Shown here piece after piece: positions 1-64,000 of a stretch of DNA of 64,000 nt (within the stretch, counting starts at the first letter, position 1; each line of letters opens with the position of its first letter). The notes under the pieces were generated by a model. The model made no database searches, was not told the origin of the DNA, and worked only from the letters and a program-made list of their open reading frames with translations. The stretch is from an uncultured bacterium (GTDB lineage Bacteria; Actinomycetota; Coriobacteriia; Coriobacteriales; Coriobacteriaceae). The position numbers were made by a program, and so were the translations under genes. The stretch is from contig CAJMOF010000005.1 in assembly GCA_905215065.1 (NCBI GenBank), positions 23,589-87,588 of the forward strand. The letters are read 5' to 3'.

Positions 1-1
1 C

Positions 2-58
2 AACGACATGGGAATGGACGTCATCGCCCTTCAGGACCTGCCGCAGCACACGGTGTAG
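2..58 (+). CDS. 3' end of an unidentified upstream CDS (partial)
   Basis: Frame 2 is open from the window edge (..NDMGMDVIALQDLPQHTV) and stops at TAG 56-58. Too short to identify. Confidence 0.25.
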   Translation, partial: NDMGMDVIALQDLPQHTV

Positions 59-189
59 TGTGACCTGTCCGGCCGGGGCGGAGGGGGCCGAGTTCCCCCT
101 TCGCTCCGGCTGCAAGCAGAGTCGCTCAGTGGGAAGCTCGGCCCCCTCCGCCCCGGCCTTCGGTGACTTGGGTGCACCGTGTGCTGCCG
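41..189. repeat. Long imperfect palindrome (hairpin) downstream of the partial CDS
   Basis: CCGCAGCACACGGTG (41-55) pairs with CACCGTGTGCTGCCG (175-189). GGCCGGGGCGGAGGGGGCCGAG (71-92) pairs with CTCGGCCCCCTCCGCCCCGGCC (137-158). Confidence 0.6.
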
Positions 190-227
190 AAGGGGCTTTG
201 TGCGATGACTAAGGCTAAATAGAAAAT

Positions 228-275
228 GAGAGTGGGCCCTGCCGTTCGTTCGAGCGGCAGGGCCCACTCTTTGTA
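228..275. terminator. GC-rich stem-loop, terminator-like
   Basis: GAGAGTGGGCCCTGCCG (228-244) and CGGCAGGGCCCACTCT (255-270) form a 16-bp stem. It is preceded by AAAAT and followed by TTGTAT. Confidence 0.45.
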
Positions 276-308
276 TGGAGGCCTTTTTGCTGTTAGTCGA
301 GGACGCCT

Positions 309-512
309 CTGGACAGTTAGTTCAAATTCGTATTTATTAGAGAGTAGGAGAAGATCGATTTGGACTCATTCGGCCTACTTTTGGCAATCTGAATCGATCA
401 AGATGCTCAGCCAAGCCGGGAACGGCCCAATACTGGGTCCGCGTCGGCTTCCAAGCGGCAATTTCGTGCCCAAGGCCACGGCCAAATTATACGTATCTGA
501 ACTAACCGCCCA
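309..512. mobile_element. MITE-like element, family 1, copy A (right end degenerate)
   Basis: Left end is CTGGACAGTTAGTTCAAATTCGTAT. Right end is TTATACGTATCTGAACTAACCGCC. Same terminal inverted repeats as the copies at 24862, 26390 and 56770. Confidence 0.7.
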
Positions 513-969
513 TCACTCTCCGTCAACCTTTTTATCCAAACCAAATCAGTCAACGTACGTCATGGCAATATCCGGTAGGTCGCAGGGTGGCGGCTGAGCC
601 TTTCTCTCGGGAAACTTCGCGAAGCCCAGCTCCCGAGGGAGAGGTACGGTCTGTGTAATACCAGATAAACAGTACATTTTTGCTTAATTGGTATTTGACT
701 GAAGAACCAATTGGTATGGCTTATTTAGCCCACCCTGCCATTGACGCTCATTTTAATACCACTGGGAGAATTCCGAACTTGGTTGCGCAACTGCTCCCGT
801 ATGCTGATTCGACCTAATAGGTGGATATCTGGTTACTACCAGTTGACCCCTTGGTAACGGGTGGGCCCACTGCACGGAATGTACCGAACACCCCCCCGTT
901 TGATGCGTTCGCCCATGCTGCAGGGCGTGCGTCCGCGACGCTTCCGCATGTCGGAGGAAAGGAGTCCAG

Positions 970-3900
970 GTGTGTAGGAATTCCATTTTTACGAAACGGT
1001 GGGTGAAGGGAAGCGCGGTCCTCGTTGCCACTGCAGCGACGCTCGTGTTTGCCAATCCCCAGCAGGCGATTGCCACGCCACTCAAGGGCGTCGACTCGGC
1101 GACCGTGTCCCAGTCTGCCTCGAATGTCGTCGACATCGATTTCGCTGACGGCATCAAGGGCCGTATTACGTTCCTCGAGGACGGTATTTTCCGTTATAAC
1201 GTCGACCCCAAGGGTGAGTTTTCCGAGTACGCCACGCCGCGCAGTAAGTCCCACACGGCTAAGATCCAGGCTCAGCCCGATACCTCGGACACCTACAGCA
1301 AGCCGAGTGCGACGGTTGCCGACAAGGGCGACACTATCGAGATCACCGGCGGAAAGGCGACCGTGATCCTGGACAAGGCGACTGGCAAGATGAGTATCAA
1401 GTCAGGCGACCGTGTCGTGGTTTCCGAGTCCGCGTCCCTCGACCTTGATAAGAAGGGTACCGTCCAGACGCTCGCCAAGGAGAAGTCCGAGAACTTCTTT
1501 GGCGGCGGCACCCAGAACGGACGCTTCCTGCACACCAACCAGACCATCGCCATCTCCAACACGAACAACTGGACCGATGGCGGCGTTGCCTCGCCCAACC
1601 CGTTTTATTGGACGAGTGACGGCTACGGCGTGCTCCGAAACACGTTTGCAGAGGGTTCCTACGACTTCGGTTCCACGGACTCATCGACGGTCACGACTTT
1701 GCACAGCGAGAATGAGTTTGATGCCTACTACTTCGTGGCGACCAACGAGGGAGCTTCGAACGTGGCAACTGAGATGCTGCAGGACTACTACAAGGTGACC
1801 GGTAACCCGGTACTGCTGCCCGAGTACGGGTTCTACCTTGGTCATCTTAATGCCTATAACCGTGATGGCTGGTCAACGACCTCGGGTCAAAAGAAGTGGG
1901 AGACCAAGGGCAGCAAGTCCTCGAGCGAGAAGGGCGACGTTAAGTACGAGTCTGGCATGTCGACGGGCTACAAGCTCGACGGCACACTTGCGGCCGAGAC
2001 GCTCAACGGTGAGGGCCCTACGGTTGATACCGAGAACATGAAAGCGACCGATTTCGACCGCCAGTTCTCTGCTCGGCAGGTTATCGATGACTACGAGGAC
2101 AGCGACATGCCGCTCGGCTGGTTCCTGCCGAACGACGGCTACGGCGCCGGCTATGGCCAGAACGGTTACTACAAGACCGGCGGCGTCAACTCCGACGGAG
2201 CGAGCTCGGCCGACCGTCTTAACGCTGTGCGTGCCAACGTCGACAACCTTAAGAAGTTCACCGAGTATGCCAACTCAAAGGGTGTGAGCACGGGCTTGTG
2301 GACCCAGTCCAACCTTGAGCCCGACAGCAACCCTGAGACCCCGTGGCATCTGCTTCGCGACTTCGACGCCGAGGTCAAGACGGGAGGCATCACTACCCTT
2401 AAGACCGACGTTGCCTGGGTTGGATCTGGCTACTCCTTTGGTCTTAATGGCATCAAGACAGCTTATGACACGGTGACGACCGGCGCTAACAAGCGCCCCA
2501 ACATCATCACGCTCGATGGTTGGGCCGGCACGCAGCGCTTTGGTGGCATTTGGACCGGCGACCAGTATGGCGGTAACTGGGAGTACATTCGCTTCCATAT
2601 CCCCACGTATATCGGTCAGAGTCTTTCGGGCAACCCCAACATCGGCTCCGACATGGATGGCATTTTTGGCGGCGACCCCATCATCTCTGCGCGTGACTAC
2701 CAGTGGAAGACGTTCACGCCCTCTATGCTCGACATGGACGGTTGGGGCACCTACCGTAAATCGCCCATGACGCACGGCGATCCCTACACAGGCATCTCGC
2801 GCTTCTACCTCAAGCTCAAGGCGCAGCTCATGCCCTATATCTACACGAGCGCGGCCTCGGCGGCCAACATCGACACGGGTAACGGCGATGCCGGCCTGCC
2901 CATGATCCGCGCCATGCTGCTTTCCGATAACTCCGAGTACGCCGCAAGCACCTCGACGCAGTACCAGTATATGTTCGGTGAGAACTTCCTAGTGGCACCG
3001 GTGTATCAGGATACCCAGGCAGACGAGAACGGCAACGACATTCGCAATGGGATTTACCTCCCCAACTACGGCACCGACGAGAATCCCACCATCTGGATCG
3101 ATTACTTCTCGGGTAAGCAGTATCGCGGCGGCCAGGTTCTCAACAACTACGAGGCTCCGCTTTGGAAGCTGCCGCTGTTTGTGAAGGCCAACGCTATCGT
3201 GCCGATGTACGCCGAGAACAACAACCCCGAGGCCGTGAGCGACACCAACACCAAGGGTACCGACCGCAGCCAGCGTATCGTCGAGTTCTTCGCCACCGAG
3301 GGCGACGGCACCTTTACGCAGTACGAGGACGACGGCTCCTCCATCGAGAACAACACGACTGAGGACGATTCCTACGGTACGATCGACAATATCTCCTACG
3401 GTGAGCATGTGAGCACCGTCTACAGATCCAAGGCCGCAGGCGGCACCGCGACCTTTACCGCCGAAGCCTCGCAGGGTGGCTACAACGGCTACGACTCCAA
3501 TCGCACCACGACCTTCGTGGCCAACGTGTCCGCCAAGCCCATGAGCGTCGTCGCCAAGAACGGCGGATCCGCGCTCAACGTGGTTGAGGTCGACTCGCAG
3601 GAGACCTTTGACACCGCGACCCCCGAGGCCGGCCAGGCGGTCTACTTCTACAGCGAGACCCCTAACCTCAACCACTACGGCAGCGATGTGGACGGCACCG
3701 AGGCCGAGCGGGGCGAGAGCTTTAACAACACCAAGATCACCACGAACCCCAAGGTCTACGTCAAGTTCGCGAAGACCGATGTTGCTGCGGCGGCGCAGAC
3801 GCTCGAGCTGGGCGGTTTCGTGAACGCCGACGCCACGCTCACAGCCGATCGCCTCAACGAGAGCCTCTCCGCACCCACGAACCTTGCTGCCCCCGAGGAC

Positions 3901-6900
3901 GTCACGACCCCAACGAGCATCAAGCTCACCTGGGGAAAGGTCGATGGTGCTACCTCCTACGACCTTAAGGTCGACGGCACCGTGTTCGCCGTGGGTGATG
4001 CGGCCGAGTTCACGCACACCGACCTCGCCTACAATAGCAAGCACACCTACCAGATTCGTTCGCGCAACGCCGAGGGCTACTCCGCCTGGAGCGATGTGCT
4101 CGAGGCGAACTCCGCACTCGATCCGTGGCGGAACGTCCCCGACGCCGAGCAAATCACCTGGGAGGGCTCACTTTACGGCAGCCATAAGGCCGAGCTCGCC
4201 TTCGACCATGAGTTCCAGTCGGGCGACGGCGGTTTCCACTCCGGTGGCAACGATCTGGGCAAGGCGCTTACCGTTGACTATGGACGCGCTTACAAGCTCG
4301 ATAAGCTCGAGTACTATCCGCGCGATGACGCCGGCAACGGCACTGTGACCAAGATGCGTGTTGAGACGAGTCTCGATGGCGTCCACTGGACGAGCCAGGA
4401 GGTCGATTGGGCACGTTCCGCTGATTGTAAGACGGTAGCGTTTGACGGCACCGTGGCCGCCCGTTACGTGCGCATGACACCGCTCGCCTCGGTCGGTAAT
4501 TTCTTCTCCGCGTCCGAGATTGCCATCTACAAGACCGACGGCACGGATGGCTTCGCCGTGGGCTCCAACCTCAACAAGGCCACGATCTCCGACGGAGACT
4601 ACTCCAACATGAAGAACTATCTGGGCCTCGAGAATCGCGAGCCCGATACCCCGACGTTCGGTTCGCAGATCCGCGACCACTTCGCCGACCTCAACGATAA
4701 CGGCGTTTACGACGTCTACGATTACTCGTTCACCATGGCGGGTCTTGACGGCGGCACTAAACAAAAGGGAAAGGTCGCAGGTTCGCTCGCGGTGATTCCG
4801 AGCAAGACCGAGGTCGAGGCCGGTGATGAGATCACCGTTGATGTCTATGCGGCCGACGCCAAGAACGTCAACGCCCTGGGCGCTCTCGTCAACTTCAAGA
4901 GCGACCAGTTCGAGTTTGTGTCCGAGAGCATCGCGCAGGACGGCTCGACTGCCGGCATGGAGAACCTGTCTCGCGAGAAGGTCCAGTTCGCGGACAGAAC
5001 GCAGACTATCAATCTCGCCTTTGCCAACCGCGGCGATGGCAAGCTCTACAACGGTACCGGCGCGGTGGCGAGTTTCAAGCTCAAGGCCAAGACCGCCGGC
5101 AAGGTCGAACTGCCCTCGACATCTTGGCTCATCGGTCCGGCATGCGACGCACTTGAGTTTGCGAGCGACGGCACGGTGACGATGCCGGATGTTCCTCAGC
5201 CAACGGTCGCCGAGTACGGTCAGGACGCCTTCAACATCACGATGACCAACGATGAGCTCACGACCGACGACGGGACCAACGTCGAGAAACTTATCCAGCA
5301 GAAGAGCTATAACGCGCTGTTCGATAATAACGAGGGCGACAACGGCTTTGAGTTCCTATGGAACTGGAGCGGCAACTGGGACAGCGAGGGTAAGCTTCCG
5401 AGTTACGTGAAGCTTCCCACCACGATGACATTCGCATTTAAGACGCCGTCGAAACTCGATAGTGTCGAGGTCGTTAACCGCAACGGTGGCAACGGAACCG
5501 TGCAGAAGATCAAGGCTGTCGTGACGTTCGAGGATGGCTCGACCCAAGAGTTCGCGGGCGGGGAGTACGATTCCTTCCTGGCTCGCTACGCCTTTGACCT
5601 CTCTGCCGAGAACAAGGGCAAGAAGGCGACCAAGGTCGAGGTCACGCCGCTTGAGGCATCGGGTGACCAGATGCTCACACTGCGTGAGGTCAACTTCAAC
5701 TACACGCAGGGTGTCGAGGCCATCGAGGGTGTCGAGCTAGGCAAGAACCAGACCGAGTTCTTTGAAGGCGACATTACGCCCGTCGACGCCAAGGCTACGC
5801 CTGAGAGCGCTGGCTACCCCTATGTGACGGTCGAGAGCTCCGACCCCTCTGTGGTAAGCGTCTCCGCTGTTCAGGCTGGCGATAGCGTGAGCTACTACCT
5901 GCGTGCCAACAAGGCCGGCAAGGCAAAGATCACGGTGGCGTCGGTACTCGACCCCTCCAAGACCGCATCCTATGAGGTCGAGGTCAAGGCTGGTGTCGAT
6001 ACCTCTGCGCTCGTAGCAGCGCTTTCCAAGGCCGCGGGCTACAGCGAGTCCGTCTACACCAAGGATTCCTATGCAGCTCTCACCACTGCGGTCGAGGCGG
6101 CTCAGAAGCTCCTCGACAGCGGCCAGGGCAGCTATAGCAAGAAGGATGTCGCAGACGCCACAGCCAAGATCGAGAAGGCAATCGACGGCCTCAAGATGCG
6201 CCCTGTTGATGAGAAGATTCTCATCAACACGCCCGAGAACCGCAAGAACGTCAAGGTGGCCGGCTTCTCGAGTGAGGCCGACTACGAGGGCAGCAACGCC
6301 GTCAACGCTCTCGACGGCGACGAGCGGACGCTTTGGCACAGCGACTGGGCCCATGGGACCGGTATGCCCCAGTATCTGAGTGTCGACCTGGGCCGCGACT
6401 ACGATCTCACCGACGTTACATTCCTGCCGCGCCAGGACGGCGGCACTAACGGCGATATCTTCGAGGCCGAGATACTGGTCTCCGACACTGCCGACGGTTA
6501 TGAGATGGGCACCGCCGCGTCGATGGGTACGTTCGCCTTCGACAACGACGGCCGCGTGCTCACCGACCGTGGCGACTGGAAGCAGATGAGCTTTGGCGCC
6601 GCGCGCGGTCGCTACGTGACCGTCAAGGTGATTCACGCCGGCGGTGGCGACGTTGATGCCTACTGCAGCATGGCGGAGCTCAAGTTCTACGGTACGGCCG
6701 TCCCCGATCCGGTGGCGAAGGATGATCTCGCTACCGCGATCGAAAAGGTTGATGCCGAGGTTGCTGCCGGCGACCTCAAGGCCGGTGACTACACCGAGGC
6801 CTCCTGGACGGCGCTCGAGAACGCCCTGGCGAGCGCCCGCGCCATCTTGAGCGATGAGGACGCCACGCAGGACGAGGTCGACCAGGCGCTCAGGGCGCTC

Positions 6901-7383
6901 GAGAGCGCCCGCGGCGCGCTCGAGAAGACCCCGGTGGTCCCGGTCGAGAATCCGACTAAGAAGCAGCTCAAGGCCCTGGTCAAGCAGGCGAAGGAGACTG
7001 ACACCAGGGGCAAGACGGACGAGTCTGTCAAGGCCCTGACGGATGCCATTACCTACGCCGAGGACATCTTGGGTGATGAGAATGCTTCCGACACCCAGCT
7101 CCAGGCGGCCTATGACCAGCTCAAGCTGGCCATTGAGAGCCTCAGGGATGCCGACTCCGGCAACCAGGGCGGCTCGGGCAACCAGGGTTCCGGCAATGGC
7201 TCGAACGGCGGCAACCAGGCGGGCAAGCCCGCAGGCGACAAGGCCCAGGGCAGCAAGAAGAACGGTTCGGCGATCCCCAATACCGGCGACCAGACGGCGG
7301 CGACCGTCGTGACCGTCGGTGGTCTCGGCGCCATCATCGCCGCGATCGGCGCTTTCTTCCATCGTCGCAGCAAGGCCAAGTAG
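970..7383 (+). CDS. Cell-wall-anchored multidomain glycoside hydrolase, GH31 family core (specificity unresolved)
   Basis: Signal peptide (KGSAVLVATAATLVFANPQQAIA). GH31-type motifs (FGGGTQNGRF, SPNPFYWTSDGYGV, KTDVAWVG, GIWTGDQ). Fn3-like module (TSIKLTWGKVDGATSY) and two F5/8-type-C/CBM32-like modules (ALDGDERTLWHSDW..YLSVDLG). Cohesin-like and Big_2-like modules and FIVAR-like helices. C-terminal sorting signal IPNTGD, then a hydrophobic span, then HRRSKAK. Confidence 0.8.
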   Translation: MCRNSIFTKRWVKGSAVLVATAATLVFANPQQAIATPLKGVDSATVSQSASNVVDIDFADGIKGRITFLEDGIFRYNVDPKGEFSEYATPRSKSHTAKIQAQPDTSDTYSKPSATVADKGDTIEITGGKATVILDKATGKMSIKSGDRVVVSESASLDLDKKGTVQTLAKEKSENFFGGGTQNGRFLHTNQTIAISNTNNWTDGGVASPNPFYWTSDGYGVLRNTFAEGSYDFGSTDSSTVTTLHSENEFDAYYFVATNEGASNVATEMLQDYYKVTGNPVLLPEYGFYLGHLNAYNRDGWSTTSGQKKWETKGSKSSSEKGDVKYESGMSTGYKLDGTLAAETLNGEGPTVDTENMKATDFDRQFSARQVIDDYEDSDMPLGWFLPNDGYGAGYGQNGYYKTGGVNSDGASSADRLNAVRANVDNLKKFTEYANSKGVSTGLWTQSNLEPDSNPETPWHLLRDFDAEVKTGGITTLKTDVAWVGSGYSFGLNGIKTAYDTVTTGANKRPNIITLDGWAGTQRFGGIWTGDQYGGNWEYIRFHIPTYIGQSLSGNPNIGSDMDGIFGGDPIISARDYQWKTFTPSMLDMDGWGTYRKSPMTHGDPYTGISRFYLKLKAQLMPYIYTSAASAANIDTGNGDAGLPMIRAMLLSDNSEYAASTSTQYQYMFGENFLVAPVYQDTQADENGNDIRNGIYLPNYGTDENPTIWIDYFSGKQYRGGQVLNNYEAPLWKLPLFVKANAIVPMYAENNNPEAVSDTNTKGTDRSQRIVEFFATEGDGTFTQYEDDGSSIENNTTEDDSYGTIDNISYGEHVSTVYRSKAAGGTATFTAEASQGGYNGYDSNRTTTFVANVSAKPMSVVAKNGGSALNVVEVDSQETFDTATPEAGQAVYFYSETPNLNHYGSDVDGTEAERGESFNNTKITTNPKVYVKFAKTDVAAAAQTLELGGFVNADATLTADRLNESLSAPTNLAAPEDVTTPTSIKLTWGKVDGATSYDLKVDGTVFAVGDAAEFTHTDLAYNSKHTYQIRSRNAEGYSAWSDVLEANSALDPWRNVPDAEQITWEGSLYGSHKAELAFDHEFQSGDGGFHSGGNDLGKALTVDYGRAYKLDKLEYYPRDDAGNGTVTKMRVETSLDGVHWTSQEVDWARSADCKTVAFDGTVAARYVRMTPLASVGNFFSASEIAIYKTDGTDGFAVGSNLNKATISDGDYSNMKNYLGLENREPDTPTFGSQIRDHFADLNDNGVYDVYDYSFTMAGLDGGTKQKGKVAGSLAVIPSKTEVEAGDEITVDVYAADAKNVNALGALVNFKSDQFEFVSESIAQDGSTAGMENLSREKVQFADRTQTINLAFANRGDGKLYNGTGAVASFKLKAKTAGKVELPSTSWLIGPACDALEFASDGTVTMPDVPQPTVAEYGQDAFNITMTNDELTTDDGTNVEKLIQQKSYNALFDNNEGDNGFEFLWNWSGNWDSEGKLPSYVKLPTTMTFAFKTPSKLDSVEVVNRNGGNGTVQKIKAVVTFEDGSTQEFAGGEYDSFLARYAFDLSAENKGKKATKVEVTPLEASGDQMLTLREVNFNYTQGVEAIEGVELGKNQTEFFEGDITPVDAKATPESAGYPYVTVESSDPSVVSVSAVQAGDSVSYYLRANKAGKAKITVASVLDPSKTASYEVEVKAGVDTSALVAALSKAAGYSESVYTKDSYAALTTAVEAAQKLLDSGQGSYSKKDVADATAKIEKAIDGLKMRPVDEKILINTPENRKNVKVAGFSSEADYEGSNAVNALDGDERTLWHSDWAHGTGMPQYLSVDLGRDYDLTDVTFLPRQDGGTNGDIFEAEILVSDTADGYEMGTAASMGTFAFDNDGRVLTDRGDWKQMSFGAARGRYVTVKVIHAGGGDVDAYCSMAELKFYGTAVPDPVAKDDLATAIEKVDAEVAAGDLKAGDYTEASWTALENALASARAILSDEDATQDEVDQALRALESARGALEKTPVVPVENPTKKQLKALVKQAKETDTRGKTDESVKALTDAITYAEDILGDENASDTQLQAAYDQLKLAIESLRDADSGNQGGSGNQGSGNGSNGGNQAGKPAGDKAQGSKKNGSAIPNTGDQTAATVVTVGGLGAIIAAIGAFFHRRSKAK

Positions 7384-7403
7384 CCCCAGCAACAGCTAAG
7401 CAA

Positions 7404-7446
7404 GCGTGCCCGCCGTCCCACCCAAGGACGGTGGGCATGCTTTTTG
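7404..7446 (+). terminator. Rho-independent terminator of the GH31 gene
   Basis: GCCCGCCGTCC .. GGACGGTGGGC stem followed by TTTTT at 7441-7445. Confidence 0.7.
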
Positions 7447-7600
7447 AATGTAGGCGGAAAGCTCCGACCCTTCGGCCTTAATCTCGCAAAGCATTCCGTC
7501 TCTCACCGAACACATCGGCATCGGTGGCTATACTTGAATTATTTGCAGTTAAGGGTCGCGGATTCGCTGCGTCACCGCTCTCAACAGGAGGTCTATGTTT

Positions 7601-8065
7601 ATGGCAGATCAGAAGCCGGTTGTCGGGATCATCATGGGTTCCAAGTCCGATCTGGGCGTTATGGAAGGCTGCACCGCCGAGCTCGAGGCACTGGGTGTGC
7701 CCTATGAGCTCGTCATTGCGAGCGCGCACCGCACGCCGGCGAAGGTCCACGACTGGGCTTCGACTGCCGCCGATCGCGGTATCAAAGTGATTATCGCCGC
7801 CGCCGGCAAGGCCGCTCACTTGGGTGGTGTCGTGGCTGCCTTTACGCCGCTGCCGGTTATCGGCGTGCCTATGAAGACGAGTGACCTGGGCGGTATGGAT
7901 TCGCTGCTGTCGATGGTGCAGATGCCTTCGGGCGTGCCCGTGGCCTGCGTTGCCATCAACGGTGCCAAGAACGCCGCCATCTATGCCACACAGATTCTGG
8001 GTGCTTGCGACCCCGAGTACCGCAAGGTTATCGAGAAGATGAAGCAGGAGATGGCTGACGCCTAA
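7601..8065 (+). CDS. purE: N5-carboxyaminoimidazole ribonucleotide mutase (class I PurE)
   Basis: VVGIIMGSKSD, SAHRTP and AAAGKAAHLGGVVAA motifs. AGGAGG lies 9 nt upstream of ATG 7601. An alternative ATG is at 7595. Confidence 0.92.
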   Translation: MADQKPVVGIIMGSKSDLGVMEGCTAELEALGVPYELVIASAHRTPAKVHDWASTAADRGIKVIIAAAGKAAHLGGVVAAFTPLPVIGVPMKTSDLGGMDSLLSMVQMPSGVPVACVAINGAKNAAIYATQILGACDPEYRKVIEKMKQEMADA

Positions 8066-8100
8066 GCGTTCCGCCGTTTCACCGCAGTATAAGGAGAGCC

Positions 8101-9099
8101 ATGTCCGATTATCAGGGAAAACGATTCAAGGCTTCTCAGATTCCCGATCCGTCGAAGCCGGGTGCTGCCCGTGCGGCACAGCAGGGTCGGACATCCTCTC
8201 CTCAGCAGCCGCGCGCGCCGCGCCCCGTGACACCGGCGACGCATCGTCGACAGGACGCGCCGGCCGCATATCGTCCTTCGTCTTATAGCTCCGCTAAGAA
8301 GCCGCCCCGGTCTTCATCGCATGCCGCGCCGTCGGATCGCACCGAGCCGCCGCGCAAAAAGCGCCACTCCATTATTCCCATTCTGCTCATCATCATCGGT
8401 ATCGGTCTGATTGTCGCCGCCGCCGCTATTTTTATTAATGCCCAGATTGGCTATAAGCAGGCGAGCGATTCGTATCAGAAAATCGAGAAGCAATATGTAA
8501 GCGATAAGGACGCCAGCGGCGTGCCGATTATCGACTTTGATGCGCTTGCTCAGACGAACCCCGAGATTGTGGGTTGGATTTACGTGCCGGGAACCAACAT
8601 CAACTATCCCGTGGTGCAGACCAACAACAACTCCAAATACCTCAACACGCTGTTCGATGGCACGTCTAACGCCTCGGGTGCCATCTTCTTGGATAGCGAT
8701 GACACCGCGCCGGGAATGGTCGACCAGCAGACCACGATCTACGGCCACCATATGAACGATGGGTCGATGTTCAACGTGATTTCGGATACGACTGACCAGG
8801 CAACGTTCGATAGCATTGAATATGTGTACTACATCACGCGCGATGCGACGTATAAGTTGCGTCCGCTGGCGACCAAGGTGGTCGAGGACACGTATGCCAA
8901 GGCGCGCACGACCAATTTTGAGGGCGACGACGGACTCAAGAACTACCTGTCCGAGATGCTCGACGGCGCTTCTGCCGTGGCGAGTGATGCCACCGATCGT
9001 GCCGCTTCGGCAACTAAGGTTGTAACGCTTGTGACCTGTCGTTCGCTGTCGCTGAGCAACACACGCGCCGTCATGGTGCTCACGCCGGTCGAGGAATAA
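8101..9099 (+). CDS. Sortase, class B-like, with a long Pro/Ser/Arg-rich cytoplasmic N-terminus and one TM segment
   Basis: IVGWIYVPGTNINYPVVQ, TIYGHHM and the catalytic TLVTCRS context match the sortase B family. RBS AAGGAGAG lies upstream. Confidence 0.8.
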   Translation: MSDYQGKRFKASQIPDPSKPGAARAAQQGRTSSPQQPRAPRPVTPATHRRQDAPAAYRPSSYSSAKKPPRSSSHAAPSDRTEPPRKKRHSIIPILLIIIGIGLIVAAAAIFINAQIGYKQASDSYQKIEKQYVSDKDASGVPIIDFDALAQTNPEIVGWIYVPGTNINYPVVQTNNNSKYLNTLFDGTSNASGAIFLDSDDTAPGMVDQQTTIYGHHMNDGSMFNVISDTTDQATFDSIEYVYYITRDATYKLRPLATKVVEDTYAKARTTNFEGDDGLKNYLSEMLDGASAVASDATDRAASATKVVTLVTCRSLSLSNTRAVMVLTPVEE

Positions 9100-9163
9100 G
9101 TTGTTCGAGAGTAGCTAAAAAGGCCCCGTCCCAAATTGGCTACTCGACGACGGTAAGGGAGAA

Positions 9164-9583
9164 ATGATGCTCGAGAGTGGCAAATTGATGCCTTCGATTG
9201 ATGCTTGGCTGCGCGAGGCCAAGGCCGATGCTTCGGCGGCAGGCTGTGGGATGTATCTGACGCATAACGGTGTGGTGCGCGCGACGCCCAAGGCTGAGGT
9301 GCGCGGAGTCGAGGCCGATGGCGTGGCGCCTGGGCATAAGGTGGGCGGCATGGTGTTTGGCTTCGATGCTCAGAAGGTGCAGGCTGCTATCGAGGCGACG
9401 CGTGCGATGCCGGGTATCGGCTATGTGCGTGTGTGGCTGGCAAGCGGCGAGCTTGCCGTAGGTGACGACATCATGCTCGTGCTCATCGGCGGGGACATTC
9501 GCCCGCACGTGGTCGATGCGCTGCAGGCGCTCGTTGGCACCATTAAGAACGAATGCGTGAGTGAGGTCGAGCGCGAGGCGTAG
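9164..9583 (+). CDS. MoaE-like (molybdopterin synthase large subunit family) protein
   Basis: Overall pattern follows MoaE: G..LTHNGVVR, then V.V.LASGELAVGDDIMLVLIGGDIRPHV. About 139 aa. Confidence 0.5.
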   Translation: MMLESGKLMPSIDAWLREAKADASAAGCGMYLTHNGVVRATPKAEVRGVEADGVAPGHKVGGMVFGFDAQKVQAAIEATRAMPGIGYVRVWLASGELAVGDDIMLVLIGGDIRPHVVDALQALVGTIKNECVSEVEREA

Positions 9584-9611
9584 AGGCTTGCGTCGATAGA
9601 AGGATCGTTTA

Positions 9612-9660
9612 TAAAAATGCCCACCGGTACGTGTGATACCGGCGGGCATTTTGCGTTTTG
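9612..9660. terminator. Bidirectional terminator between convergent genes
   Basis: AAAAATGCCCACCGGTA .. TACCGGCGGGCATTTTGCGTTTT. Perfect 11-bp stem flanked by an A-run and a T-run. Confidence 0.7.
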
Positions 9661-9673
9661 GGCGCGGTGGGCG

Positions 9674-10903
9674 CTACACGCGCGTCGCATCCTTGGGGCT
9701 CATGGTCATGCTCTGGAAGCGGTTTTCCATGTACTCGTTATCGAAGTGCTCTCCGTAGAACTGTGCGACGGGAATGTCCGGCTCCGTGTCGTTAACGCGC
9801 TGGTACCAGTAGTCGAGCGACTGCAGCGTCATGACGCCGTCGACCAGCATGATAACGGTAAAGATGACGGTGGCCGAGTAGCGGCTCTTCCAGGGGATCT
9901 TGTTGATAAGCTTAAGCAGCCTCGGCAGCAGCAGCTTGATCCAGATGAGGCCGCCCAGGCCCCACAGGCAGGCGAAGCCCGTGCAGGTGCGTCCGCCCGT
10001 GAGGACCACGAGCGGATCGGGCAAACCGAACAGCGTTATGTGCGAGTAGCTCCACGAGACCACGCCAAACGCGGTCTGCATAAACCAGCCCACGAACACC
10101 TCAAAGCTGGCGCCGAGCAGGGCGCTCACCAGGAAAATGATGATGGGGTTCTTTTTGTAGAAGCGGTTAAGCACCATGGTCATGAGCACGGCGCCAAATC
10201 CGTAGATGGGGCTGAAGGGGCCAAACAGCATGCCGGCGCGGTTCTGATAGACGCCCGGGTCGTTGACCGTCATGTGCCAGATGTCCTCGGCGATCAGGCC
10301 GAGTATGCAGCAGACAAAGAACACCCAGAACAGGTTGAAGTAGTTGAGCTTGATGTAGCCCTCGCCGGTTTCATCGCGGCCGAGCATGCCCTCGGCGGCG
10401 GCGTCGCGGTCGAGCATCTCCTGCAGGCGGCGCTGCAGTTCGCGCTCCTGACGCAGCGTGGGGTCGACGGTTGCCGAAAGTGCAACAAGGATGCCGAGCT
10501 GGATCGCGGGACGCAGCAGGAAGGGCCCGATGCCCTGGAGCATCACGTCGACCAAAAGCTCGACGACGGTGAATGCAATAAGGATGTAGGACAGGCGGGC
10601 GGCGTTGCGGCGCTGGTTTTTGATAAGGTCCAGGCCAAAGATGATTAAGATGACGGCACTTGCCGCAGAGAGCATGATGCCGGCGACGATAAGGCCGACT
10701 GCGACGAGCGTGTTGTCGCCGAGCTTTTCGGTGGCGTTGCCGTTAACAAGTGCCGTGATGACCTGCCACATAAAGGCAGCGACCGACGGGAGCGTGCCCA
10801 CGCCGGAAAGGATGCACAGGACGGCGTACACCTTAATGATGAGGGGAATCTTCTTGACCTCTGTGGCGCTGGGGACGCTGGGGTCGAGTTCGTTTCGATC
10901 CAT
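9674..10903 (-). CDS. Multi-pass integral membrane protein (C-terminal half resembles the CmpB / putative ABC-transporter type IV family)
   Basis: Eight or more hydrophobic spans. The C-terminal region YGFGAVLMTMVL..FEVFVGWFMQ..SWSYS is typical of that family. Confidence 0.55.
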   Translation of the reverse strand: MDRNELDPSVPSATEVKKIPLIIKVYAVLCILSGVGTLPSVAAFMWQVITALVNGNATEKLGDNTLVAVGLIVAGIMLSAASAVILIIFGLDLIKNQRRNAARLSYILIAFTVVELLVDVMLQGIGPFLLRPAIQLGILVALSATVDPTLRQERELQRRLQEMLDRDAAAEGMLGRDETGEGYIKLNYFNLFWVFFVCCILGLIAEDIWHMTVNDPGVYQNRAGMLFGPFSPIYGFGAVLMTMVLNRFYKKNPIIIFLVSALLGASFEVFVGWFMQTAFGVVSWSYSHITLFGLPDPLVVLTGGRTCTGFACLWGLGGLIWIKLLLPRLLKLINKIPWKSRYSATVIFTVIMLVDGVMTLQSLDYWYQRVNDTEPDIPVAQFYGEHFDNEYMENRFQSMTMSPKDATRV

Positions 10904-11189
10904 ACAGAACCTTTCTCGCTTTGTTGTAGGTTATAAGGATACGCCGCCGACCTGCCAAAAGACAGGGCGAACGTCCCAATTGCAACTTTGTAATCCCCAA
11001 CGGCGGACGCGGCGGCCATCTGGGGGCGCGGGCACTTACACTGGACAGACCGATAAAATGTTTGGCAACAAAACTGATTATTAGCTCGGTGGGCTTTTAA
11101 AAAGCGCTGCTCATGCGCTGGGGAGCACGTCGCGCCGTGCGTATAATAAGGCGGGTAACGCCAAAAATACGAGGCTCTGAGGGGATACC

Positions 11190-12860
11190 ATGTCTCAAGA
11201 AACCATCCGCGCGGCCGAGCGTGCCGCGGGACAGGTGAACACCATGTCGACGTATGATCCGGACTCCGACCAGCTGCATGAGGAATGTGGCATTTTCGGC
11301 GTATGGGCGCCCGATCGCGACGTGGCTCGACTGACGTACTTTGGCCTGCGTGCGCTGCAGCACCGTGGCCAGGAATCGGCTGGAATCGCCGTGGGTGACG
11401 GCGGCACGGTTATGGTCCGCAAAGATCTGGGCCTGCTCGACCGCGTGTTCTCCAACGCCGACCTGTCGACGCTCTCCGGCCAGCTGGCCGTGGGTCATGT
11501 GCGCTACGGCACTGCCGGCGCCAAGAGCTGGGAAGCCTCTCAGCCGCACCTCTCTACCATCAATAGCGTCATTATCGCGCTCGCGCACAACGGCACCCTC
11601 GTCAACACCGACGAGCTGCGCCGTCAGCTGATCGAGCTGGGCGTGCCGTTCCTCTCCAATTCGGATTCCGAGGTCGCGACCAAGCTTATCGGCTACTTTA
11701 CCCAGCGTACGGGCCACCTGCGCGAGGGTATTCGCAAGACCATGGAGCTCGTGCGCGGCGGCTACGCCATGACGCTCATCAACGAGCAGGCGCTCTACGC
11801 ATTCCGCGATCCACACGGCATTCGCCCGCTCGTGCTGGGCAAGCTGGTGGACGAGGGTCTGGACCAGGCCGATGCCGCAGCCGTTTCGCAGCTGCCGTCG
11901 CAGGACGGCGCCGCGACGGTCGACTCCGCCGTCCGTGTCACGCGCGCCGGCGGCTGGGTCGTTGCTTCCGAGACCTGCGCACTCGACATCGTGGGTGCCG
12001 AGTACGTCCGTGACGTCCGTCCCGGCGAGATCTTGCGCATCAGCGCCGAGGGCCTGGTATCCGAGCAGGGCGTGCCTGCAGCCGAAGAGCCCGCCAACTG
12101 CATCTTTGAGCAGGTCTACTTTGCCCGCCCCGACTCCATCATGAACGGCAAGAGCGTCTATGCCTGCCGTTACGACATGGGTCGTCAGCTGGCACATGAG
12201 GAGCCTGTCGAGGCCGACCTGGTCATCGGCGTGCCCGACTCCGGCCTGCCGCCTGCGGAGGGGTATTCGCACGAGAGCGGTATTCCCTTTGGCGAGGGCC
12301 TTATCAAGAACCGCTACGTGGGCCGTACGTTTATCGAGCCTACGCAGGAGTTGCGCGCCATGGGCGTGCGCATGAAGCTCAACCCGCTGCGCGACAACAT
12401 CGAGGGCAAGCGCCTGGTCGTCATCGACGACTCCATCGTGCGCGGCACCACCATGGTGCAGCTCGTCAAGATGCTGCGCAACGCCGGCGCCAAGGAGATT
12501 CATATCCGCATCAACTCGCCCGAGGTCATCTGGCCGTGCTTCTACGGTATCGATACCGACGTGCAGTCGCAGCTCATCAGCGCCAACAAGACGGTCGATG
12601 AGATCTGCGAGTACATTGGCGCCGATTCGCTGGCCTTCCTTTCGGTCGAGGGCCTGCTGAAGGTCATGCCCAAGGGCGGCTACTGCGATGCGTGCTTTAC
12701 CGGCCGCTATCCCGTGGCGATTCCCGAGAGCTTTGGCCGCGACAAATTCATGGAGGGCTTTAAGCCCCGCAACCTGGACAAGCCGCTACACTTTGACGAC
12801 GACGCCGTGGTCGAGAAATATGACGACCGCAGCTGGGAAGAGGAACACGGTGAGGCCTAA
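11190..12860 (+). CDS. purF: Amidophosphoribosyltransferase
   Basis: Ntn CGIFGV active-site start, PRTase fold motif VVIDDSIVRGTT and C-terminal Cys cluster. The true start may be ATG 11244 (MSTYDP..). Confidence 0.93.
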   Translation: MSQETIRAAERAAGQVNTMSTYDPDSDQLHEECGIFGVWAPDRDVARLTYFGLRALQHRGQESAGIAVGDGGTVMVRKDLGLLDRVFSNADLSTLSGQLAVGHVRYGTAGAKSWEASQPHLSTINSVIIALAHNGTLVNTDELRRQLIELGVPFLSNSDSEVATKLIGYFTQRTGHLREGIRKTMELVRGGYAMTLINEQALYAFRDPHGIRPLVLGKLVDEGLDQADAAAVSQLPSQDGAATVDSAVRVTRAGGWVVASETCALDIVGAEYVRDVRPGEILRISAEGLVSEQGVPAAEEPANCIFEQVYFARPDSIMNGKSVYACRYDMGRQLAHEEPVEADLVIGVPDSGLPPAEGYSHESGIPFGEGLIKNRYVGRTFIEPTQELRAMGVRMKLNPLRDNIEGKRLVVIDDSIVRGTTMVQLVKMLRNAGAKEIHIRINSPEVIWPCFYGIDTDVQSQLISANKTVDEICEYIGADSLAFLSVEGLLKVMPKGGYCDACFTGRYPVAIPESFGRDKFMEGFKPRNLDKPLHFDDDAVVEKYDDRSWEEEHGEA

Positions 12861-12898
12861 AACCTGCCATTTAGGACAGGTTTATTTTGGTAGGTTTT
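12859..12898. repeat. REP-like 40-bp palindromic element, copy 1 (at the purF 3' end)
   Basis: AAAACCTGCCATTTAGGACAGGTTTATTTTGGTAGGTTTT. Related copies at 23919 and 24082. Confidence 0.65.
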
Positions 12899-13014
12899 AC
12901 CTGCTGTTTTGTTGATATGACGGCGCGTGCTGTTATGGCGCGCGCCGAAATGGGGCAACTATGAGCACCGTTTGGCGCCTGCTCGTCAGACGGTAGTGGG
13001 AGAGGGAGACTCAG

Positions 13015-14118
13015 ATGAGCGACAGCAAGCATGTGACGTACGAGGACGCCGGCGTCGATACCGCCGAGGGCGGCCGCGCCGTCGACGCTATTAAGCAGAT
13101 GGTCAAGGACACCAACCGCCCCGAGGTCATCGGCGGCATCGGTGGCTTTGGCGGCCTGTTCTCGGCCGCCGCGCTTAAGGATATGGAAGACCCGATCCTG
13201 ATTAGCGGCACCGACGGCGTGGGCACCAAGCTCGTGCTCGCCCAGATCATGGACCGTCACGAGACGGTGGGCCAGGACCTGGTCGCCATGTGCGTCAATG
13301 ACATTTTGGCTTCGGGCGCCGAGCCGCTGTTCTTCCTGGATTACGTTGCCATCGGTCACATTGAGGCCGAGCACATGGCAAAGATCATCAAGGGCGTGGC
13401 CGACGGCTGCAAGCTCGCGGGCTGCGCGCTCGTGGGCGGCGAGATGGCCGAGCACCCGGGCGTCATGGCTCCGGCCGACTACGACCTCGCCGGCTTTACC
13501 GTGGGCGTCGTCGACCGTCCCAAGATGCTTGATCCCGCGAACGTTCGCCCCGGCGACGTGATCCTGGGCCTGCCCTCCACTGGCGTGCACTCCAACGGCT
13601 ACTCGCTCGTGCGCAAGGTCATCGGTGTCGACGGCATCAAGCCGGGTACGCCCGAGGCCGCCGCTAAGGCCGAGGAACTGAGCCGTCCGCTCGAGGAGCT
13701 CGGCGGTGCTTCGCTGGCCGACGCTCTGCTGGCTCCTACGCGCATTTATGTGAAGCCGATTCTTGAGCTGCTGCGCGGCGGCGCCAACGTGCATGCTATC
13801 GCCCACATCACCGGCGGCGGTATTACCGAGAACCTCAACCGCGCGCTCGCCGACGACGTTGACGCCGTGGTCACCCGCAACGGCGCCGAGATGGGTTGGG
13901 ACGTTCCGCCCGTTATTACTTACGTGTCGCGTCAGGCCGAGCTCGCGCCCAACGAGGCATGCAAGACCTTCAACATGGGCGTCGGCCTGTGCCTGATCGT
14001 CGCCCCCGAGGACGAGGCTGCCGTGACCGAGGCTCTGGTCGCGCTGGGCGAGAAGCCGTTCCGCGTGGGCGAGTGCGTCGAGGGTTCCGGTAAGGTCGTG
14101 TACTCCGATGAGCGCTAG
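13015..14118 (+). CDS. purM: Phosphoribosylformylglycinamidine cyclo-ligase (AIR synthetase)
   Basis: YEDAGVD, GGFGGLF, GTDGVGTK and DYVA motifs. Confidence 0.93.
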   Translation: MSDSKHVTYEDAGVDTAEGGRAVDAIKQMVKDTNRPEVIGGIGGFGGLFSAAALKDMEDPILISGTDGVGTKLVLAQIMDRHETVGQDLVAMCVNDILASGAEPLFFLDYVAIGHIEAEHMAKIIKGVADGCKLAGCALVGGEMAEHPGVMAPADYDLAGFTVGVVDRPKMLDPANVRPGDVILGLPSTGVHSNGYSLVRKVIGVDGIKPGTPEAAAKAEELSRPLEELGGASLADALLAPTRIYVKPILELLRGGANVHAIAHITGGGITENLNRALADDVDAVVTRNGAEMGWDVPPVITYVSRQAELAPNEACKTFNMGVGLCLIVAPEDEAAVTEALVALGEKPFRVGECVEGSGKVVYSDER

Positions 14119-14809
14119 CGAGCAGATGGCTGCTGCCGAGGGCCTGGGCTTTGTGCCCTACACCCGTCCGACCGGCACCGATACGGCCGAGCCGCTCAAG
14201 ATCGGCGTGCTTATCAGCGGTTCGGGCACCAACCTGCAGGCGCTGATCGACCTTATCGCCGCCGGCAAGCTCAACGCCTCGATTGAGCTTGTAGTGTCGA
14301 GCCGTCCTTCGGCCAAGGGCCTGCAGCGCGCTGAGCGCGCGGGCATCCAGACGCTCACGCTGTCCAAGGATGTCTACGCCGACCCTATTGCCGCCGACGA
14401 GATCATCGCGCACGAGCTTCTCGAGCGCGGCTGCGAGTATGTGGTCATGGCCGGCTACATGCGCATGGTGCACACGCCGCTGCTGGCGGCGTTTCCCAAC
14501 CGCGTGGTCAACTTGCATCCGGCGCTGCTGCCGAGCTTTACCGGTGCGCATGCGATTGACGATGCCTTTGCGCGCGGCGTCAAGGTAACTGGCGTGACCG
14601 TGCATTTTGCCAACGAGATCTACGACAACGGTCCCATCATCGCCCAGCGCACACTGGCTGTTGAGGAGGGCTGGGATGTCGACACGCTCGAGGAGCACAT
14701 CCACGCGATTGAGCACGTGCTGTATCCCGAGGTCGTGCAGATGCTCGCCGATGGCCGCGTCCACGTGCTGGAGAACGGCAAGGTCGCAATTGATGCGCCC
14801 CGCGGCTAG
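14108..14809 (+). CDS. purN: Phosphoribosylglycinamide formyltransferase
   Basis: GVLISGSGTNLQALID, NLHPALLPSF and GVTVHF motifs. Overlaps the purM stop by 11 nt. Confidence 0.9.
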   Translation: MSASEQMAAAEGLGFVPYTRPTGTDTAEPLKIGVLISGSGTNLQALIDLIAAGKLNASIELVVSSRPSAKGLQRAERAGIQTLTLSKDVYADPIAADEIIAHELLERGCEYVVMAGYMRMVHTPLLAAFPNRVVNLHPALLPSFTGAHAIDDAFARGVKVTGVTVHFANEIYDNGPIIAQRTLAVEEGWDVDTLEEHIHAIEHVLYPEVVQMLADGRVHVLENGKVAIDAPRG

Positions 14810-14934
14810 CGGTGCACAGTGCAATTTAGTTGAGTGGTTAGGGTGGTCATTGGCGCCAAGGCGCGTGTGGCCACCTTTTGTTTTGGGTAGTCATCGGGGA
14901 CGTTCTTGAATGACTAGGTGAGAGAGGTGAGCGC

Positions 14935-15399
14935 ATGGCGGATAACGAAGCGCTGTTTGCGCCTGAGCTGGTGTTTTTTGATTGGGAGTGTGCGACGCCC
15001 GCCGAGGTGTTTGCGCGACTCGAAGGCGAACTTGCCCCACGCGGCTACATCTGCACCGGTTGGCTCGACGCCGTCCGCACGCGCGAGGATGCCTATCCCA
15101 CGGGCCTTGCCATGCCGGCGGCCAACATCGCCATCCCACACACCGACCCGGGGTTTGTGGCCAAGCCCTATATCGCGGTGGTAAAGCCCGCCGCGCCCGT
15201 GACGTTCAATGCTATGGCCGGCATGGGTGCCCCCGTGCCGGCGCAGATCGTCATCAATTTGGGTATTGCCGAGCCGGGCGGCCAGGTCGAGGCCCTGCAA
15301 GCGCTCATGAATATCTTTATGGACGCGGACGTCGCAGCCGATGTGCTCGGCCAGACCACGCCCCAAGGCATGGTCGACGCCATCCGCCGCCACTTTTAA
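14935..15399 (+). CDS. Stand-alone PTS EIIA component (fructose/mannitol/galactitol EIIA_2 type)
   Basis: REDAYPTGL..IAIPHTD phosphorylation-site context. 154 aa. Confidence 0.65.
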   Translation: MADNEALFAPELVFFDWECATPAEVFARLEGELAPRGYICTGWLDAVRTREDAYPTGLAMPAANIAIPHTDPGFVAKPYIAVVKPAAPVTFNAMAGMGAPVPAQIVINLGIAEPGGQVEALQALMNIFMDADVAADVLGQTTPQGMVDAIRRHF

Positions 15400-15586
15400 A
15401 GCCGGCACTTGGGGACTGTCCCTAACTGTCGGCAGAAAAGGAACGTCCCTAACTGACGGCTGCCAGAGCTGTCCCCTTTGCACCAAAATGGTGCAGATTA
15501 ACCTGTCCCCAATGCACCAAGCGTGCCGCGGGGGCTGCGTTGTGACACAATGGCGTTTGTTCGATTCGTTATGCGAAAGGCCAACT

Positions 15587-16807
15587 ATGGCAAATAAGAA
15601 AAAGAATCCCGCACCCGAGCCGACGCCCGAGCAGCAGGCTCGCGCCGCCTCCAGCTCTCGCAAGAAGCAGCGCAAGACCCGCGTGTCCAAGACCGTCAAG
15701 ATCGTCCTGGTGGTTATTGGCGTGCTAGCAATGCTGCTTTCTGTCTCGGCCATGGCGTGCTCTGGCCTTATGTCGCAGGCCGAGGACACCTCGGGCTACA
15801 AGCTGACCGGCGGTGTTGCTGCTACTATCAACGGCACCAATCTCACCGAGGACACCGTGACCAAGCAGATCATGAGCATGCGCACGTCCTACGGCTACAC
15901 CAAGGACAAGGACTGGGCGCAGTATCTGGTCGACAACGACCTCACGCCCAAGAAGTATCGCAAGCAACTCATCGACTCCTACACGCAGCAGATTCTGCTT
16001 CAACAGGCACAGAAAGAGAACGGCGTGACGGTGTCGGACGAGGAGGTCGAGAAGGCTTGGAAGGACGCGTGCAAGAGCGCGGGCGGTGCCAAGGCCTTTA
16101 AGAAGACCCTCAAGACCTACGGCTATACCGAGGACACCTACAAGGACTCGCTCAAGGAGAGCCTGGCACAGCAAAAGCTTAAGGATGCCGTCGCGCCCAC
16201 GAGCAAGCCCAAGGACAGTGAGATTGTCGATTACACCAACGCAAACCTGTCCAGTTATAACGACGCCCGTCGCTCGTCGAACATCCTGATCAAGGTTGAT
16301 TCCGACGCTTCCGACGAGGACAAGGCCGCCGCCAAGGCCAAGGCACAGGAGTGCCTGGACAAGATCAACTCCGGTGAGCTAAGCTTTGAGGACGCCGTTG
16401 AACAGTACTCCGAGGACACCGGTTCCAAGGAGAAGAAGGGCGATGTGGGCTGGGATAAGCTCACCACCTTTGTCGACAGCTACCAGACGGCGCTCGAGGG
16501 GCTCAACAAGGGCGACGTGAGCGAAGTCATCGAGTCGACCTATGGTTACCACATCATCAAGTGCACCGACTACTTCCATGTCGATAGCCAGGTCGATGAT
16601 ATCAAGCAGGTACCCAAGGCCATCAAGAAGTACGTCTCCAACGTGGTGAAGACGCAGGCGGCCAGCACTGCATATAGCGAGTGGCTTGAGCAGTACAAGA
16701 AGGACGCCGACATCACCGTCAACCCCATGCCCAAGGACGTACCCTACAACGTGAGCCTGAAGGGTGTCACCAAGAGCTCGACCGACAATTCGTCGACGAC
16801 TGAGTAA
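15587..16807 (+). CDS. PrsA/SurA-like peptidyl-prolyl isomerase (parvulin), membrane anchored
   Basis: Lys-rich N-terminus plus TM segment (IVLVVIGVLAMLLSV). SurA_N-like region. Rotamase domain (RSSNILIK..GDVGWDK..YGYHIIKC). ATG 15587 chosen. The 15341 ORF extension runs through repeat DNA. Confidence 0.75.
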   Translation: MANKKKNPAPEPTPEQQARAASSSRKKQRKTRVSKTVKIVLVVIGVLAMLLSVSAMACSGLMSQAEDTSGYKLTGGVAATINGTNLTEDTVTKQIMSMRTSYGYTKDKDWAQYLVDNDLTPKKYRKQLIDSYTQQILLQQAQKENGVTVSDEEVEKAWKDACKSAGGAKAFKKTLKTYGYTEDTYKDSLKESLAQQKLKDAVAPTSKPKDSEIVDYTNANLSSYNDARRSSNILIKVDSDASDEDKAAAKAKAQECLDKINSGELSFEDAVEQYSEDTGSKEKKGDVGWDKLTTFVDSYQTALEGLNKGDVSEVIESTYGYHIIKCTDYFHVDSQVDDIKQVPKAIKKYVSNVVKTQAASTAYSEWLEQYKKDADITVNPMPKDVPYNVSLKGVTKSSTDNSSTTE

Positions 16808-16861
16808 TCATGGGGCGGTGCTCGCGCGAGTGTCGCCCGCACTATTGAGGAGGATTTGCAG

Positions 16862-17305
16862 ATGACCAACGAAGAGCTGCAGCAGGAAATGATCGCCGCC
16901 ATGAAGGCCAAGGACAAGGTTCGCCTGTCCATCATTCGCCAGGTTAAGGCCGAGGTGAAGAACATCGAGGTCAACGAGCGCCGCGATGTGACCGAGGAAG
17001 ACGTCAACAGCATGATCAAGCGTCTGATCAAGCAGACGAGCGAGACGCTGGAGATGTCCATCAAGGCCGGCACCGACCAGGAGCGTACCGACAACCTGAC
17101 CGAGCAGGTCAAGATTCTGGAGAGCCTGCTGCCCGCGCAGGTTTCGGGCGAGGAGCTCGAGGCTCTGATCGAGCAGGTCATCGCCGAGCTGGGCGCCACG
17201 TCCAAGAAGCAGATGGGCCAGGTCATGGGCGCTCTGGGCAAGGCCACCGGTGGCAACTTCGACAAGCCTGCCGCGGCCAAGATCGTCGGAGCCAAACTCG
17301 CGTAA
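16862..17305 (+). CDS. GatB/YqeY domain protein
   Basis: MTNEELQQEMIAAMKAKDK..RLS..R..KAE and the C-terminal GKATGGNFD..AAKIV are characteristic. GAGGAGGA lies 7 nt upstream of the ATG. Confidence 0.85.
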   Translation: MTNEELQQEMIAAMKAKDKVRLSIIRQVKAEVKNIEVNERRDVTEEDVNSMIKRLIKQTSETLEMSIKAGTDQERTDNLTEQVKILESLLPAQVSGEELEALIEQVIAELGATSKKQMGQVMGALGKATGGNFDKPAAAKIVGAKLA

Positions 17306-17386
17306 TTTGTTACGCGGTTTTACCAAACCGCGTAACGGCTCGATGCTGCAAACCCGTACACACGGCAATCTGACGTTCAATTTCAA

Positions 17387-17420
17387 GGGCGCGACCATAA
17401 GGTCTGCGCCCTTTCATTTC
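17387..17420 (+). terminator. Terminator-like hairpin after yqeY
   Basis: GGGCGCGACC ATAA GGTCTGCGCCC followed by TTTCATTTC. A second hairpin, GTTACGCGGTTT/AAACCGCGTAAC, lies at 17309-17336. Confidence 0.5.
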
Positions 17421-17492
17421 ACGTCACCTTGCTCGCGTGTACGGGGTTTCGCTGACTTATGCTCAACAAGGGCGGTTGTACTATTTTCGGCG

Positions 17493-17559
17493 CTCATTGG
17501 GGACAGACTTAAATGAGTGCCCACTTCCCGGGTACTCATTTAAGTCTGTCCCCAATGAG
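17493..17559. repeat. 26-bp perfect inverted repeat separated by 15 bp
   Basis: CTCATTGGGGACAGACTTAAATGAGT (17493-17518) and ACTCATTTAAGTCTGTCCCCAATGAG (17534-17559). Confidence 0.8.
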
Positions 17560-17676
17560 TGCCTAATGAGTGGGTGGAAGATTGCGGGTTCTTTACGGGA
17601 ATGTAGTGGGGGCTGCGGAAACGTGGTTCTTTCCGTACAATAGTTCAACTCGTGTAAACGCAGGGAAGGGACATTC

Positions 17677-18408
17677 ATGGCAGACATGATCGAGATCAAG
17701 CATCTCAACAAGTACTTTGGCGACCTGCATGTGCTCAAAGATATCAACCTCACCGTCAAGCGCGGCGAGAAGCTCGTAATGATCGGGCCTTCCGGCTCGG
17801 GTAAGTCGACGCTCATCCGTTGCGTCGATTATCTGGAGGAGCCCACGTCGGGCGAGGTCATCATCGACGGTACGCCGCTTACCAAAAAGAATCACCTGGA
17901 GATGGCTCGCAAGTATAGTTCCATGGTGTTTCAGCAGCTCAACCTGTATCCCAACATGACGGTGCTGGGCAACCTGACGCTCGCGCCCATCAAGCTACAA
18001 AAGAAGAGCAAGGAGGAGGCGACCGAGATCGCCATCGCCGCGCTCAAGCGCGTCGGCATGGCGCATAAGGCCGGCGAGTATCCGCAGAACCTCTCGGGCG
18101 GTCAGCAGCAGCGCATCGCCATCGCCCGTGCCCTGTGCACCAAGCAGCCCATCATCCTGTTTGATGAGCCGACCTCGGCGCTCGACCCCGAGATGGTCCA
18201 GGAAGTCCTGGACGTTATGATTGAGCTCGCGCAGGAGGACATCACCATGATCTGCGTGACGCACGAGATGGGCTTTGCGCGCCAGGTGGCCGACCGCGTC
18301 ATCTTTATGGAGGACGGCCGCATTCTGGAGGAGGGCACGCCCGAGCACTTCTTCGATAACCCCGAGAACCCGCGCTGCCGCGAGTTCCTGTCCAAGATTC
18401 TGCACTAG
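17677..18408 (+). CDS. Polar amino-acid ABC transporter ATP-binding protein
   Basis: Walker [10 protein letters not shown], signature LSGGQQQR, Walker [12 protein letters not shown]. GlnQ/HisP-like. Confidence 0.9.
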
Positions 18409-18413
18409 GCGCG

Positions 18414-19292
18414 GTGATGGACATGACGGATATGACGAGGGCGGCCGTGTCGCGCCGTCACTTTTTGCAGCTGGCGGGCGCCGGCATGCTTGCGCTGACG
18501 GGGACCGCGCTTACCGGTTGCGGCAACTCCACCAGCGGCGAGGGCTCCGACAAGGGGTCCAAGCTTGCGGCCATTAAGTCGCGTGGACATCTGAATGCCG
18601 GCGTCAAGAAGGACGTTCCCGGCTATGGCTATTACGACACCGCCAAGGGCCGCTTTGAGGGCATGGAAGTCGATTTGTGCTACCAGATCGCCGCTGCCGT
18701 CTTTGGCGTGAGCTACAAGGAGGCCCGCGCCCAGGAGCTTGTCGAGTTTACCGACGTAACGCCCAAGACGCGCGGCCCGCTGATCGATAACGGCCAACTC
18801 GACGTGGTCGCGGCGACCTACACCATCACCGACGAGCGCAAGAAGAGCTGGGATTTCTCGACGCCGTACCGCACCGACTACGTGGGACTCATGGTCAAGA
18901 AGCGTTCGGGCTTTACCTCGATTGAGGACTTGGACGGCAAGGTCATTGGCGTGAGCCAGGGTGCCACCACGCAGGGCCTGATCGAGCAGATGATCAAGGA
19001 CAACGGCTTTAGCTGTAAGCCCGAGTTTAGGGCCTTTAGCGGCTATCCCATCATCAAGAGCTCGCTCGACGCCGGCAATATCGACGTCTTTGCCATGGAC
19101 CGCTCCACGCTGGCCGGTTACATGAACGAGACCGTTGAGCTGTTGCAGCCCGAGGTCAAGTTTGGCGAGCAGGGCTACGGCGTGGCGACCAAGAAGGGCT
19201 GCGACCTTTCGGCCGTGGTCGATCAGGTGATTTGCGATCGTCTGGCCGACGGCTGGCTCGACCAAGAGGTCAAGACCTGGGGTCTTGTATAG
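18414..19292 (+). CDS. Amino-acid ABC transporter substrate-binding lipoprotein
   Basis: Tat-like SRRHFLQ plus lipobox LTGC. Family 3 SBP motifs (DVVAATYTIT.ER, GVSQGATT). The exact start is ambiguous (GTG 18414 or ATG 18417). Confidence 0.85.
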   Translation: MMDMTDMTRAAVSRRHFLQLAGAGMLALTGTALTGCGNSTSGEGSDKGSKLAAIKSRGHLNAGVKKDVPGYGYYDTAKGRFEGMEVDLCYQIAAAVFGVSYKEARAQELVEFTDVTPKTRGPLIDNGQLDVVAATYTITDERKKSWDFSTPYRTDYVGLMVKKRSGFTSIEDLDGKVIGVSQGATTQGLIEQMIKDNGFSCKPEFRAFSGYPIIKSSLDAGNIDVFAMDRSTLAGYMNETVELLQPEVKFGEQGYGVATKKGCDLSAVVDQVICDRLADGWLDQEVKTWGLV

Positions 19293-19317
19293 GCGCATCG
19301 TCCAAGGAAGGAATCAA

Positions 19318-20064
19318 ATGCTCGAAGGATTATTTGACGCCGACCGTTGGTCGACGACATTTCAAAACATGGGGCCCTTCTGGGAGGGCTTTGGCGTGAC
19401 GCTACAGGTGGTCGTTGCCGGTCTGCTGCTGTCGCTGGTACTGGGCACGCTGCTGGGTGTGTTCTCTACCACCCGTTCGCGCGTGCTGCGCGCCATAAGC
19501 CGCGTGTACGTGGAGTTTTACCAGAACACCCCGTTGCCCGTGCAGGTGCTCTTTATGTACATGGCTGGTCCGCAGTTTTTGCAGGCCATAACCGGTGCCG
19601 ACCAGCCGGTGCGCATCGCGCCGTTCGTGCTGGGCTTCTTGGGCGTGGGCCTGTATCACGCGGCCTACATCTCGGAGGTCATCCGCACCGGTATCGAGGC
19701 GGTTCCGCGCGGTCAGATGGAGGCGGCGCAGAGCCAGGGCTTCACCCGTGCCCAGGCGTACTGGTACATCGTGCTGCCCCAGACGTTCAAGATCATTCTG
19801 CCGCCGCTGTGTAACCAGGCACTCAACCTGGTCAAGAACACGTCGGTGCTGGCGCTCGTGGCCGGCGGCGACCTTATGTATCGTTCCGACAACTTTGTGA
19901 GTCTGTACGGTTACCTGCAGGGATACATCGTCTGCTGCCTTATGTACTTCATCATCTGCTTTCCGCTCGCCATGCTGGTGCAGTGGCTCGAGCGCCGCTC
20001 CAAGGAGCGTCCGCGCGGCGTGAGCCTGGCCGAGCTGGGGCTCGACAACGTAGAGGAGGCCTAG
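19318..20064 (+). CDS. Amino-acid ABC transporter permease
   Basis: HisM/GlnP-type EAA loop (EVIRTGIEAVPRGQMEAAQSQGF). ATG 19318 is preceded by AAGGAAGG. Confidence 0.85.
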   Translation: MLEGLFDADRWSTTFQNMGPFWEGFGVTLQVVVAGLLLSLVLGTLLGVFSTTRSRVLRAISRVYVEFYQNTPLPVQVLFMYMAGPQFLQAITGADQPVRIAPFVLGFLGVGLYHAAYISEVIRTGIEAVPRGQMEAAQSQGFTRAQAYWYIVLPQTFKIILPPLCNQALNLVKNTSVLALVAGGDLMYRSDNFVSLYGYLQGYIVCCLMYFIICFPLAMLVQWLERRSKERPRGVSLAELGLDNVEEA

Positions 20065-20067
20065 CGC

Positions 20068-20706
20068 ATGGAAATCTTCAACGCGACCAACCTGCTCTAC
20101 ATCTGGGGCGGCTTTGTTAAGACCATCGAGATCTCGGCGCTGTCGATCTTTTTCTCGCTCATCTTTGGCACGGTGCTGGCGCTCGTTAAGAGTTATGCGC
20201 CCCGCCCGTTCCGTATTTTGGTGAGCGTCTATATCGAGCTGTTCCGCTGCACGCCGAACCTGCTGTGGATTCTGTTTATCTACTTTACGGTGCAGGGTTT
20301 GGACATTGTGATTTCGACCATCGCCTTTACGCTGTTTACCAGCGCTGTTATGGCCGAGATTGTGCGCGGCGGCCTCAACTCGATTCCGCGCGGCCAGTTT
20401 GAGGCAGCGCAGAGCCAAGGCTTCGGCTTTTTTGCCACCATGCGCTACATCATTCTGCCGCAGACGTTTAAGACAATCATCCCGGCGCTGTTTAGCCAGT
20501 GCACGACCGTCATTAAGGACAGCTCGTATCTTTCGGGCATTAACGTGGCCGAGCTCATGTACACGGCAAACGTCGTGATGGCCCATGCGATCGATCTGTC
20601 GCAGGTGCTTATGCTCTACGGCCTGGTGTTTGCGATGTACTTTGTGCTCAACTTTGGTATCTCGCTGCTGGTTCGAGCATATCAACGCCGTATTGTGGCA
20701 GCGTAG
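20068..20706 (+). CDS. Amino-acid ABC transporter permease (second)
   Basis: EIVRGGLNSIPRGQFEAAQSQGF EAA loop. Confidence 0.85.
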   Translation: MEIFNATNLLYIWGGFVKTIEISALSIFFSLIFGTVLALVKSYAPRPFRILVSVYIELFRCTPNLLWILFIYFTVQGLDIVISTIAFTLFTSAVMAEIVRGGLNSIPRGQFEAAQSQGFGFFATMRYIILPQTFKTIIPALFSQCTTVIKDSSYLSGINVAELMYTANVVMAHAIDLSQVLMLYGLVFAMYFVLNFGISLLVRAYQRRIVAA

Positions 20707-20754
20707 AATGTGGCAAAGGGACAGCCCCTTTGCCACACAGAGAAAGGAATCGCG

Positions 20755-21378
20755 ATGAGCGATCTGGAGAACAAGAAGAATCCTGTGGTCATTACCATCG
20801 CGCGCGACTTTGGCGCCGAGGGCCACGAGATTGGTCGCATGCTTGCCGACGAGTTGGGGATTCCGCTGTATGACAACGAGCTGCTGGTGCGTGCGTCGCT
20901 GCGCGCGGGCGAGTCGCTCGATAAGATGGCCGCCTACGACGAGCGTCTGGCTGTGGAGAACATGGCGTTTCTGCCCGACCGCTACGATGCCCGTTCGTAC
21001 TCGGACAAATTATTCCAAAAGATGAGCCAGGTGATCTTGGACCTGGGCGAGACCGAGAGCTGCATTATCGAGGGTCGTCTGTCCGATTATCTGCTGCGCA
21101 ATAATCCCAACCATATTGCCGTGCTGGTGACCGCCCCCTTTGAGGACCGCGTCGAGATTGTGCGCAAAAAGCGCGGTCTCAACAAAAAGAAGGGCGCCAA
21201 GCTGGTCAAGCAGCAGCAGAAGGCGCGCGAGGCGTTCTACAAGCGCTACAGCGCCGGCAAGTGGAAGATGACGAGCGGTAAGGACATCGTCGTCAACCGC
21301 GCCAAGCTGGGCCGCGAAGGCTGCAAAGACGTCATAGCCGCTGCCTACCGCTACAAAGTGGCTCAACTCGAAGGCTAG
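20755..21378 (+). CDS. Cytidylate kinase-like family protein
   Basis: VITIARDFGAEGHEIG..LA..LG.P.YD is typical of the cytidylate-kinase-like (AAA_28/CMK-like) family. The 20710 extension overlaps the hairpin GTGGCAAAGGG/CCCCTTTGCCAC. Confidence 0.65.
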   Translation: MSDLENKKNPVVITIARDFGAEGHEIGRMLADELGIPLYDNELLVRASLRAGESLDKMAAYDERLAVENMAFLPDRYDARSYSDKLFQKMSQVILDLGETESCIIEGRLSDYLLRNNPNHIAVLVTAPFEDRVEIVRKKRGLNKKKGAKLVKQQQKAREAFYKRYSAGKWKMTSGKDIVVNRAKLGREGCKDVIAAAYRYKVAQLEG

Positions 21379-21439
21379 CCGACCAAAAACCATCACAAAG
21401 GGTACAGGCACCTTTGTGGTGGTTGGGGCGGCCGGCATG

Positions 21440-21477
21440 GAAAAAGTCCCCGCCGGGCGTGTGCTCGACGGGGACTT
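21440..21477 (-). terminator. Rho-independent terminator of the nfnAB-like operon
   Basis: On the minus strand, AGTCCCCG..CGGGGACT is followed by TTTTT. Confidence 0.65.
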
Positions 21478-21506
21478 TGCCGTTTGGCGGCTAGTGCTGT
21501 AGGTGA

Positions 21507-22916
21507 TTACTCGCCCAGCAGGCTCTTGGTGATGGAGGCAGCGGCCTTCTTGCCGGCGCCCATCGCCAGAATGACCGTAGCGGCACCGGTGACGATGTCG
21601 CCGCCGGCCCAGATGCGGGGATCGGTGGTCTGGCCGGTCTCCTCGTCGGCGACGATGTAGCCCCACTTGTTGAGCTCCATCTTGCCGCCGATCTTGGCTG
21701 CGAAGGGGTTGGCGTTGGTGCCGATGGCCGAGATCGCGACATCGCAGGGGATCTCCTCGATGGCGCCCTCGATGGCAACCGGACGACGGCGGCCGGACTC
21801 GTCGGGCTCGCCGAGCTCCATCTTCTGGACCTTGACGGCGCACACGGAACCGTCCTCGCCAGCGACAAACTCGAGCGGGGAAACGAGCGGCAGGACCTCG
21901 ACGCCCTCGGCCTTAGCGTGGTGCAGCTCGGCGCGACGGCAGGGCATTTCGTCCTCGGTACGACGGTAGGCGATGATGGCGTGCTCGGCGCCCAGGCGCT
22001 TGGCGGTACGGACGGCGTCCATAGCCACGTTGCCGCCACCAAAGACGACGACGTTCTTGCCGTGCTTGGTGGGGGTGTCGTACTCGGGGAACTTGTTGGC
22101 CTTCATCAGGTTTACGCGGGTGAGGTACTCGTTGGCGAAGAAGACGTTGGGCAGGTTCTCGCCGGGGACGTTGAGGAACTTGGGCAGGCCTGCGCCGGTC
22201 GCCACGTAGATGGCGTCGAAGCCCTGCTCGAACAGCTCCTCGGCCGTGGCCATGTTGCCCACGACGGAGTTGTACTCAAACTTGACGCCCATGTCCTCCA
22301 GGCCGTCGATCTCGCGCTTGACGACTGCCTTGGGCAGACGGAACTCGGGGATGCCGTAGACCAGCACGCCGCCGCCGGTGAAGAAGGCCTCGAAGACGGT
22401 GACGTCAAAGCCGTTGCGGGCGAGCTCGCCGGCGCAGGTGATGCCGGACGGGCCGGAGCCGACGACGGCGACCTTTTTGCCGTTCTTGGGGGCCATCTTG
22501 GGCGTGGAGGCGAGCTCGGGGCGGTCACCCAGGAAGCGCTCGAGCTGGCCGATGGCCACGGGCTCGGACTTCTTGCCACGGATGCACTTGCCCTCGCACT
22601 GGTTCTCCTGCGGGCAGACGCGGCCGCAGATGGCGGGAAGCATAGAGTCCTCGCGGATGGTATCGAGGGCGCCGCCGAAGTCCTTCTCGCGGATCTGCTC
22701 GATAAAGCGGGGGATGTTGATGTTGACGGGGCAGCCCTCAACACAGAACGGCTTCTTGCAGTTGAGGCAGCGCTCGGCCTCGGCCAGCGCCATCTCCTCG
22801 GTGAAGCCCTTGTCGACGGGGCGGAAGTCGCAGGCGCGCTCGGCAGCCGGCTCCTCGTTATCGGGGGTGCGGGGCGACTTCATATCGGCAACGAAACGAC
22901 CGTTAACTAGTGGCAT
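21507..22916 (-). CDS. nfnB: NADPH-dependent glutamate-synthase-beta/NfnB/SudA-like FAD oxidoreductase
   Basis: Two N-terminal Fe-S Cys clusters (CLNCKKPFCVEGCP, CGRVCPQENQCEGKC). Two dinucleotide folds (VAVVGSGPSG, VVVFGGGNVAMD). Confidence 0.75.
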   Translation of the reverse strand: MPLVNGRFVADMKSPRTPDNEEPAAERACDFRPVDKGFTEEMALAEAERCLNCKKPFCVEGCPVNINIPRFIEQIREKDFGGALDTIREDSMLPAICGRVCPQENQCEGKCIRGKKSEPVAIGQLERFLGDRPELASTPKMAPKNGKKVAVVGSGPSGITCAGELARNGFDVTVFEAFFTGGGVLVYGIPEFRLPKAVVKREIDGLEDMGVKFEYNSVVGNMATAEELFEQGFDAIYVATGAGLPKFLNVPGENLPNVFFANEYLTRVNLMKANKFPEYDTPTKHGKNVVVFGGGNVAMDAVRTAKRLGAEHAIIAYRRTEDEMPCRRAELHHAKAEGVEVLPLVSPLEFVAGEDGSVCAVKVQKMELGEPDESGRRRPVAIEGAIEEIPCDVAISAIGTNANPFAAKIGGKMELNKWGYIVADEETGQTTDPRIWAGGDIVTGAATVILAMGAGKKAAASITKSLLGE

Positions 22917-23746
22917 GCGCAGCTCTTTTCCTCATAAGCCTTGAGGGACTCGCCCTCTTCGGAACGGTAAGCGGCCTGGCGGGCACGAAGGTCATCCCAG
23001 TCGACCAGGGTGGCATCGAAGTCGGGGCCGTCGACGCAAGCGAACTTGGTCACGCCGCCCACCTCGACGCGGCAGCAGCCGCACATGCCGGTGCCGTCAA
23101 CCATGATGGGGTTGAGCGACGCGGTGATGGGGGTGTCGTACTTCTGGGCGGTGAGGGTCGAGAACTTCATCATCGGAACGGGGCCGACGCAGAAGACCTG
23201 GCTTACGGCCTTGTCCTGCAGCAGGCGCTCCAGCGGAGCAGTGACAACGCCCTGCTCGCCGTAGGAACCGTCGTCAGTGGTGATGTGGATGTGGTCCTCG
23301 TCGAGGAGCTCGCGGAACTGGTCCTCCATGAGCAGGAGGTCCTTGGTGCGGGCGCCCATGATGGCGTGCACCTCGTGACCGGTCTCGACCAGGTGCTTGG
23401 CGACCGGGAAGGCAATTGCCAGGCCGACGCCGCCGCCAATGACGGCGCAGGGGCCCTCGGCCATCTCGGTGGGAACGCCCAGCGGGCCCACGACGTCGCG
23501 CAGCGACTCGCCGGCCTCGTAGGTGGACAGCATCTCGGTGGTCTTGCCGATCACCATGAAGATGAACTCGACCCAGCCCTCGTCACCGTTCCAGCCGGCC
23601 AGGGTAAACGGGACGCGCTCGCCCGTCTCGTTGGCGCGGACCATGAGGAACTGTCCAGCGTGCGCATGCTTGGCGATTGCAGGCGCCTCGATGCGGAACT
23701 TGAACACCTTCTCCGAGAACTGCGTCTTCTCCAGGATCTTATACAT
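22907..23746 (-). CDS. nfnA: Ferredoxin-NADP reductase-like subunit (NfnA/SudB, PyrK-like)
   Basis: FAD/NAD-binding PyrK-type fold (RVPFTLA, VIGGGVGLA). C-terminal 2Fe-2S motif CGCCRV..C. Overlaps nfnB by 10 nt. Confidence 0.72.
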   Translation of the reverse strand: MYKILEKTQFSEKVFKFRIEAPAIAKHAHAGQFLMVRANETGERVPFTLAGWNGDEGWVEFIFMVIGKTTEMLSTYEAGESLRDVVGPLGVPTEMAEGPCAVIGGGVGLAIAFPVAKHLVETGHEVHAIMGARTKDLLLMEDQFRELLDEDHIHITTDDGSYGEQGVVTAPLERLLQDKAVSQVFCVGPVPMMKFSTLTAQKYDTPITASLNPIMVDGTGMCGCCRVEVGGVTKFACVDGPDFDATLVDWDDLRARQAAYRSEEGESLKAYEEKSCACH

Positions 23747-23918
23747 AGAACCCCTCTCTTGTTAGGGCTGCCGAACCGTGCCTCCACGGAAATGGACGGC
23801 AGCCCGAATAAAACCGTACGCGCACAGGCGTTGTGCAGACATACGGTGCAAATTATACCCTCATGGGCATGTCGCTTACGTGTGTCTTCGGCGGTTGGGA
23901 AAAGGGTTTATCCACTTC

Positions 23919-23957
23919 GACCTACCAAATAGGGATAGGTTTATTTTGGTCGGTTTT
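23919..23957. repeat. REP-like palindromic element, copy 2
   Basis: ACCTACCAAATAGGGATAGGTTTATTTTGGTCGGTTTT aligns with the copy at 12859. Confidence 0.55.
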
Positions 23958-24081
23958 ATCAGGCAAAACGGCAAAGGGGGCCGGCCTCGGGTTGTGATGA
24001 GGCCGGCCCCCTTTGGGGTGTTATGCGTGTATGGCGGCGCGGGGTTTATTGCGATGCGGCCACCGGGGCGTTTACGCAGAT

Positions 24082-24120
24082 AAAACCTGCCAAAATTAAC
24101 ATCCCTAAATGGTAGGTTTT
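24082..24120. repeat. REP-like palindromic element, copy 3 (inverted, overlaps the pth stop codon)
   Basis: AAAACCTGCCAAAATTAACATCCCTAAATGGTAGGTTTT. Its reverse complement aligns with copy 1. Confidence 0.6.
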
Positions 24121-24748
24121 AGTGCTTGCCGTTGGCGGAAGCGGCGCCGTTTACGTGATCGCGGGCGTAGATTACGCCGTGGACGATGGCCAGACCGGCG
24201 GCATCTGCGGCGCGGGCGCAGGTGTCCTGGAAGTCCTCGGCTTCGCGGGCGCGCAGCTGCTTGAGCACGTAGTCTGCCACGGCCATCTTGCCGGGAGGGT
24301 TGCCGATGCCGGTGCGAATGCGACTAAAGTCGCGGCTGCCCATCTTGTCGATGATGGAGCGCAGGCCGTTGTGGCCGGCGTGGCCACCGCCCACCTTAAC
24401 ACGTACGTCGCCGGCGGGAATGTCGAGCTCGTCGTGAATCACGAGCAGCTCCTCGGCCTTGATCTTGTATTCGTGGCAGAGCTTAGAGATGGGGCCGCCT
24501 GAGGTGTTCATGTACGACTGCGGCTTGACCAGCACAATTTGGCGCTTGCCGCCCTCTTCCTCGGCATCGTTGATATTGATGAGCGCGACCTCGGCGCCTG
24601 CCTGGTTTTTCCAGTACGTGACGCCGGCCTGACGGGCCAGCTCGTCGATCGCCTTAAAGCCGGCGTTGTGGCGGGTCTCGGCATACTCATCGCCAGGGTT
24701 GCCAAGTCCGGCAACCATGCGAATCTTAAGCGGCTGTGCAGCTGCCAT
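24119..24748 (-). CDS. pth: Peptidyl-tRNA hydrolase
   Basis: GLGNPG..Y..TRHNAGF and GGHAGHNGLRS motifs. GAAAGGA lies 5 nt upstream of ATG 24748. Alternative ATG at 24754. The 24853 ORF extension is unlikely. Confidence 0.9.
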   Translation of the reverse strand: MAAAQPLKIRMVAGLGNPGDEYAETRHNAGFKAIDELARQAGVTYWKNQAGAEVALININDAEEEGGKRQIVLVKPQSYMNTSGGPISKLCHEYKIKAEELLVIHDELDIPAGDVRVKVGGGHAGHNGLRSIIDKMGSRDFSRIRTGIGNPPGKMAVADYVLKQLRAREAEDFQDTCARAADAAGLAIVHGVIYARDHVNGAASANGKH

Positions 24749-24861
24749 GTTCATCCTTTCGTTGATTTGTCGCCTGCTATGGTGAGCGACCCTGTTGCCG
24801 CTGTCAAATGGAGGGCAATTGAGGTTGTTTGGGGGCGTTTGGACGGCCGTCAAAATCCGAG

Positions 24862-25067
24862 GTGGACAGTTAGTTCAGATACGTATAAGTTCTGAGGACT
24901 CGAAGTGCTTAATTCGATGCCGATACGTTGTTTTGGAGCTTTAGTTGGTCCATATGACGCTGTTTTGAAGTCTACCCTGCCTTCAAATAGGGCGAATGGT
25001 ATAGAGATAACTGCAAAACAGTCTAATTCAATGTGTCCATTTATACGTATTTGAACTAACTGTCCAG
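24862..25067. mobile_element. MITE-like element, family 1, copy B
   Basis: GTGGACAGTTAGTTCAGATACGTATAA ... TTATACGTATTTGAACTAACTGTCCAG. Confidence 0.8.
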
Positions 25068-25099
25068 CCCTGCTCGACGGCGCACGGGTGATTCGCCGT

Positions 25100-26227
25100 T
25101 TAGACCGGCGCGAGGCCGATTCCGGCCCGCAGAGCGTTGAGCCAAGCGGCCTGACGTTTGCGATAACCCTTGATGCGATAGCGGAACCGAACCCCAGCAA
25201 GTCGATGCATCGTCTGGGCGAAGGCTTCGAGCGCAACAAGGTCTTTCATTTGGTCGCGATTGATAACCAGGACGTGGATACCCATGGCTTTAAGGCCATT
25301 GTTGCGATTGCCATCGTGGATGCGAGCATTTTGAAGCTCATGCCCAATTCCGTTGTATTCGTTGTCGACTCCTGCAGCTGGGCAATATAAGTCGCAGATG
25401 GCATAGGGGATGCCGGAGGACATGTTGACCGCAAGAGTGTCGAAGTCGATTCGATGGTTGAGTAGCAGGCCTCCCATGGGCAGGCTGCAACATCCGAATC
25501 CGCCAAAGCGCATGGGCGCTCCGAGAACGGCAAACATTAGGGATTCGGCTGGGGATGCAGATCCGGGTCGGGCGAGATTGACTGCCGTGCGAAACGAGGT
25601 GTATGAGCTACTTTTGGCGAAGCGCGCGACCGCCTCAAGCTCTTCGATAGTTGTGGCGGGCTCGCATTTGTAGTGCGCCTGTTCGTAGCGGGTTTCGGTC
25701 TGCTGTTCGGCCGCCGACTGGTCGCACCGGCAATCGAGGTCGTCCATCGCTTCGTAGCCATCGCCCTTGGGCCAGATGTCGTCATAGGCAATGGGGTATG
25801 TTGCCCCGGGAGGAAGGGAGTAGGTTCCGAGCAGTTCCATGAGAAGCATCAAGGTTTTGGCGACTGATTCATTTTTGGAACAAAGCATGGCTGTCATGGC
25901 AGGAGACGTTGCGTAGATGTCGGCCTCGACGTGCATAATTGCACCTTCAGGAAGCGGAGCGGAGAGAATATGCTGAAGAAGTCGCTTGTCGGGGCGTCTG
26001 TTGTCTTCGTCTGAAACGAGAAGATCGAGCAGTTCGGAATCATCTTCATTCCAGGCGTCGAGTATTGAAAGTGCGTCAAAGTCTATCGCGTCATTATTGG
26101 GAATGCAGCTAGCCAAGGCCTGTGCTTGCTGTTCACTATCAACGGAGTCCCAAGGTAGGGCAGAGTACGCCCGTCGTGCGCGACGAATTGCGCGGAGGGC
26201 GGAGAGATGTGAAATCACGGTCGTCAT
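25100..26227 (-). CDS. Hypothetical protein with a C-terminal DUF559/Vsr-like (PD-(D/E)xK) endonuclease-type region
   Basis: C-terminus YAICDLYCPAAGVDNEYNGIGHE..R.HDGNRNNGLKAMGIHVLVI fits the D..E.(D/N)G..H...D..R...L...G pattern of DUF559. Codons look visibly more AT-rich than in the neighbours. Bracketed by MITE copies B and C. Confidence 0.5.
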   Translation of the reverse strand: MTTVISHLSALRAIRRARRAYSALPWDSVDSEQQAQALASCIPNNDAIDFDALSILDAWNEDDSELLDLLVSDEDNRRPDKRLLQHILSAPLPEGAIMHVEADIYATSPAMTAMLCSKNESVAKTLMLLMELLGTYSLPPGATYPIAYDDIWPKGDGYEAMDDLDCRCDQSAAEQQTETRYEQAHYKCEPATTIEELEAVARFAKSSSYTSFRTAVNLARPGSASPAESLMFAVLGAPMRFGGFGCCSLPMGGLLLNHRIDFDTLAVNMSSGIPYAICDLYCPAAGVDNEYNGIGHELQNARIHDGNRNNGLKAMGIHVLVINRDQMKDLVALEAFAQTMHRLAGVRFRYRIKGYRKRQAAWLNALRAGIGLAPV

Positions 26228-26389
26228 AGCTATAACGTACTAAGTTGGCGGCAGAATGCGACCGCCATACCGTTCTTTTCGCTCAGCAGGGCGCTGCGCG
26301 CCATGAACGGCTGGGTGTTATGAAATCGGTGGAATCGGTTGAGGGGATTGCAGGAAATTGAGCTCTGCCGCGAAGGTTGACGATAGCTA

Positions 26390-26595
26390 CTGGACAGTTA
26401 GTTCAGATACGTATAAGGCAGCGGGCGTTCGAGGCGTTTCTAAGGGCCTTTGAGGGCGATTTGAGGGTAAATATGCGGAGGTTGTACTCGAAAACGATGA
26501 GCTTTGGGCGGCATGGCATCCGCCGGGGAGCTCAGAAGGCTCCGAACGGCCCTTTGGGGCTTTAAAAAAATACGTATCTGAACTAATTGTCCAGG
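26390..26595. mobile_element. MITE-like element, family 1, copy C
   Basis: CTGGACAGTTAGTTCAGATACGTATAA ... AAATACGTATCTGAACTAATTGTCCAG. Confidence 0.8.
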
Positions 26596-26613
26596 GAAGG
26601 TTGGCGAGGGATA

Positions 26614-26648
26614 GAAAAAGGGTCGGAAGCGAGCTTCCGACCCTTTAA
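26614..26648 (-). terminator. Rho-independent terminator of prs
   Basis: GGGTCGGAAG CGAG CTTCCGACCC with a T-run on the minus strand (AAAAA at 26616-26620). Confidence 0.7.
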
Positions 26649-26679
26649 AAGCATCAAAGATGATGCGATGCGCGGCAGA

Positions 26680-27666
26680 CTACAGCGCGAAGTCGCCGCC
26701 GACGAGCGTGGAGACGGGCTCCTCGTGGTAAACGGCGGAGATGGCCTGAGCGAACTCCTCGGCGACCGAGATGGTCTTGATCTTGCCGCCGACCTCGACG
26801 GGGATGGCGTCGGTGACGACGCACTCGACGATGGGGGCGTCGTTCAGACGCTCGATGGCCGGACCGGAGAAGATGCCGTGGGTGGCGCAGACGTAGATGT
26901 CGCCAGCGCCCATAGCCTTGAGCTCCTTGACGTTGGCGCACAGGGTGCCAGCGGTGTCGATCATGTCGTCGTTGATGATGCAGGTCTTGCCCTTGATGTC
27001 ACCGATGATGCCCATGACCTCGGCGGCGTTGTGGCGCGGACGACCCTTGTGGGCAATGGCCAGGTCGCAGCCGAGCATATCGGACAGCTTCTTGGCGGCC
27101 TTGGCGCGACCCACGTCGGGGGAGACGACAACCAGGTTGTCGGTGTCGAAGTTCATGGCGTTGTAGTACTGGCCAAACAGCGGCAGTGCGGACAGGTGGT
27201 TAACCGGGATATCGAAGAAGCCCTGGATCTGGCCCTGGTGCAGGTCGAGGGTGATGATGCGGTTGACGCCGGCACGCTCGAGCAGGTTGGCGACGAGGCG
27301 GGCGGTGATGGGCTCGCGCGGGCCGGCCTTGCGGTCCTGGCGGGCATAGCCGTAGTGGGTGATAACGGCGGTGATGGAGCGGGCGGATGCGCGCTTGGCA
27401 GCGTCGGTGGCGATGAGCAGCTCCATGAGCATGTCGTTGACGTTGCCGCCGGCCACGGACTGAATCAGGAAGACGTCGGCGCCGCGGACGGTCTCGTCGT
27501 AGCGGGCGTAAATCTCACCATTGGCGAACTGCTTTAGCGTAAGGCCCGAAAGCTCGACCCCAAGGTACTCAGCAATCTTCTGAGCGAGGGGACGGTTGGA
27601 GGAACCGGAATACACGCGGATGGACTTGCGCATATTCTCCGACTTCTCGGGATCATTAATCGGCAT
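26680..27666 (-). CDS. prs: Ribose-phosphate pyrophosphokinase
   Basis: VYSGSSN..LA..I, YARQDRK and the PRPP loop IINDDMIDTAGT. Alternative start at 27633. Confidence 0.92.
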   Translation of the reverse strand: MPINDPEKSENMRKSIRVYSGSSNRPLAQKIAEYLGVELSGLTLKQFANGEIYARYDETVRGADVFLIQSVAGGNVNDMLMELLIATDAAKRASARSITAVITHYGYARQDRKAGPREPITARLVANLLERAGVNRIITLDLHQGQIQGFFDIPVNHLSALPLFGQYYNAMNFDTDNLVVVSPDVGRAKAAKKLSDMLGCDLAIAHKGRPRHNAAEVMGIIGDIKGKTCIINDDMIDTAGTLCANVKELKAMGAGDIYVCATHGIFSGPAIERLNDAPIVECVVTDAIPVEVGGKIKTISVAEEFAQAISAVYHEEPVSTLVGGDFAL

Positions 27667-27857
27667 TACCCTTCTCCTTTATATCGAATGCCATATAGAT
27701 GCCTTGTTGCATTGTAACCGCGCGACGGGGCTTATCGGGTCTTGATAACGTCTTTACCGTCAACGGACACGAACCGACCACTCATCCGGTTGCGCAGGTC
27801 ACGATAGAAAAAGGAGCCGCCCCCATGGGAACAGCTCCTTAGATGCTTGGTAAAACG

Positions 27858-29270
27858 TTATACCTCGTCGTCCTCGTGCAGACGGCGGCGATAATCGGCG
27901 GCCCAGCCCTCAATATTTACCTGACGGGCGCGGCCCAGACCGAGTGCGTCGGCCGGGACCGGCTCGGTGATGACGGAGCCGGCGGCCACGAGCGCGCCGT
28001 CGCCGATCTGGGCGGGCGCGACCATCATGGTGTCGGAACCGATGAAGGCATCCTTGCCGATGACGGTCTTGTGCTTGTGGACGCCGTCGTAGTTGCAGGT
28101 GATGGAGCCCGCGCCCACGTTGACGCCGGAGCCCATGGTAGTGTCGCCGATGTAGGACAGGTGCGGCACCTTGGAGCCCTCGCCGATCGTGGACTTCTTG
28201 ATCTCCACGTGCGTGCCGGCCTTGGATCCGTCGAGCATGTGGGTGCCCGGGCGCAGGTAGGCGCGCGGGCCGCAGTCGACGCCGTTCTCGATGACGGCCT
28301 CGATGGCGATGGTCTCATCGATGGTGCAGCCGCTGCCGACGGTGGTGTTGGTGAGGCGGCTGTTGGGGCCGAGCTGGCACTCCTCGCCCACGGTGACGTG
28401 GCCGATCAGGTGCGTCTGCGGCCACACGACGGTGTCGCGGCCGATGACGGCGTCGGGGCCGATCCAGGCCTGCGTGGGGTCGATGAAGGTGACGCCCTCG
28501 GCCATCCAGTGCTCGTTGATGCGGTCGCGAGCGATGGCAGTGAGCTGCGCGAGCTGGATGCGGCTGTTGACGCCCAGGCCATCGCGGTAGTCGTCGCAGT
28601 GGAAGATGGAGACCGCCTGGCCGTGACCCTTGAGGATCTCGAGCATGTCGGGCAGGTAGTACTCGGCCTGCGCGTTGTCGTTGCCGATCTCGTCAATGTG
28701 GGCGGCGAGCTGCGCGCCGTCGAAGGCGTAGCAGCCGGCGTTGCACTCCAGCAGCGTGGCGGCCTGCTCGGGCGTGCAGTCCTTCTGCTCGATGATGCGC
28801 TCGATCTGGCCGTCGGCGCCCAGCTTGATGCGGCCGTAGCCAAAGGGGTCGGGCGGGGTCATGGTCATGACGGTGCAGGCGAGCTCGCCGGTGGCGACGG
28901 TCTGCGCGAACTTGGCGACGGTGTCGGCGGTGATGAGCGGCAGGTCGCCGTTGAGCACGACGACCGGATCCTCGGCGATGCCGCAGGCCTCGAGCGCGAC
29001 CTTTACGGCGTGGCCGGTGCCCAGGCGCTCGGTCTGCTCAACGCACTCGACCTTGGTGGCGCTGTTGGCGTAGGCGCCGTCGATAAGGGCGCGCATCTCG
29101 TCGGCGTGGCTGCCAATGACGACCACGACGCGGCTGCAGCCGGCCTTGATGGTGGCGTCGACGATCCACTGGACCATGGGCTTACCCAGGATCTTGTGCG
29201 AAACCTTGCAGTGGTTCGACTTCATGCGGGTGCCCTCGCCGGCGGCGAGGATAATTGCAGTTGCGTCCAT
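27858..29270 (-). CDS. glmU: Bifunctional UDP-N-acetylglucosamine pyrophosphorylase / GlcN-1-P acetyltransferase
   Basis: AIILAAGEGTRMKS N-terminal signature and C-terminal left-handed beta-helix hexapeptide repeats. ATG 29270 is preceded by AGGAGA. The 29498 extension is rejected. Confidence 0.92.
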   Translation of the reverse strand: MDATAIILAAGEGTRMKSNHCKVSHKILGKPMVQWIVDATIKAGCSRVVVVIGSHADEMRALIDGAYANSATKVECVEQTERLGTGHAVKVALEACGIAEDPVVVLNGDLPLITADTVAKFAQTVATGELACTVMTMTPPDPFGYGRIKLGADGQIERIIEQKDCTPEQAATLLECNAGCYAFDGAQLAAHIDEIGNDNAQAEYYLPDMLEILKGHGQAVSIFHCDDYRDGLGVNSRIQLAQLTAIARDRINEHWMAEGVTFIDPTQAWIGPDAVIGRDTVVWPQTHLIGHVTVGEECQLGPNSRLTNTTVGSGCTIDETIAIEAVIENGVDCGPRAYLRPGTHMLDGSKAGTHVEIKKSTIGEGSKVPHLSYIGDTTMGSGVNVGAGSITCNYDGVHKHKTVIGKDAFIGSDTMMVAPAQIGDGALVAAGSVITEPVPADALGLGRARQVNIEGWAADYRRRLHEDDEV

Positions 29271-29445
29271 GTGATCTCCTGTTACGTTATAGAGACGTGT
29301 GTTTGGAAACGATACACGGCGCAATATGATACCGCAGGCATATGATGAGCGCGTAACGATTGGCGCGTGGCGGCCGATGTCGGTGCCGCCGGCGTGGCGT
29401 TTGCGCTGGTTGTGCATGGCGGTGACGTCACTACGGCGCTGACGT

Positions 29446-30357
29446 TTGAGCGAGGGAATGGGGGTGCCCGTGGATATCATGCGAGAGGAATCGGGCAACG
29501 AGCCCGTCGCGGCATTTTCGATGTCGCATCCGGCGGTGCCGGCGCTCTACATGGTGCTGACGCTGGGCCTCACCATGTTCTCGATGCAGCCGGTGTTGAT
29601 TGCGCTGTCGCTTGCGGGCGGGTTGGCGTACGGGTTTGCGACGCGCGGCGCCGCGCGTACGTTGGGGGCGCTTCGCTGGCAGCTGCCGGTGATTTTGATC
29701 ATCGCGGTGCTCAATCCGCTGTTTAGCGCCTCGGGCTCGACGGAGCTGTTCCGTATTGGCATGCGTGCGGTGTATCTGGAGAGCATGGTTTACGGCCTGT
29801 GCATGGGCGGACTGTTTGTGGCGAGCGTGCTGTGGTTTGAGGCCGCGGCGTCGATGCTTAGCTACGACAAGGTGCTTGCGCTTTTGGGTGACGCCGCGCC
29901 GGTGATCGCGCTCATGATCTCGATGTGCATGCGGCTTATCCCGCAGTTTTTGCGCCGCGGCCGTACGGTACTGGCGGTGCAGGATGCGATTGATGTACCG
30001 GGGCGTGCGCCCACCGATCCCGTGCGATCGCGCCTGCGGGCGTCGAGCGTGCTGATGGGCTGGGGCATGGAGGATTCGCTGGAGCGCGCCGACGCCATGC
30101 GCTCGCGCGGATGGGGCGCCGCGACGCGCCGCACGACGTATGCGCGGTGTCGGCTGGGGCGCGGCGATGTTGCCGCGCTGGTTGGGCTTGCGCTGTTTGG
30201 TGCCGCCGCGGTGGCGGTGGCATGGACCGCGACAACGCAGTATTCGTTTTATCCGCAGCTCTCGGTGCCGGCGCCGTGGCTGGGCTATGTCGTGTACGCT
30301 GTCTGGATGATGCTGCCTTGCGCGTCGCACGCGATTGATGAGAAGAGGTTTGGCTGA
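29446..30357 (+). CDS. ecfT: ECF transporter transmembrane (T) component, CbiQ/EcfT family
   Basis: Multi-pass membrane protein with the FS.SHP..P..Y N-terminal pattern and an Arg-rich coupling-helix region. Start uncertain (TTG 29446, ATG 29458 or 29479). Confidence 0.7.
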   Translation: MSEGMGVPVDIMREESGNEPVAAFSMSHPAVPALYMVLTLGLTMFSMQPVLIALSLAGGLAYGFATRGAARTLGALRWQLPVILIIAVLNPLFSASGSTELFRIGMRAVYLESMVYGLCMGGLFVASVLWFEAAASMLSYDKVLALLGDAAPVIALMISMCMRLIPQFLRRGRTVLAVQDAIDVPGRAPTDPVRSRLRASSVLMGWGMEDSLERADAMRSRGWGAATRRTTYARCRLGRGDVAALVGLALFGAAAVAVAWTATTQYSFYPQLSVPAPWLGYVVYAVWMMLPCASHAIDEKRFG

Positions 30358-32000
30358 TGTCTCGGTTGGATAGGGGCCCGGTGTCGGGCGCGGCGTGCGG
30401 CCCGGATATTCCGGCGATTGAGGTGCAGGGCCTTAGTTTTGCCTATCCCGGGGCCGGGGCACCGGTGCTCGACGGGCTCGACTGGTCTGTTCCCCAAGGT
30501 GCGTTTGCACTGCTCGTTGGCGGTACCGGGTCGGGCAAGTCGACGCTGCTCTCGCTGCTCAAACCCGAGATCGCGCCGACGGGCGAATGCGCCGGCGAGC
30601 TGTGCGTGCTGGGTGAGAGCGTTGCCGATATGGACGTTCGGGCGTCCGCAGAGCGCATGGGCTATGTGTTTCAGGATCCCGAGAACCAGATTGTGTGCGA
30701 GACCGTGTGGCACGAGATGGCGTTTGGCCTGGAAAACTTAGGCATGTCGCGCGACGAGATGCGCCGCCGTGTTGCCGAGACCAGCTATTTCTTTGGTCTG
30801 GAGGACTGGCTTCATCGCGATACCGATACGCTTTCGGGTGGCCGCAAACAGCTGCTGTCGCTTGCCGCCGTCCTGGCACTGCGTCCGCGTGTGCTGCTAC
30901 TCGACGAGCCCACGTCTCAGCTCGATCCCGTTGCCGAGAAGAATTTTCTGCACGCGCTGTTTCGCGTGAACCGTGAGCTGGGCTGCACGGTTGTTGTGGC
31001 TACGCATCAACCGCGGCCGATGCTCGAGTATGCGACGTGTGCGTACCGGATTGAGGGCGGTCGCGTGCGCGAGGTGGCGGATATGGCTTCTTTGGGACGC
31101 CGAGAATCGCTGTTTTCCGACGACATGTTGGGGTGGGGTGCCGTCCGATGTGCAAAAAACGGAGTATTCAGCAGGCGTGAGGACAATTTGGGCTCTCTGG
31201 AGCCGCCCGGGGACGTATCGAGCGCGAAAAAAAGCTCGGAATTGGACAAATCGTCCGAATTTGTGGCGCAAACGTCGCTCGAGAACGGCTCGGAAGCCTT
31301 CCCGCGCACGGATGGGAGCAGAATACTCCAAAAAATGCACGCTGGGTCGGCTACCACCCTGTCGGAAGGCTGGTTTCGCTACGATCGCGCGTGCGGTTGG
31401 GTGCTGCGCGGGCTCGATGCGTCGTTTTCGGCTGGCGCGGTGCATGCAGTCGTGGGCGGAAACGGCTGCGGCAAGTCGACGATGCTTTCGGTGCTGGCCA
31501 AGACTGCCAAGCTGCAGCGTGGTCGTATGGTGCGCGGGGCGGCCTCGGCTGCGCTGCTGCCGCAGAACCCCAAGGCCCTGCTGGTTGCCGAGACGGTGCG
31601 CGACGAGCTGATGGAATGGGCCTCGACCTGCGGATATGACGAGAACTTGGCGCGGGAGCGTGCGGCGCAACTGGGATTGGACGGCCTGGAGACGCGCCAC
31701 CCCTACGATCTTTCGGGCGGACAGCGCCAGCTGCTTGCGTTGGCAAAGCTGCTGCTGATCGGCCCCGAGCTGCTGTTGCTTGATGAGCCCACCAAGGGCC
31801 TTGACCTGGCAAGTCGCTGCATTATCGCCCGCGCCCTGCGTGACCATGCGAAGGCTGGCGGCACCGTCATTATGGCCACGCACGATCTGGATTTTGCCGA
31901 GCAGGTTGCCGATGACATTGCCATGATGTTTGGCGGCGAGATCGCCTGCATGGAGCCGCCGACCGACTTCTTTGCCGACAACGTGTTTTATAGGGCGTGA
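30357..32000 (+). CDS. Fused ECF transporter ATPase (two ABC domains, EcfA1-EcfA2)
   Basis: Two Walker A sites (GGTGSGKST, GGNGCGKST), two signatures (LSGGRKQ, LSGGQRQ) and two Walker B sites (LLLDEPT twice). A ~100-aa low-complexity linker joins the domains. Confidence 0.88.
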   Translation: MSRLDRGPVSGAACGPDIPAIEVQGLSFAYPGAGAPVLDGLDWSVPQGAFALLVGGTGSGKSTLLSLLKPEIAPTGECAGELCVLGESVADMDVRASAERMGYVFQDPENQIVCETVWHEMAFGLENLGMSRDEMRRRVAETSYFFGLEDWLHRDTDTLSGGRKQLLSLAAVLALRPRVLLLDEPTSQLDPVAEKNFLHALFRVNRELGCTVVVATHQPRPMLEYATCAYRIEGGRVREVADMASLGRRESLFSDDMLGWGAVRCAKNGVFSRREDNLGSLEPPGDVSSAKKSSELDKSSEFVAQTSLENGSEAFPRTDGSRILQKMHAGSATTLSEGWFRYDRACGWVLRGLDASFSAGAVHAVVGGNGCGKSTMLSVLAKTAKLQRGRMVRGAASAALLPQNPKALLVAETVRDELMEWASTCGYDENLARERAAQLGLDGLETRHPYDLSGGQRQLLALAKLLLIGPELLLLDEPTKGLDLASRCIIARALRDHAKAGGTVIMATHDLDFAEQVADDIAMMFGGEIACMEPPTDFFADNVFYRA

Positions 32001-32004
32001 TGGG

Positions 32005-32718
32005 ATGGCGGATTATCGCATCGTGCGCCTACTCGCAAAACTGGAGATACCGCTGCTGCTGGCGGTGCCAGCCGTGATGGCTGCGGCGCTGCTGGCGGGC
32101 GTTGAGCAGGCGGCGCTCGCCATGCTTGTCGTGGTGGCGCTGGTGCTTGCGCTGTTCTTTGCAGGCTACGAGGCGTCGCGACCGGGCCTGCGCCAGATTA
32201 TGCCAACGCTGGTTCTGGCGGCGTTGGCCGCGGCGGGGCGCATCTTGTTTGGCCCCATTCCCGACTTTAAACCCGTGAGTGCCATCGCCATTATCGCGGG
32301 GGCGACGCTTGGCCGCCGCAATGGTTTTATGGTTGGCGCGCTGGCGGCGCTGACCAGCAATTTCTTTTTTGGACAGGGCATGTGGACGCCGTGGCAGATG
32401 TATGCTTGGGGTTTGGTGGGCTATATCGGTGGTGCGCTGGCGCATGCGGGCGCGTTTGACCGCGCCGATGGAACCGTGCGCATGCCGGCGCTGTTGGCGT
32501 ATGGCTTTGCGTCGGGCCTGCTGTATGGCGTCGTGATCAACGCCTACGACATTATCGGTTTTGTTCAACCGCTCACGTGGGCGGGTGCCATGGCGCGTCT
32601 TGCCACCGCCGTACCGTTCGATATCACGCACGGCCTTGCGACCTGCGTGTTTTTGGCCGCCTTGTACAGGCCTTGGTGCCGTCGCATCAACCGAGTCGTC
32701 GTGAAGTACGGACTGTAG
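32005..32718 (+). CDS. ECF transporter substrate-specific (S) component, substrate unknown
   Basis: About 6 TM small membrane protein immediately after ecfT and ecfAA'. ATG 32005. Confidence 0.6.
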   Translation: MADYRIVRLLAKLEIPLLLAVPAVMAAALLAGVEQAALAMLVVVALVLALFFAGYEASRPGLRQIMPTLVLAALAAAGRILFGPIPDFKPVSAIAIIAGATLGRRNGFMVGALAALTSNFFFGQGMWTPWQMYAWGLVGYIGGALAHAGAFDRADGTVRMPALLAYGFASGLLYGVVINAYDIIGFVQPLTWAGAMARLATAVPFDITHGLATCVFLAALYRPWCRRINRVVVKYGL

Positions 32719-32765
32719 GGCTGGTTGCGCCGGGGCGGGAATCAATACTGCCGAAGTGCCATTTT

Positions 32766-32917
32766 AAAACTATGCCGGTTTACGGGGCCAGATTGGCACA
32801 AGCAGACCATGCCGGCTATTTTTGAAATAGAGCAAGCCGTTTACCTGCGGTTTTATTATTTCGGAATTGCGTATGGTTGGGGGTTCGCGATTCAGCCCCG
32901 TAAACCGGCATAGTTTT
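32766..32917. mobile_element. MITE-like element, family 2, copy 1 (152 bp, 22-bp perfect TIR)
   Basis: AAAACTATGCCGGTTTACGGGG (32766-32787) and CCCCGTAAACCGGCATAGTTTT (32896-32917). The interior is homologous, in inverse orientation, to 63730-63881. Confidence 0.8.
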
Positions 32918-32947
32918 GAAATAGCCGGCTGATACGACGGGCATCGT

Positions 32948-33047
32948 GGCCCTCGGAGAGCCAAATTGATCCGTTTCCTTTCGCCTCCAGACGTTCCCAG
33001 GGAATCAGCTGAACCCGCCCGCCACGAAATCGGTCTATCTACTACGT
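32948..33047. repeat. Family 3 intergenic repeat, copy 1
   Basis: Contains GATCCGTTTCC and GCCACGAAATCGGTCTATCTACTACG modules, shared with 33152-33238 and 63921-64000. Confidence 0.6.
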
Positions 33048-33084
33048 TTGGCCCGACACCCCCAACCACAACCGTGTTTTATGA

Positions 33085-33118
33085 AAAACCGCAGGCTTTC
33101 TACCTGCGGTTTTCTTTT
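33085..33118. terminator. Hairpin between convergent ecfS and xthA
   Basis: AAAACCGCAGG CTTTCTA CCTGCGGTTTT followed by CTTTTT. Confidence 0.6.
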
Positions 33119-33151
33119 TGCGTTGTTCACTGTGGTCGAGGGTAGTGGCTT

Positions 33152-33238
33152 AAACGTAGTAGATGGGCGTGTTTCGTGGCGGATGGGTCACGCGGATACC
33201 CCCACGAGGCCCAAAATGATCCGTTTTCCTTCGTCTCC
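33152..33238. repeat. Family 3 intergenic repeat, copy 2 (inverted)
   Basis: CGTAGTAGATGGGCGTGTTTCGTGGC..GGATCATTTT (read as reverse complement) aligns with the window-end copy at 63921-64000. Confidence 0.65.
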
Positions 33239-33252
33239 GGGGGCAGCTGGAG

Positions 33253-34071
33253 CTAGAGCTCCAACGTAAGGGTGACGGGGCAGTGGTCGCTGCCAAAGAT
33301 GTCGCCGCGGATGCCCGTGTCGCGCACGTTGCCGGCGATTGCGTCGCTTACCAGGAAGTAGTCGATGCGCCAACCGGCGTTGTTCTTGCGGGCATTAAAG
33401 CGGTAGCTCCACCAGCTGTAGACGCCCTCGACGTCCGGATTTGCCGCGCGCCAGGTATCGGTAAACCCGGCGTTGAGCAGCTCGGTGAACTTGCCGCGCT
33501 CCTCGTCCGAAAAGCCGGCGTTGCCGCGGTTGGACTTGGGGTTCTTAAGGTCGATCTCCTCATGCGCCACGTTAAAGTCGCCGCAAGTTACGACGGGCTT
33601 GCCGGTCTCGCGTTCAAGCGCGCTCAAAAAGCCGCGATAGGCATCGTCCCAAGCCATGCGCACGTCGATGCGGGCGAGTTCGTTTTGCGCGTTGGGAGTG
33701 TAGACATCCACAAACCAGAACTTGTCGAACTCCAGCGCGCAGACGCGGCCCTCGGTTACGGCTTGGGTGACGAGTGCGGCCGCCTCGCCCTCGCCGGCGT
33801 AGGGTAACAGCGCGTCGGCGTGCAGCACGCGCAGCGGTTTCTGGCGGCTAAAGACCGCAGTGCCCGAATAGCCTTTACGCTCGGCGTAGCTCCAGGTTTG
33901 GTGATAGCCGGGCAGGTCAATATCGACCTGGCCTTCTTGCAACTTGGTCTCTTGCAGCGCCAGGATATCGACGTCGAGTTCTTGCGCGATCTGGATAAAG
34001 CTCGGGTCCTTTTTGAGCACGGCGCGCAGGCCGTTGACGTTCCACGAGGCGAAAGTGTAAGTCTGAGGCAT
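33253..34071 (-). CDS. xthA: Exodeoxyribonuclease III
   Basis: SWNVNGLRA, LQETK, GDFNVAH and SDHCPV motifs. Confidence 0.92.
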   Translation of the reverse strand: MPQTYTFASWNVNGLRAVLKKDPSFIQIAQELDVDILALQETKLQEGQVDIDLPGYHQTWSYAERKGYSGTAVFSRQKPLRVLHADALLPYAGEGEAAALVTQAVTEGRVCALEFDKFWFVDVYTPNAQNELARIDVRMAWDDAYRGFLSALERETGKPVVTCGDFNVAHEEIDLKNPKSNRGNAGFSDEERGKFTELLNAGFTDTWRAANPDVEGVYSWWSYRFNARKNNAGWRIDYFLVSDAIAGNVRDTGIRGDIFGSDHCPVTLTLEL

Positions 34072-34206
34072 GGTGTCCTTTCGACGGGGTTGGCAGGCTT
34101 AAGATTAGCGCAACAGGGGCGGGGTGGGCTCCGCGCATGCTGACTTAAAGGTCGCATGCTGGGATATCGCCCGACGCCGCCCGATCAACAAGGACGGAGG
34201 ACTCAT

Positions 34207-34959
34207 ATGACGCAGGCAATATCGGACCCCAGGCAGGCGTCCGCCGCGCTGGCGGATCTGTTTGACACCCACAAGCGCGTGGTCTTCTTTGGCGGCGCTG
34301 GTGTTTCCACGGCGAGCGGCATCCCCGATTTCCGCAGCGTGGACGGCCTGTATCACCAGCAGTTTGCCTATCCGCCCGAGACCATGCTGTCGCATAGCTT
34401 TTACGAGGCGCATCCGGCCGAGTTCTTCGACTTTTACCGCACCAAGATGATCGCGCTTAACGCTAAGCCCAACCGCTGTCACACCAAGCTGGCCGAGCTG
34501 GAGCGTGCCGGCAAGCTCGACGCCGTGGTGACGCAAAACATCGACGGCTTGCATCAGGCGGCTGGTTCACGGCGCGTGTTTGAGCTGCATGGCTCGGTAC
34601 ACCGCAATATCTGCCAGACGTGCGGCGCGGTCTACAGCGCCGAATGGATTTGCGCGCGCGAGCACGAGGATGCCGCGGGCATGCCCGTGTGCCCTACGTG
34701 CGGCGGTCGCATCAAGCCCGATGTGGTGCTCTACGAGGAGCCGCTCGACGAGCGCGTGCTGACCGGTGCCGTTACCGCCATCGCCGCCGCCGATGCCCTC
34801 ATTGTGGGCGGGACCTCGCTCGTAGTGTATCCGGCGGCGGGCCTCACGCGTTACTTTACTGGCGATACGCTGGCCATTTGCAATTTGGCGCCCACCGATC
34901 AGGATGCAAATGCCGACCTGCTGATTTCTTGCGACATCGCGGCCGCGTTTGCGTTCTAG
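34207..34959 (+). CDS. cobB: NAD-dependent protein deacylase (Sir2/CobB family)
   Basis: GAGVSTASGIPDFRS, QNIDGLH and HG motifs. Zn ribbon C..C..(n)..CP.CGG. RBS AAGGACGGAGGA lies upstream of ATG 34207. Confidence 0.88.
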   Translation: MTQAISDPRQASAALADLFDTHKRVVFFGGAGVSTASGIPDFRSVDGLYHQQFAYPPETMLSHSFYEAHPAEFFDFYRTKMIALNAKPNRCHTKLAELERAGKLDAVVTQNIDGLHQAAGSRRVFELHGSVHRNICQTCGAVYSAEWICAREHEDAAGMPVCPTCGGRIKPDVVLYEEPLDERVLTGAVTAIAAADALIVGGTSLVVYPAAGLTRYFTGDTLAICNLAPTDQDANADLLISCDIAAAFAF

Positions 34960-35053
34960 CCCGCGCGCGCGGATACAATAGAAAGACTGATTGCAAAGCG
35001 ACCCCGCCGTCAGCGCCCAAGCGCGGCGGCGTGGGCATTTTAGGAGGATGTTC

Positions 35054-36790
35054 ATGGCGAACGACAGCAAGACATGGCGGTGCGGAAAGTACGAGCTCAG
35101 CTTTGATCGTCCGCGCATCATGGGCGTCCTCAATGTGACGCCCGATTCGTTTAGCGACGGCGGGGAGCACTTCGACCCGGATGCCGCCATCGAGTACGGC
35201 CTGGCGATGCTTGACGCCGGCGCCGACATCATCGACGTGGGCGGTGAGTCCACGCGCCCCGGCTTTACCCCGGTTAATCCCGACGAGGAGGCTCGCCGCG
35301 TGCTGCCCGTGGTGCGCGCGCTGGCCAAAGAGGGCGCCATCGTCTCGATCGACACGCGCCACGTGGCGGTTGCCAAGGCGGCCGTGCGCTGCGGCGCCTC
35401 GATCGTCAACGACGTGACGGGCTTCACCGACCCCAAGATGGTCGAGTTTGTTAAGACGAGCACCTGCGGCGTCATCGTGATGCATGCCGGCGAGGTCGCC
35501 GCGCCCGCACGCACGCACGCAACGGTGCAGCTCGATACCTCGGCTGCGGCGTTTGTTGCCGAGAAGGCGCGTGAGGCGGCTGCCGAGGCCGCGCGTGAGG
35601 CTGAGAAGCCGGCTCGCCGCCGTCGCGGCAAGTTGCTGGGCGAGCCTAAGCCGGAGGCCAAGCTTCCGGGCGGCGTGGTGCAGCCCTCGTTGCCGTTTGG
35701 CGATCCGGAGCCCGCGCCGGAGCCCACGGACGAGCAGAAGCAGGAGACGCCGGCCGCCGAGCAGGCTGCTGCCGCCGAGACCGTCGCGCCCGCGCCCGAG
35801 GCCACCGAGGCCGCATCGGAGCCCAATGACCGCCTGGCCGCCATGATGCGCCGCAGCGCCCGCCGCGAGGAAGCCTACGTGCCCACCTCGCAGCTCCGCC
35901 GCTTCACCCTGCCCGATTCGGCGCCCATCATGCGCCGCGTCATGGGCTTTCTGTCCGACCAGGCCCGCGCGCTCATCCACGCCGGCGTGTCGCGCGACCG
36001 CATCTGCATCGATCCCGGTCCGGGCTTTGGCAAGACGGCCAACGAGGACATCGTCATCCAGCGCGAGACTGCCAAGATGGCGTCACTGGGCTATCCGCTC
36101 ATGTGCGCCGTATCGCGCAAGCGCTTTGTGGGCGCCGTCTCGGGCGTGACCGAGGCCGCCGAGCGCGATGCCGCTACGTTTGGCGTGTGCCTGGGCGCCA
36201 TCCAGGCCGGTGCCAACATCGTGCGCGTGCACGACGCCGCGGGTTTTGCGCAGTTCCTGAACGGCTACTGGGCAGTTGCCAAGCCGCAGCCGCGCCGCGC
36301 GTTTGTGGCCGTGGGCTCCAACCTGGGGCATCGCTGTGACAACATCCGCGCCGCACGCGACATGATCGCCGAGATTCCACTCACCTGCGTGTCCAACTCC
36401 TCCAAGATCTACGAGAGCGAGCCGGCCTACGAGACGCGCCAGGACGCGTTTGCCAACGCCGTCATCGAGATTAAGACCGAGCTGGCGCCGTTGGTGCTGC
36501 TCGACGAGCTCATGAAGATCGAGGCCGAGCTGGGTCGCGACCGCTCCAAAAAGGCCAAGGCCAACGGTCCGCGCACCATCGACTTGGACCTGCTGTGGAT
36601 GGACGGCGAGACCCACGGCGGCAAAAAGCTGCGCCTGCCGCATCCGCTGATCGGCGAGCGTGACTTTGTGCTGGTGCCGCTCGAGGACCTGATGCACGAC
36701 CCGGCGCGGTTCTTCCGCTATAACGGTGTCGAGGTCAAGGAACCCGAGGATCGCGTGGGCCATATCGTGGGCGAATTGGGGCGTATGTAG
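35054..36790 (+). CDS. folP: Fused dihydropteroate synthase / 6-hydroxymethyl-dihydropterin pyrophosphokinase
   Basis: DHPS motifs IMGVLNVTPDSFSDGG, DVGGESTRPG and DPGPGFGKT. HPPK motifs VGSNLG, GPRTIDLDLL, LPHP and RDFVLVPL. A large Ala/Glu/Pro-rich insert lies inside the DHPS part. Confidence 0.88.
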   Translation: MANDSKTWRCGKYELSFDRPRIMGVLNVTPDSFSDGGEHFDPDAAIEYGLAMLDAGADIIDVGGESTRPGFTPVNPDEEARRVLPVVRALAKEGAIVSIDTRHVAVAKAAVRCGASIVNDVTGFTDPKMVEFVKTSTCGVIVMHAGEVAAPARTHATVQLDTSAAAFVAEKAREAAAEAAREAEKPARRRRGKLLGEPKPEAKLPGGVVQPSLPFGDPEPAPEPTDEQKQETPAAEQAAAAETVAPAPEATEAASEPNDRLAAMMRRSARREEAYVPTSQLRRFTLPDSAPIMRRVMGFLSDQARALIHAGVSRDRICIDPGPGFGKTANEDIVIQRETAKMASLGYPLMCAVSRKRFVGAVSGVTEAAERDAATFGVCLGAIQAGANIVRVHDAAGFAQFLNGYWAVAKPQPRRAFVAVGSNLGHRCDNIRAARDMIAEIPLTCVSNSSKIYESEPAYETRQDAFANAVIEIKTELAPLVLLDELMKIEAELGRDRSKKAKANGPRTIDLDLLWMDGETHGGKKLRLPHPLIGERDFVLVPLEDLMHDPARFFRYNGVEVKEPEDRVGHIVGELGRM

Positions 36791-37492
36791 ATGATCGAGA
36801 TGAATGCTGTTGTCGCCGGTACCGAGCTCGACGCGGCGCGTGACGCGGGCCGCGAGGGCGTGTCCGCGGGCTGGTGCGCGTGGAGCGTGGGCGATGCTTC
36901 GCTGACGTTTTCGCTGGTTGTGCGCCCCGATGTGAACATGCATGCCTTCCACGGCCTGCCGTTTGTGGCCGCGATGGGCATGATGGACGCGCTCGTGGGC
37001 ACGGCTTCGACGCCGGGGTTGGGCCTTGCCGGTAAAGTGGGTATCCAGTGGCCGAGCGATATCGTGTGCGGTGCGCCTGCGTTTGAGGCGTCGCTCGCGC
37101 GTGTTGCCGTGAACGGCGGTGCCGGTGCTGCGGGCATGTTTGCCGCGGTGACGGTTGATATTGAGCGTGCGGCGCTGGGTGAGCTTGGCGTGGATATGGC
37201 AGATGAGGCGCTGATCGAGGCATTGGCCGCCGCTGTGCTGACCCGCGTTGACGCCTGGGCGGTTGCCGCCAACACGCCGCAGGCCGCTGCCGGCCCGCTG
37301 GCTCCGGTGCTGGGCGAGTACTTTGACATGGTGCCACTGCTGGGTCGCCAGGTTGCGGCGGTGTCGCCCAACGGCTTGCCGCTCGCAGTCGGCGTGTTTG
37401 CGGGCCTGGACATCTGGGGCCGCGCGACCATCAAGACCGACGCCGGCGAGCAGGAGTTTCCGCCCGAGGCCGTACGGATTCGCGGACTGTAA
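36791..37492 (+). CDS. Biotin/lipoate protein ligase-like domain protein (BirA-like, signature degenerate)
   Basis: SLTFSLVVRP..(LPFVAAMGMMDAL)..VGIQWPSDIV follows the BPL catalytic-domain pattern. The GRGRxGRxW biotin loop is replaced by GREGVSAGWCAW. Confidence 0.4.
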   Translation: MIEMNAVVAGTELDAARDAGREGVSAGWCAWSVGDASLTFSLVVRPDVNMHAFHGLPFVAAMGMMDALVGTASTPGLGLAGKVGIQWPSDIVCGAPAFEASLARVAVNGGAGAAGMFAAVTVDIERAALGELGVDMADEALIEALAAAVLTRVDAWAVAANTPQAAAGPLAPVLGEYFDMVPLLGRQVAAVSPNGLPLAVGVFAGLDIWGRATIKTDAGEQEFPPEAVRIRGL

Positions 37493-37590
37493 CGCGAGGC
37501 GCCCGCGCTCAAAGATAGCGATGACAACGAAGCCCTCTTCGGCCTGTGCCGGGGAGGGTTTCGCCTATCTGGGGAATGGGTTGCCAGCGC

Positions 37591-37632
37591 CCTATTCCTC
37601 AAAACTGAAAAATTTTCGTTTTTGAGGAATAG
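37591..37632. repeat. Palindromic element, copy 1 (AT-rich loop hairpin)
   Basis: CCTATTCCTCAAAA..TTTTGAGGAATAGG. Confidence 0.75.
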
Positions 37633-37676
37633 GAAACATGCACGATATCGCTGCGCTGGGCGTATTCGAGGAGTCT

Positions 37677-37718
37677 CTATTCCTCAAAATTGAAAATTTT
37701 TCAGTTTTGAGGAATAGG
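37677..37718. repeat. Palindromic element, copy 2 (overlaps the last codons and stop of coaX)
   Basis: CTATTCCTCAAAA..TTTTGAGGAATAGG. The coaX C-terminus ..PIPQN and its TGA are encoded by the right arm. Confidence 0.75.
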
Positions 37719-38549
37719 CTTGGCGAACGTTTGCGGGGCTGTGGCATCGGACGTGCTCGACTTATGCCCCTGTTTTACCCCCAGCTTCTGCATGCGGCGG
37801 TAGATTTCGCAGATGCCCTTGATGGTGAGTTGGCCGTCCACCACGTCGAAGGCATCGGTCGAATCGGCGACGATGCCGGCGAGACCGCCCGTGGCGATAA
37901 CGGTGGCATCCTCGCGGCCCAGCTCGCGCTTCATGCGCGCGACCAGGCCCTCGGCCATGGCGGCAGCGCCCACCACGGCGCCGACCTTGATGCACTCTTC
38001 GGTGTCGCGACCGATGGCGTGCTCGGGCGCCTCGAGCGGCACGCTGGCGAGCTTGGCGGCACGGGCGGCAAGCGCGTCCATGGAGATGCGGATGCCCGGC
38101 GCAATCGCCCCGCCAATGTAATAACCGTCCTCATCGATGACGTCGATATTGGTCGCGGTGCCAAAGTCCACCACGATTGCCGGCGCGCCGTAGAAAGTCT
38201 CGGCCGCAACGGCGTTGGCGACGCGGTCGGCGCCCACGGCCTGGGGGCGCGCCGCGCGCAGCTTGGTCACGGCGGCCGTCTGCGGCCCGATGACGATGGC
38301 GTCTGCGGCAATGCGGTCGGCCACGGCGTGCCACTCGCGCGAGAGCTGCGGCACCACGCCCGCAAAGGCGATCGCGTCAACCGCATCGAGCGAGAGGCCG
38401 TACATCTTAAAGAAACCCATCAGGCGCACGTGGATCTCGTCGGCGGTATAGGAGCGGTCGGTGGGCATACGCCACGACTGCACCAGCTCGTCTCCGTCAA
38501 ACAGACCCATGGCCGTCTGCGTGTTTCCCATATCGATAGCGAGCAGCAT
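37701..38549 (-). CDS. coaX: Type III pantothenate kinase
   Basis: MLLAIDMGNT, VVDFGTATN and ATGG motifs. ATG 38549 is preceded by GGGAG. The longer ORF to 38909 runs antisense through the tRNA. Confidence 0.88.
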   Translation of the reverse strand: MLLAIDMGNTQTAMGLFDGDELVQSWRMPTDRSYTADEIHVRLMGFFKMYGLSLDAVDAIAFAGVVPQLSREWHAVADRIAADAIVIGPQTAAVTKLRAARPQAVGADRVANAVAAETFYGAPAIVVDFGTATNIDVIDEDGYYIGGAIAPGIRISMDALAARAAKLASVPLEAPEHAIGRDTEECIKVGAVVGAAAMAEGLVARMKRELGREDATVIATGGLAGIVADSTDAFDVVDGQLTIKGICEIYRRMQKLGVKQGHKSSTSDATAPQTFAKPIPQN

Positions 38550-38745
38550 GTCTACTCCCGGTGTTGGCATAAAAGGACGCGCACCATTGTATACGTGCCG
38601 TCGACGGCGCTCGGCTGCAATTCGTTTACGGTGATAGGGGCTGAGGGGTTTAAATATGAAGGAATTATGCTCTACGAGATTTTCCTTGCCGTTTACCGAA
38701 CTCCCGCGTAATATTCTTTCTTGCGCACATGAGGCGCCCAGACAT

Positions 38746-38822
38746 TGCGGGGTGGAGCAGTCTGGTAGCTCGCCGGGCTCATAACCCGGAGGTCGTAGGT
38801 TCAAATCCTGCCCCCGCGACCA
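38746..38822 (+). tRNA. tRNA-Met (CAT), initiator type
   Basis: Near-identical in pattern to bacterial tRNA-fMet: GCGGGGTGGAGCAG..GGGCTCATAACCC (three G:C pairs closing the anticodon stem)..GGTTCAAATCC..CCCCGCGACCA. Encoded CCA. Weak T1/G72 pair. Confidence 0.9.
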
Positions 38823-38831
38823 AGAACTTGC

Positions 38832-38862
38832 AGCTCGTCGGCCTAGCCGGCGAGCTTTTTTG
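38832..38862 (+). terminator. Terminator after the tRNA
   Basis: AGCTCGTCGG CCTAG CCGGCGAGCT followed by TTTTTT. Confidence 0.65.
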
Positions 38863-38907
38863 TTATTCCGGGACCGTGTTTTCGGCACGGTTTTCAACCT
38901 CTCAAAC

Positions 38908-39135
38908 AAAATCTCGATCTGTAACGCGTAGACCCGATTTGGACGGCTAGATGTTACAGATCGAGATTTTCCGGCAGCCGGCCCCCGTTTGTCTAAATCT
39001 GTAACACGAGGGACGGATTTTGCCGAGTTGTTGTTACAGATTGAGATTTTCTAGCAGGCGGGTTTGGTTTGTCTCGATCTGTAACAGTTGCTCGGCAAAA
39101 TAGGGTCTTACCGTTACAGATTGAGACAAACCCGC
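38908..39135. repeat. Three tandem ~80-bp units, each an 18-19-bp stem hairpin
   Basis: Left arms ..TCTCGATCTGTAAC start at 38908, 38987 and 39067. Right arms GTTACAGAT(C/T)GAGA.. start at 38953, 39033 and 39113. Loops are about 27 nt. Confidence 0.8.
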
Positions 39136-39268
39136 GGCCAGGCCCACCCCATCCACCAGCCCTTACCCGCTATCCGCCGATTTCCGTTGCGCCCTCGTGC
39201 CCCCATGCCATATCCTCGTTGTAACTACGCGGCATCATCGCCGCCGCGCCTACAAGAGAGGAATGTCC

Positions 39269-41299
39269 ATGACCACACCTGCGTCCAAGCTGCTTCAACC
39301 CATTACGGTTGGCCCCCTTGAGCTCAAAAACCGCATTATGTTCCCGCCGCTTACCACCGGCTACGAGGAGCGCGACGGTTCCATTGGCGAGCGCAGCCTG
39401 GCTTTTTACGAGCGCCTGGCCCGTGGCGGCGTGAGCTACATCGTCATCGGCGACGTCGCTCCCGTTATGACCGCGAGCCCCACGCCCAAGCTGGCGACCG
39501 ACGCCCAGATCCCCACGTTTAAGGCGCTGGCCGACACCGTTCACAAACACGGCGCCAAGGTCGCGCTGCAGCTGTTCCACCCCGAGTACGACGTGCCCGG
39601 TGTCGGCCGCATGGTCATGGGTTCCATGGCTGCCGCCAAGGCCGCACAGGAGGCCAAAGCCGCCGGCGACGAGGAGACCTTTGCCGCCAAGATGGCCGAG
39701 TCCAACGAGATTCGCAATCAGGCCTACGCCAAGCTGCACCACGACATGCAGCACTTTGTGAACGAGGCGAGCGTAGAGCAGCTCACCCAGATCAAGGAGG
39801 CCATCGCCGCCTCGGCCGCTCGCGCGCAGCAGGCCGGCATCGACGCCATCGAGGTCCACGGCGACCGCTTGGTGGGTTCGCTGTGCTCGGCCATCCTCAA
39901 CCAACGCACCGACGAGTACGGTGGTTCGTTCGAGAACCGCGTTCGCTACGCGCTGGAGGTCGTCGCTGCCATTAAGGAGGCCGCGCCGCAGCTGATGGTG
40001 GAGTACAAGCTCCCCGTGATCATGGAGAACCCCGACGGCACGCCGCGCGGCAAGGGCGGCCTGCAGCCCGACGAGGCCTGCGAGTTTGCCAAGCTGCTCG
40101 AGGGCGCGGGCATCGATATGATCCAGGTCGCACAGGCCAACCACACCGGCAACATGGGCGACACCATTCCGCCCATGGGCGCCATGCCCTACAACTGGAC
40201 GCTGCCCGTGGCCGAGCGCGTCAAGGCCCTGGTCTCCGTGCCGGTGGCAACCGTCGGCCGCGTTGTCTCGGTCGAGGCCGGCGAGAAGATTCTGGAAGAC
40301 GGCGCCGCCGACATCATCGCCTATGGCCGCTCGCTCATGTGCGACCCCGACATTGCGCTGAAGGCCGCTACGGGCGAGCCCATCCGCGAGTGCCTCAACT
40401 GCAACAAGGGCTGCGTCGACGCGATTCAAAACCGCAAGTACATCTCGTGCGTGCTCAATGCCGAGAACGGCGACGAGGCGACCATCGCCATCAAGCCGGG
40501 CGAGGGCGACAAGAAGATCGCCGTGGTGGGCGGCGGTATTGCCGGCCTGGAGGCCGCACGCGTGGCGGCCAAGCGCGGCTACGACGTGACCATCTACGAG
40601 GCGAGCGATCACTTGGGCGGCCAGATTGTGCTGGCGGCTGCGCCTCCGCGCAAGGACGAGATCATGCGCTCGGTCGAGTACTACGAGAAGATTCTGCCTG
40701 GCCTGGGCGTGAAGGTTGAGCTCAGCCATGCCGCTACCGCTGAGGACCTCAACGCCGCCGACGCCGCGATTGTGGCCGTGGGCGCGCACGACGTGGTCAT
40801 CCCCGTTCCGGGCGCCGACTCGGACAAGGTCGTCTCGAGCTGGGACGTGCTGGCCGGCAAGGTGGAGCTCAGCGGCCGCGTCGCCGTCATTGGCGGTGGC
40901 CTGGTGGGCACCGAGACTGCCGAGTATCTGCTGCAGCACGGCTGCGAGGTGGCGATCGTGGAGATGCTCGACAAGATTGCCGCGGGCGAGTCCGAGACCA
41001 TCCTGCCGCTGATTATGAGCGACTTTGCCGAGCACAACGTGGAGCAGCACGTGAAGACCCGCCTGACCGCCATTACTGACGAGGGCGTGGAGGCCGTTCG
41101 CACCGCCGAGGACGGCGCCGAGGAGCCGGTGAAGATCGCCTGCGATTACGTGGTGATGGCCGTGGGCTCCAAGGCCAACGCGTTTGACCTGGACGGCGTG
41201 ACGGTGCCCGTGACCTGCGTGGGCGACTGCTCGGGCGAGCGCACCGCCGACATTGCCAGCGCCATCCGCACGGCATATCACGCGGCCAACGAGCTGTAG
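39269..41299 (+). CDS. NADH:flavin oxidoreductase of the OYE/2,4-dienoyl-CoA reductase (FadH/BaiH-like) family
   Basis: N-terminal OYE TIM barrel (LKNRIMFPPLTTGY, HGDRLVGSLCS). 4Fe-4S motif CLNCNKGC..(11)..C. Two C-terminal dinucleotide folds (VVGGGIAGLEAA, VIGGGLVGTETA). Alternative start at 39263. Confidence 0.85.
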   Translation: MTTPASKLLQPITVGPLELKNRIMFPPLTTGYEERDGSIGERSLAFYERLARGGVSYIVIGDVAPVMTASPTPKLATDAQIPTFKALADTVHKHGAKVALQLFHPEYDVPGVGRMVMGSMAAAKAAQEAKAAGDEETFAAKMAESNEIRNQAYAKLHHDMQHFVNEASVEQLTQIKEAIAASAARAQQAGIDAIEVHGDRLVGSLCSAILNQRTDEYGGSFENRVRYALEVVAAIKEAAPQLMVEYKLPVIMENPDGTPRGKGGLQPDEACEFAKLLEGAGIDMIQVAQANHTGNMGDTIPPMGAMPYNWTLPVAERVKALVSVPVATVGRVVSVEAGEKILEDGAADIIAYGRSLMCDPDIALKAATGEPIRECLNCNKGCVDAIQNRKYISCVLNAENGDEATIAIKPGEGDKKIAVVGGGIAGLEAARVAAKRGYDVTIYEASDHLGGQIVLAAAPPRKDEIMRSVEYYEKILPGLGVKVELSHAATAEDLNAADAAIVAVGAHDVVIPVPGADSDKVVSSWDVLAGKVELSGRVAVIGGGLVGTETAEYLLQHGCEVAIVEMLDKIAAGESETILPLIMSDFAEHNVEQHVKTRLTAITDEGVEAVRTAEDGAEEPVKIACDYVVMAVGSKANAFDLDGVTVPVTCVGDCSGERTADIASAIRTAYHAANEL

Positions 41300-41325
41300 T
41301 CGAGAAAGCTATCGCGTATTGAGTG

Positions 41326-41362
41326 GGCGGGGAGTGCCGTATCGGTGCTCCCTGCCTTTTTG
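41326..41362 (+). terminator. Rho-independent terminator of the reductase gene
   Basis: GGCGGGGAGTGCCG TAT CGGTGCTCCCTGCC followed by TTTTTG. Confidence 0.65.
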
Positions 41363-41394
41363 TCGATAAGAGGTGCTCCTGACCAGCGGATTCA

Positions 41395-41497
41395 GAAAAT
41401 CCGAATCTTATGCATCCGAAAATCCGAATCGTAGAACATGAAAATCCGAACTATATGAACACGAAAATCCGAATCGCAACCACCCGAAAATCCGAAT
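41395..41497 (+). repeat. Iteron-like array: five direct copies of GAAAATCCGAA(T/C) with 22-23 bp phasing
   Basis: Copies start at 41395, 41418, 41440, 41463 and 41486. Confidence 0.85.
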
Positions 41498-41556
41498 TTG
41501 CTACAGTGGAATAGAAGAATCAGAAAGCAGGACCTGGAAATCTGCGGGGGCGGCTC

Positions 41557-42861
41557 ATGGCAGGCGAGAGGCTACATCGGGACGGATACATCCCACGTAT
41601 CGTGGATGCGCAAATCGAGCGCTACCTTCGTGTCTTTGGCGCGGTCGAGATTGCGGGCACCAAGTGGTGCGGCAAGACGTGGGCCGCGCTTGAGCACGGG
41701 GCGTCCGCCTCGTATGTCGACGAGAATCTCGACCTCGCGCGTGCCGACCCGGCGATGATGTTGCTGGGAGACCGTCCGCATATTATCGATGAGTGGCAGC
41801 GCGTTCCCCAAATTTGGGACTACGTTAGACACGAGGTTGATCGCACCCGGGGCACGCGCGGCGCCTATATCCTCACGGGTTCCGCCACGCCTGCGTTTGG
41901 CTCAAAGGCGGAGGCGCCCGCGCATAGTGGAGCCGGCCGCATCGGCCGCGTCCGCATGCACCCCATGACGCTTGCCGAGACAGGTGAGTCCAACGGCAAG
42001 GTGAGCCTGGCGGGCTTGTTTGAGCATCGTTTTGAGCCCTGCCGGTGCAATGGCGATACACCGGGGCTTGTCGAAGCCGCCTGCCGCGGCGGCTGGCCCG
42101 AGGCGATCGATATGGTTTCGGCTGACGCCCAGCTCATCGCCCGCGAATATCTCAACACCACGTTTTCGAGCAGCTTTCCGGCGGTCGGTCTCGACCCCGA
42201 TATTGCTCGTCGAGTCTCCGCATCGATCGCGCGCAATCTGGGACAGGCAACCACGTATAAAACGATTCTTATGGATATGTTCGGTGCCGAGGAGGAACCC
42301 GCAGCGTTTGCCGATGAGACCAAGGTGCGCAGGTACTTGGATGCTCTCAAAGGCATGTTCATTCTCGAGGAGGTCCCCGGTTGGGTTCCCGCCGCGCGCG
42401 ACAAACGGCGCTTTACCGTCAAGCCCAAGCGCTATCTGGCAGATCCGAGCCTTGCTTGCGCCTTGCTAGGTATGTCCTTGCAGGCGCTGCTTGCCGACTG
42501 GCAGACATTTGGTCTGGTGTTTGAGAATTTGGTCATACGCGACCTTTCGGTCTACGCACGTTCGCTCGACCTGCTGGATAGCACACCCGTGCGCTATTAT
42601 CGCGACGATTCGGGCCTTGAGTGCGATGCTATCGTGCAGCTAGCCGACGGACGGTGGGCCGCCTTTGAGATTAAGGTAAGTGAAGATAAGGCGAGTGCCG
42701 GCGTTGAGAGCCTCAAGCGCGTTCGCAAGAAGGTCTGTGGAAATCCTCGTTCACGCACACGCGAACCGGAGTTTATGGCCGTGATTGTGGGGGTGGGTGA
42801 GTACGCCCGCGAGGTCGAGGACGGTATCTACGTGATACCCGTGCGCGCGTTGGGGTGTTAA
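41557..42861 (+). CDS. AAA-family ATPase with C-terminal DUF4143-type domain
   Basis: YIPR..D..IERYL, Walker-A-like GTKWCGKTW, ILTGS. The C-terminal region with YYRD..G.E.D.I matches the AAA_14/DUF4143 architecture. Confidence 0.75.
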   Translation: MAGERLHRDGYIPRIVDAQIERYLRVFGAVEIAGTKWCGKTWAALEHGASASYVDENLDLARADPAMMLLGDRPHIIDEWQRVPQIWDYVRHEVDRTRGTRGAYILTGSATPAFGSKAEAPAHSGAGRIGRVRMHPMTLAETGESNGKVSLAGLFEHRFEPCRCNGDTPGLVEAACRGGWPEAIDMVSADAQLIAREYLNTTFSSSFPAVGLDPDIARRVSASIARNLGQATTYKTILMDMFGAEEEPAAFADETKVRRYLDALKGMFILEEVPGWVPAARDKRRFTVKPKRYLADPSLACALLGMSLQALLADWQTFGLVFENLVIRDLSVYARSLDLLDSTPVRYYRDDSGLECDAIVQLADGRWAAFEIKVSEDKASAGVESLKRVRKKVCGNPRSRTREPEFMAVIVGVGEYAREVEDGIYVIPVRALGC

Positions 42862-43136
42862 GGGGCGGCACGCCGTGTGCCCGCTGCCCGGTGCTGCGGA
42901 TTGGTGCAAGTGGTCAGGTTTGTTTGCACCATGTCCTTGGCATATGGAAGAAGCTGCTATTCGTAATCTTTAAGACATCATTAAGGCTTGCGCTGTGGAG
43001 CAAACCGCAGGTCAATGCTATTCTTTTACCTTATCGTATGGTGTTGTATTCTGCCTGAATTCTCTACCTGCGAACAACGGATAAACGCGACCGAGCGTAA
43101 AGGATGGCACGCCCGCTAGCAGGGCAAACGTAAACG

Positions 43137-44195
43137 ATGAGTGGCATGGACCGACATAGCGAGCTCCAGCAGCACAAGACGGCGGCCGAGTACCGCCAGG
43201 CTGCCGACGAGCACGTGCGGACCCTCAAGGGTTTCTGGAAGGATTTCCTGGTGAGCGGTCTGTTTGTGCTGGCCGCCATTGTCGCCATCTTTGCATGCCT
43301 GGCCTGGTTTGCCGGGAACAACCGCGTGAGCGCTACGGGGAGCACGATCGCGGCGAAGGGCCCGCGGTTTGTGCTCTCGGGAACGCAGGGCGGCACGGCG
43401 GGTAAGTACGACACTCAGGACAACTACGCGTCGGACAGTACAAGCCTTGCCGTGAACAATCTTTTCAACCTCAATAACATGAGCACCGATGGCGGTCTCT
43501 CTCCGGGGTCGGCCGGCCAGCTCCAGCTCAACGTCAGGCCGCTCTGCAATGACCTGCACGATATCACGGTGGAGATGACCTGGGAAATTTCTGTTCAGAC
43601 GAGCGTTGCGGGCACGGGCGGCACTGCTGCGGATGCATCGAAAAACGAAGAGATCATCAACTCGCTTAAAGATTTGGTGCGCGGTCATATCCTGGTTTTT
43701 CAGGGCAAAGATGCCTCTGGCTTTTACTCGAATCCGCTGGTCCCCACGACCACCACGGTGACCCAGGACGGGGCCAGCGTCACCGTCATTACGCAGAGCT
43801 TTACCATCCCAAAGTCGAGCTTTTACGCTGCGGACTCAAATAGCACGACCGAAACCGTCACCAAAACCCTCTACTGGATTTGGCCGGAACAGTTCAAGAG
43901 CTATGTTCGCACGGGCAACGCCGGCTACGGTGGCAACCTTTTCGCTAACACAGGCGACGAGGGGGGATACACAACCCTCGTCGGCGACATCAACAATAAC
44001 CACGCGCGCTATTTCCGCGCCGATAGCACGAGCGTGCCAGGTCAGGCGCCTAGCGCGGTTCCGCCTGTCGGAGCCGGCGTGTCCTCTGCGGATGTGGAAA
44101 CCTGCGCCAGCTACTACAACAACGCCGACGAGATTATCGGCAAGAACGTCAAGTACATTCGCGTGCGCTTCACCGCCAAGGAGGCGGATAAATAA
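43137..44195 (+). CDS. Signal-anchored extracytoplasmic protein 1 of the giant-protein operon (hypothetical, TasA/SipW-signal-like N-terminus)
   Basis: About 35 charged residues, then one TM (FLVSGLFVLAAIVAIFACLAWFAG), then NNRVSATG. Contains an LSPGSAGQLQLNV strand-like motif. No RBS evident. Alternative ATG at 43146. Confidence 0.7.
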   Translation: MSGMDRHSELQQHKTAAEYRQAADEHVRTLKGFWKDFLVSGLFVLAAIVAIFACLAWFAGNNRVSATGSTIAAKGPRFVLSGTQGGTAGKYDTQDNYASDSTSLAVNNLFNLNNMSTDGGLSPGSAGQLQLNVRPLCNDLHDITVEMTWEISVQTSVAGTGGTAADASKNEEIINSLKDLVRGHILVFQGKDASGFYSNPLVPTTTTVTQDGASVTVITQSFTIPKSSFYAADSNSTTETVTKTLYWIWPEQFKSYVRTGNAGYGGNLFANTGDEGGYTTLVGDINNNHARYFRADSTSVPGQAPSAVPPVGAGVSSADVETCASYYNNADEIIGKNVKYIRVRFTAKEADK

Positions 44196-45011
44196 ATGGA
44201 CGAGCAGCTTAATGCCCGCGAGCAGGGCGATATCAAACACAACGAAGGAGCGGCAAACCCCGGCGGCAACGGGTTCGGCTCGCACGGCGAAGCGCGTCCG
44301 GCTGGCCGCATCGAGCGCATCAAGGCTTGGGTGAGCGACCGCCGTCGCGAATCCCTGGCCATCGTGGGTCTGGTGGCCGTGCTTCTCGTGTTGCTGGGAT
44401 TGACGCTCGGATGGTTCGTCGATGCCAATCGCGGCTCCACCGTTGGCAAGATCAAGGAGCCGGCGGAGCTCAAAGTGCTGGGCCCCAACGCTACGGCAAC
44501 AGAGCAGGTCGACCTGAGCTACAACCCCGAATACGGCGATACCAAGACCGGCAACACGGTGACGCTCAAGCGCCCGTTTTGCGTGCAGACGGGCGGTGAC
44601 GGTTTTGAGCTGCAACTCGCGAATACGACCAACATTACGGGCCTCACTATCGAGCTGTATAAAGCTGAGGATACGGGCCTAGGTGATGCTCCCGACGTGA
44701 GGGGCACTGCGGGCGGCAAGCCCTATAGCTGGAAAATGTATGAAACGGATCTGCTGAAGAGCTTCACGCCCATCGAAGACCCGGGCGAGGGCGCAAGCGA
44801 CCCTACATTCAAGGACTATCAAAAGGTCCAGCGCAACGCGCGCCCGCTCTACCGATACAAGGTGTTCAACAAAGACGAGCTCAATGCCAAGACGCTCGAC
44901 GGCTCGACTGGCAACGACACGCTTAACTTCATCATCAAGCTTTCGTGGGACGAGAGCACCAAAGAGACCGACGTGATCTACCTGATCGCGCGCAACACGA
45001 GCGGTAAGTAG
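44196..45011 (+). CDS. Signal-anchored extracytoplasmic protein 2 of the operon (hypothetical)
   Basis: The ATG directly follows the previous TAA. RBS AAGGAGG. About 52 charged residues, then a TM (LAIVGLVAVLLVLLGLTLGWFVD), then ANRGSTVG. Shares the W-F-x-x-x-N-R-x-S motif with protein 1. Confidence 0.75.
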   Translation: MDEQLNAREQGDIKHNEGAANPGGNGFGSHGEARPAGRIERIKAWVSDRRRESLAIVGLVAVLLVLLGLTLGWFVDANRGSTVGKIKEPAELKVLGPNATATEQVDLSYNPEYGDTKTGNTVTLKRPFCVQTGGDGFELQLANTTNITGLTIELYKAEDTGLGDAPDVRGTAGGKPYSWKMYETDLLKSFTPIEDPGEGASDPTFKDYQKVQRNARPLYRYKVFNKDELNAKTLDGSTGNDTLNFIIKLSWDESTKETDVIYLIARNTSGK

Positions 45012-45025
45012 GAGAGGGGGCGCAC

Positions 45026-45970
45026 ATGGAGAAGCAAGGGAGGCAGCAGGATGCCGAGCGCGAGCAGCTGGCAAAAAGCAAAAGCCTAGTCAAGAATAAG
45101 CTGGTTGTGGCGGCAATCGCACTTGTTTGCGCCGTGGCGCTCGTGACGGGTGGTTACTTTACCTATTCCGCCTACACCGCCAACGGATTTCTAAAGTCCG
45201 TCGCCGCAACGGGCACCGCGCAGAGCCTGTTTGCGAGCGATTTGCTCACGGGCTATATGAGTACGCCTAGCAACGACGACCTCGCCCGTGCCCAGCGCTC
45301 CGTTACGGTGTATCCCAGCGGCGGACAGTGCAGCTTCACCTTTAGCATCTACAACTATTTGCTGAGCAACAGCAACTTCTGCAACGACAAAAACGTGACG
45401 TACACCTTGACGGTCGAGGGGCATGGGCTCGATGGCGCCACGTGGAGCTATGAACCCCAGCCCGGTAGCAGCGTCACGCTTCCGGAGAATCAACCTACCA
45501 AGAACACCTACACCGTGACCTTCCCCGAGGCTAAGTTGGGACAAGCATACTTTGTGATTAAGGCCACGGTCGTATCGGAGAAGAGCCCCGGCACCGAGCT
45601 AGCCTGTCTGGCGGCGAAAGTCGTGCCGTCAAAGAGGGCCGAGGTCAAGACCGCTGCGGTTGAGGGCGCGCTGGTCGATGAGGCTGGCAAGTTTGCTGAT
45701 TACGCTGCATACAACTACCGCGTGACGGTTACGGGCGCACTGGCAAACGTCACGCTCACGTGGGGGGAGAACGTGGAGATCGACCCGTTCTTTGAGACCA
45801 ACCATAGCGCGACGGTGGATGCTGCAGCTCGCAAGGCTACGTTCACCATGGAGCCGGGTTCGATGGTCGTCAACTTTTACCGAGCGGACGGCAAAACGCC
45901 CGGTGGCTGGGGCGACCTGGACATTAGCGTGAGCGGAACTACTCTGACGGGCGCGACGGAGACTCGATAA
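45026..45970 (+). CDS. Signal-anchored extracytoplasmic protein 3 of the operon (hypothetical)
   Basis: RBS GGAGAGGGGG. Charged N-terminus, then a TM (LVVAAIALVCAVALVTGGYFTYSAYTA). The remainder looks beta-rich (TYTLTVEG, NYRVTVTG). Confidence 0.75.
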   Translation: MEKQGRQQDAEREQLAKSKSLVKNKLVVAAIALVCAVALVTGGYFTYSAYTANGFLKSVAATGTAQSLFASDLLTGYMSTPSNDDLARAQRSVTVYPSGGQCSFTFSIYNYLLSNSNFCNDKNVTYTLTVEGHGLDGATWSYEPQPGSSVTLPENQPTKNTYTVTFPEAKLGQAYFVIKATVVSEKSPGTELACLAAKVVPSKRAEVKTAAVEGALVDEAGKFADYAAYNYRVTVTGALANVTLTWGENVEIDPFFETNHSATVDAAARKATFTMEPGSMVVNFYRADGKTPGGWGDLDISVSGTTLTGATETR

Positions 45971-46009
45971 CTCTGGAAGCGGAGTTTTAGGATAAGAGGT
46001 ACGGAATCG

Positions 46010-49000
46010 ATGAGAACGGCAAAGCGCATATTCGCAGAGTTCATGACGGTGGTCATGGTGCTCCAAGCATGCTCGCCCACGGTGGCTGCTGTGGCGGCAG
46101 GCTGGCAGAACATCTCGAACGAGATTGCTGCCGCATCTGCGAAGGCGTTGGATACTGCCGAGAGCGGCGAGACCAACGGCGATGTCACGATCGGGTCTGG
46201 GTCGAGTGATGCCGGCGCCGACAGCGACAGTGCTGGGGATGACGCGGTGAAGGATGACGCTGCAGCAGGCGATACCACCGATAGCGCCACTGGTTCCGAT
46301 TCCACGGGCGACCAGACGGAAGGCGACGATGCCGCTGACGATGCCGCCGCTGACGACGCCGAGCAAGATGCCGATGATGCGACTTCGGAGGACGCTGATG
46401 CCCAGGCGGGTGCGACGATCACGGATTTGAATAAGCTCGTCGAGCTGCTCGAGAAGAACGGCGCGGAAAGCATCGTGCGCAAAGACGACGAGAGCGGAAT
46501 CCGAAGCCTCGATGTCAAGTCGTCGGAGGCGTTCGCCGTCCTGTCTAACGCCGACGCTTCGCTTTACTATGATGCGCAGATCAAGGTTATCATCACGGGC
46601 GATGCGAAGCTCACCGAGTCGGCTAATAACGGCATGTCTTTCCAGGGTCTTGGCAGTGATGAATGTCCGTTTGAAGGCAGGATCTATAGGGACGTTGATA
46701 GTCCCGTCGAGCTTACGACTGATCGGACGGTTTTTAATAACCTCAAGCTGTCTGACCAAAACAAAACGGTCAGGATAAAGTGGGTAGGCGCGACTAGCTA
46801 TAGCGCACCGATGGTCGCTTCGAAGGTCAGCGGTGCGGAAAACGGCGAAGAGAGCAAGACACTCATCGCGTCGGTTGACATCGTGGAACCCGTGAACGTT
46901 GATGTGAAGGATGCGACTTCCGCCTTGACGGCACCCCTCCTGGGTGCGACGACGGGCGACCTTGCTGCGAACGTTACCTATAGCCTCACCGATTCTCGAA
47001 AGAATCTCAACGCGAATGCGACGGGCAACATTGGCTTGATTGCCAACACGGTCGAGAGCGGGAGCTTGACGGTTGAGTCCGTCACGTTCCCCAACGATCT
47101 GACCTCAGGCGGAGCCGTCAAAACGAGCTCTGGCAACGCTGGCCTGCTCGTAGGCGAAGTCAAGGACGGTGCGACCCTGAGCATTGGCACTCTGGCAAAC
47201 GTTCCCACCGCCACCGTCCAGTCTACGAACGGCTCCGCCGGTGGCGTTGTAGGACTCGTTGGCTCGAGCACGGGTGCCATGGTCAACGTCGCGAAAGCTC
47301 TCGACCTACACGCGCTCACCGTCAAGGGCACAACTGCCAGCGGCGGTTTTATTGGTAAAGCGACCGTGCTCACACTGGGCGCGGATAATAAGCAGATTGG
47401 GTGTCCTCTAAATATTGGCGACGAGAACAGCGCTTGCTCTGGTGGCGTTATCGGCGACGTGAGCTTTGCGCAAGGATTTGCCGTTACGTCCAATATGTTC
47501 GACCTGGGCGACCTTGTGACTCTTGGTGCGTCGCAGCGCGCCGGCGCTCTTTTTGGCATGGCCGATATCTCTAATGGAGACATCGTGGTGCAAGGCGGGA
47601 CGTATAAGAGCAAACTCGCCTTACCAGAAGATGTTAGTGTCAACGGCAGCTACGGCGGCCTTGTCGGCAAGGTGTTCGCGACGAAAACGGACGACGACGG
47701 CGCTTTGCGCGCCTTTGTTGTTGAAAAGGATGCAGATAATAAGAATACGTGCTCAATTGAGTTTGACCTTGCGAGCAAGTTGTCCGACGCAGGCGGCGTT
47801 GTTGGCTATGTTGGCGATAGCGCAAATCCTAACTCGCAGCCCGTTGCCGTTGTCTTCAACGGCGTGACGGTTGCGTGCAAGGGAGATGCTTCGGCGCGAA
47901 CGGGTACCGGAAAGTTCGGTGGCGCCGTGGGCGTTGTCGATACGCGCAATGTCCTTGACGTGCGAGATTTCAAACTTACAAGCGACAATCCTATCGGTAA
48001 GGCGCAAAGCAACCGTGCCGCGGGAATTGCGGGATCCGCGTGGAATGCTGTAATCAAATTCAGCGGCATCACGGATCTGTCGGGCGCAAGTTTTGCCGAG
48101 AACGCCACGACGGGTCAGCTCGTATACGAGAACCACAACGCGCTGATCTTCGCTGCCGGCAATGGCTCTAATGGTGATCTGGGAGACAAGGGCGCTGCGG
48201 TCTGGACCTTCAAGCGTAGCAACTCAGCCTCAAAGACGGACGACATCGCGACCTACGGTGAAGTTGTTCGTCTGGGCGGCGACTTCATTAAGCTTGATGT
48301 GGACACTCATAAGTTGACCTTGCCGGATTCGCTGACGGCAGCTAACGGTGCCTACGCCCTAACCACAGCTGAGGATTTCGCCAAGCTTGCGATTACCTGG
48401 CAAACCAACGGCTACTACTCGATGGTTGACGGCGTTACCGAAAACAACCTTAACGGCTTGCAGTCCTCGACCATTACGGTGAACGGCACTATTGATCTCA
48501 AGGGCACGGGCCTGACGGGTTTCACGCAGGATCGTGCAGACGGCTCGCAAGTTTTCTCGGGAACGTTGAACGGTGGCGGCACAATCAATCTTGCCGTCGG
48601 CGAGGCGTACGGCAAGCGTGGTGAAGACGTGCTCGACGGCAATAACACGAGCAACGGCAACGGCAAAATCTACCGCCACGGCCGCTTGGGCTTGTTCGCG
48701 GCCGTCAACGGTGCAACCATCTCCAACGTCACAATCGCTGGCTCCATGAAGTTCGATAACGGTTCGGCTATCGATGCCGGGTCGCTTGCGTGTGCCATCG
48801 TCGGCAACCTGTCATTGTCTGGCGTAACGTGCAAAACGAATATCGCGTGCGATGATACGTTTGCCAATGACGTGAACATTGGCGGTATTGCGGGCAGCGT
48901 GCTGGCGGCTTCTACGGTTGCGTTTAAGGATAACAGCAAGGCTCAAGCGACCATCGCTGCAACTAAAACGCTTAACGGCAATAGTCGCATTGGCGGCGCC

Positions 49001-52000
49001 ATTGGTTATGCGGGCGATTATGGCTCGTCATTCAATGTTGCGGGCCTCGAAGTCGCCGGATCAATCGAAACTGGCGATTGCGCCGGCGGCAAGATTGCCC
49101 AAGTCGGTGGTCTTATCGGCTGCATCGCACAGAGTACCTACAATGCAGGGACAATAGCCAACTCAGCTGATAAGTACGTGAACATTTCGGGCCTTTCGTT
49201 CAATTCATTCGAAATGAAAGTCGGCAGGAACGGCGATAAGCTCAATGGCACGGGTGGTTTCTTGGGTTATAGCTGGGGCAACGCGGTCGTAACTATCGGA
49301 GATGAGAGCATTAACAAGAATGAAAACTCTTATGCTCTGAAAACGACCAACGCTTCTATAACCGCGACTGCGGATGATTCCAAGGAACTCGGTGGTCTTG
49401 TATACGCCGCGAGCGGCCACTGGATTATCAACAACTATGCCATCGATCTCTCGGGCACAACCATTAATGCGGGCGCCGCTCAGACGCTCGGCGTTCTAGT
49501 TTGCCGCGGCTGCAAGGTGGATGATAAGACGACATATGGCGTCGAGAGCTACCTAGGCCTGTACTTGGAGGACAGGGCTTATTGGGATACCGCCTATAGG
49601 GTGCCCACCGGCGAGGGGGCCATCGTTGCGTCGGGCGTAACGTCCTTCGATGAATGGGTTGGCAGCGGTGTAAAACCAAACAACGGCAGCAAGCTCATGG
49701 ACGCCGACTGGAACACGGTCGTTTCGCTACACACACAGAAAAACAAGCTGGACATGGACGGCGATTCCACAAAAGACAACAGCTACCATAATCGCTCGTC
49801 TTTCGGTCGAAGCCAGAATACGAACGGCAATACCCGCTACTTCTACAACCTCGACATAGTCTCTAAGAATTGTGAAGGCGGCTTTAGTGGCAGTCAAATC
49901 GATACAGCGGAAAAGCTGCTCTTATGGTCTGCTTACCGTTATGCTCCCGAAGGTATTCGTTCGACAATCGTTCCCAATGGCACGACAGGGCTCGATGATT
50001 CCATAACCATAACGGGTACAATCGATTTGGCCGGCTACAGCTATTATCCAACTCAGCCGAGCGGAGAGGTGACGGTTGAGAATGCGACCATTACCTTCTG
50101 TTACTCCAAGATCAAGGCCGAGCAGAATGGCAACAAGCTAAATTCCGATGCTACCCAGCACGAGAACATGCACTGCGGTCTTTTTCGAACGGTGGCAAAC
50201 GGCGATCTCACAGTAAAAAACGTCACTTTGCGTGGTACTGTTGGGCCCGTTATTAATGACGGAAAGAGCTCTGAAGACACTGATGGAGCAAGCGGAAGCT
50301 CTTCGGGCGCGCTCGTGTGCCGCTACGTGTATGGGTCCAGCGACGGCAATGGCACCAAGATTAGAAAGATCTCAATTGATGGTCTTACGCTCAACAATCT
50401 GATTGTCGACGGCGCCAACAGCGCCACGGATGCTAACGCCTATATGCCTCTGCTCATCAACGAGATGCAGAAGTACGTGAGCCTGAACGCGAAGAATATC
50501 AAGACTACTGGGTACACGAGTGACACCAAGGCGGCTACGTCGCTGTTCGGAAAGCTTGGTGTAGGCAGTGAGGCCGATCAGGTGACGGCAAAGTTTGAGC
50601 AAATCAGCTTGCCCAGCCAAAAGAACAAAACGATCTTCACCCATGCGAGCCTGCTGGAGAGTTTTGGCTACGGAAGCACGAGCACGGGCTCTGCGGACTA
50701 CACCTTTACTAAGGCCGATGCCGATGCCGATGCAGGCAAGGTGACATACGGATCTGAGATTGATGGGAGTACGGAGTACCCGGGCAAGCAGCTTTGGTAT
50801 TACGACGAAGCGACGTATGGTGCCGTGAGCGGCTATGTGACGGTTGATGGTAAGAAGGACGGTGACGTCAGGCCTTGGTTTGGTGGCTATCTTCCTTATG
50901 TTTATAAGGGAAAGGCCACCGAGAGCGGCGTCCAATATCATGAAATTAAAGTCAACCAGCGCATTCCAAAGCTGGTAGAGGGATGCGGCACATATGGCGA
51001 TCCGTATGCCGTTAAGGACGCGACTGAGATGAACGCCATCGCCAACTACATCAACAACCAAACTGCGCTCGACGGTTGGGAGGTCACCATTGCCGTCAAC
51101 CAGAGTACGCTCTGTACTCGCCGCAGCGACAATAAAACCGACAATGAGGTTACGTACGTCTATAAGCAGGCGAAAGACACTGGGAAGAAGTGGGAAAAGA
51201 AGACCGGCGACACCACTGATCCTTCGGCCACACTTTCCGACGAGATGATGCACCGCTATATCCAAAGCGCGTACTACAGTATTGAACCTACCGGGGGTAA
51301 TACGATCACCCTCGACGGCGCATCGTTTGGCGGTTTTGGCAACAAAGCCAACCCGTTCCGTGGCGTCATCGTTGGCAACCCTAAAGGTGATAAAAAGGCA
51401 ACCATCAAGATAGAGAATAACGAGGGTTCGCTTCGCGGCCTTATTCCCTATAGTTACGGCAGCGTGGTGCGAGATCTGAATATTCGCTATGTGAACGCGT
51501 CGGCGACTATTACTTATTCTGCCAAGGATGCCGACGGTGTTCCGACGTCGTTCTTCGGTGGCGTTATCGGCTGCATCCTTGGCGGCGATAACATTATCGA
51601 CGGTGTGGCCGTGAATGGGACAACGCCCGATAACTCCACAACCGGCTTTACGGTTGCTGGTGGCGGAACTAAGCCACATCTTGTTCCCATCGGCGGTTAC
51701 GTTGGTGCCATTGCGGGCGGCGGTGTGATCTTCCGCAATATGTCAGGGACGTCTTGGCGCGCTGGAACCAGCGACAAGTCTCAGGGTCTTGGAACGGGCA
51801 ACTTCCGGCAGTACGACAATCCCTACGTTGGTCGTGTGATTGATGGCTATGCCTTTAGCGAGGGCTGCAAAGTCGAAAACGGTAACGCTAACTACAAGAT
51901 CAACGAGCTCACAAACAAGGGAGCTGCCTGCGTCACTACCACGGGCACCGACAACAAGTATATCGGCACTGATGCCGAGGCACCCGTGACCACGGTGGAA

Positions 52001-55000
52001 AACGCCCAGGGCCTTTTGGTGCTCTCGGCCATCATTAGCTCGGGTGCGGGTGCTGGAGCGGCACATACTGACTACGCTAATTATGGCGTGTTCCGCGGCT
52101 CCAAGGCGTACTGGGGCAGCGATAAGCAGGACCCGGCGATAAACGGCTACCTGTTTGGCAACAAGGAATATGGTAAGGTGCGAAATGCCAGCTACGACTG
52201 CGTGGGCAAGCCTGCGAGCGCTTCCGGCGATTTCGAAACCGCCAAAAACGATGACCAGAAGGCCCCGGGCAAACAGGGGTGGCACGGCCCGCTCAACCAT
52301 GATGACGATGTAAATTCGCCCTACCTGGTGGCGTCCTACGCTGCCGACTACCAAACGGGCTACGTGTGCGCGTCGAAATCGATCGGCATGAGCCTGGAGT
52401 TCAAGGAAAATGCCACCTATGATATGACTGGCTACGGCACGGGATACGTGGGTCTCAGCGGCCGTTACTATTCCAATGCTTGCAGCTCGAACGAGGCGTC
52501 CACCGATCGCGACCGCATCACGCCGCACGTGGCAACGATCGACGGCAACGGGGCCACCATCACGGTGGGCACCAAAGATGCCACTTACGGCGTCGTCGAA
52601 TATGCCGATGACGACTATAAGGTCTCGGGCGTGGGCGGCCTATTCAGCACCGTGATGTTCACCTCAACCAATGTGGGGCAGAGCGTCACCGCGAATGACG
52701 GCGCTCAGGTCAAAGACCTCACCTTTAGTAACTGCAACGTATCGCTCACGTACAAAGACGCCAACGGTAGCATTGCCTCGGGACCGGCATCGAACGACCT
52801 CATCGGCACCGGCCTTTTGGCGGGCGCAACGGCCAACTACGACGGCAACACGCGTGGCGTCTACCGCAACGTACAGATGAAGAACTGCACCGTGTTGGGC
52901 GCAAAGAGCGTAGGAGGGCTTCTTGGCAGCTCGGGCCGTACCAGCCGAAGGACGGATAACGACGTGACCTATATGGTCAATTTCGGCTCCGGCACGCAGG
53001 CGCCCGCGAATCTCTGTGACTGCTCATACACTGGCCTTAGCGTCACGGGCGAGAAGTACGTTGGCGGCTATGTGGGTGCGATCGCCTCGCCGTGCGGAGT
53101 GTGGACAACCGCGGCCACAGGGGTATACGAGAAGACTATTGGCAAAAACTCGACCATAACCGCCACGGGTACAACACCCTACGTGGGCGGCGTGTTCGGT
53201 TATACCTCCAGTAACGTATCGGTGAACACCAAAATTGGCATCACGGAAGCCGTCGCATCGAGCACGGCAGTCATCTCTGGGGTAAATGTACTCGCCACCG
53301 GGTCGAACACCGATAAGTACATGGGCGCCGGCGGTGTGGTCGGAAGCGCCTATAGAGGCGTTATTTCTATAAGCAACGTGCGCATTGATGCCGGAGGCGA
53401 TGCCAAGAGCGCCATCATCGGCGATGCCACCGGAACGAACAATAGCATCCGTAATGCGGGCGGCTTGATTGGCGAGGTCACGAGCAGTGGCAGCCCCAAC
53501 ACGTACTGGTTTGAGGACTGTAGCGTCGAGAATATCAACATTGCCGGCACCGACCAATGCTCGGGCGGACTTATCGGCTACTACTTCAGCAATGTGAACA
53601 TAGCCTGCAACAATATCGCGATTGAGAGCGCCACGATCAAGGGCAGGTGGAGCGGCGGTCTACTTGGCGCGATTAACAGCGGTGCCGACGTCATCAACGT
53701 CACCAACACAAAGGTATCTAACACAACGTTTGGCGGAACCTCCAACGGCGGCATTGCGGGCGACGGACGCGGCCAGTTCCATCTGGTAAACGTGCTCATG
53801 GACAGCAATACCTACAAATTGGGCTCTAAGCAGGGCGTGCTCTTAGGCGAGGTTGACACAAACGGCTATAGCCTCTCCGCAGCGGGCGTGAACGTAAAGC
53901 TCGGCAACGGCAAGACCACGCGTGATCTGCCGCCGATGGTTTACACGACCAATGCGGCCGCCGTAAACATGAAGTCGTATATCGCGTTTGGTGACTATAA
54001 CGACACACTGGAAGCACCTGACAAGGGGATCACGCTCTACGGCGCGGACAATACCGCCACCACGGCAGCGAGCCCGTATGTGACCACGAGCCCCGTAAGC
54101 ACGCTGGCGGCGCGTGCCTCCGACAACGACACCACCGATCGCTACCTGTTTGGCGACGGCGCCACCATCGACACCGCGGCGACCGTCCAGAGCGAGGCAG
54201 GCACCGGTGTTGCCGATCGCTACACCTACACGAATATCGGCGGCATTAATGACAACGGCGCCTATCAAAATAAGTCGAGCTACGATGCCTCATCCGTGGC
54301 CAGTAAGTTCAATTCGAATAATGATACAAGCAGCAACCAAGCCACAGCGGATTTCCCCGTTTTGGTGATCTCTGGCAACGACAACACGACGGTCAAGAGC
54401 TATCTAAACATCGTCACGAACGGCGGCTTCTCCGATGCCTGCAGATTGAATAACGAGAATGGCACCAATCCGCACGTGACGGCCAAAGCAGAGGTTTTCC
54501 AACTCAAGGACGGTGTGTTCGTTAAAGACGGTGACGCGTCGAACAATCCCACGCTTCGCGTAGTGAACAATGGCAAGAACAATATGTCGTTTAGCCCAAG
54601 CTCCGATTGGGACAACGGCAAAGGTCGCTTTACGCTCCTGACCGTTACCTTTACCGAGGCGGGTCAGAGCTACAACGTTCAGGTGCCGATCATCGTTAAG
54701 CGCAAGCTCGAGATCGATTTCACTGCAACGTATGATTACGGCACTCAATTTAAAGAAAAAGACTACGCTAACCTTGGAAAAGATGCACACGTGCTTACGA
54801 GCTTTGGCGAGCCGATGACGGGTCTGCTTACCTGGACATACAATTCTGCCAATGGGAAGGAAGTCGACTTTGGCTGGGACAGCTATATGGCTGCTGGCGG
54901 CTCGATGAAGGGGCTCGGCAAGAGTATCCTCTTCAATGGTGCCGACGGAAGGTTGCCCCAGGGCACCCAGCTTACGCTCATCGATGCGAACGTTGATGGC

Positions 55001-56680
55001 AAGGCCGGTGGCAGAGAGTATCACTATACGGTGGGCGAAGGCGGAGCAACGAGCGTTTCCCTGAGCGGAAACGACGGCTTTAAGGATTCTGCGGGCAATC
55101 CATATCAGGAGCGATGGCTGAGCGAGATCTTGGGTGTGTCGGCCACGCAGGATGGCGCCGGCACATGGACCGTGTGTGATAACGAGGCAGAGGCGACCGC
55201 TAAAGCGAAACTCGATGGCAAGTGGACGCTGTTTAAGGTTGCGGGTGCTGACGTTCCCAGCAACAGTCGCTATACGCTAAAGGTGCCCAAGGAGAAGGAT
55301 ACCGGCAGAGAGAAGCGTGCATCGGAGAGCGTCTACCTAGTTGTCAACGTGCCCAAGTCGGGCGACGGCGTGACGCAAGCTAGTATCAACGGTTTTACGG
55401 CTTCGTCTATTGACTCGAATTCTTCGGGTGGCCGCATATCTTGGAATCTGCATCATGTTTTACGCACCGATGGCAGCGACGATATTCAAAACAGTACGGC
55501 ATCGACATACAGCATCTTGTCCAATTATGAGCAGAATGTAGTCGACAAAAAAGATGGGGCGTGCATTCCGGTTTCGAAGTCGGAGGACGGTGCCGCCTAC
55601 GTTCTTTCTCTCGATGTCATGGATACGGTTACGTTTAGCCCGAGCCAATACTATACAGAGAGCGACCATCTGTTCTATCAGCTCGATACATCGCTGTGTC
55701 GCTATGGCGCCAACAACAACCTAATGGGAGTAAGCAGTTTCCCGAGCGGAACTTCGGCAATTGCGAAGTTCTATGTTGCCATCGGCAATCAGAACTACAG
55801 GTGGAGCGGCAGCGATTGGGAGCCGTATGACGCTTCGACGCCTGCGTTTACACAGATTGTGACGGATACGGGTGATGACTCACTGAGGCTCACGCTCGAC
55901 CATGACCTTGCCGGAATCCGCAAGCGTGCAGCGGGCGGATCCTTTACCGTGCGTACGGTAGTGGAAGAGATTCGCCTTACGCCGGACGGCTGCAACAAGG
56001 TTATCTCCCTGTCCAAGCAGTCTGGCGAGGACGCCTGTACCAAGATGTCCTATACCGCCAAGCTTTCGACGCGTAAGGAAGGCCTTAATACCTCGAGCCT
56101 GACGCAGACGAAGCGCGGTAACGTCGGGTACTATCGCATGGACACGGGTGATACGACCATTACGCTTTCTGCGCCAGATAAGTCGCAGCTTGGCATTAAC
56201 GTGGACGACCTGCGTCCGATCGCGAATGGCACGATTGGTCTGGGTGCCACGTATGAACTGGGTGGACTCAGCAACGCCGCCGAGGCAATTGCGAACGCAG
56301 ACTCTGTTGTGTACACGCTCTCGCTTCAGCGCCGCGGAACCGACGGCACGTATGAGAGCGTAACGGATGATATCTCAAACTACGTAACAGTGACGGAGAG
56401 TAAGCTTGCCGCGGTCGCTCCCTCCGGTAGCACGATCACCTTCACTGACTCGAAGGAGAACGGCAAGTTCAAAACGAAGAACGGTAATACGACGCTTAGC
56501 CTGCCCTTTACCGTTAAGGTCAACACGCAGGTTGAACAGCGTGAGCAGTTCTACGCGAACTATCGCTTGGTGATGACAGCGAGCCTGGTTAAGGGTGACG
56601 TGGCGAGCGCAACGCCTCAATCGCCCGACTATGTGACCTATACGCTCACGAGGGTGAACCTCAACGGCATCGACCACTAG
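46010..56680 (+). CDS. Giant (3,556 aa) secreted beta-helix-repeat surface protein (GLUG-like GG[LVI][VIL]G repeats), no sortase signal
   Basis: N-terminal signal (KRIFAEFMTVVMVLQAC, lipobox-like LQAC). Asp/Ala/Gly-rich acidic tract. More than 25 GGxxG-type repeat units (AGGVVGLVG, SGGFIGKA, YGGLVGKV, VGGLIGCI, SGGLLGAI and others). Module starts of the type F.G.G...PF.G.I. About 750-aa non-repetitive beta-rich C-terminus ending ..VNLNGIDH with no LPXTG or TM segment. RBS AAGAGG. Confidence 0.85.
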   Translation: MRTAKRIFAEFMTVVMVLQACSPTVAAVAAGWQNISNEIAAASAKALDTAESGETNGDVTIGSGSSDAGADSDSAGDDAVKDDAAAGDTTDSATGSDSTGDQTEGDDAADDAAADDAEQDADDATSEDADAQAGATITDLNKLVELLEKNGAESIVRKDDESGIRSLDVKSSEAFAVLSNADASLYYDAQIKVIITGDAKLTESANNGMSFQGLGSDECPFEGRIYRDVDSPVELTTDRTVFNNLKLSDQNKTVRIKWVGATSYSAPMVASKVSGAENGEESKTLIASVDIVEPVNVDVKDATSALTAPLLGATTGDLAANVTYSLTDSRKNLNANATGNIGLIANTVESGSLTVESVTFPNDLTSGGAVKTSSGNAGLLVGEVKDGATLSIGTLANVPTATVQSTNGSAGGVVGLVGSSTGAMVNVAKALDLHALTVKGTTASGGFIGKATVLTLGADNKQIGCPLNIGDENSACSGGVIGDVSFAQGFAVTSNMFDLGDLVTLGASQRAGALFGMADISNGDIVVQGGTYKSKLALPEDVSVNGSYGGLVGKVFATKTDDDGALRAFVVEKDADNKNTCSIEFDLASKLSDAGGVVGYVGDSANPNSQPVAVVFNGVTVACKGDASARTGTGKFGGAVGVVDTRNVLDVRDFKLTSDNPIGKAQSNRAAGIAGSAWNAVIKFSGITDLSGASFAENATTGQLVYENHNALIFAAGNGSNGDLGDKGAAVWTFKRSNSASKTDDIATYGEVVRLGGDFIKLDVDTHKLTLPDSLTAANGAYALTTAEDFAKLAITWQTNGYYSMVDGVTENNLNGLQSSTITVNGTIDLKGTGLTGFTQDRADGSQVFSGTLNGGGTINLAVGEAYGKRGEDVLDGNNTSNGNGKIYRHGRLGLFAAVNGATISNVTIAGSMKFDNGSAIDAGSLACAIVGNLSLSGVTCKTNIACDDTFANDVNIGGIAGSVLAASTVAFKDNSKAQATIAATKTLNGNSRIGGAIGYAGDYGSSFNVAGLEVAGSIETGDCAGGKIAQVGGLIGCIAQSTYNAGTIANSADKYVNISGLSFNSFEMKVGRNGDKLNGTGGFLGYSWGNAVVTIGDESINKNENSYALKTTNASITATADDSKELGGLVYAASGHWIINNYAIDLSGTTINAGAAQTLGVLVCRGCKVDDKTTYGVESYLGLYLEDRAYWDTAYRVPTGEGAIVASGVTSFDEWVGSGVKPNNGSKLMDADWNTVVSLHTQKNKLDMDGDSTKDNSYHNRSSFGRSQNTNGNTRYFYNLDIVSKNCEGGFSGSQIDTAEKLLLWSAYRYAPEGIRSTIVPNGTTGLDDSITITGTIDLAGYSYYPTQPSGEVTVENATITFCYSKIKAEQNGNKLNSDATQHENMHCGLFRTVANGDLTVKNVTLRGTVGPVINDGKSSEDTDGASGSSSGALVCRYVYGSSDGNGTKIRKISIDGLTLNNLIVDGANSATDANAYMPLLINEMQKYVSLNAKNIKTTGYTSDTKAATSLFGKLGVGSEADQVTAKFEQISLPSQKNKTIFTHASLLESFGYGSTSTGSADYTFTKADADADAGKVTYGSEIDGSTEYPGKQLWYYDEATYGAVSGYVTVDGKKDGDVRPWFGGYLPYVYKGKATESGVQYHEIKVNQRIPKLVEGCGTYGDPYAVKDATEMNAIANYINNQTALDGWEVTIAVNQSTLCTRRSDNKTDNEVTYVYKQAKDTGKKWEKKTGDTTDPSATLSDEMMHRYIQSAYYSIEPTGGNTITLDGASFGGFGNKANPFRGVIVGNPKGDKKATIKIENNEGSLRGLIPYSYGSVVRDLNIRYVNASATITYSAKDADGVPTSFFGGVIGCILGGDNIIDGVAVNGTTPDNSTTGFTVAGGGTKPHLVPIGGYVGAIAGGGVIFRNMSGTSWRAGTSDKSQGLGTGNFRQYDNPYVGRVIDGYAFSEGCKVENGNANYKINELTNKGAACVTTTGTDNKYIGTDAEAPVTTVENAQGLLVLSAIISSGAGAGAAHTDYANYGVFRGSKAYWGSDKQDPAINGYLFGNKEYGKVRNASYDCVGKPASASGDFETAKNDDQKAPGKQGWHGPLNHDDDVNSPYLVASYAADYQTGYVCASKSIGMSLEFKENATYDMTGYGTGYVGLSGRYYSNACSSNEASTDRDRITPHVATIDGNGATITVGTKDATYGVVEYADDDYKVSGVGGLFSTVMFTSTNVGQSVTANDGAQVKDLTFSNCNVSLTYKDANGSIASGPASNDLIGTGLLAGATANYDGNTRGVYRNVQMKNCTVLGAKSVGGLLGSSGRTSRRTDNDVTYMVNFGSGTQAPANLCDCSYTGLSVTGEKYVGGYVGAIASPCGVWTTAATGVYEKTIGKNSTITATGTTPYVGGVFGYTSSNVSVNTKIGITEAVASSTAVISGVNVLATGSNTDKYMGAGGVVGSAYRGVISISNVRIDAGGDAKSAIIGDATGTNNSIRNAGGLIGEVTSSGSPNTYWFEDCSVENINIAGTDQCSGGLIGYYFSNVNIACNNIAIESATIKGRWSGGLLGAINSGADVINVTNTKVSNTTFGGTSNGGIAGDGRGQFHLVNVLMDSNTYKLGSKQGVLLGEVDTNGYSLSAAGVNVKLGNGKTTRDLPPMVYTTNAAAVNMKSYIAFGDYNDTLEAPDKGITLYGADNTATTAASPYVTTSPVSTLAARASDNDTTDRYLFGDGATIDTAATVQSEAGTGVADRYTYTNIGGINDNGAYQNKSSYDASSVASKFNSNNDTSSNQATADFPVLVISGNDNTTVKSYLNIVTNGGFSDACRLNNENGTNPHVTAKAEVFQLKDGVFVKDGDASNNPTLRVVNNGKNNMSFSPSSDWDNGKGRFTLLTVTFTEAGQSYNVQVPIIVKRKLEIDFTATYDYGTQFKEKDYANLGKDAHVLTSFGEPMTGLLTWTYNSANGKEVDFGWDSYMAAGGSMKGLGKSILFNGADGRLPQGTQLTLIDANVDGKAGGREYHYTVGEGGATSVSLSGNDGFKDSAGNPYQERWLSEILGVSATQDGAGTWTVCDNEAEATAKAKLDGKWTLFKVAGADVPSNSRYTLKVPKEKDTGREKRASESVYLVVNVPKSGDGVTQASINGFTASSIDSNSSGGRISWNLHHVLRTDGSDDIQNSTASTYSILSNYEQNVVDKKDGACIPVSKSEDGAAYVLSLDVMDTVTFSPSQYYTESDHLFYQLDTSLCRYGANNNLMGVSSFPSGTSAIAKFYVAIGNQNYRWSGSDWEPYDASTPAFTQIVTDTGDDSLRLTLDHDLAGIRKRAAGGSFTVRTVVEEIRLTPDGCNKVISLSKQSGEDACTKMSYTAKLSTRKEGLNTSSLTQTKRGNVGYYRMDTGDTTITLSAPDKSQLGINVDDLRPIANGTIGLGATYELGGLSNAAEAIANADSVVYTLSLQRRGTDGTYESVTDDISNYVTVTESKLAAVAPSGSTITFTDSKENGKFKTKNGNTTLSLPFTVKVNTQVEQREQFYANYRLVMTASLVKGDVASATPQSPDYVTYTLTRVNLNGIDH

Positions 56681-56702
56681 TCCCGAAGCCAACTGGCTTC
56701 GC

Positions 56703-56740
56703 AAAGGGGGCGGCAACCACCCGGTTGCCGCCCCTTTTCT
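56703..56740 (+). terminator. Strong rho-independent terminator of the giant gene
   Basis: GGGGGCGGCAACC ACCC GGTTGCCGCCCC followed by TTTT. Confidence 0.85.
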
Positions 56741-56769
56741 AGTCTGCGCGATCCCAGTCTTGGACTCCG

Positions 56770-56974
56770 CTGGACAGTTAGTTCAGATACGTATAATTCC
56801 AGACCGCAGCGGGCGCATCCGGCGCTCGTTTTGGGGAAGAAAGGGGCTCAAAACTAGGGTTCGGTAGCCATCTGGGCTCGATTTGCGTGCAATGAGTCGC
56901 CAAAGAACCCTCTCCGGGGACCATAGCGCACCTTTATCAGCATAGAAAAATACGTATCTGAACTAACTGTCCAG
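56770..56974. mobile_element. MITE-like element, family 1, copy D
   Basis: CTGGACAGTTAGTTCAGATACGTATAA ... AAATACGTATCTGAACTAACTGTCCAG. Confidence 0.8.
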
Positions 56975-57016
56975 CCGCCGTTGGAGAAAGGTGTTTTAGC
57001 TCTCCCGACCTCTCCA

Positions 57017-57102
57017 CCAAGCTTTCCAACTTTCCACTTAACTTAACACCTAAGGTGGAAAGCTGGGTAGAAAGCTGGAAAGTTAAGTGGAAAGCTGGAA
57101 AG
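57017..57102. repeat. Cluster of (T)GGAAAG(C/T)TGG motifs arranged as direct and inverted repeats
   Basis: CTTTCCAACTTTCCACTTAAC (57023-57043) against GTTAAGTGGAAAGCTGGAAAG (57082-57102). Extra GGAAAGCTGG copies lie near 57057 and 57070. Confidence 0.7.
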
Positions 57103-57382
57103 TACGCGGAAGACTGGCATGCTAGCTCACAGGCTAGGAGGGGTTAATAATTACGCAAGCTATACCGAGCCAAACAAAAAGATATCAATCTGGTTGGTAA
57201 AACACCCTCAATGAGCTGCGAGCTAACTAGCTGCGTAAATATAAGGTAAAGAAATGTCGCAAATAAATGGCAAATGCCCAGATGCCGCCGTTGCTATTTT
57301 CAATTAACTGCTACGCGCGAACAGCAAAATGCTACTATCTAACATGCACATAAGAAAGCAGATTAACGGTTAAGGCTAAGAA

Positions 57383-57787
57383 GTGGCAGGTATGTCGGAA
57401 GCAACAAGGACTCGCACGCATGCGCCCGAGGTTAGGCAGCGCGCCGTCGAGATCCTCCAAGAGGGGGTCGGTCATCGTGCCCTCGCCGCGGAGCTCGGCA
57501 TTCCCCAGGCCACGGCTCGTCAGTGGGCCCGCGCATATGCCGTGGGCGGTGCCGACGCCGTTCTCAACGCCGGTTCGCATCATCACACCTATTCGTACGA
57601 AGTTAAGCTCGCCGTGGTCAAGGACCGCTTGGAAAACGGCTTAACGGTTCGCGAGGCCATGATCAAGCACAAGATTCCCAGCGAGTCTTCGGTCAAGGCT
57701 TGGTGCCGTCAGTACCGCGAGAGCGGTGAGTCCGCACTGGTCGATAAGCCGCGCGGTCGCAAGCCGCGCGTTAAAAAGGCGGAATAG
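57383..57787 (+). CDS. IS3-family OrfA-like helix-turn-helix protein (orphan, no OrfB)
   Basis: HTH region (EVRQRAVEILQEGVGHRALAAELGIPQATARQWARAY) followed by a second HTH/leucine-zipper-like part, as in IS3 OrfA. Alternative ATG at 57392. No transposase catalytic ORF follows. Confidence 0.6.
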   Translation: MAGMSEATRTRTHAPEVRQRAVEILQEGVGHRALAAELGIPQATARQWARAYAVGGADAVLNAGSHHHTYSYEVKLAVVKDRLENGLTVREAMIKHKIPSESSVKAWCRQYRESGESALVDKPRGRKPRVKKAE

Positions 57788-57967
57788 CAAACGGGATGGT
57801 GCACCCACAGGGGCGCATTTTTCTTGCCGCCCCTCTGCTCCAATGCGGGCGTGCCCTTACCCCGTACGCCTAAAACTCCCCAGTTGACCGAAAACCCGCC
57901 GCCGCTACTCCTCAATTGAGCTATAACGTTAAACAATTGCAGCGTTTTAGCATGGGGGAGTGATGGT

Positions 57968-60850
57968 ATGACGCTACTGTATTTCCTTACCCTGTTTCCG
58001 CTGGTACCGGCGCTGGGCATGCTGCTCGCGCGCGGTGACCGCGCCCGCGATGCGGCGGGGCTCATAGGCTCCGGCATTATTATGGCGGTGACAGTTGTAG
58101 TCGCCGTCATGTTTTTTGGCACGGGTCCGCAGAGCTTTGAGGTTGCCCCCGGCACCTCGCATGTGCTCTCGATCATCAGTTCCGTTATCGACGTCATCCT
58201 GTGCGCTGTCATCCTGTACAACGCGTACAAATATAGGAACGCGCTCACCACGGTGCTCGGCATAGTCCAGCTGGTGGGCTCGCTCGCCTTTGCAGCCATG
58301 ACGCTGCCCGCGGCCGAAGCCGTCACGGCAACGCCACTCTACCTGGACTACATGAGCGTGATCATGGTCCTCGCCGTCGGCATCGTTGGCAGTCTAATCT
58401 GCTTGTATGCCCTGGGCTACATGAAGGACTTCCAGGCCCATGACGAGCACGAGGCCGCGCTGCGCGGGCAGACCGCGCCCGACCGTCGCCCGCAGTTCCT
58501 GGCGCTCATGTTCCTGTTCCTCTCGGCCATGTTCGTCATCGTGACGAGCGACAACCTTGAGTGGCTGTTCTGCGGCTGGGAAATCACCACCGTGTGTTCG
58601 TTCCTTATGATTGGCTACACGCGTACGCCCGAGGCCATCAAGAACGCCTTTACCCAAATCATCCTCAACATGCTGGGCGGCATCGCGTTTTTGGCCGGAC
58701 TTATGTATCTGCACGTTAACGGCATGCCGCTGACCATCTCGGGCATGATCGAGCTTTCCGGCACCGGAACCGCGCAGTCCGCGCTGCTGGTGATGCCGGT
58801 CATCTTGTTGTCGCTCGCCGCGCTCACCAAGGCCGCACAGATGCCGTTCCACACTTGGCTGTTGGGTGCCATGGTTGCACCCACTCCCACGAGCGCCCTG
58901 CTGCACTCGTCAACCATGGTCAAAGCCGGCGTGTTCCTGATGGTCAAGCTGAGCCCACTCTATGCCATCTACCCCGTGACCGGCTTTATGGTCACGAGTG
59001 TGGGTGCCATCACGTTTTTGCTCGCTGCACTCATGGCCATCTCGCAGAGCAACGCCAAACGCGTGCTCGCGTACTCCACCATTTCCAACTTGGGCCTCAT
59101 CAGTGCCTGCTTGGGTGTCGGCGCGCCCGAGGCCGTATGGGCGGCCATCTTCCTGATCTTGTTCCACACGGTGGCCAAGTCGCTGCTGTTCCTGTGCGTG
59201 GGCACGGCCGAGCATCATATCGGCAGCCGCAATATCGAGGACATGGACGGCATGTTCAGCCGCATGCCGCACCTGACGCGTCTGATGATGCTGGGCATTA
59301 TGGGCATGTTTGTGGCGCCGTTTGGCATGCTCGTGTCCAAGTGGGGCGCCCTGGTGGCGTTTGCGCAGACCGGCAACGTGCTCATGATCATGGTGCTTGC
59401 CTTTGGCTCGGCCGCGACGTTTTACTTCTGGGGCAAGTGGCTTGCCAAGCTTTCGGGCGTCGACCCCACGGCTCAAAACGTTGAGGTCAATGTCCATAAG
59501 ACCGAATGGATGGCCCTCAACACCATCGCCGCGCTGCTGATTCTGTGCTGCGTGGCGTTTCCGGTTATCTCGAGCGGTCTGGTGTCGCCTTACTTGGCCA
59601 TGGTGTTTGGCCGCGTGCCGTACGTTATTGGCAAGGACGCCATGTATCTGATGGTGGTTATCGTGGCTTTTATCGCCGTGGTGCTGCTGACGTCATTCCG
59701 CGTGAGCAACAAACCGCACGTCAACGTGTACCTTTCGGGCGTGGGAACCGACAAATATCGCCATTTCCGCGGCTCGATGGGACACGAGGTGAAGGCCGAA
59801 AAGCGCAATTGGTACTCGGAGGACGCCCTTGGCGAGAAGCGTATTGGCCCCGCGGGTAGCGTCGTATGCTGCAGCATTATCTTGTTTGCGCTGCTGTGTT
59901 GCGCATGGATTGGGCCCGAGCGGCTTGCCATGAGCGCGCCCTCGGTGCTGCGCGGCAAGTATTTCGAAGGTTCGGGCGTCGTGGGCATCTTTATTGGCAC
60001 CGTGGCGTTTGCCTTGCTGGCGCCGCTTGCGGGCGGCTTGATCGACGGCATCGACCGCAAACTTTCGGCTCGCATGCAGGGCCGCGTGGGCCCGCGCCTG
60101 CTGCAGCCCTTCTACGACGTTGCCAAGCTGCTGCGCAAGGCCCCTGCCAGCGTAAACACCATGGACGATACCTATATGGCGTGCGCGCTCATCTTTACCG
60201 TCGTGGGCGGCGGCATCTTTGTGTCGGGCTCCAACACGCTGCTGTGCGCTTTTATGGTGACTCTCGCCGCGATCTTTGTGGTGCTGGCGTCCGCCTCGAC
60301 GCAAAGCCCGTTTGCGCAGGTCGGCGCCGATCGCGAGCTGCTGCAGGTTATGAGCTACGAGCCCGCCGTTCTGCTGATGAGCGTGGGCCTGTATCTTGCC
60401 ACCGATAGCTTCGATTCCATCGCCGTGACCGGGCAGTCGGCGCCCATCATCGTGTACAGTGCGCCCATTTTCCTGGCGCTGCTTGCGGTGCTCACCATCA
60501 AGCTACGCAAGTCGCCGTTTGACCTTTCGTACTCGCATCACGCGCATCAGGAGATTGTCCAGGGCATCGCCACCGAGATGAGCGGCGGCACGCTGGCCAA
60601 GATGACCCTTATGCACTGGTGCGAGACCGTGCTGTTTTTGATGTGGGTGGGCATGTTCTTTGTTTGGGACAACCCGGTGAGCTGGGTCGTAGCCCTGGTC
60701 GTGATGGCCGCGACGTATTTTGTCGAGGTGCTGATCGACAACACCTTCGCACGCAGCACCTGGCGCAGCTGCTTTAAGCTCGGCTGGGGCGTGGCGCTGG
60801 TGTTTGGCCTGCTCAACCTTATGCCCATCCTCGTCGACGTGTTTATTTAG
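57968..60850 (+). CDS. Fused membrane subunit of a group 4 [NiFe]-hydrogenase: NuoL/HyfB/EchA-like antiporter module plus NuoH/HycD/EchB-like module
   Basis: N-terminal ~640 aa carry GWEITTVCSFLMIGY and LLHSSTMVKAGVFL (NuoL-type). C-terminal ~300 aa carry RKLSARMQGRVGPRLLQPFYDVAKLLRK and SPFDL..H.EIVQGIATEMSG (NuoH-type). Confidence 0.8.
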   Translation: MTLLYFLTLFPLVPALGMLLARGDRARDAAGLIGSGIIMAVTVVVAVMFFGTGPQSFEVAPGTSHVLSIISSVIDVILCAVILYNAYKYRNALTTVLGIVQLVGSLAFAAMTLPAAEAVTATPLYLDYMSVIMVLAVGIVGSLICLYALGYMKDFQAHDEHEAALRGQTAPDRRPQFLALMFLFLSAMFVIVTSDNLEWLFCGWEITTVCSFLMIGYTRTPEAIKNAFTQIILNMLGGIAFLAGLMYLHVNGMPLTISGMIELSGTGTAQSALLVMPVILLSLAALTKAAQMPFHTWLLGAMVAPTPTSALLHSSTMVKAGVFLMVKLSPLYAIYPVTGFMVTSVGAITFLLAALMAISQSNAKRVLAYSTISNLGLISACLGVGAPEAVWAAIFLILFHTVAKSLLFLCVGTAEHHIGSRNIEDMDGMFSRMPHLTRLMMLGIMGMFVAPFGMLVSKWGALVAFAQTGNVLMIMVLAFGSAATFYFWGKWLAKLSGVDPTAQNVEVNVHKTEWMALNTIAALLILCCVAFPVISSGLVSPYLAMVFGRVPYVIGKDAMYLMVVIVAFIAVVLLTSFRVSNKPHVNVYLSGVGTDKYRHFRGSMGHEVKAEKRNWYSEDALGEKRIGPAGSVVCCSIILFALLCCAWIGPERLAMSAPSVLRGKYFEGSGVVGIFIGTVAFALLAPLAGGLIDGIDRKLSARMQGRVGPRLLQPFYDVAKLLRKAPASVNTMDDTYMACALIFTVVGGGIFVSGSNTLLCAFMVTLAAIFVVLASASTQSPFAQVGADRELLQVMSYEPAVLLMSVGLYLATDSFDSIAVTGQSAPIIVYSAPIFLALLAVLTIKLRKSPFDLSYSHHAHQEIVQGIATEMSGGTLAKMTLMHWCETVLFLMWVGMFFVWDNPVSWVVALVVMAATYFVEVLIDNTFARSTWRSCFKLGWGVALVFGLLNLMPILVDVFI

Positions 60851-60862
60851 GAGGCGGCATCC

Positions 60863-61480
60863 ATGGATCATAAAATGTCGCGCTCGCCGTGGGTTATTCA
60901 TTACGACGGCTCGAGCTGCAACGGATGCGATATCGAGGTGCTTGCTTCGCTCACGCCACTGTTCGATGCGGAGCGCTTTGGCGTGGTCAACACCGGCAAC
61001 CCCAAGCATGCGGATATCTTTTTGGTGACGGGGTCGGTCAATGCCCAGAACCTGCCCATCGTGCGCCAGATCTACAACCAGATGCTCGAGCCCAAGTGCG
61101 TGGTGGCATGCGGCATTTGCGCGTGCTCGGGCGGCGTATTCCGCGATGCCTACAACGTGATCGGCGGCGTGGACCGCGCGATTCCCGTGGATGTGTACGC
61201 GCCCGGGTGCGCCATTCGTCCCGAAACGGTGATCGATGCCATCGTGGAGGCGTGCGGTATCCTGGACCAGAAGGAGGCCGTGATGCGCGCCGGCGGCGAT
61301 CCGCTCACCGTGGGCGGCGCCGCCACCTGGGACGGTGGCGTTGAGCTGGGCGAGGACGGGTTTGTGGCTGCGGGGGCCGGGACTGACGGTGCCGGTGACG
61401 CGCCTGCCGGGAAGCCCGCCGCACCCGCTGCTGGCGACGCACCTGCTGAGACGCCCGTCGCTGCAAAGGAGGCCGAGTAA
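60863..61480 (+). CDS. Hydrogenase small subunit, NuoB/EchC/HycG-like, with an Ala/Gly/Pro-rich C-terminal tail
   Basis: Cys ligands GSSCNGCDIE, ACGICACSGG and PGCAIRPE. Tail ..GAGTDGAGDAPAGKPAAPAAGDAPAETPVAAKEAE. Confidence 0.85.
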   Translation: MDHKMSRSPWVIHYDGSSCNGCDIEVLASLTPLFDAERFGVVNTGNPKHADIFLVTGSVNAQNLPIVRQIYNQMLEPKCVVACGICACSGGVFRDAYNVIGGVDRAIPVDVYAPGCAIRPETVIDAIVEACGILDQKEAVMRAGGDPLTVGGAATWDGGVELGEDGFVAAGAGTDGAGDAPAGKPAAPAAGDAPAETPVAAKEAE

Positions 61481-62199
61481 TGCAAAAGGCTATCTATACC
61501 ACCGTTGGGCTCGACGAGCTTCTGTCGCATGTCCAGGCGCTCAAGGGCGCCGGTGCCCGCTTTGTGCAGATGCACGCCGAGCGCTGTGTGGACGACGGAT
61601 CGTATCGCCTGGTCTATACGTTTATCAACGTTCGTGCTGCTCAGGAGCATATTGCGCAGGACGGCAGCTATGCGATCGAGAACCTGGTGGTTGAGGGAAT
61701 TGATCGGTACCAGGAGATTCCGTCCATCAGCTCGTACTATCCGGCGGTATTCCCGTTTGAAAACGAAGCGCACGACCTATTCGGTCTTGCCATCACCGAT
61801 ATGCAGATCGACTTTAAGGGCTTTTTCTACCAGGTCTCGACTGCCGAGCCCATGAGCGTTATCACGCCCGAGGTGAAGGCTGCGCGAGAGAAAGCCATGA
61901 AGGTCCGTGCCGCTGCCGAGGCCAAGGCGCGCAAGGCCGTGGCCGAGAAGGCCGCCGCTGCTGCGGCTGCTGCAGGGGAGGGCGCCGCGGGCGCTGGTGA
62001 TGCCGCGGGCGCCGCCGTCGCTCGGCCCGCTGCGGCTGCCGGCTCCGATGCTCAGCATGACGAGGCCGCGGCCAAGGCCGCACTTAAAGCCGCCGAGATG
62101 GAGGCAAAGCTCGCCGCCATGGATCCCGAGAAAGCGGCCAAGGTCCGCGCGGCGCTTGCCGCCAAGGTCGTCCGCGACAAGCAGAAAAAGGAGGCGTAA
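61480..62199 (+). CDS. NuoC/CooU/MbhK-like hydrogenase subunit with a long Ala/Lys/Glu-rich tail
   Basis: FENEAHDLFGL matches the NuoC (W)xEREvxDxFG signature. About 110 C-terminal residues are low complexity. Confidence 0.65.
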   Translation: MQKAIYTTVGLDELLSHVQALKGAGARFVQMHAERCVDDGSYRLVYTFINVRAAQEHIAQDGSYAIENLVVEGIDRYQEIPSISSYYPAVFPFENEAHDLFGLAITDMQIDFKGFFYQVSTAEPMSVITPEVKAAREKAMKVRAAAEAKARKAVAEKAAAAAAAAGEGAAGAGDAAGAAVARPAAAAGSDAQHDEAAAKAALKAAEMEAKLAAMDPEKAAKVRAALAAKVVRDKQKKEA

Positions 62200-62204
62200 G
62201 GTCC

Positions 62205-63293
62205 ATGGCACATCGCTCCGTTATTCCGTTTGGCCCGCAGCACCCGGTGCTGCCCGAGCCGCTTCATCTGGACCTGGTGATCGAGGACGACCGCGTTCTC
62301 GAGGCAATTCCGCAGATCGGCTTTGTGCACCGCGGACTCGAGAAGCTCACCGAAAAGCGCGACATGCATCAGTTTGGCTACATCGCCGAGCGCATCTGCG
62401 GCATCTGCGCCGTGGGCCACAGTTACGGCTATGCCAGCGCCTGCGAGCGCATGCTCGGCATCGAGGTGCCCGGGCGCGTGCAGTATATCCGCACCATTTT
62501 GCACGAGCTTTCGCGCATTCACTCGCACCTGCTGTGGCTGGGCCTGCTCGCCGATGCCTTTGGCTTTGAGGCGCTGTTCTATCGGTCGTGGACCCTGCGC
62601 GAGCAGATTCTCAAGATCTTCGAGAGCACGTGCGGTGGCCGCGTGATCCTTTCGATTAACGAGATCGGCGGCCTAAAGCACGACATTGAGGACTCCGAGC
62701 TGGCTGGCATTGTCCAGACGCTCGATGCCATGCGTCCCGACTACGAGGCCCTGGTGCATACGTTTTTGGACGACGTCAGCTGTGGCGAGCGCCTGCATGG
62801 CGTGGGCGTGATCAGCAAGAAGGACGCGCTGGATCTGTCGATGGTCGGCCCGTTTGGGCGCGCCTCGGGCGTGGACTACGACGTGCGCATGTTTAGCGAC
62901 GGTGCCTATGCGGACCTGGCTGCGTTTGAGCCGGTTGTCGCCACCGATGGCGATTGCTATGCCCGCTGCCAGGTGCGCTGTGCCGAGGTCACGCAGGCCA
63001 TGGACATCATTAAGGAGCTTGTGGGCAAGATTCCGCACGACGGGATCGGCGGGCGCACCAAGCTTACGCCGGCCGACGGCGCACGCGGCGAGGTTGTGAT
63101 TGAGCAGCCGCGCGGCGAGGCGTATTACTATGTGCGCGGTAACGGCACCAAGAACCTGGACCGCTTCCGCGTGCGCACGCCGACGTCGCAGAACCTGGCG
63201 GGTCTGACACATGCGCTGCAGGGCGTGCTCCTTGCCAACGTGCCCATGATTATCCTGACCATCGACCCCTGCATTAGCTGCACGGAAAGGTAG
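62205..63293 (+). CDS. [NiFe]-hydrogenase large subunit, group 4 (EchE/CooH/HycE-C-like)
   Basis: L1 motif RICGICAVGH and L2 motif DPCISCTER (Ni-Fe cysteine ligands). Short 362-aa NuoD-like size. Confidence 0.9.
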   Translation: MAHRSVIPFGPQHPVLPEPLHLDLVIEDDRVLEAIPQIGFVHRGLEKLTEKRDMHQFGYIAERICGICAVGHSYGYASACERMLGIEVPGRVQYIRTILHELSRIHSHLLWLGLLADAFGFEALFYRSWTLREQILKIFESTCGGRVILSINEIGGLKHDIEDSELAGIVQTLDAMRPDYEALVHTFLDDVSCGERLHGVGVISKKDALDLSMVGPFGRASGVDYDVRMFSDGAYADLAAFEPVVATDGDCYARCQVRCAEVTQAMDIIKELVGKIPHDGIGGRTKLTPADGARGEVVIEQPRGEAYYYVRGNGTKNLDRFRVRTPTSQNLAGLTHALQGVLLANVPMIILTIDPCISCTER

Positions 63294-63300
63294 GCGCGGC

Positions 63301-63642
63301 ATGAGTTTGCTGACATTTGCCAAGACGGCCTTGGGCTCTATGGTCAAGCAGCCGGTAACGGTGTGCTATCCGCAGGAGAAGCTCGCGGCACCCGAGCGCT
63401 TGCGCGGGCATATCGTCAACGACATGGACGCGTGCATCTGCTGCGGCATGTGTGCGCGTCGCTGTCCGGCGGGCGCGCTCGCAGTCGATCGCAAGGGTGG
63501 AACGTGGTCGATCGACCCGTATGCCTGCGTGGTGTGCGGTGAGTGCATCGAGAGCTGCCCCAAGCACTGCCTGACTATGGACACCGCCCGCACCCCAGTC
63601 GCAGCGGACAAGACTCCCACAGTAGAAACCAAGCCGGAGTAG
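63301..63642 (+). CDS. 2x[4Fe-4S] ferredoxin-type subunit (NuoI/EchF/CooX-like)
   Basis: CICCGMCARRCP and CVVCGECIESCP motifs. Confidence 0.85.
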   Translation: MSLLTFAKTALGSMVKQPVTVCYPQEKLAAPERLRGHIVNDMDACICCGMCARRCPAGALAVDRKGGTWSIDPYACVVCGECIESCPKHCLTMDTARTPVAADKTPTVETKPE

Positions 63643-63729
63643 CGCAGGGGTAGAACTGGAATAGGGGCCGGCGGGGCAAAAATGCCCCGCCGGCCCCGCG
63701 CGTGAGCGCGCGGTTGTGCCGCTGCGAAC

Positions 63730-63881
63730 AAAACTATGCCGGATTACGGGACTGGATAGCGAACCTCCGACCATATCGAAAACCAAGATAATAAAACCGC
63801 AGGTAGACTGCTTGCTGTTTTTCAAAAATAGGGGGTATGGATGAGGGCTCCGACTTTAGCCCCGTAAACCGGCATAGTTTT
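63730..63881. mobile_element. MITE-like element, family 2, copy 2 (inverted relative to copy 1)
   Basis: AAAACTATGCCGGATTACGGG .. CCCCGTAAACCGGCATAGTTTT. The interior (..AATAATAAAACCGCAGGTAGAC..) aligns with the reverse complement of 32788-32895. Confidence 0.8.
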
Positions 63882-63920
63882 GAAATGGCACCATATCAGT
63901 AACAGCCTTTGATCTCCCGT

Positions 63921-64000
63921 GGACAGAGGGAAACGGATCATTTTTGCCTTGCGAGGGCTGCCGCGTGACCCGTCTGCCACGAAATGGGCCCATCTACTAT
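63921..64000. repeat. Family 3 intergenic repeat, copy 3 (cut by the window end)
   Basis: GGACAGAGGGAAACGGATCATTTTTGCC..GCGTGACCCGTCTGCCACGAAATGGGCCCATCTACTA aligns with the reverse complement of 33152-33238. Confidence 0.65.

Follow-up and report, generated by a model that had tools for sequence, protein, structure and literature searches.

The locus comprises four co-directional genes in a 64-kb window (the whole 64,000-nucleotide stretch analyzed), encoding three small proteins, here p1, p2, and p3, followed by a giant protein (Table 1). The genes are packed with gaps of 0, 14, and 39 nt, exactly as an earlier first-pass annotation of this DNA had placed them. That annotation also described good ribosome binding sites before genes 2 to 4 and a strong terminator after the last gene, and both are present. 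RBS-like purine runs lie 5′ of genes 2 to 4 (AAGGAGG, GGAGAGGGGG, and AAGAGG), the run upstream of p1 being weak, and a hairpin with 94% complementary arms (56703-56738) stands before a TTTTCT tract. A simple terminator scanner missed this hairpin because its T-run is short. No Rfam riboswitch or other element was found in the region upstream of p1, and a riboswitch or c-di-GMP RNA there was rejected on this ground.

Table 1. Features of the four-gene operon and of the sortase gene pair in the same window
Feature	Position	Strand	Description
Sortase substrate	970-7383		2,137-aa GH31 protein, IPNTG at residue 2102
Sortase	8101-9099		Pfam Sortase, E 2.4e-10
Upstream intergenic region	42862-43136	+	275 nt; presumed promoter location
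p1 gene	43137-44195	+	ORF, 352 aa
p1 post-signal segment	43299-43367	+	aa 55-77, LAWFAGNNRVSATGSTIAAKGPR; putative signal peptidase site CLA↓WF, candidate donor/interaction strand
p2 gene	44196-45011	+	ORF, 271 aa
p3 gene	45026-45970	+	ORF, 314 aa
Giant gene	46010-56680	+	ORF, 3,556 aa
Intrinsic terminator hairpin	56703-56744	+	16-nt arms, 4-nt loop, then TTTTCT; ends the operon

The operon has a GC content of 0.53-0.58 versus 0.60-0.65 in its surroundings, with a transposase-like HTH ORF and repeats on its flanks. It encodes no prepilin peptidase, ATPase, or sortase, and a tblastn search found no SipW homolog anywhere in the window, in agreement with the earlier view that the operon lacks a SipW-type peptidase and a sortase of its own. 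The sortase and IPNTG substrate reported from elsewhere in the window are both there, adjoining each other 35 kb from the operon. The complete sorting signal (an LPXTG-type motif, transmembrane segment, and positively charged tail) is absent from all four operon proteins, while the IPNTG signal of the GH31 protein was detected as a control.

The giant is one of the largest proteins encoded in these genomes. It begins with a predicted Sec-type signal peptide (amino acids [aa] 1 to ~30) and an acidic low-complexity linker (~45-135), and its C-terminal third is more variable. The description of a secreted protein without LPXTG stands: the only hydrophobic segment is N-terminal, with no C-terminal transmembrane segment on a Kyte-Doolittle scan, and regular-expression search and inspection of the C terminus revealed no LPXTG-type motif near it. 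A lipoprotein anchor was considered and rejected. The giant's LQAC sequence has Q at position -2, which does not suit the lipobox consensus, and the N termini shown for other giants have no Cys there.

Like GLUG beta-solenoid proteins (PF07581), the giant carries GG(L/I/V)(V/I/A)G motifs every 30-49 residues, in three GLUG-like GGxxG repeat blocks (aa 411-671, 958-1082, and 2302-2580). The motif GG[LIVF][LIVA]G occurs 19 times versus 3.9 +/- 2.0 in shuffled sequences, an enrichment of about 5-fold. The first-pass annotation had called the protein a beta-helix; the enrichment and regular spacing of the motif are indirect support, but the Pfam GLUG model does not match the giant at E <= 1. A beta-helix fold is our guess from these repeats. 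Homologous giants in related loci range from 3,252 to 4,123 aa, and the one in locus L089 aligns mainly to residues ~139-2090 of the window protein.

A single N-terminal hydrophobic segment of 18-20 residues, located by Kyte-Doolittle scan, is present in every small protein and ends at an A/G-(W/Y)-F motif: LAWFAGNNRVS in p1 (residues 55-65), LGWFVDANRGS in p2 (71-81), and GGYFTYSAYTA in p3 (42-52). This is the arrangement first described, a single membrane-spanning segment with a related motif at its exit. A site that obeys the (-3,-1) rule lies directly before W/Y-F in each (CLA↓WF, TLG↓WF, and TGG↓YF; arrows mark the putative cleavage site). In profile-profile comparisons (hhalign), p1 and p2 matched a family of further "TYAWFT"-signal proteins from related loci (family sA) with 96.8% probability (E 3e-10, 123 columns) and 91% probability, respectively, and each other with 87.7%; these matches span the hydrophobic segment and the motif. 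The proposed relationship of the motif thus holds for p1, p2, and the "TYAWFT" family, but p3 is linked weakly (47%). BLASTP among p1, p2, and p3 detected no similarity between their ectodomains, which makes simple paralogy untenable.

The comparisons show that the small proteins share a predicted signal architecture consisting of a hydrophobic segment, a small-residue end, and then W/Y-F. We read the N termini of the families (IAWF.N, YAWF, AAYT, and TYAWFT.N) as parallel to the end of the TasA signal, which we take to be TWA↓AFND. The hydrophobic segments predict that the small proteins are exported or membrane anchored and not cytoplasmic, and the N-terminal signals, as predicted from sequence, show all four products to be exported. 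The signal is not of the class III type used by type IV pilins, where a short leader is removed ahead of the hydrophobic helix (G↓F/M...E5), in that the motif follows the hydrophobic segment in p1-p3, and Pfam Pilin_N gave a single chance-level match among the p1 relatives.

In p1, an N-terminal cytoplasmic helix leads into the single hydrophobic segment (aa ~37-56) and then the motif L-A-W57-F58-A-G-N, beyond which AF2 models (pLDDT 83.8) the ectodomain as a beta-sandwich with two long helices. Residues W57, F58, P123, G127, H184, F188, W247, W249, D331, and G335 are invariant in its family, which comprises ~840 clusters (metagenomic proteins from gut and rumen, clustered at 90% identity). 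The motif strand that had been picked out in protein 1, LSPGSAGQLQLNV, lies at aa 120-132. In p2, a long low-complexity cytoplasmic N terminus precedes the hydrophobic segment (aa ~54-72) and the motif G-W73-F74, beyond which lie a conserved strand, (K/T)(I/V)KEP, and a core with invariant HTTN and KETD motifs. Its AF2 model has a pLDDT of 69.4, with values of 84-93 in a predicted beta-sandwich core, and its family numbers ~850 clusters at the same identity level and from the same sources. In p3, the hydrophobic segment (aa ~26-43) leads to GG-Y44-F45-T-Y, with the family consensus AAYT..SVKRVVST. A weak, below-cutoff Pfam match to FixG_C Ig-like (E 0.0013) suggests that the p3 ectodomain is probably Ig-like.

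The segment directly following the motif stands out in both p1 and p2. Conservation is 2.11 bits over p1 residues 57-77 versus 1.55 bits for the ectodomain, and 3.01 bits over p2 residues 73-90 versus 2.40 bits. In the AF2 models, p1 residues 62-73 fall below a pLDDT of 50 and form the lowest-confidence stretch, and p2 residues 77-88 are likewise below 50. Most conserved and least confidently folded, these modeled segments match, by analogy, the donor strands of TasA and BsaA.

The first-pass annotation had likened the small proteins to TasA and camelysin. Searches of Pfam, NCBIfam, PHROGs, and PDB sequences returned no match for any of the four proteins. Peptidase_M73 (PF12389; IPR022121) did not match p1, p2, or p3 at E <= 1, nor did TIGR04088, TIGR04089, or TIGR04090 match any of them, and of 56 diverse p1 relatives none had a TasA/camelysin HMM match at E <= 0.1. 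SipW-signal family HMMs gave weak matches in 2 of these 56 relatives (E 0.004), and an AWF-signal paralog neighboring the module in locus L087 scored 14.7 bits against the curated TIGR04088 cutoff of 19 bits. That cutoff was reached by none of the proteins tested, and six "TYAWFT" paralogs had no TIGR04088-class match. Neither single sequences nor the profiles of four families (A1, A4, A5, and A6) found a TasA chain among PDB sequences. WxL, DUF916, and DUF3324 had no Pfam match.

Structural comparison was likewise negative for the suggested TasA-like jelly-roll (PDB 5of1/8aur). With Foldseek, all PDB matches of the p1 and p2 models had E >= 7e-3 and TM <= 0.43, as would suit a generic beta-sandwich. 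The TasA fiber (8aur_A) appeared at rank 18 for p1 (E 0.03, TM 0.23/0.33) and not among the top 50 for p2; the WxLIP structure 9i1y was at rank 48 for p1, also nonsignificant. The best nonsignificant matches include CfaB (probability 0.96), FimG, CS20, and the TasA fiber, and the presence of donor-strand pilins among them is a weak hint as to the fold of the models. With neither an HMM match nor a significant fold match, membership in the TasA family is not shown.

The analysis covered 119 related loci, ~86 of them from Collinsella. Among loci long enough to show the next gene, p2 follows p1 in 112 of 113, p3 is found in 105 of 106, and the giant is found in 97 of 98. Because the gene set recurs at these rates, the operon arrangement is far beyond chance. 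The non-Collinsella loci lie on the Ruminococcus albus 7 megaplasmid pRUMAL02 and on low-GC gut and rumen contigs, with homologs named Ruminococcus, Oscillospiraceae, and Lachnospiraceae. A profile search of genome contigs gave, among the matches listed, 80 loci, all of Collinsella type. The gene order is permuted in two lineages, to p1-giant-p2-p3 in L120/121 (41.6% GC) and to giant-p1 in L090. This co-occurrence bears out the earlier proposal that the small genes and the giant gene form a unit. At the level of gene content, it shows joint inheritance of the four genes across Coriobacteriia and Clostridia, and it supports a predicted functional unit conserved across phyla even where the order is permuted.

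All homologs are annotated as "hypothetical protein" without a Pfam domain. Literature searches on SipW/TasA-like clusters, pRUMAL02, R. albus protein accessions, and Collinsella adhesins turned up no description of the module, consistent with the initial impression that no named system has this composition. A phage origin was also considered and set aside, with no relatives in viral contigs and no PHROG matches.

The surroundings of the module differ among loci. On pRUMAL02, a conjugative plasmid (MOBP, MPF_T), it lies within ~5 kb of ParM, MobC, and relaxase genes, and in L094 it adjoins ParA/ParB/primase genes. From the plasmid and partition-gene contexts, our best reading is that the module is horizontally mobile. 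The copies in Collinsella, L096, and L120 are chromosomal; they have housekeeping genes as neighbors, and the 10 kb around them contain no transfer genes. Two Collinsella alleles can be compared at one chromosomal site. Identity is 98% for the flanking oxidoreductase but 46, 41, and 47% for p1, p2, and p3 and 70% for the giant. The first ~70 residues of p1 are nearly identical between the two, as is its post-signal segment (aa 55-77). By analogy with pilins, in which a conserved N terminus is followed by a variable exposed domain, we count this pattern as suggestive of surface exposure.

Scans of p1 relatives, neighboring genes, and four other giants yielded SipW, AAA_5, DUF2357, PilZ, and EAL as the only relevant domains, all of them in neighbors. 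SipW-type peptidases (TIGR02228; cutoff, 51.85 bits) are encoded in L089, which has two copies, and in L090, at 108, 92, and 97.6 bits, and L087 has a homologous peptidase. The link to SipW originally proposed from the signal motif is thereby strengthened, with such peptidases inside three distant versions of the cluster, each with further "TYAWFT"-signal proteins beside them. An adjacent SipW-type gene was seen in only 3 of the ~10 related loci whose flanks extend >= 8 kb; most other loci have none within 10 kb. PilZ occurs in L087 and L089. The Ruminococcus-type loci encode an EAL protein: L102 and L106 have matches of 213 and 200 bits, L122 has a precomputed PF00563 match, and L105 has a similar, putative EAL ORF.

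The closest comparison is with TapA-SipW-TasA of Bacillus subtilis (IPR022121; PDB 8aur). Both systems are sortase independent, with several different subunit genes per operon and a conserved N-terminal segment past the cleavage site (putative here), and some versions of the module have a dedicated archaeal-type signal peptidase I. In both, the hydrophobic signal ends in a small-aromatic-small-aromatic-F pattern, with CLA↓WF, TLG↓WF, and the relatives' TYA↓WFT corresponding to the TasA site. In contrast, p1 and p2 resemble TasA neither in sequence profile nor significantly in fold, the N-terminal cytoplasmic regions of the module proteins are much longer (~36-53 aa), the Collinsella operon and window contain no sipW, and the tapA operon has no counterpart of the 3,300-4,100-aa anchorless repeat protein.

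A second parallel is the sipW-bsaA-bsaB-bsaC operon of Clostridium perfringens (PMC7395162; bioRxiv 10.1101/2024.11.04.621531), which includes SipW and likewise combines divergent small subunits with one larger secreted protein. TasA-family sequences are very divergent, and several paralogs per operon suggest heteropolymers; monomer models leave the BsaA donor strand, directly past the signal, disordered (bioRxiv 10.1101/2024.11.04.621531), as the post-signal strand is of low confidence in p1 and p2. However, BsaA and BsaB are recognizable TasA homologs by iterative HMM, whereas p1-p3 are not, and BsaC is a 70-kDa vWA protein, unlike the 380-kDa GLUG-like repeat giant. As a separate observation, p2 has candidate residues for the N-E-K isopeptide triad of the bsa comparison: N146 and E257, which are invariant, and K256, which is near-invariant.

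Two other systems share parts of this design. SpaA-type sortase pili of gut commensals also encode a few small subunits and one large adhesin together, with a variable exposed domain, but the module proteins have no sorting signal and the operon has no sortase. LapA/LapD/LapG of Pseudomonas likewise features a very large repeat adhesin without a covalent anchor, held by dedicated envelope partners (as may be the case here), and has a c-di-GMP link, paralleled by PilZ and EAL in related loci. Lap, to which the module is not homologous, uses Gram-negative type I secretion with a switch based on a periplasmic protease, and the Collinsella operon has no c-di-GMP gene.

Our main reading is that the operon is the Collinsella copy of a mobile four-gene module that builds a SipW-class, sortase-independent surface fiber or anchor carrying a giant adhesin, to which we assign a probability of roughly 0.5. 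Under this reading, p1-p3 would be cut at A/G↓W/Y-F by a type I signal peptidase, of SipW type where the cluster encodes one. The exposed N-terminal segment, unstructured in monomer models, would then slot into a partner subunit as a strand, in the manner of TasA and BsaA donor-strand exchange. Through such insertion into partners, p1, p2, and p3 would form a short heteromeric base or stalk; by this analogy, we infer that the small proteins may polymerize by strand exchange. The GLUG-repeat giant, which lacks an anchor of its own, would be held by this base and project from the wall as an adhesive element, the small proteins thus serving, again by analogy, to tether or display it. In Ruminococcus-type loci, the extra "TYAWFT"-signal protein would probably be the bulk fiber subunit, and the EAL/PilZ proteins would put the system under c-di-GMP control. 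The Collinsella operon would be a minimal version, with no peptidase, major subunit, or regulator in cis.

A possible if tentative alternative is that nothing is processed or polymerized: p1-p3 would be uncleaved type II (N-in) bitopic proteins whose ectodomains form a membrane-proximal complex that serves as a dedicated receptor, chaperone, or retention device for the giant. In its favor, the hydrophobic segments are 18-20 residues long, no SipW gene lies in the window or beside most related modules, and the Collinsella operon has no "TYAWFT" major-subunit gene. The cytoplasmic helix of p1 (TA.EYRQ.A..H...LK.FWK.F) is conserved among distant members, and AF2 predicts a single continuous helix over residues 16-60; a signal peptide that is discarded would not usually be so conserved, and an uncleaved signal anchor is the better fit. 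However, a (-3,-1)-rule site precedes the invariant W-F in all families, and paralogs in L102, L104, and L119 bear the same motif behind ordinary short signal peptides. The SipW-type peptidases in three cluster versions also stand against a static platform, and a conserved yet unstructured post-motif strand is harder to explain for a static anchor.

We think it unlikely that the module is a separate, undescribed class of Gram-positive surface assembly system and not a diverged TasA system. In that case, three fold-distinct A/G↓W-F subunits would form a heteromeric fiber tipped or loaded with a 3,000-4,000-residue adhesin. In the complete form (L087, L089, and L090), a membrane-anchored McrB-like AAA+ ATPase and a DUF2357 coiled-coil partner, together with dedicated SipW-type peptidases and a PilZ c-di-GMP receptor, would drive or gate the machinery; AAA_5 and DUF2357 were matched in neighbor genes.

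PrgB/aggregation substance promotes cell-cell contact for conjugation, and the module could be a similar plasmid or integrative element (ICE) cargo that serves mating or aggregation and not adhesion to host or substrate. The plasmid location near transfer genes, the partition and primase genes in L094, and the transposase-like ORF, repeats, and lower GC in the window are in keeping with this role. Set against them are the chromosomal copies that lack transfer genes nearby, and the module was never found within a type IV secretion operon among the loci seen; we regard the idea as improbable. The idea bears on what the module does for the cell and would allow the assembly mechanism to be the same. 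Finally, it is highly improbable that the giant is the delivery filament of a contact-dependent toxin or polymorphic effector with a variable toxic or enzymatic C-terminal domain, the small proteins being secretion or immunity accessories: the giant is secreted and repeat-rich, its C-terminal part aligns poorly between distant lineages (L089), and allelic divergence is deep at the locus, but five giants scanned contain no toxin, nuclease, peptidase, or lyase domain, the terminator directly follows the giant gene with no small immunity-like ORF, and the small proteins diverge more than the giant between alleles and are predicted to be exported, their conserved ectodomains being large.

Among human gut bacteria, Collinsella is an abundant actinobacterium, and Ruminococcus species are key degraders of fiber. 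To our knowledge, little has been described of the means by which either attaches to mucus, to food particles, or to other cells. As judged from sequence, the module is real, widely conserved, and unannotated in gut and rumen Gram-positive anaerobes. It is represented in hundreds of protein clusters, moves on plasmids, and has pilin-like allelic hypervariability, yet lacks any annotation. Most likely, it is a sortase-independent means of assembling a giant adhesin at the cell surface or retaining it there. Since Ruminococcus albus 7 is cultured and completely sequenced and harbors the module on pRUMAL02, this is directly testable. If the mechanism is true, it would give a function to three new protein families, and SipW-type sortase-independent fiber assembly would reach beyond the biofilm matrices of Bacillus and Clostridium to Actinomycetota and to the display of giant adhesins.

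The four genes of the operon are co-directional open reading frames (ORFs) whose coordinates in the first-pass annotation proved exact, with spacings of 0, 14, and 39 nt. The expected ribosome-binding-site (RBS)-like, purine-rich stretches precede genes 2 to 4, and the RBS-like sequence of the first gene is weak. The terminator described behind the giant, a secreted repeat protein, is a hairpin (arms of 16 nt, 94% complementary; loop of 4 nt), followed by TTTTCT. GC content across the operon is 0.53 to 0.58, below that of neighboring DNA in the window.

Just past this terminator, a 31-nt inverted repeat (94% complementary) surrounds a 145-nt segment; this may represent a MITE or else an invertible switch, and no recombinase was identified beside it. 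Farther on, direct and inverted repeats of the GGAAAGCTGG type cluster together and are followed by a 134-aa HTH_28/HTH_Tnp_1 transposase-like ORF; the whole looks like an IS remnant at the operon border. Immediately upstream of p1 is an AAA_14/DUF4143 ATPase gene that may travel with the module: it is missing from the alternative Collinsella allele (L091), and in another high-GC lineage (L117/L118) the module is preceded by an ORF of 426 aa that resembles it, as judged from the N-terminal sequence. A tRNA gene 4.3 kb upstream of the operon is the sole Rfam match in the window.

Features of the Collinsella window and of related loci (prefix L) carrying module homologs
Feature	Locus	Position	Strand	Detail
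GH31 protein (IPNTG substrate)	Window	970-7383
Sortase	Window	8101-9099
GH31 glycosidase to sortase region	Window	970-9099
tRNA gene	Window	38746-38819
AAA_14/DUF4143 ATPase	Window	41557-42861
p1	Window	43137-44195	+	352 aa
p2	Window	44196-45011	+	271 aa
p3	Window	45026-45970	+	314 aa
Giant	Window	46010-56680	+	3,556 aa
Terminator hairpin	Window	56703-56738
31-nt inverted repeat	Window	56769-56799 and 56945-56975
Repeat cluster	Window	57010-57107
Transposase-like ORF	Window	57383-57787
Region compared with second allele (L091 to L093)	Window	39197-56680
EAL-domain (c-di-GMP phosphodiesterase) gene	L102	4306-5982	-
EAL-domain (c-di-GMP phosphodiesterase) gene	L106	148-1830	-
EAL-domain (c-di-GMP phosphodiesterase) gene	L122	4989-6674	-
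Extended-cluster region	L087	1-1653
Extended-cluster region	L089	1271-7376
Extended-cluster region	L090	14995-18999
SipW-type peptidases, two	L089			TIGR02228, 108 and 92 bits
SipW-type peptidase, one	L090			TIGR02228, 97.6 bits
SipW-type peptidase, one homolog	L087
Permuted module	L120/L121	1-11709		41.6% GC
Permuted module	L090	2-11158
Megaplasmid module	L119	NC_014825.1 280435-296968		pRUMAL02

Each of the small exported proteins p1, p2, and p3 carries one hydrophobic segment (residues 37 to 56, 54 to 72, and 26 to 43, respectively). Clustered at 90%, the relatives of p1 number 837 (304 when clustered at 50%); their lengths are 300 to 430 aa, and none carries a name. For p2 there are 849 relatives, and wherever one is named, the name is "hypothetical protein" (Ruminococcus flavefaciens, Ruminococcus sp., or Oscillospiraceae). 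The p3 family has 435 relatives. Neither the small proteins nor the giant matched a Pfam, NCBIfam, or PHROGs family, single sequences and family profiles alike found no match among PDB sequences, and blastp detected no mutual similarity among p1, p2, and p3. Invariant in the p1 family alignment are W57, F58, P123, G127, H184, F188, W247, W249, D331, and G335.

The small proteins had been likened to TasA and camelysin. HMMs for Peptidase_M73/TasA and for the SipW-cognate families TIGR04088 to TIGR04090 match none of the four proteins. An AlphaFold2 model of p1 (56 diverse relatives; pLDDT, 83.8) has a long N-terminal helix followed by a beta-sandwich with two long helices. Compared with the PDB by Foldseek, it returned nothing below an E value of 7e-3, and the TasA fiber 8aur ranked only 18th (E = 0.03; TM, 0.23/0.33), among cohesins, FimG, and a CS20 pilin. 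The p2 model (53 relatives; pLDDT, 69.4 overall and 84 to 93 in the core) is also a beta-sandwich; its best Foldseek matches are nonsignificant (CFA/I pilin CfaB: probability, 0.96; TMt, 0.43), and TasA falls outside the top 50. Since the two defining tests, HMM and fold, fail, membership of the small proteins in the TasA/camelysin group is not established. The p2 family invariants HTTN (residues 144 to 147) and KETD (256 to 259) supply Asn, Lys, and Glu; judging from sequence, these are candidates for an isopeptide-type N-E-K triad of the sort reported for BsaA.

The motifs noted at the transmembrane exit are present in all three proteins and are the most constant feature of the p1 and p2 family alignments, reading IAWF(A/V).N in p1, (Y/S/G)AWF in p2, and (S/Y)(A/G)AYT in p3. 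A site obeying the (-3,-1) rule immediately precedes the W/Y-F pair (CLA↓WF, TLG↓WF, and TGG↓YF in p1 to p3). Related loci encode further proteins of 260 to 400 aa, here the sA family, with ordinary short signals ending TS-TYAWFT.N. In profile-profile comparisons, p1 matched sA with 96.8% probability (E = 3e-10) over 123 columns; probabilities were 91% for p2 versus sA, 87.7% for p1 versus p2, and just 47% for p3. The p1-sA match spans the hydrophobic segment, motif, and first strands; what the proteins have in common is thus a signal class and the adjoining strand, not a whole domain. TasA is processed at T-W-A↓A-F-N-D, which T-Y-A-W-F-T-x-N resembles by our reading.

No protein scanned reached the 19-bit cutoff of the TIGR04088 HMM. 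SipW-type (archaeal/ER-type) signal peptidase I genes lie within three distant versions of the cluster (TIGR02228 cutoff, 51.85 bits), and the SipW link of the motif thus gains independent support from gene context. tblastn found no SipW homolog in the 64-kb Collinsella window, and among loci with sufficient flank, only about 3 of 10 have SipW next to the module.

Model confidence is lowest right after the W-F motif (p1 residues 62 to 73 and p2 residues 77 to 88, both with pLDDT of <50), and the post-motif segment exceeds the ectodomain in conservation (2.11 versus 1.55 bits for p1 57 to 77; 3.01 versus 2.40 bits for p2 73 to 90). In BsaA, residues 28 to 38 are a proven donor strand, which monomer models leave as a disordered loop and which enters the sheet of the neighbor in multimers; TasA-family sequences are extremely divergent, and the several paralogs per operon suggest heteropolymers (bioRxiv 10.1101/2024.11.04.621531). 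By likeness to this disorder, an analogy and not a test, the post-motif segment of p1 and p2 is a candidate interaction strand.

The giant begins with a Sec-type signal peptide, its sole hydrophobic segment, followed by an acidic low-complexity linker, and it does lack a sorting signal. GG[LIVF][LIVA]G occurs in 19 copies, compared with 3.9 +/- 2.0 in shuffles, in three blocks with 30- to 49-residue spacing. Neither the giant nor four homologous giants contain Pfam domains, and its C-terminal part aligns poorly with giants of distant loci; the giant may plausibly fold as a GLUG-like beta-solenoid. The sortase and IPNTG substrate reported from the window are both there, but 35 kb from the operon. 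The substrate is a 2,137-aa surface glycosidase of GH31/F5_F8 type C/FIVAR makeup that carries IPNTG at residue 2102, and the sortase gene follows ~0.7 kb downstream, with an AIR carboxylase gene between; the pair is a conventional sortase-anchored system separate from the operon.

Near-identical loci in many Collinsella genomes, together with a source-given name, identify the source organism as a Collinsella (Coriobacteriaceae). Our set comprised 119 loci with a p1 homolog, ~86 of them from Collinsella or other Coriobacteriaceae and the rest from gut and rumen metagenomes and Ruminococcus albus 7. The proposed four-gene unit is conserved: where loci were long enough, p1 is followed by p2 in 112 of 113, by p3 in 105 of 106, and by a giant in 97 of 98. 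Outside Collinsella, the order p1-p2-p3-giant is kept at 22 to 37% p1 identity, with giants of 3,750 to 4,123 aa where length is known. Two lineages permute the order and keep the gene set, as p1-giant-p2-p3 (L120/L121) and giant-p1 (L090); the available part of L090 does not show p2 or p3.

The module is mobile. In R. albus 7 it resides on the conjugative 353-kb megaplasmid pRUMAL02 as six linked genes (RUMAL_RS20010 to RS19985), each annotated "hypothetical protein," encoding sA, a p1 paralog without the W-F motif, p1, p2, p3, and a 3,750-aa giant; IS66 and plasmid partition/mobilization genes are its neighbors. Elsewhere (L094) it adjoins ParA/ParB/primase genes. In the Collinsella window, the lowered GC content noted above points the same way. 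Viral contigs yielded no module relatives.

Extended clusters at L087, L089, and L090 also hold several sA-type genes. All three encode a DUF2357 protein, L089 and L090 a membrane-anchored McrB-like AAA_5 ATPase, and L087 and L089 a PilZ protein. The ATPase has a ~220-residue N-terminal transmembrane region missing from plasmid McrB homologs; the DUF2357 protein is McrC-N-like, and the C-terminal region of its L090 copy gives weak DivIVA-like matches. In L089, the AAA_5/DUF2357 pair sits between the two peptidase genes, followed by the PilZ gene. One possibility for this pair is a motor of restriction type recruited to assemble the envelope, another a defense pair embedded in the cluster. Ruminococcus-type loci (L102, L106, and L122) instead carry a divergently transcribed EAL gene and then sA-p1-p2-p3-giant; a similar ORF, a candidate EAL gene, occurs in L105.

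At the same site in the chromosome, other Collinsella loci (L091 to L093) carry a second, deeply diverged allele. Identity between the alleles is 98% for the flanking oxidoreductase, compared with 46, 41, and 47% for p1, p2, and p3 and 70% for the giant. Over its first ~70 residues, which span the cytoplasmic helix, hydrophobic segment, motif, and strand, p1 is nearly identical between alleles, and the remainder is divergent. A recombination boundary appears to lie within p1 past residue ~70. Such a pairing of a conserved end for assembly with an exposed, hypervariable domain is also seen in pilins and other antigens of the cell surface.

That the operon is a surface adhesin-display module in general is likely. 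The most economical reading of its mechanism, to which we assign a probability of about 50%, is sortase-independent surface assembly. The three exported subunits would have a SipW-class signal in common and be processed, their conserved N-terminal strands would build a heteromeric base or short fiber, and this base would hold the anchorless giant adhesin; in fuller versions, a bulk subunit, peptidases of their own, and regulation by c-di-GMP would come on top. In the main rival, which we consider somewhat unlikely, p1 to p3 are uncleaved bitopic membrane proteins forming a retention platform; in its favor are the conservation of the p1 helix on the cytoplasmic side and the absence of a peptidase encoded in cis. 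A conjugation adhesin is improbable, and a toxin-delivery system highly improbable.

The claim that no named system has this composition held, as the module is described in no paper found, Pfam/NCBIfam model, or genome annotation. Its logic is like that of TasA/BsaA-kind systems, from which it differs in protein families, p1 and p2 folds, and giant cargo. Given this similar logic, we place the surface-assembly module near that kind, with new families, folds (as far as tested, for p1 and p2), and giant cargo; machinery distinct from the TasA/BsaA kind is unlikely but a real possibility. R. albus 7 provides an experimental entry point to the module.
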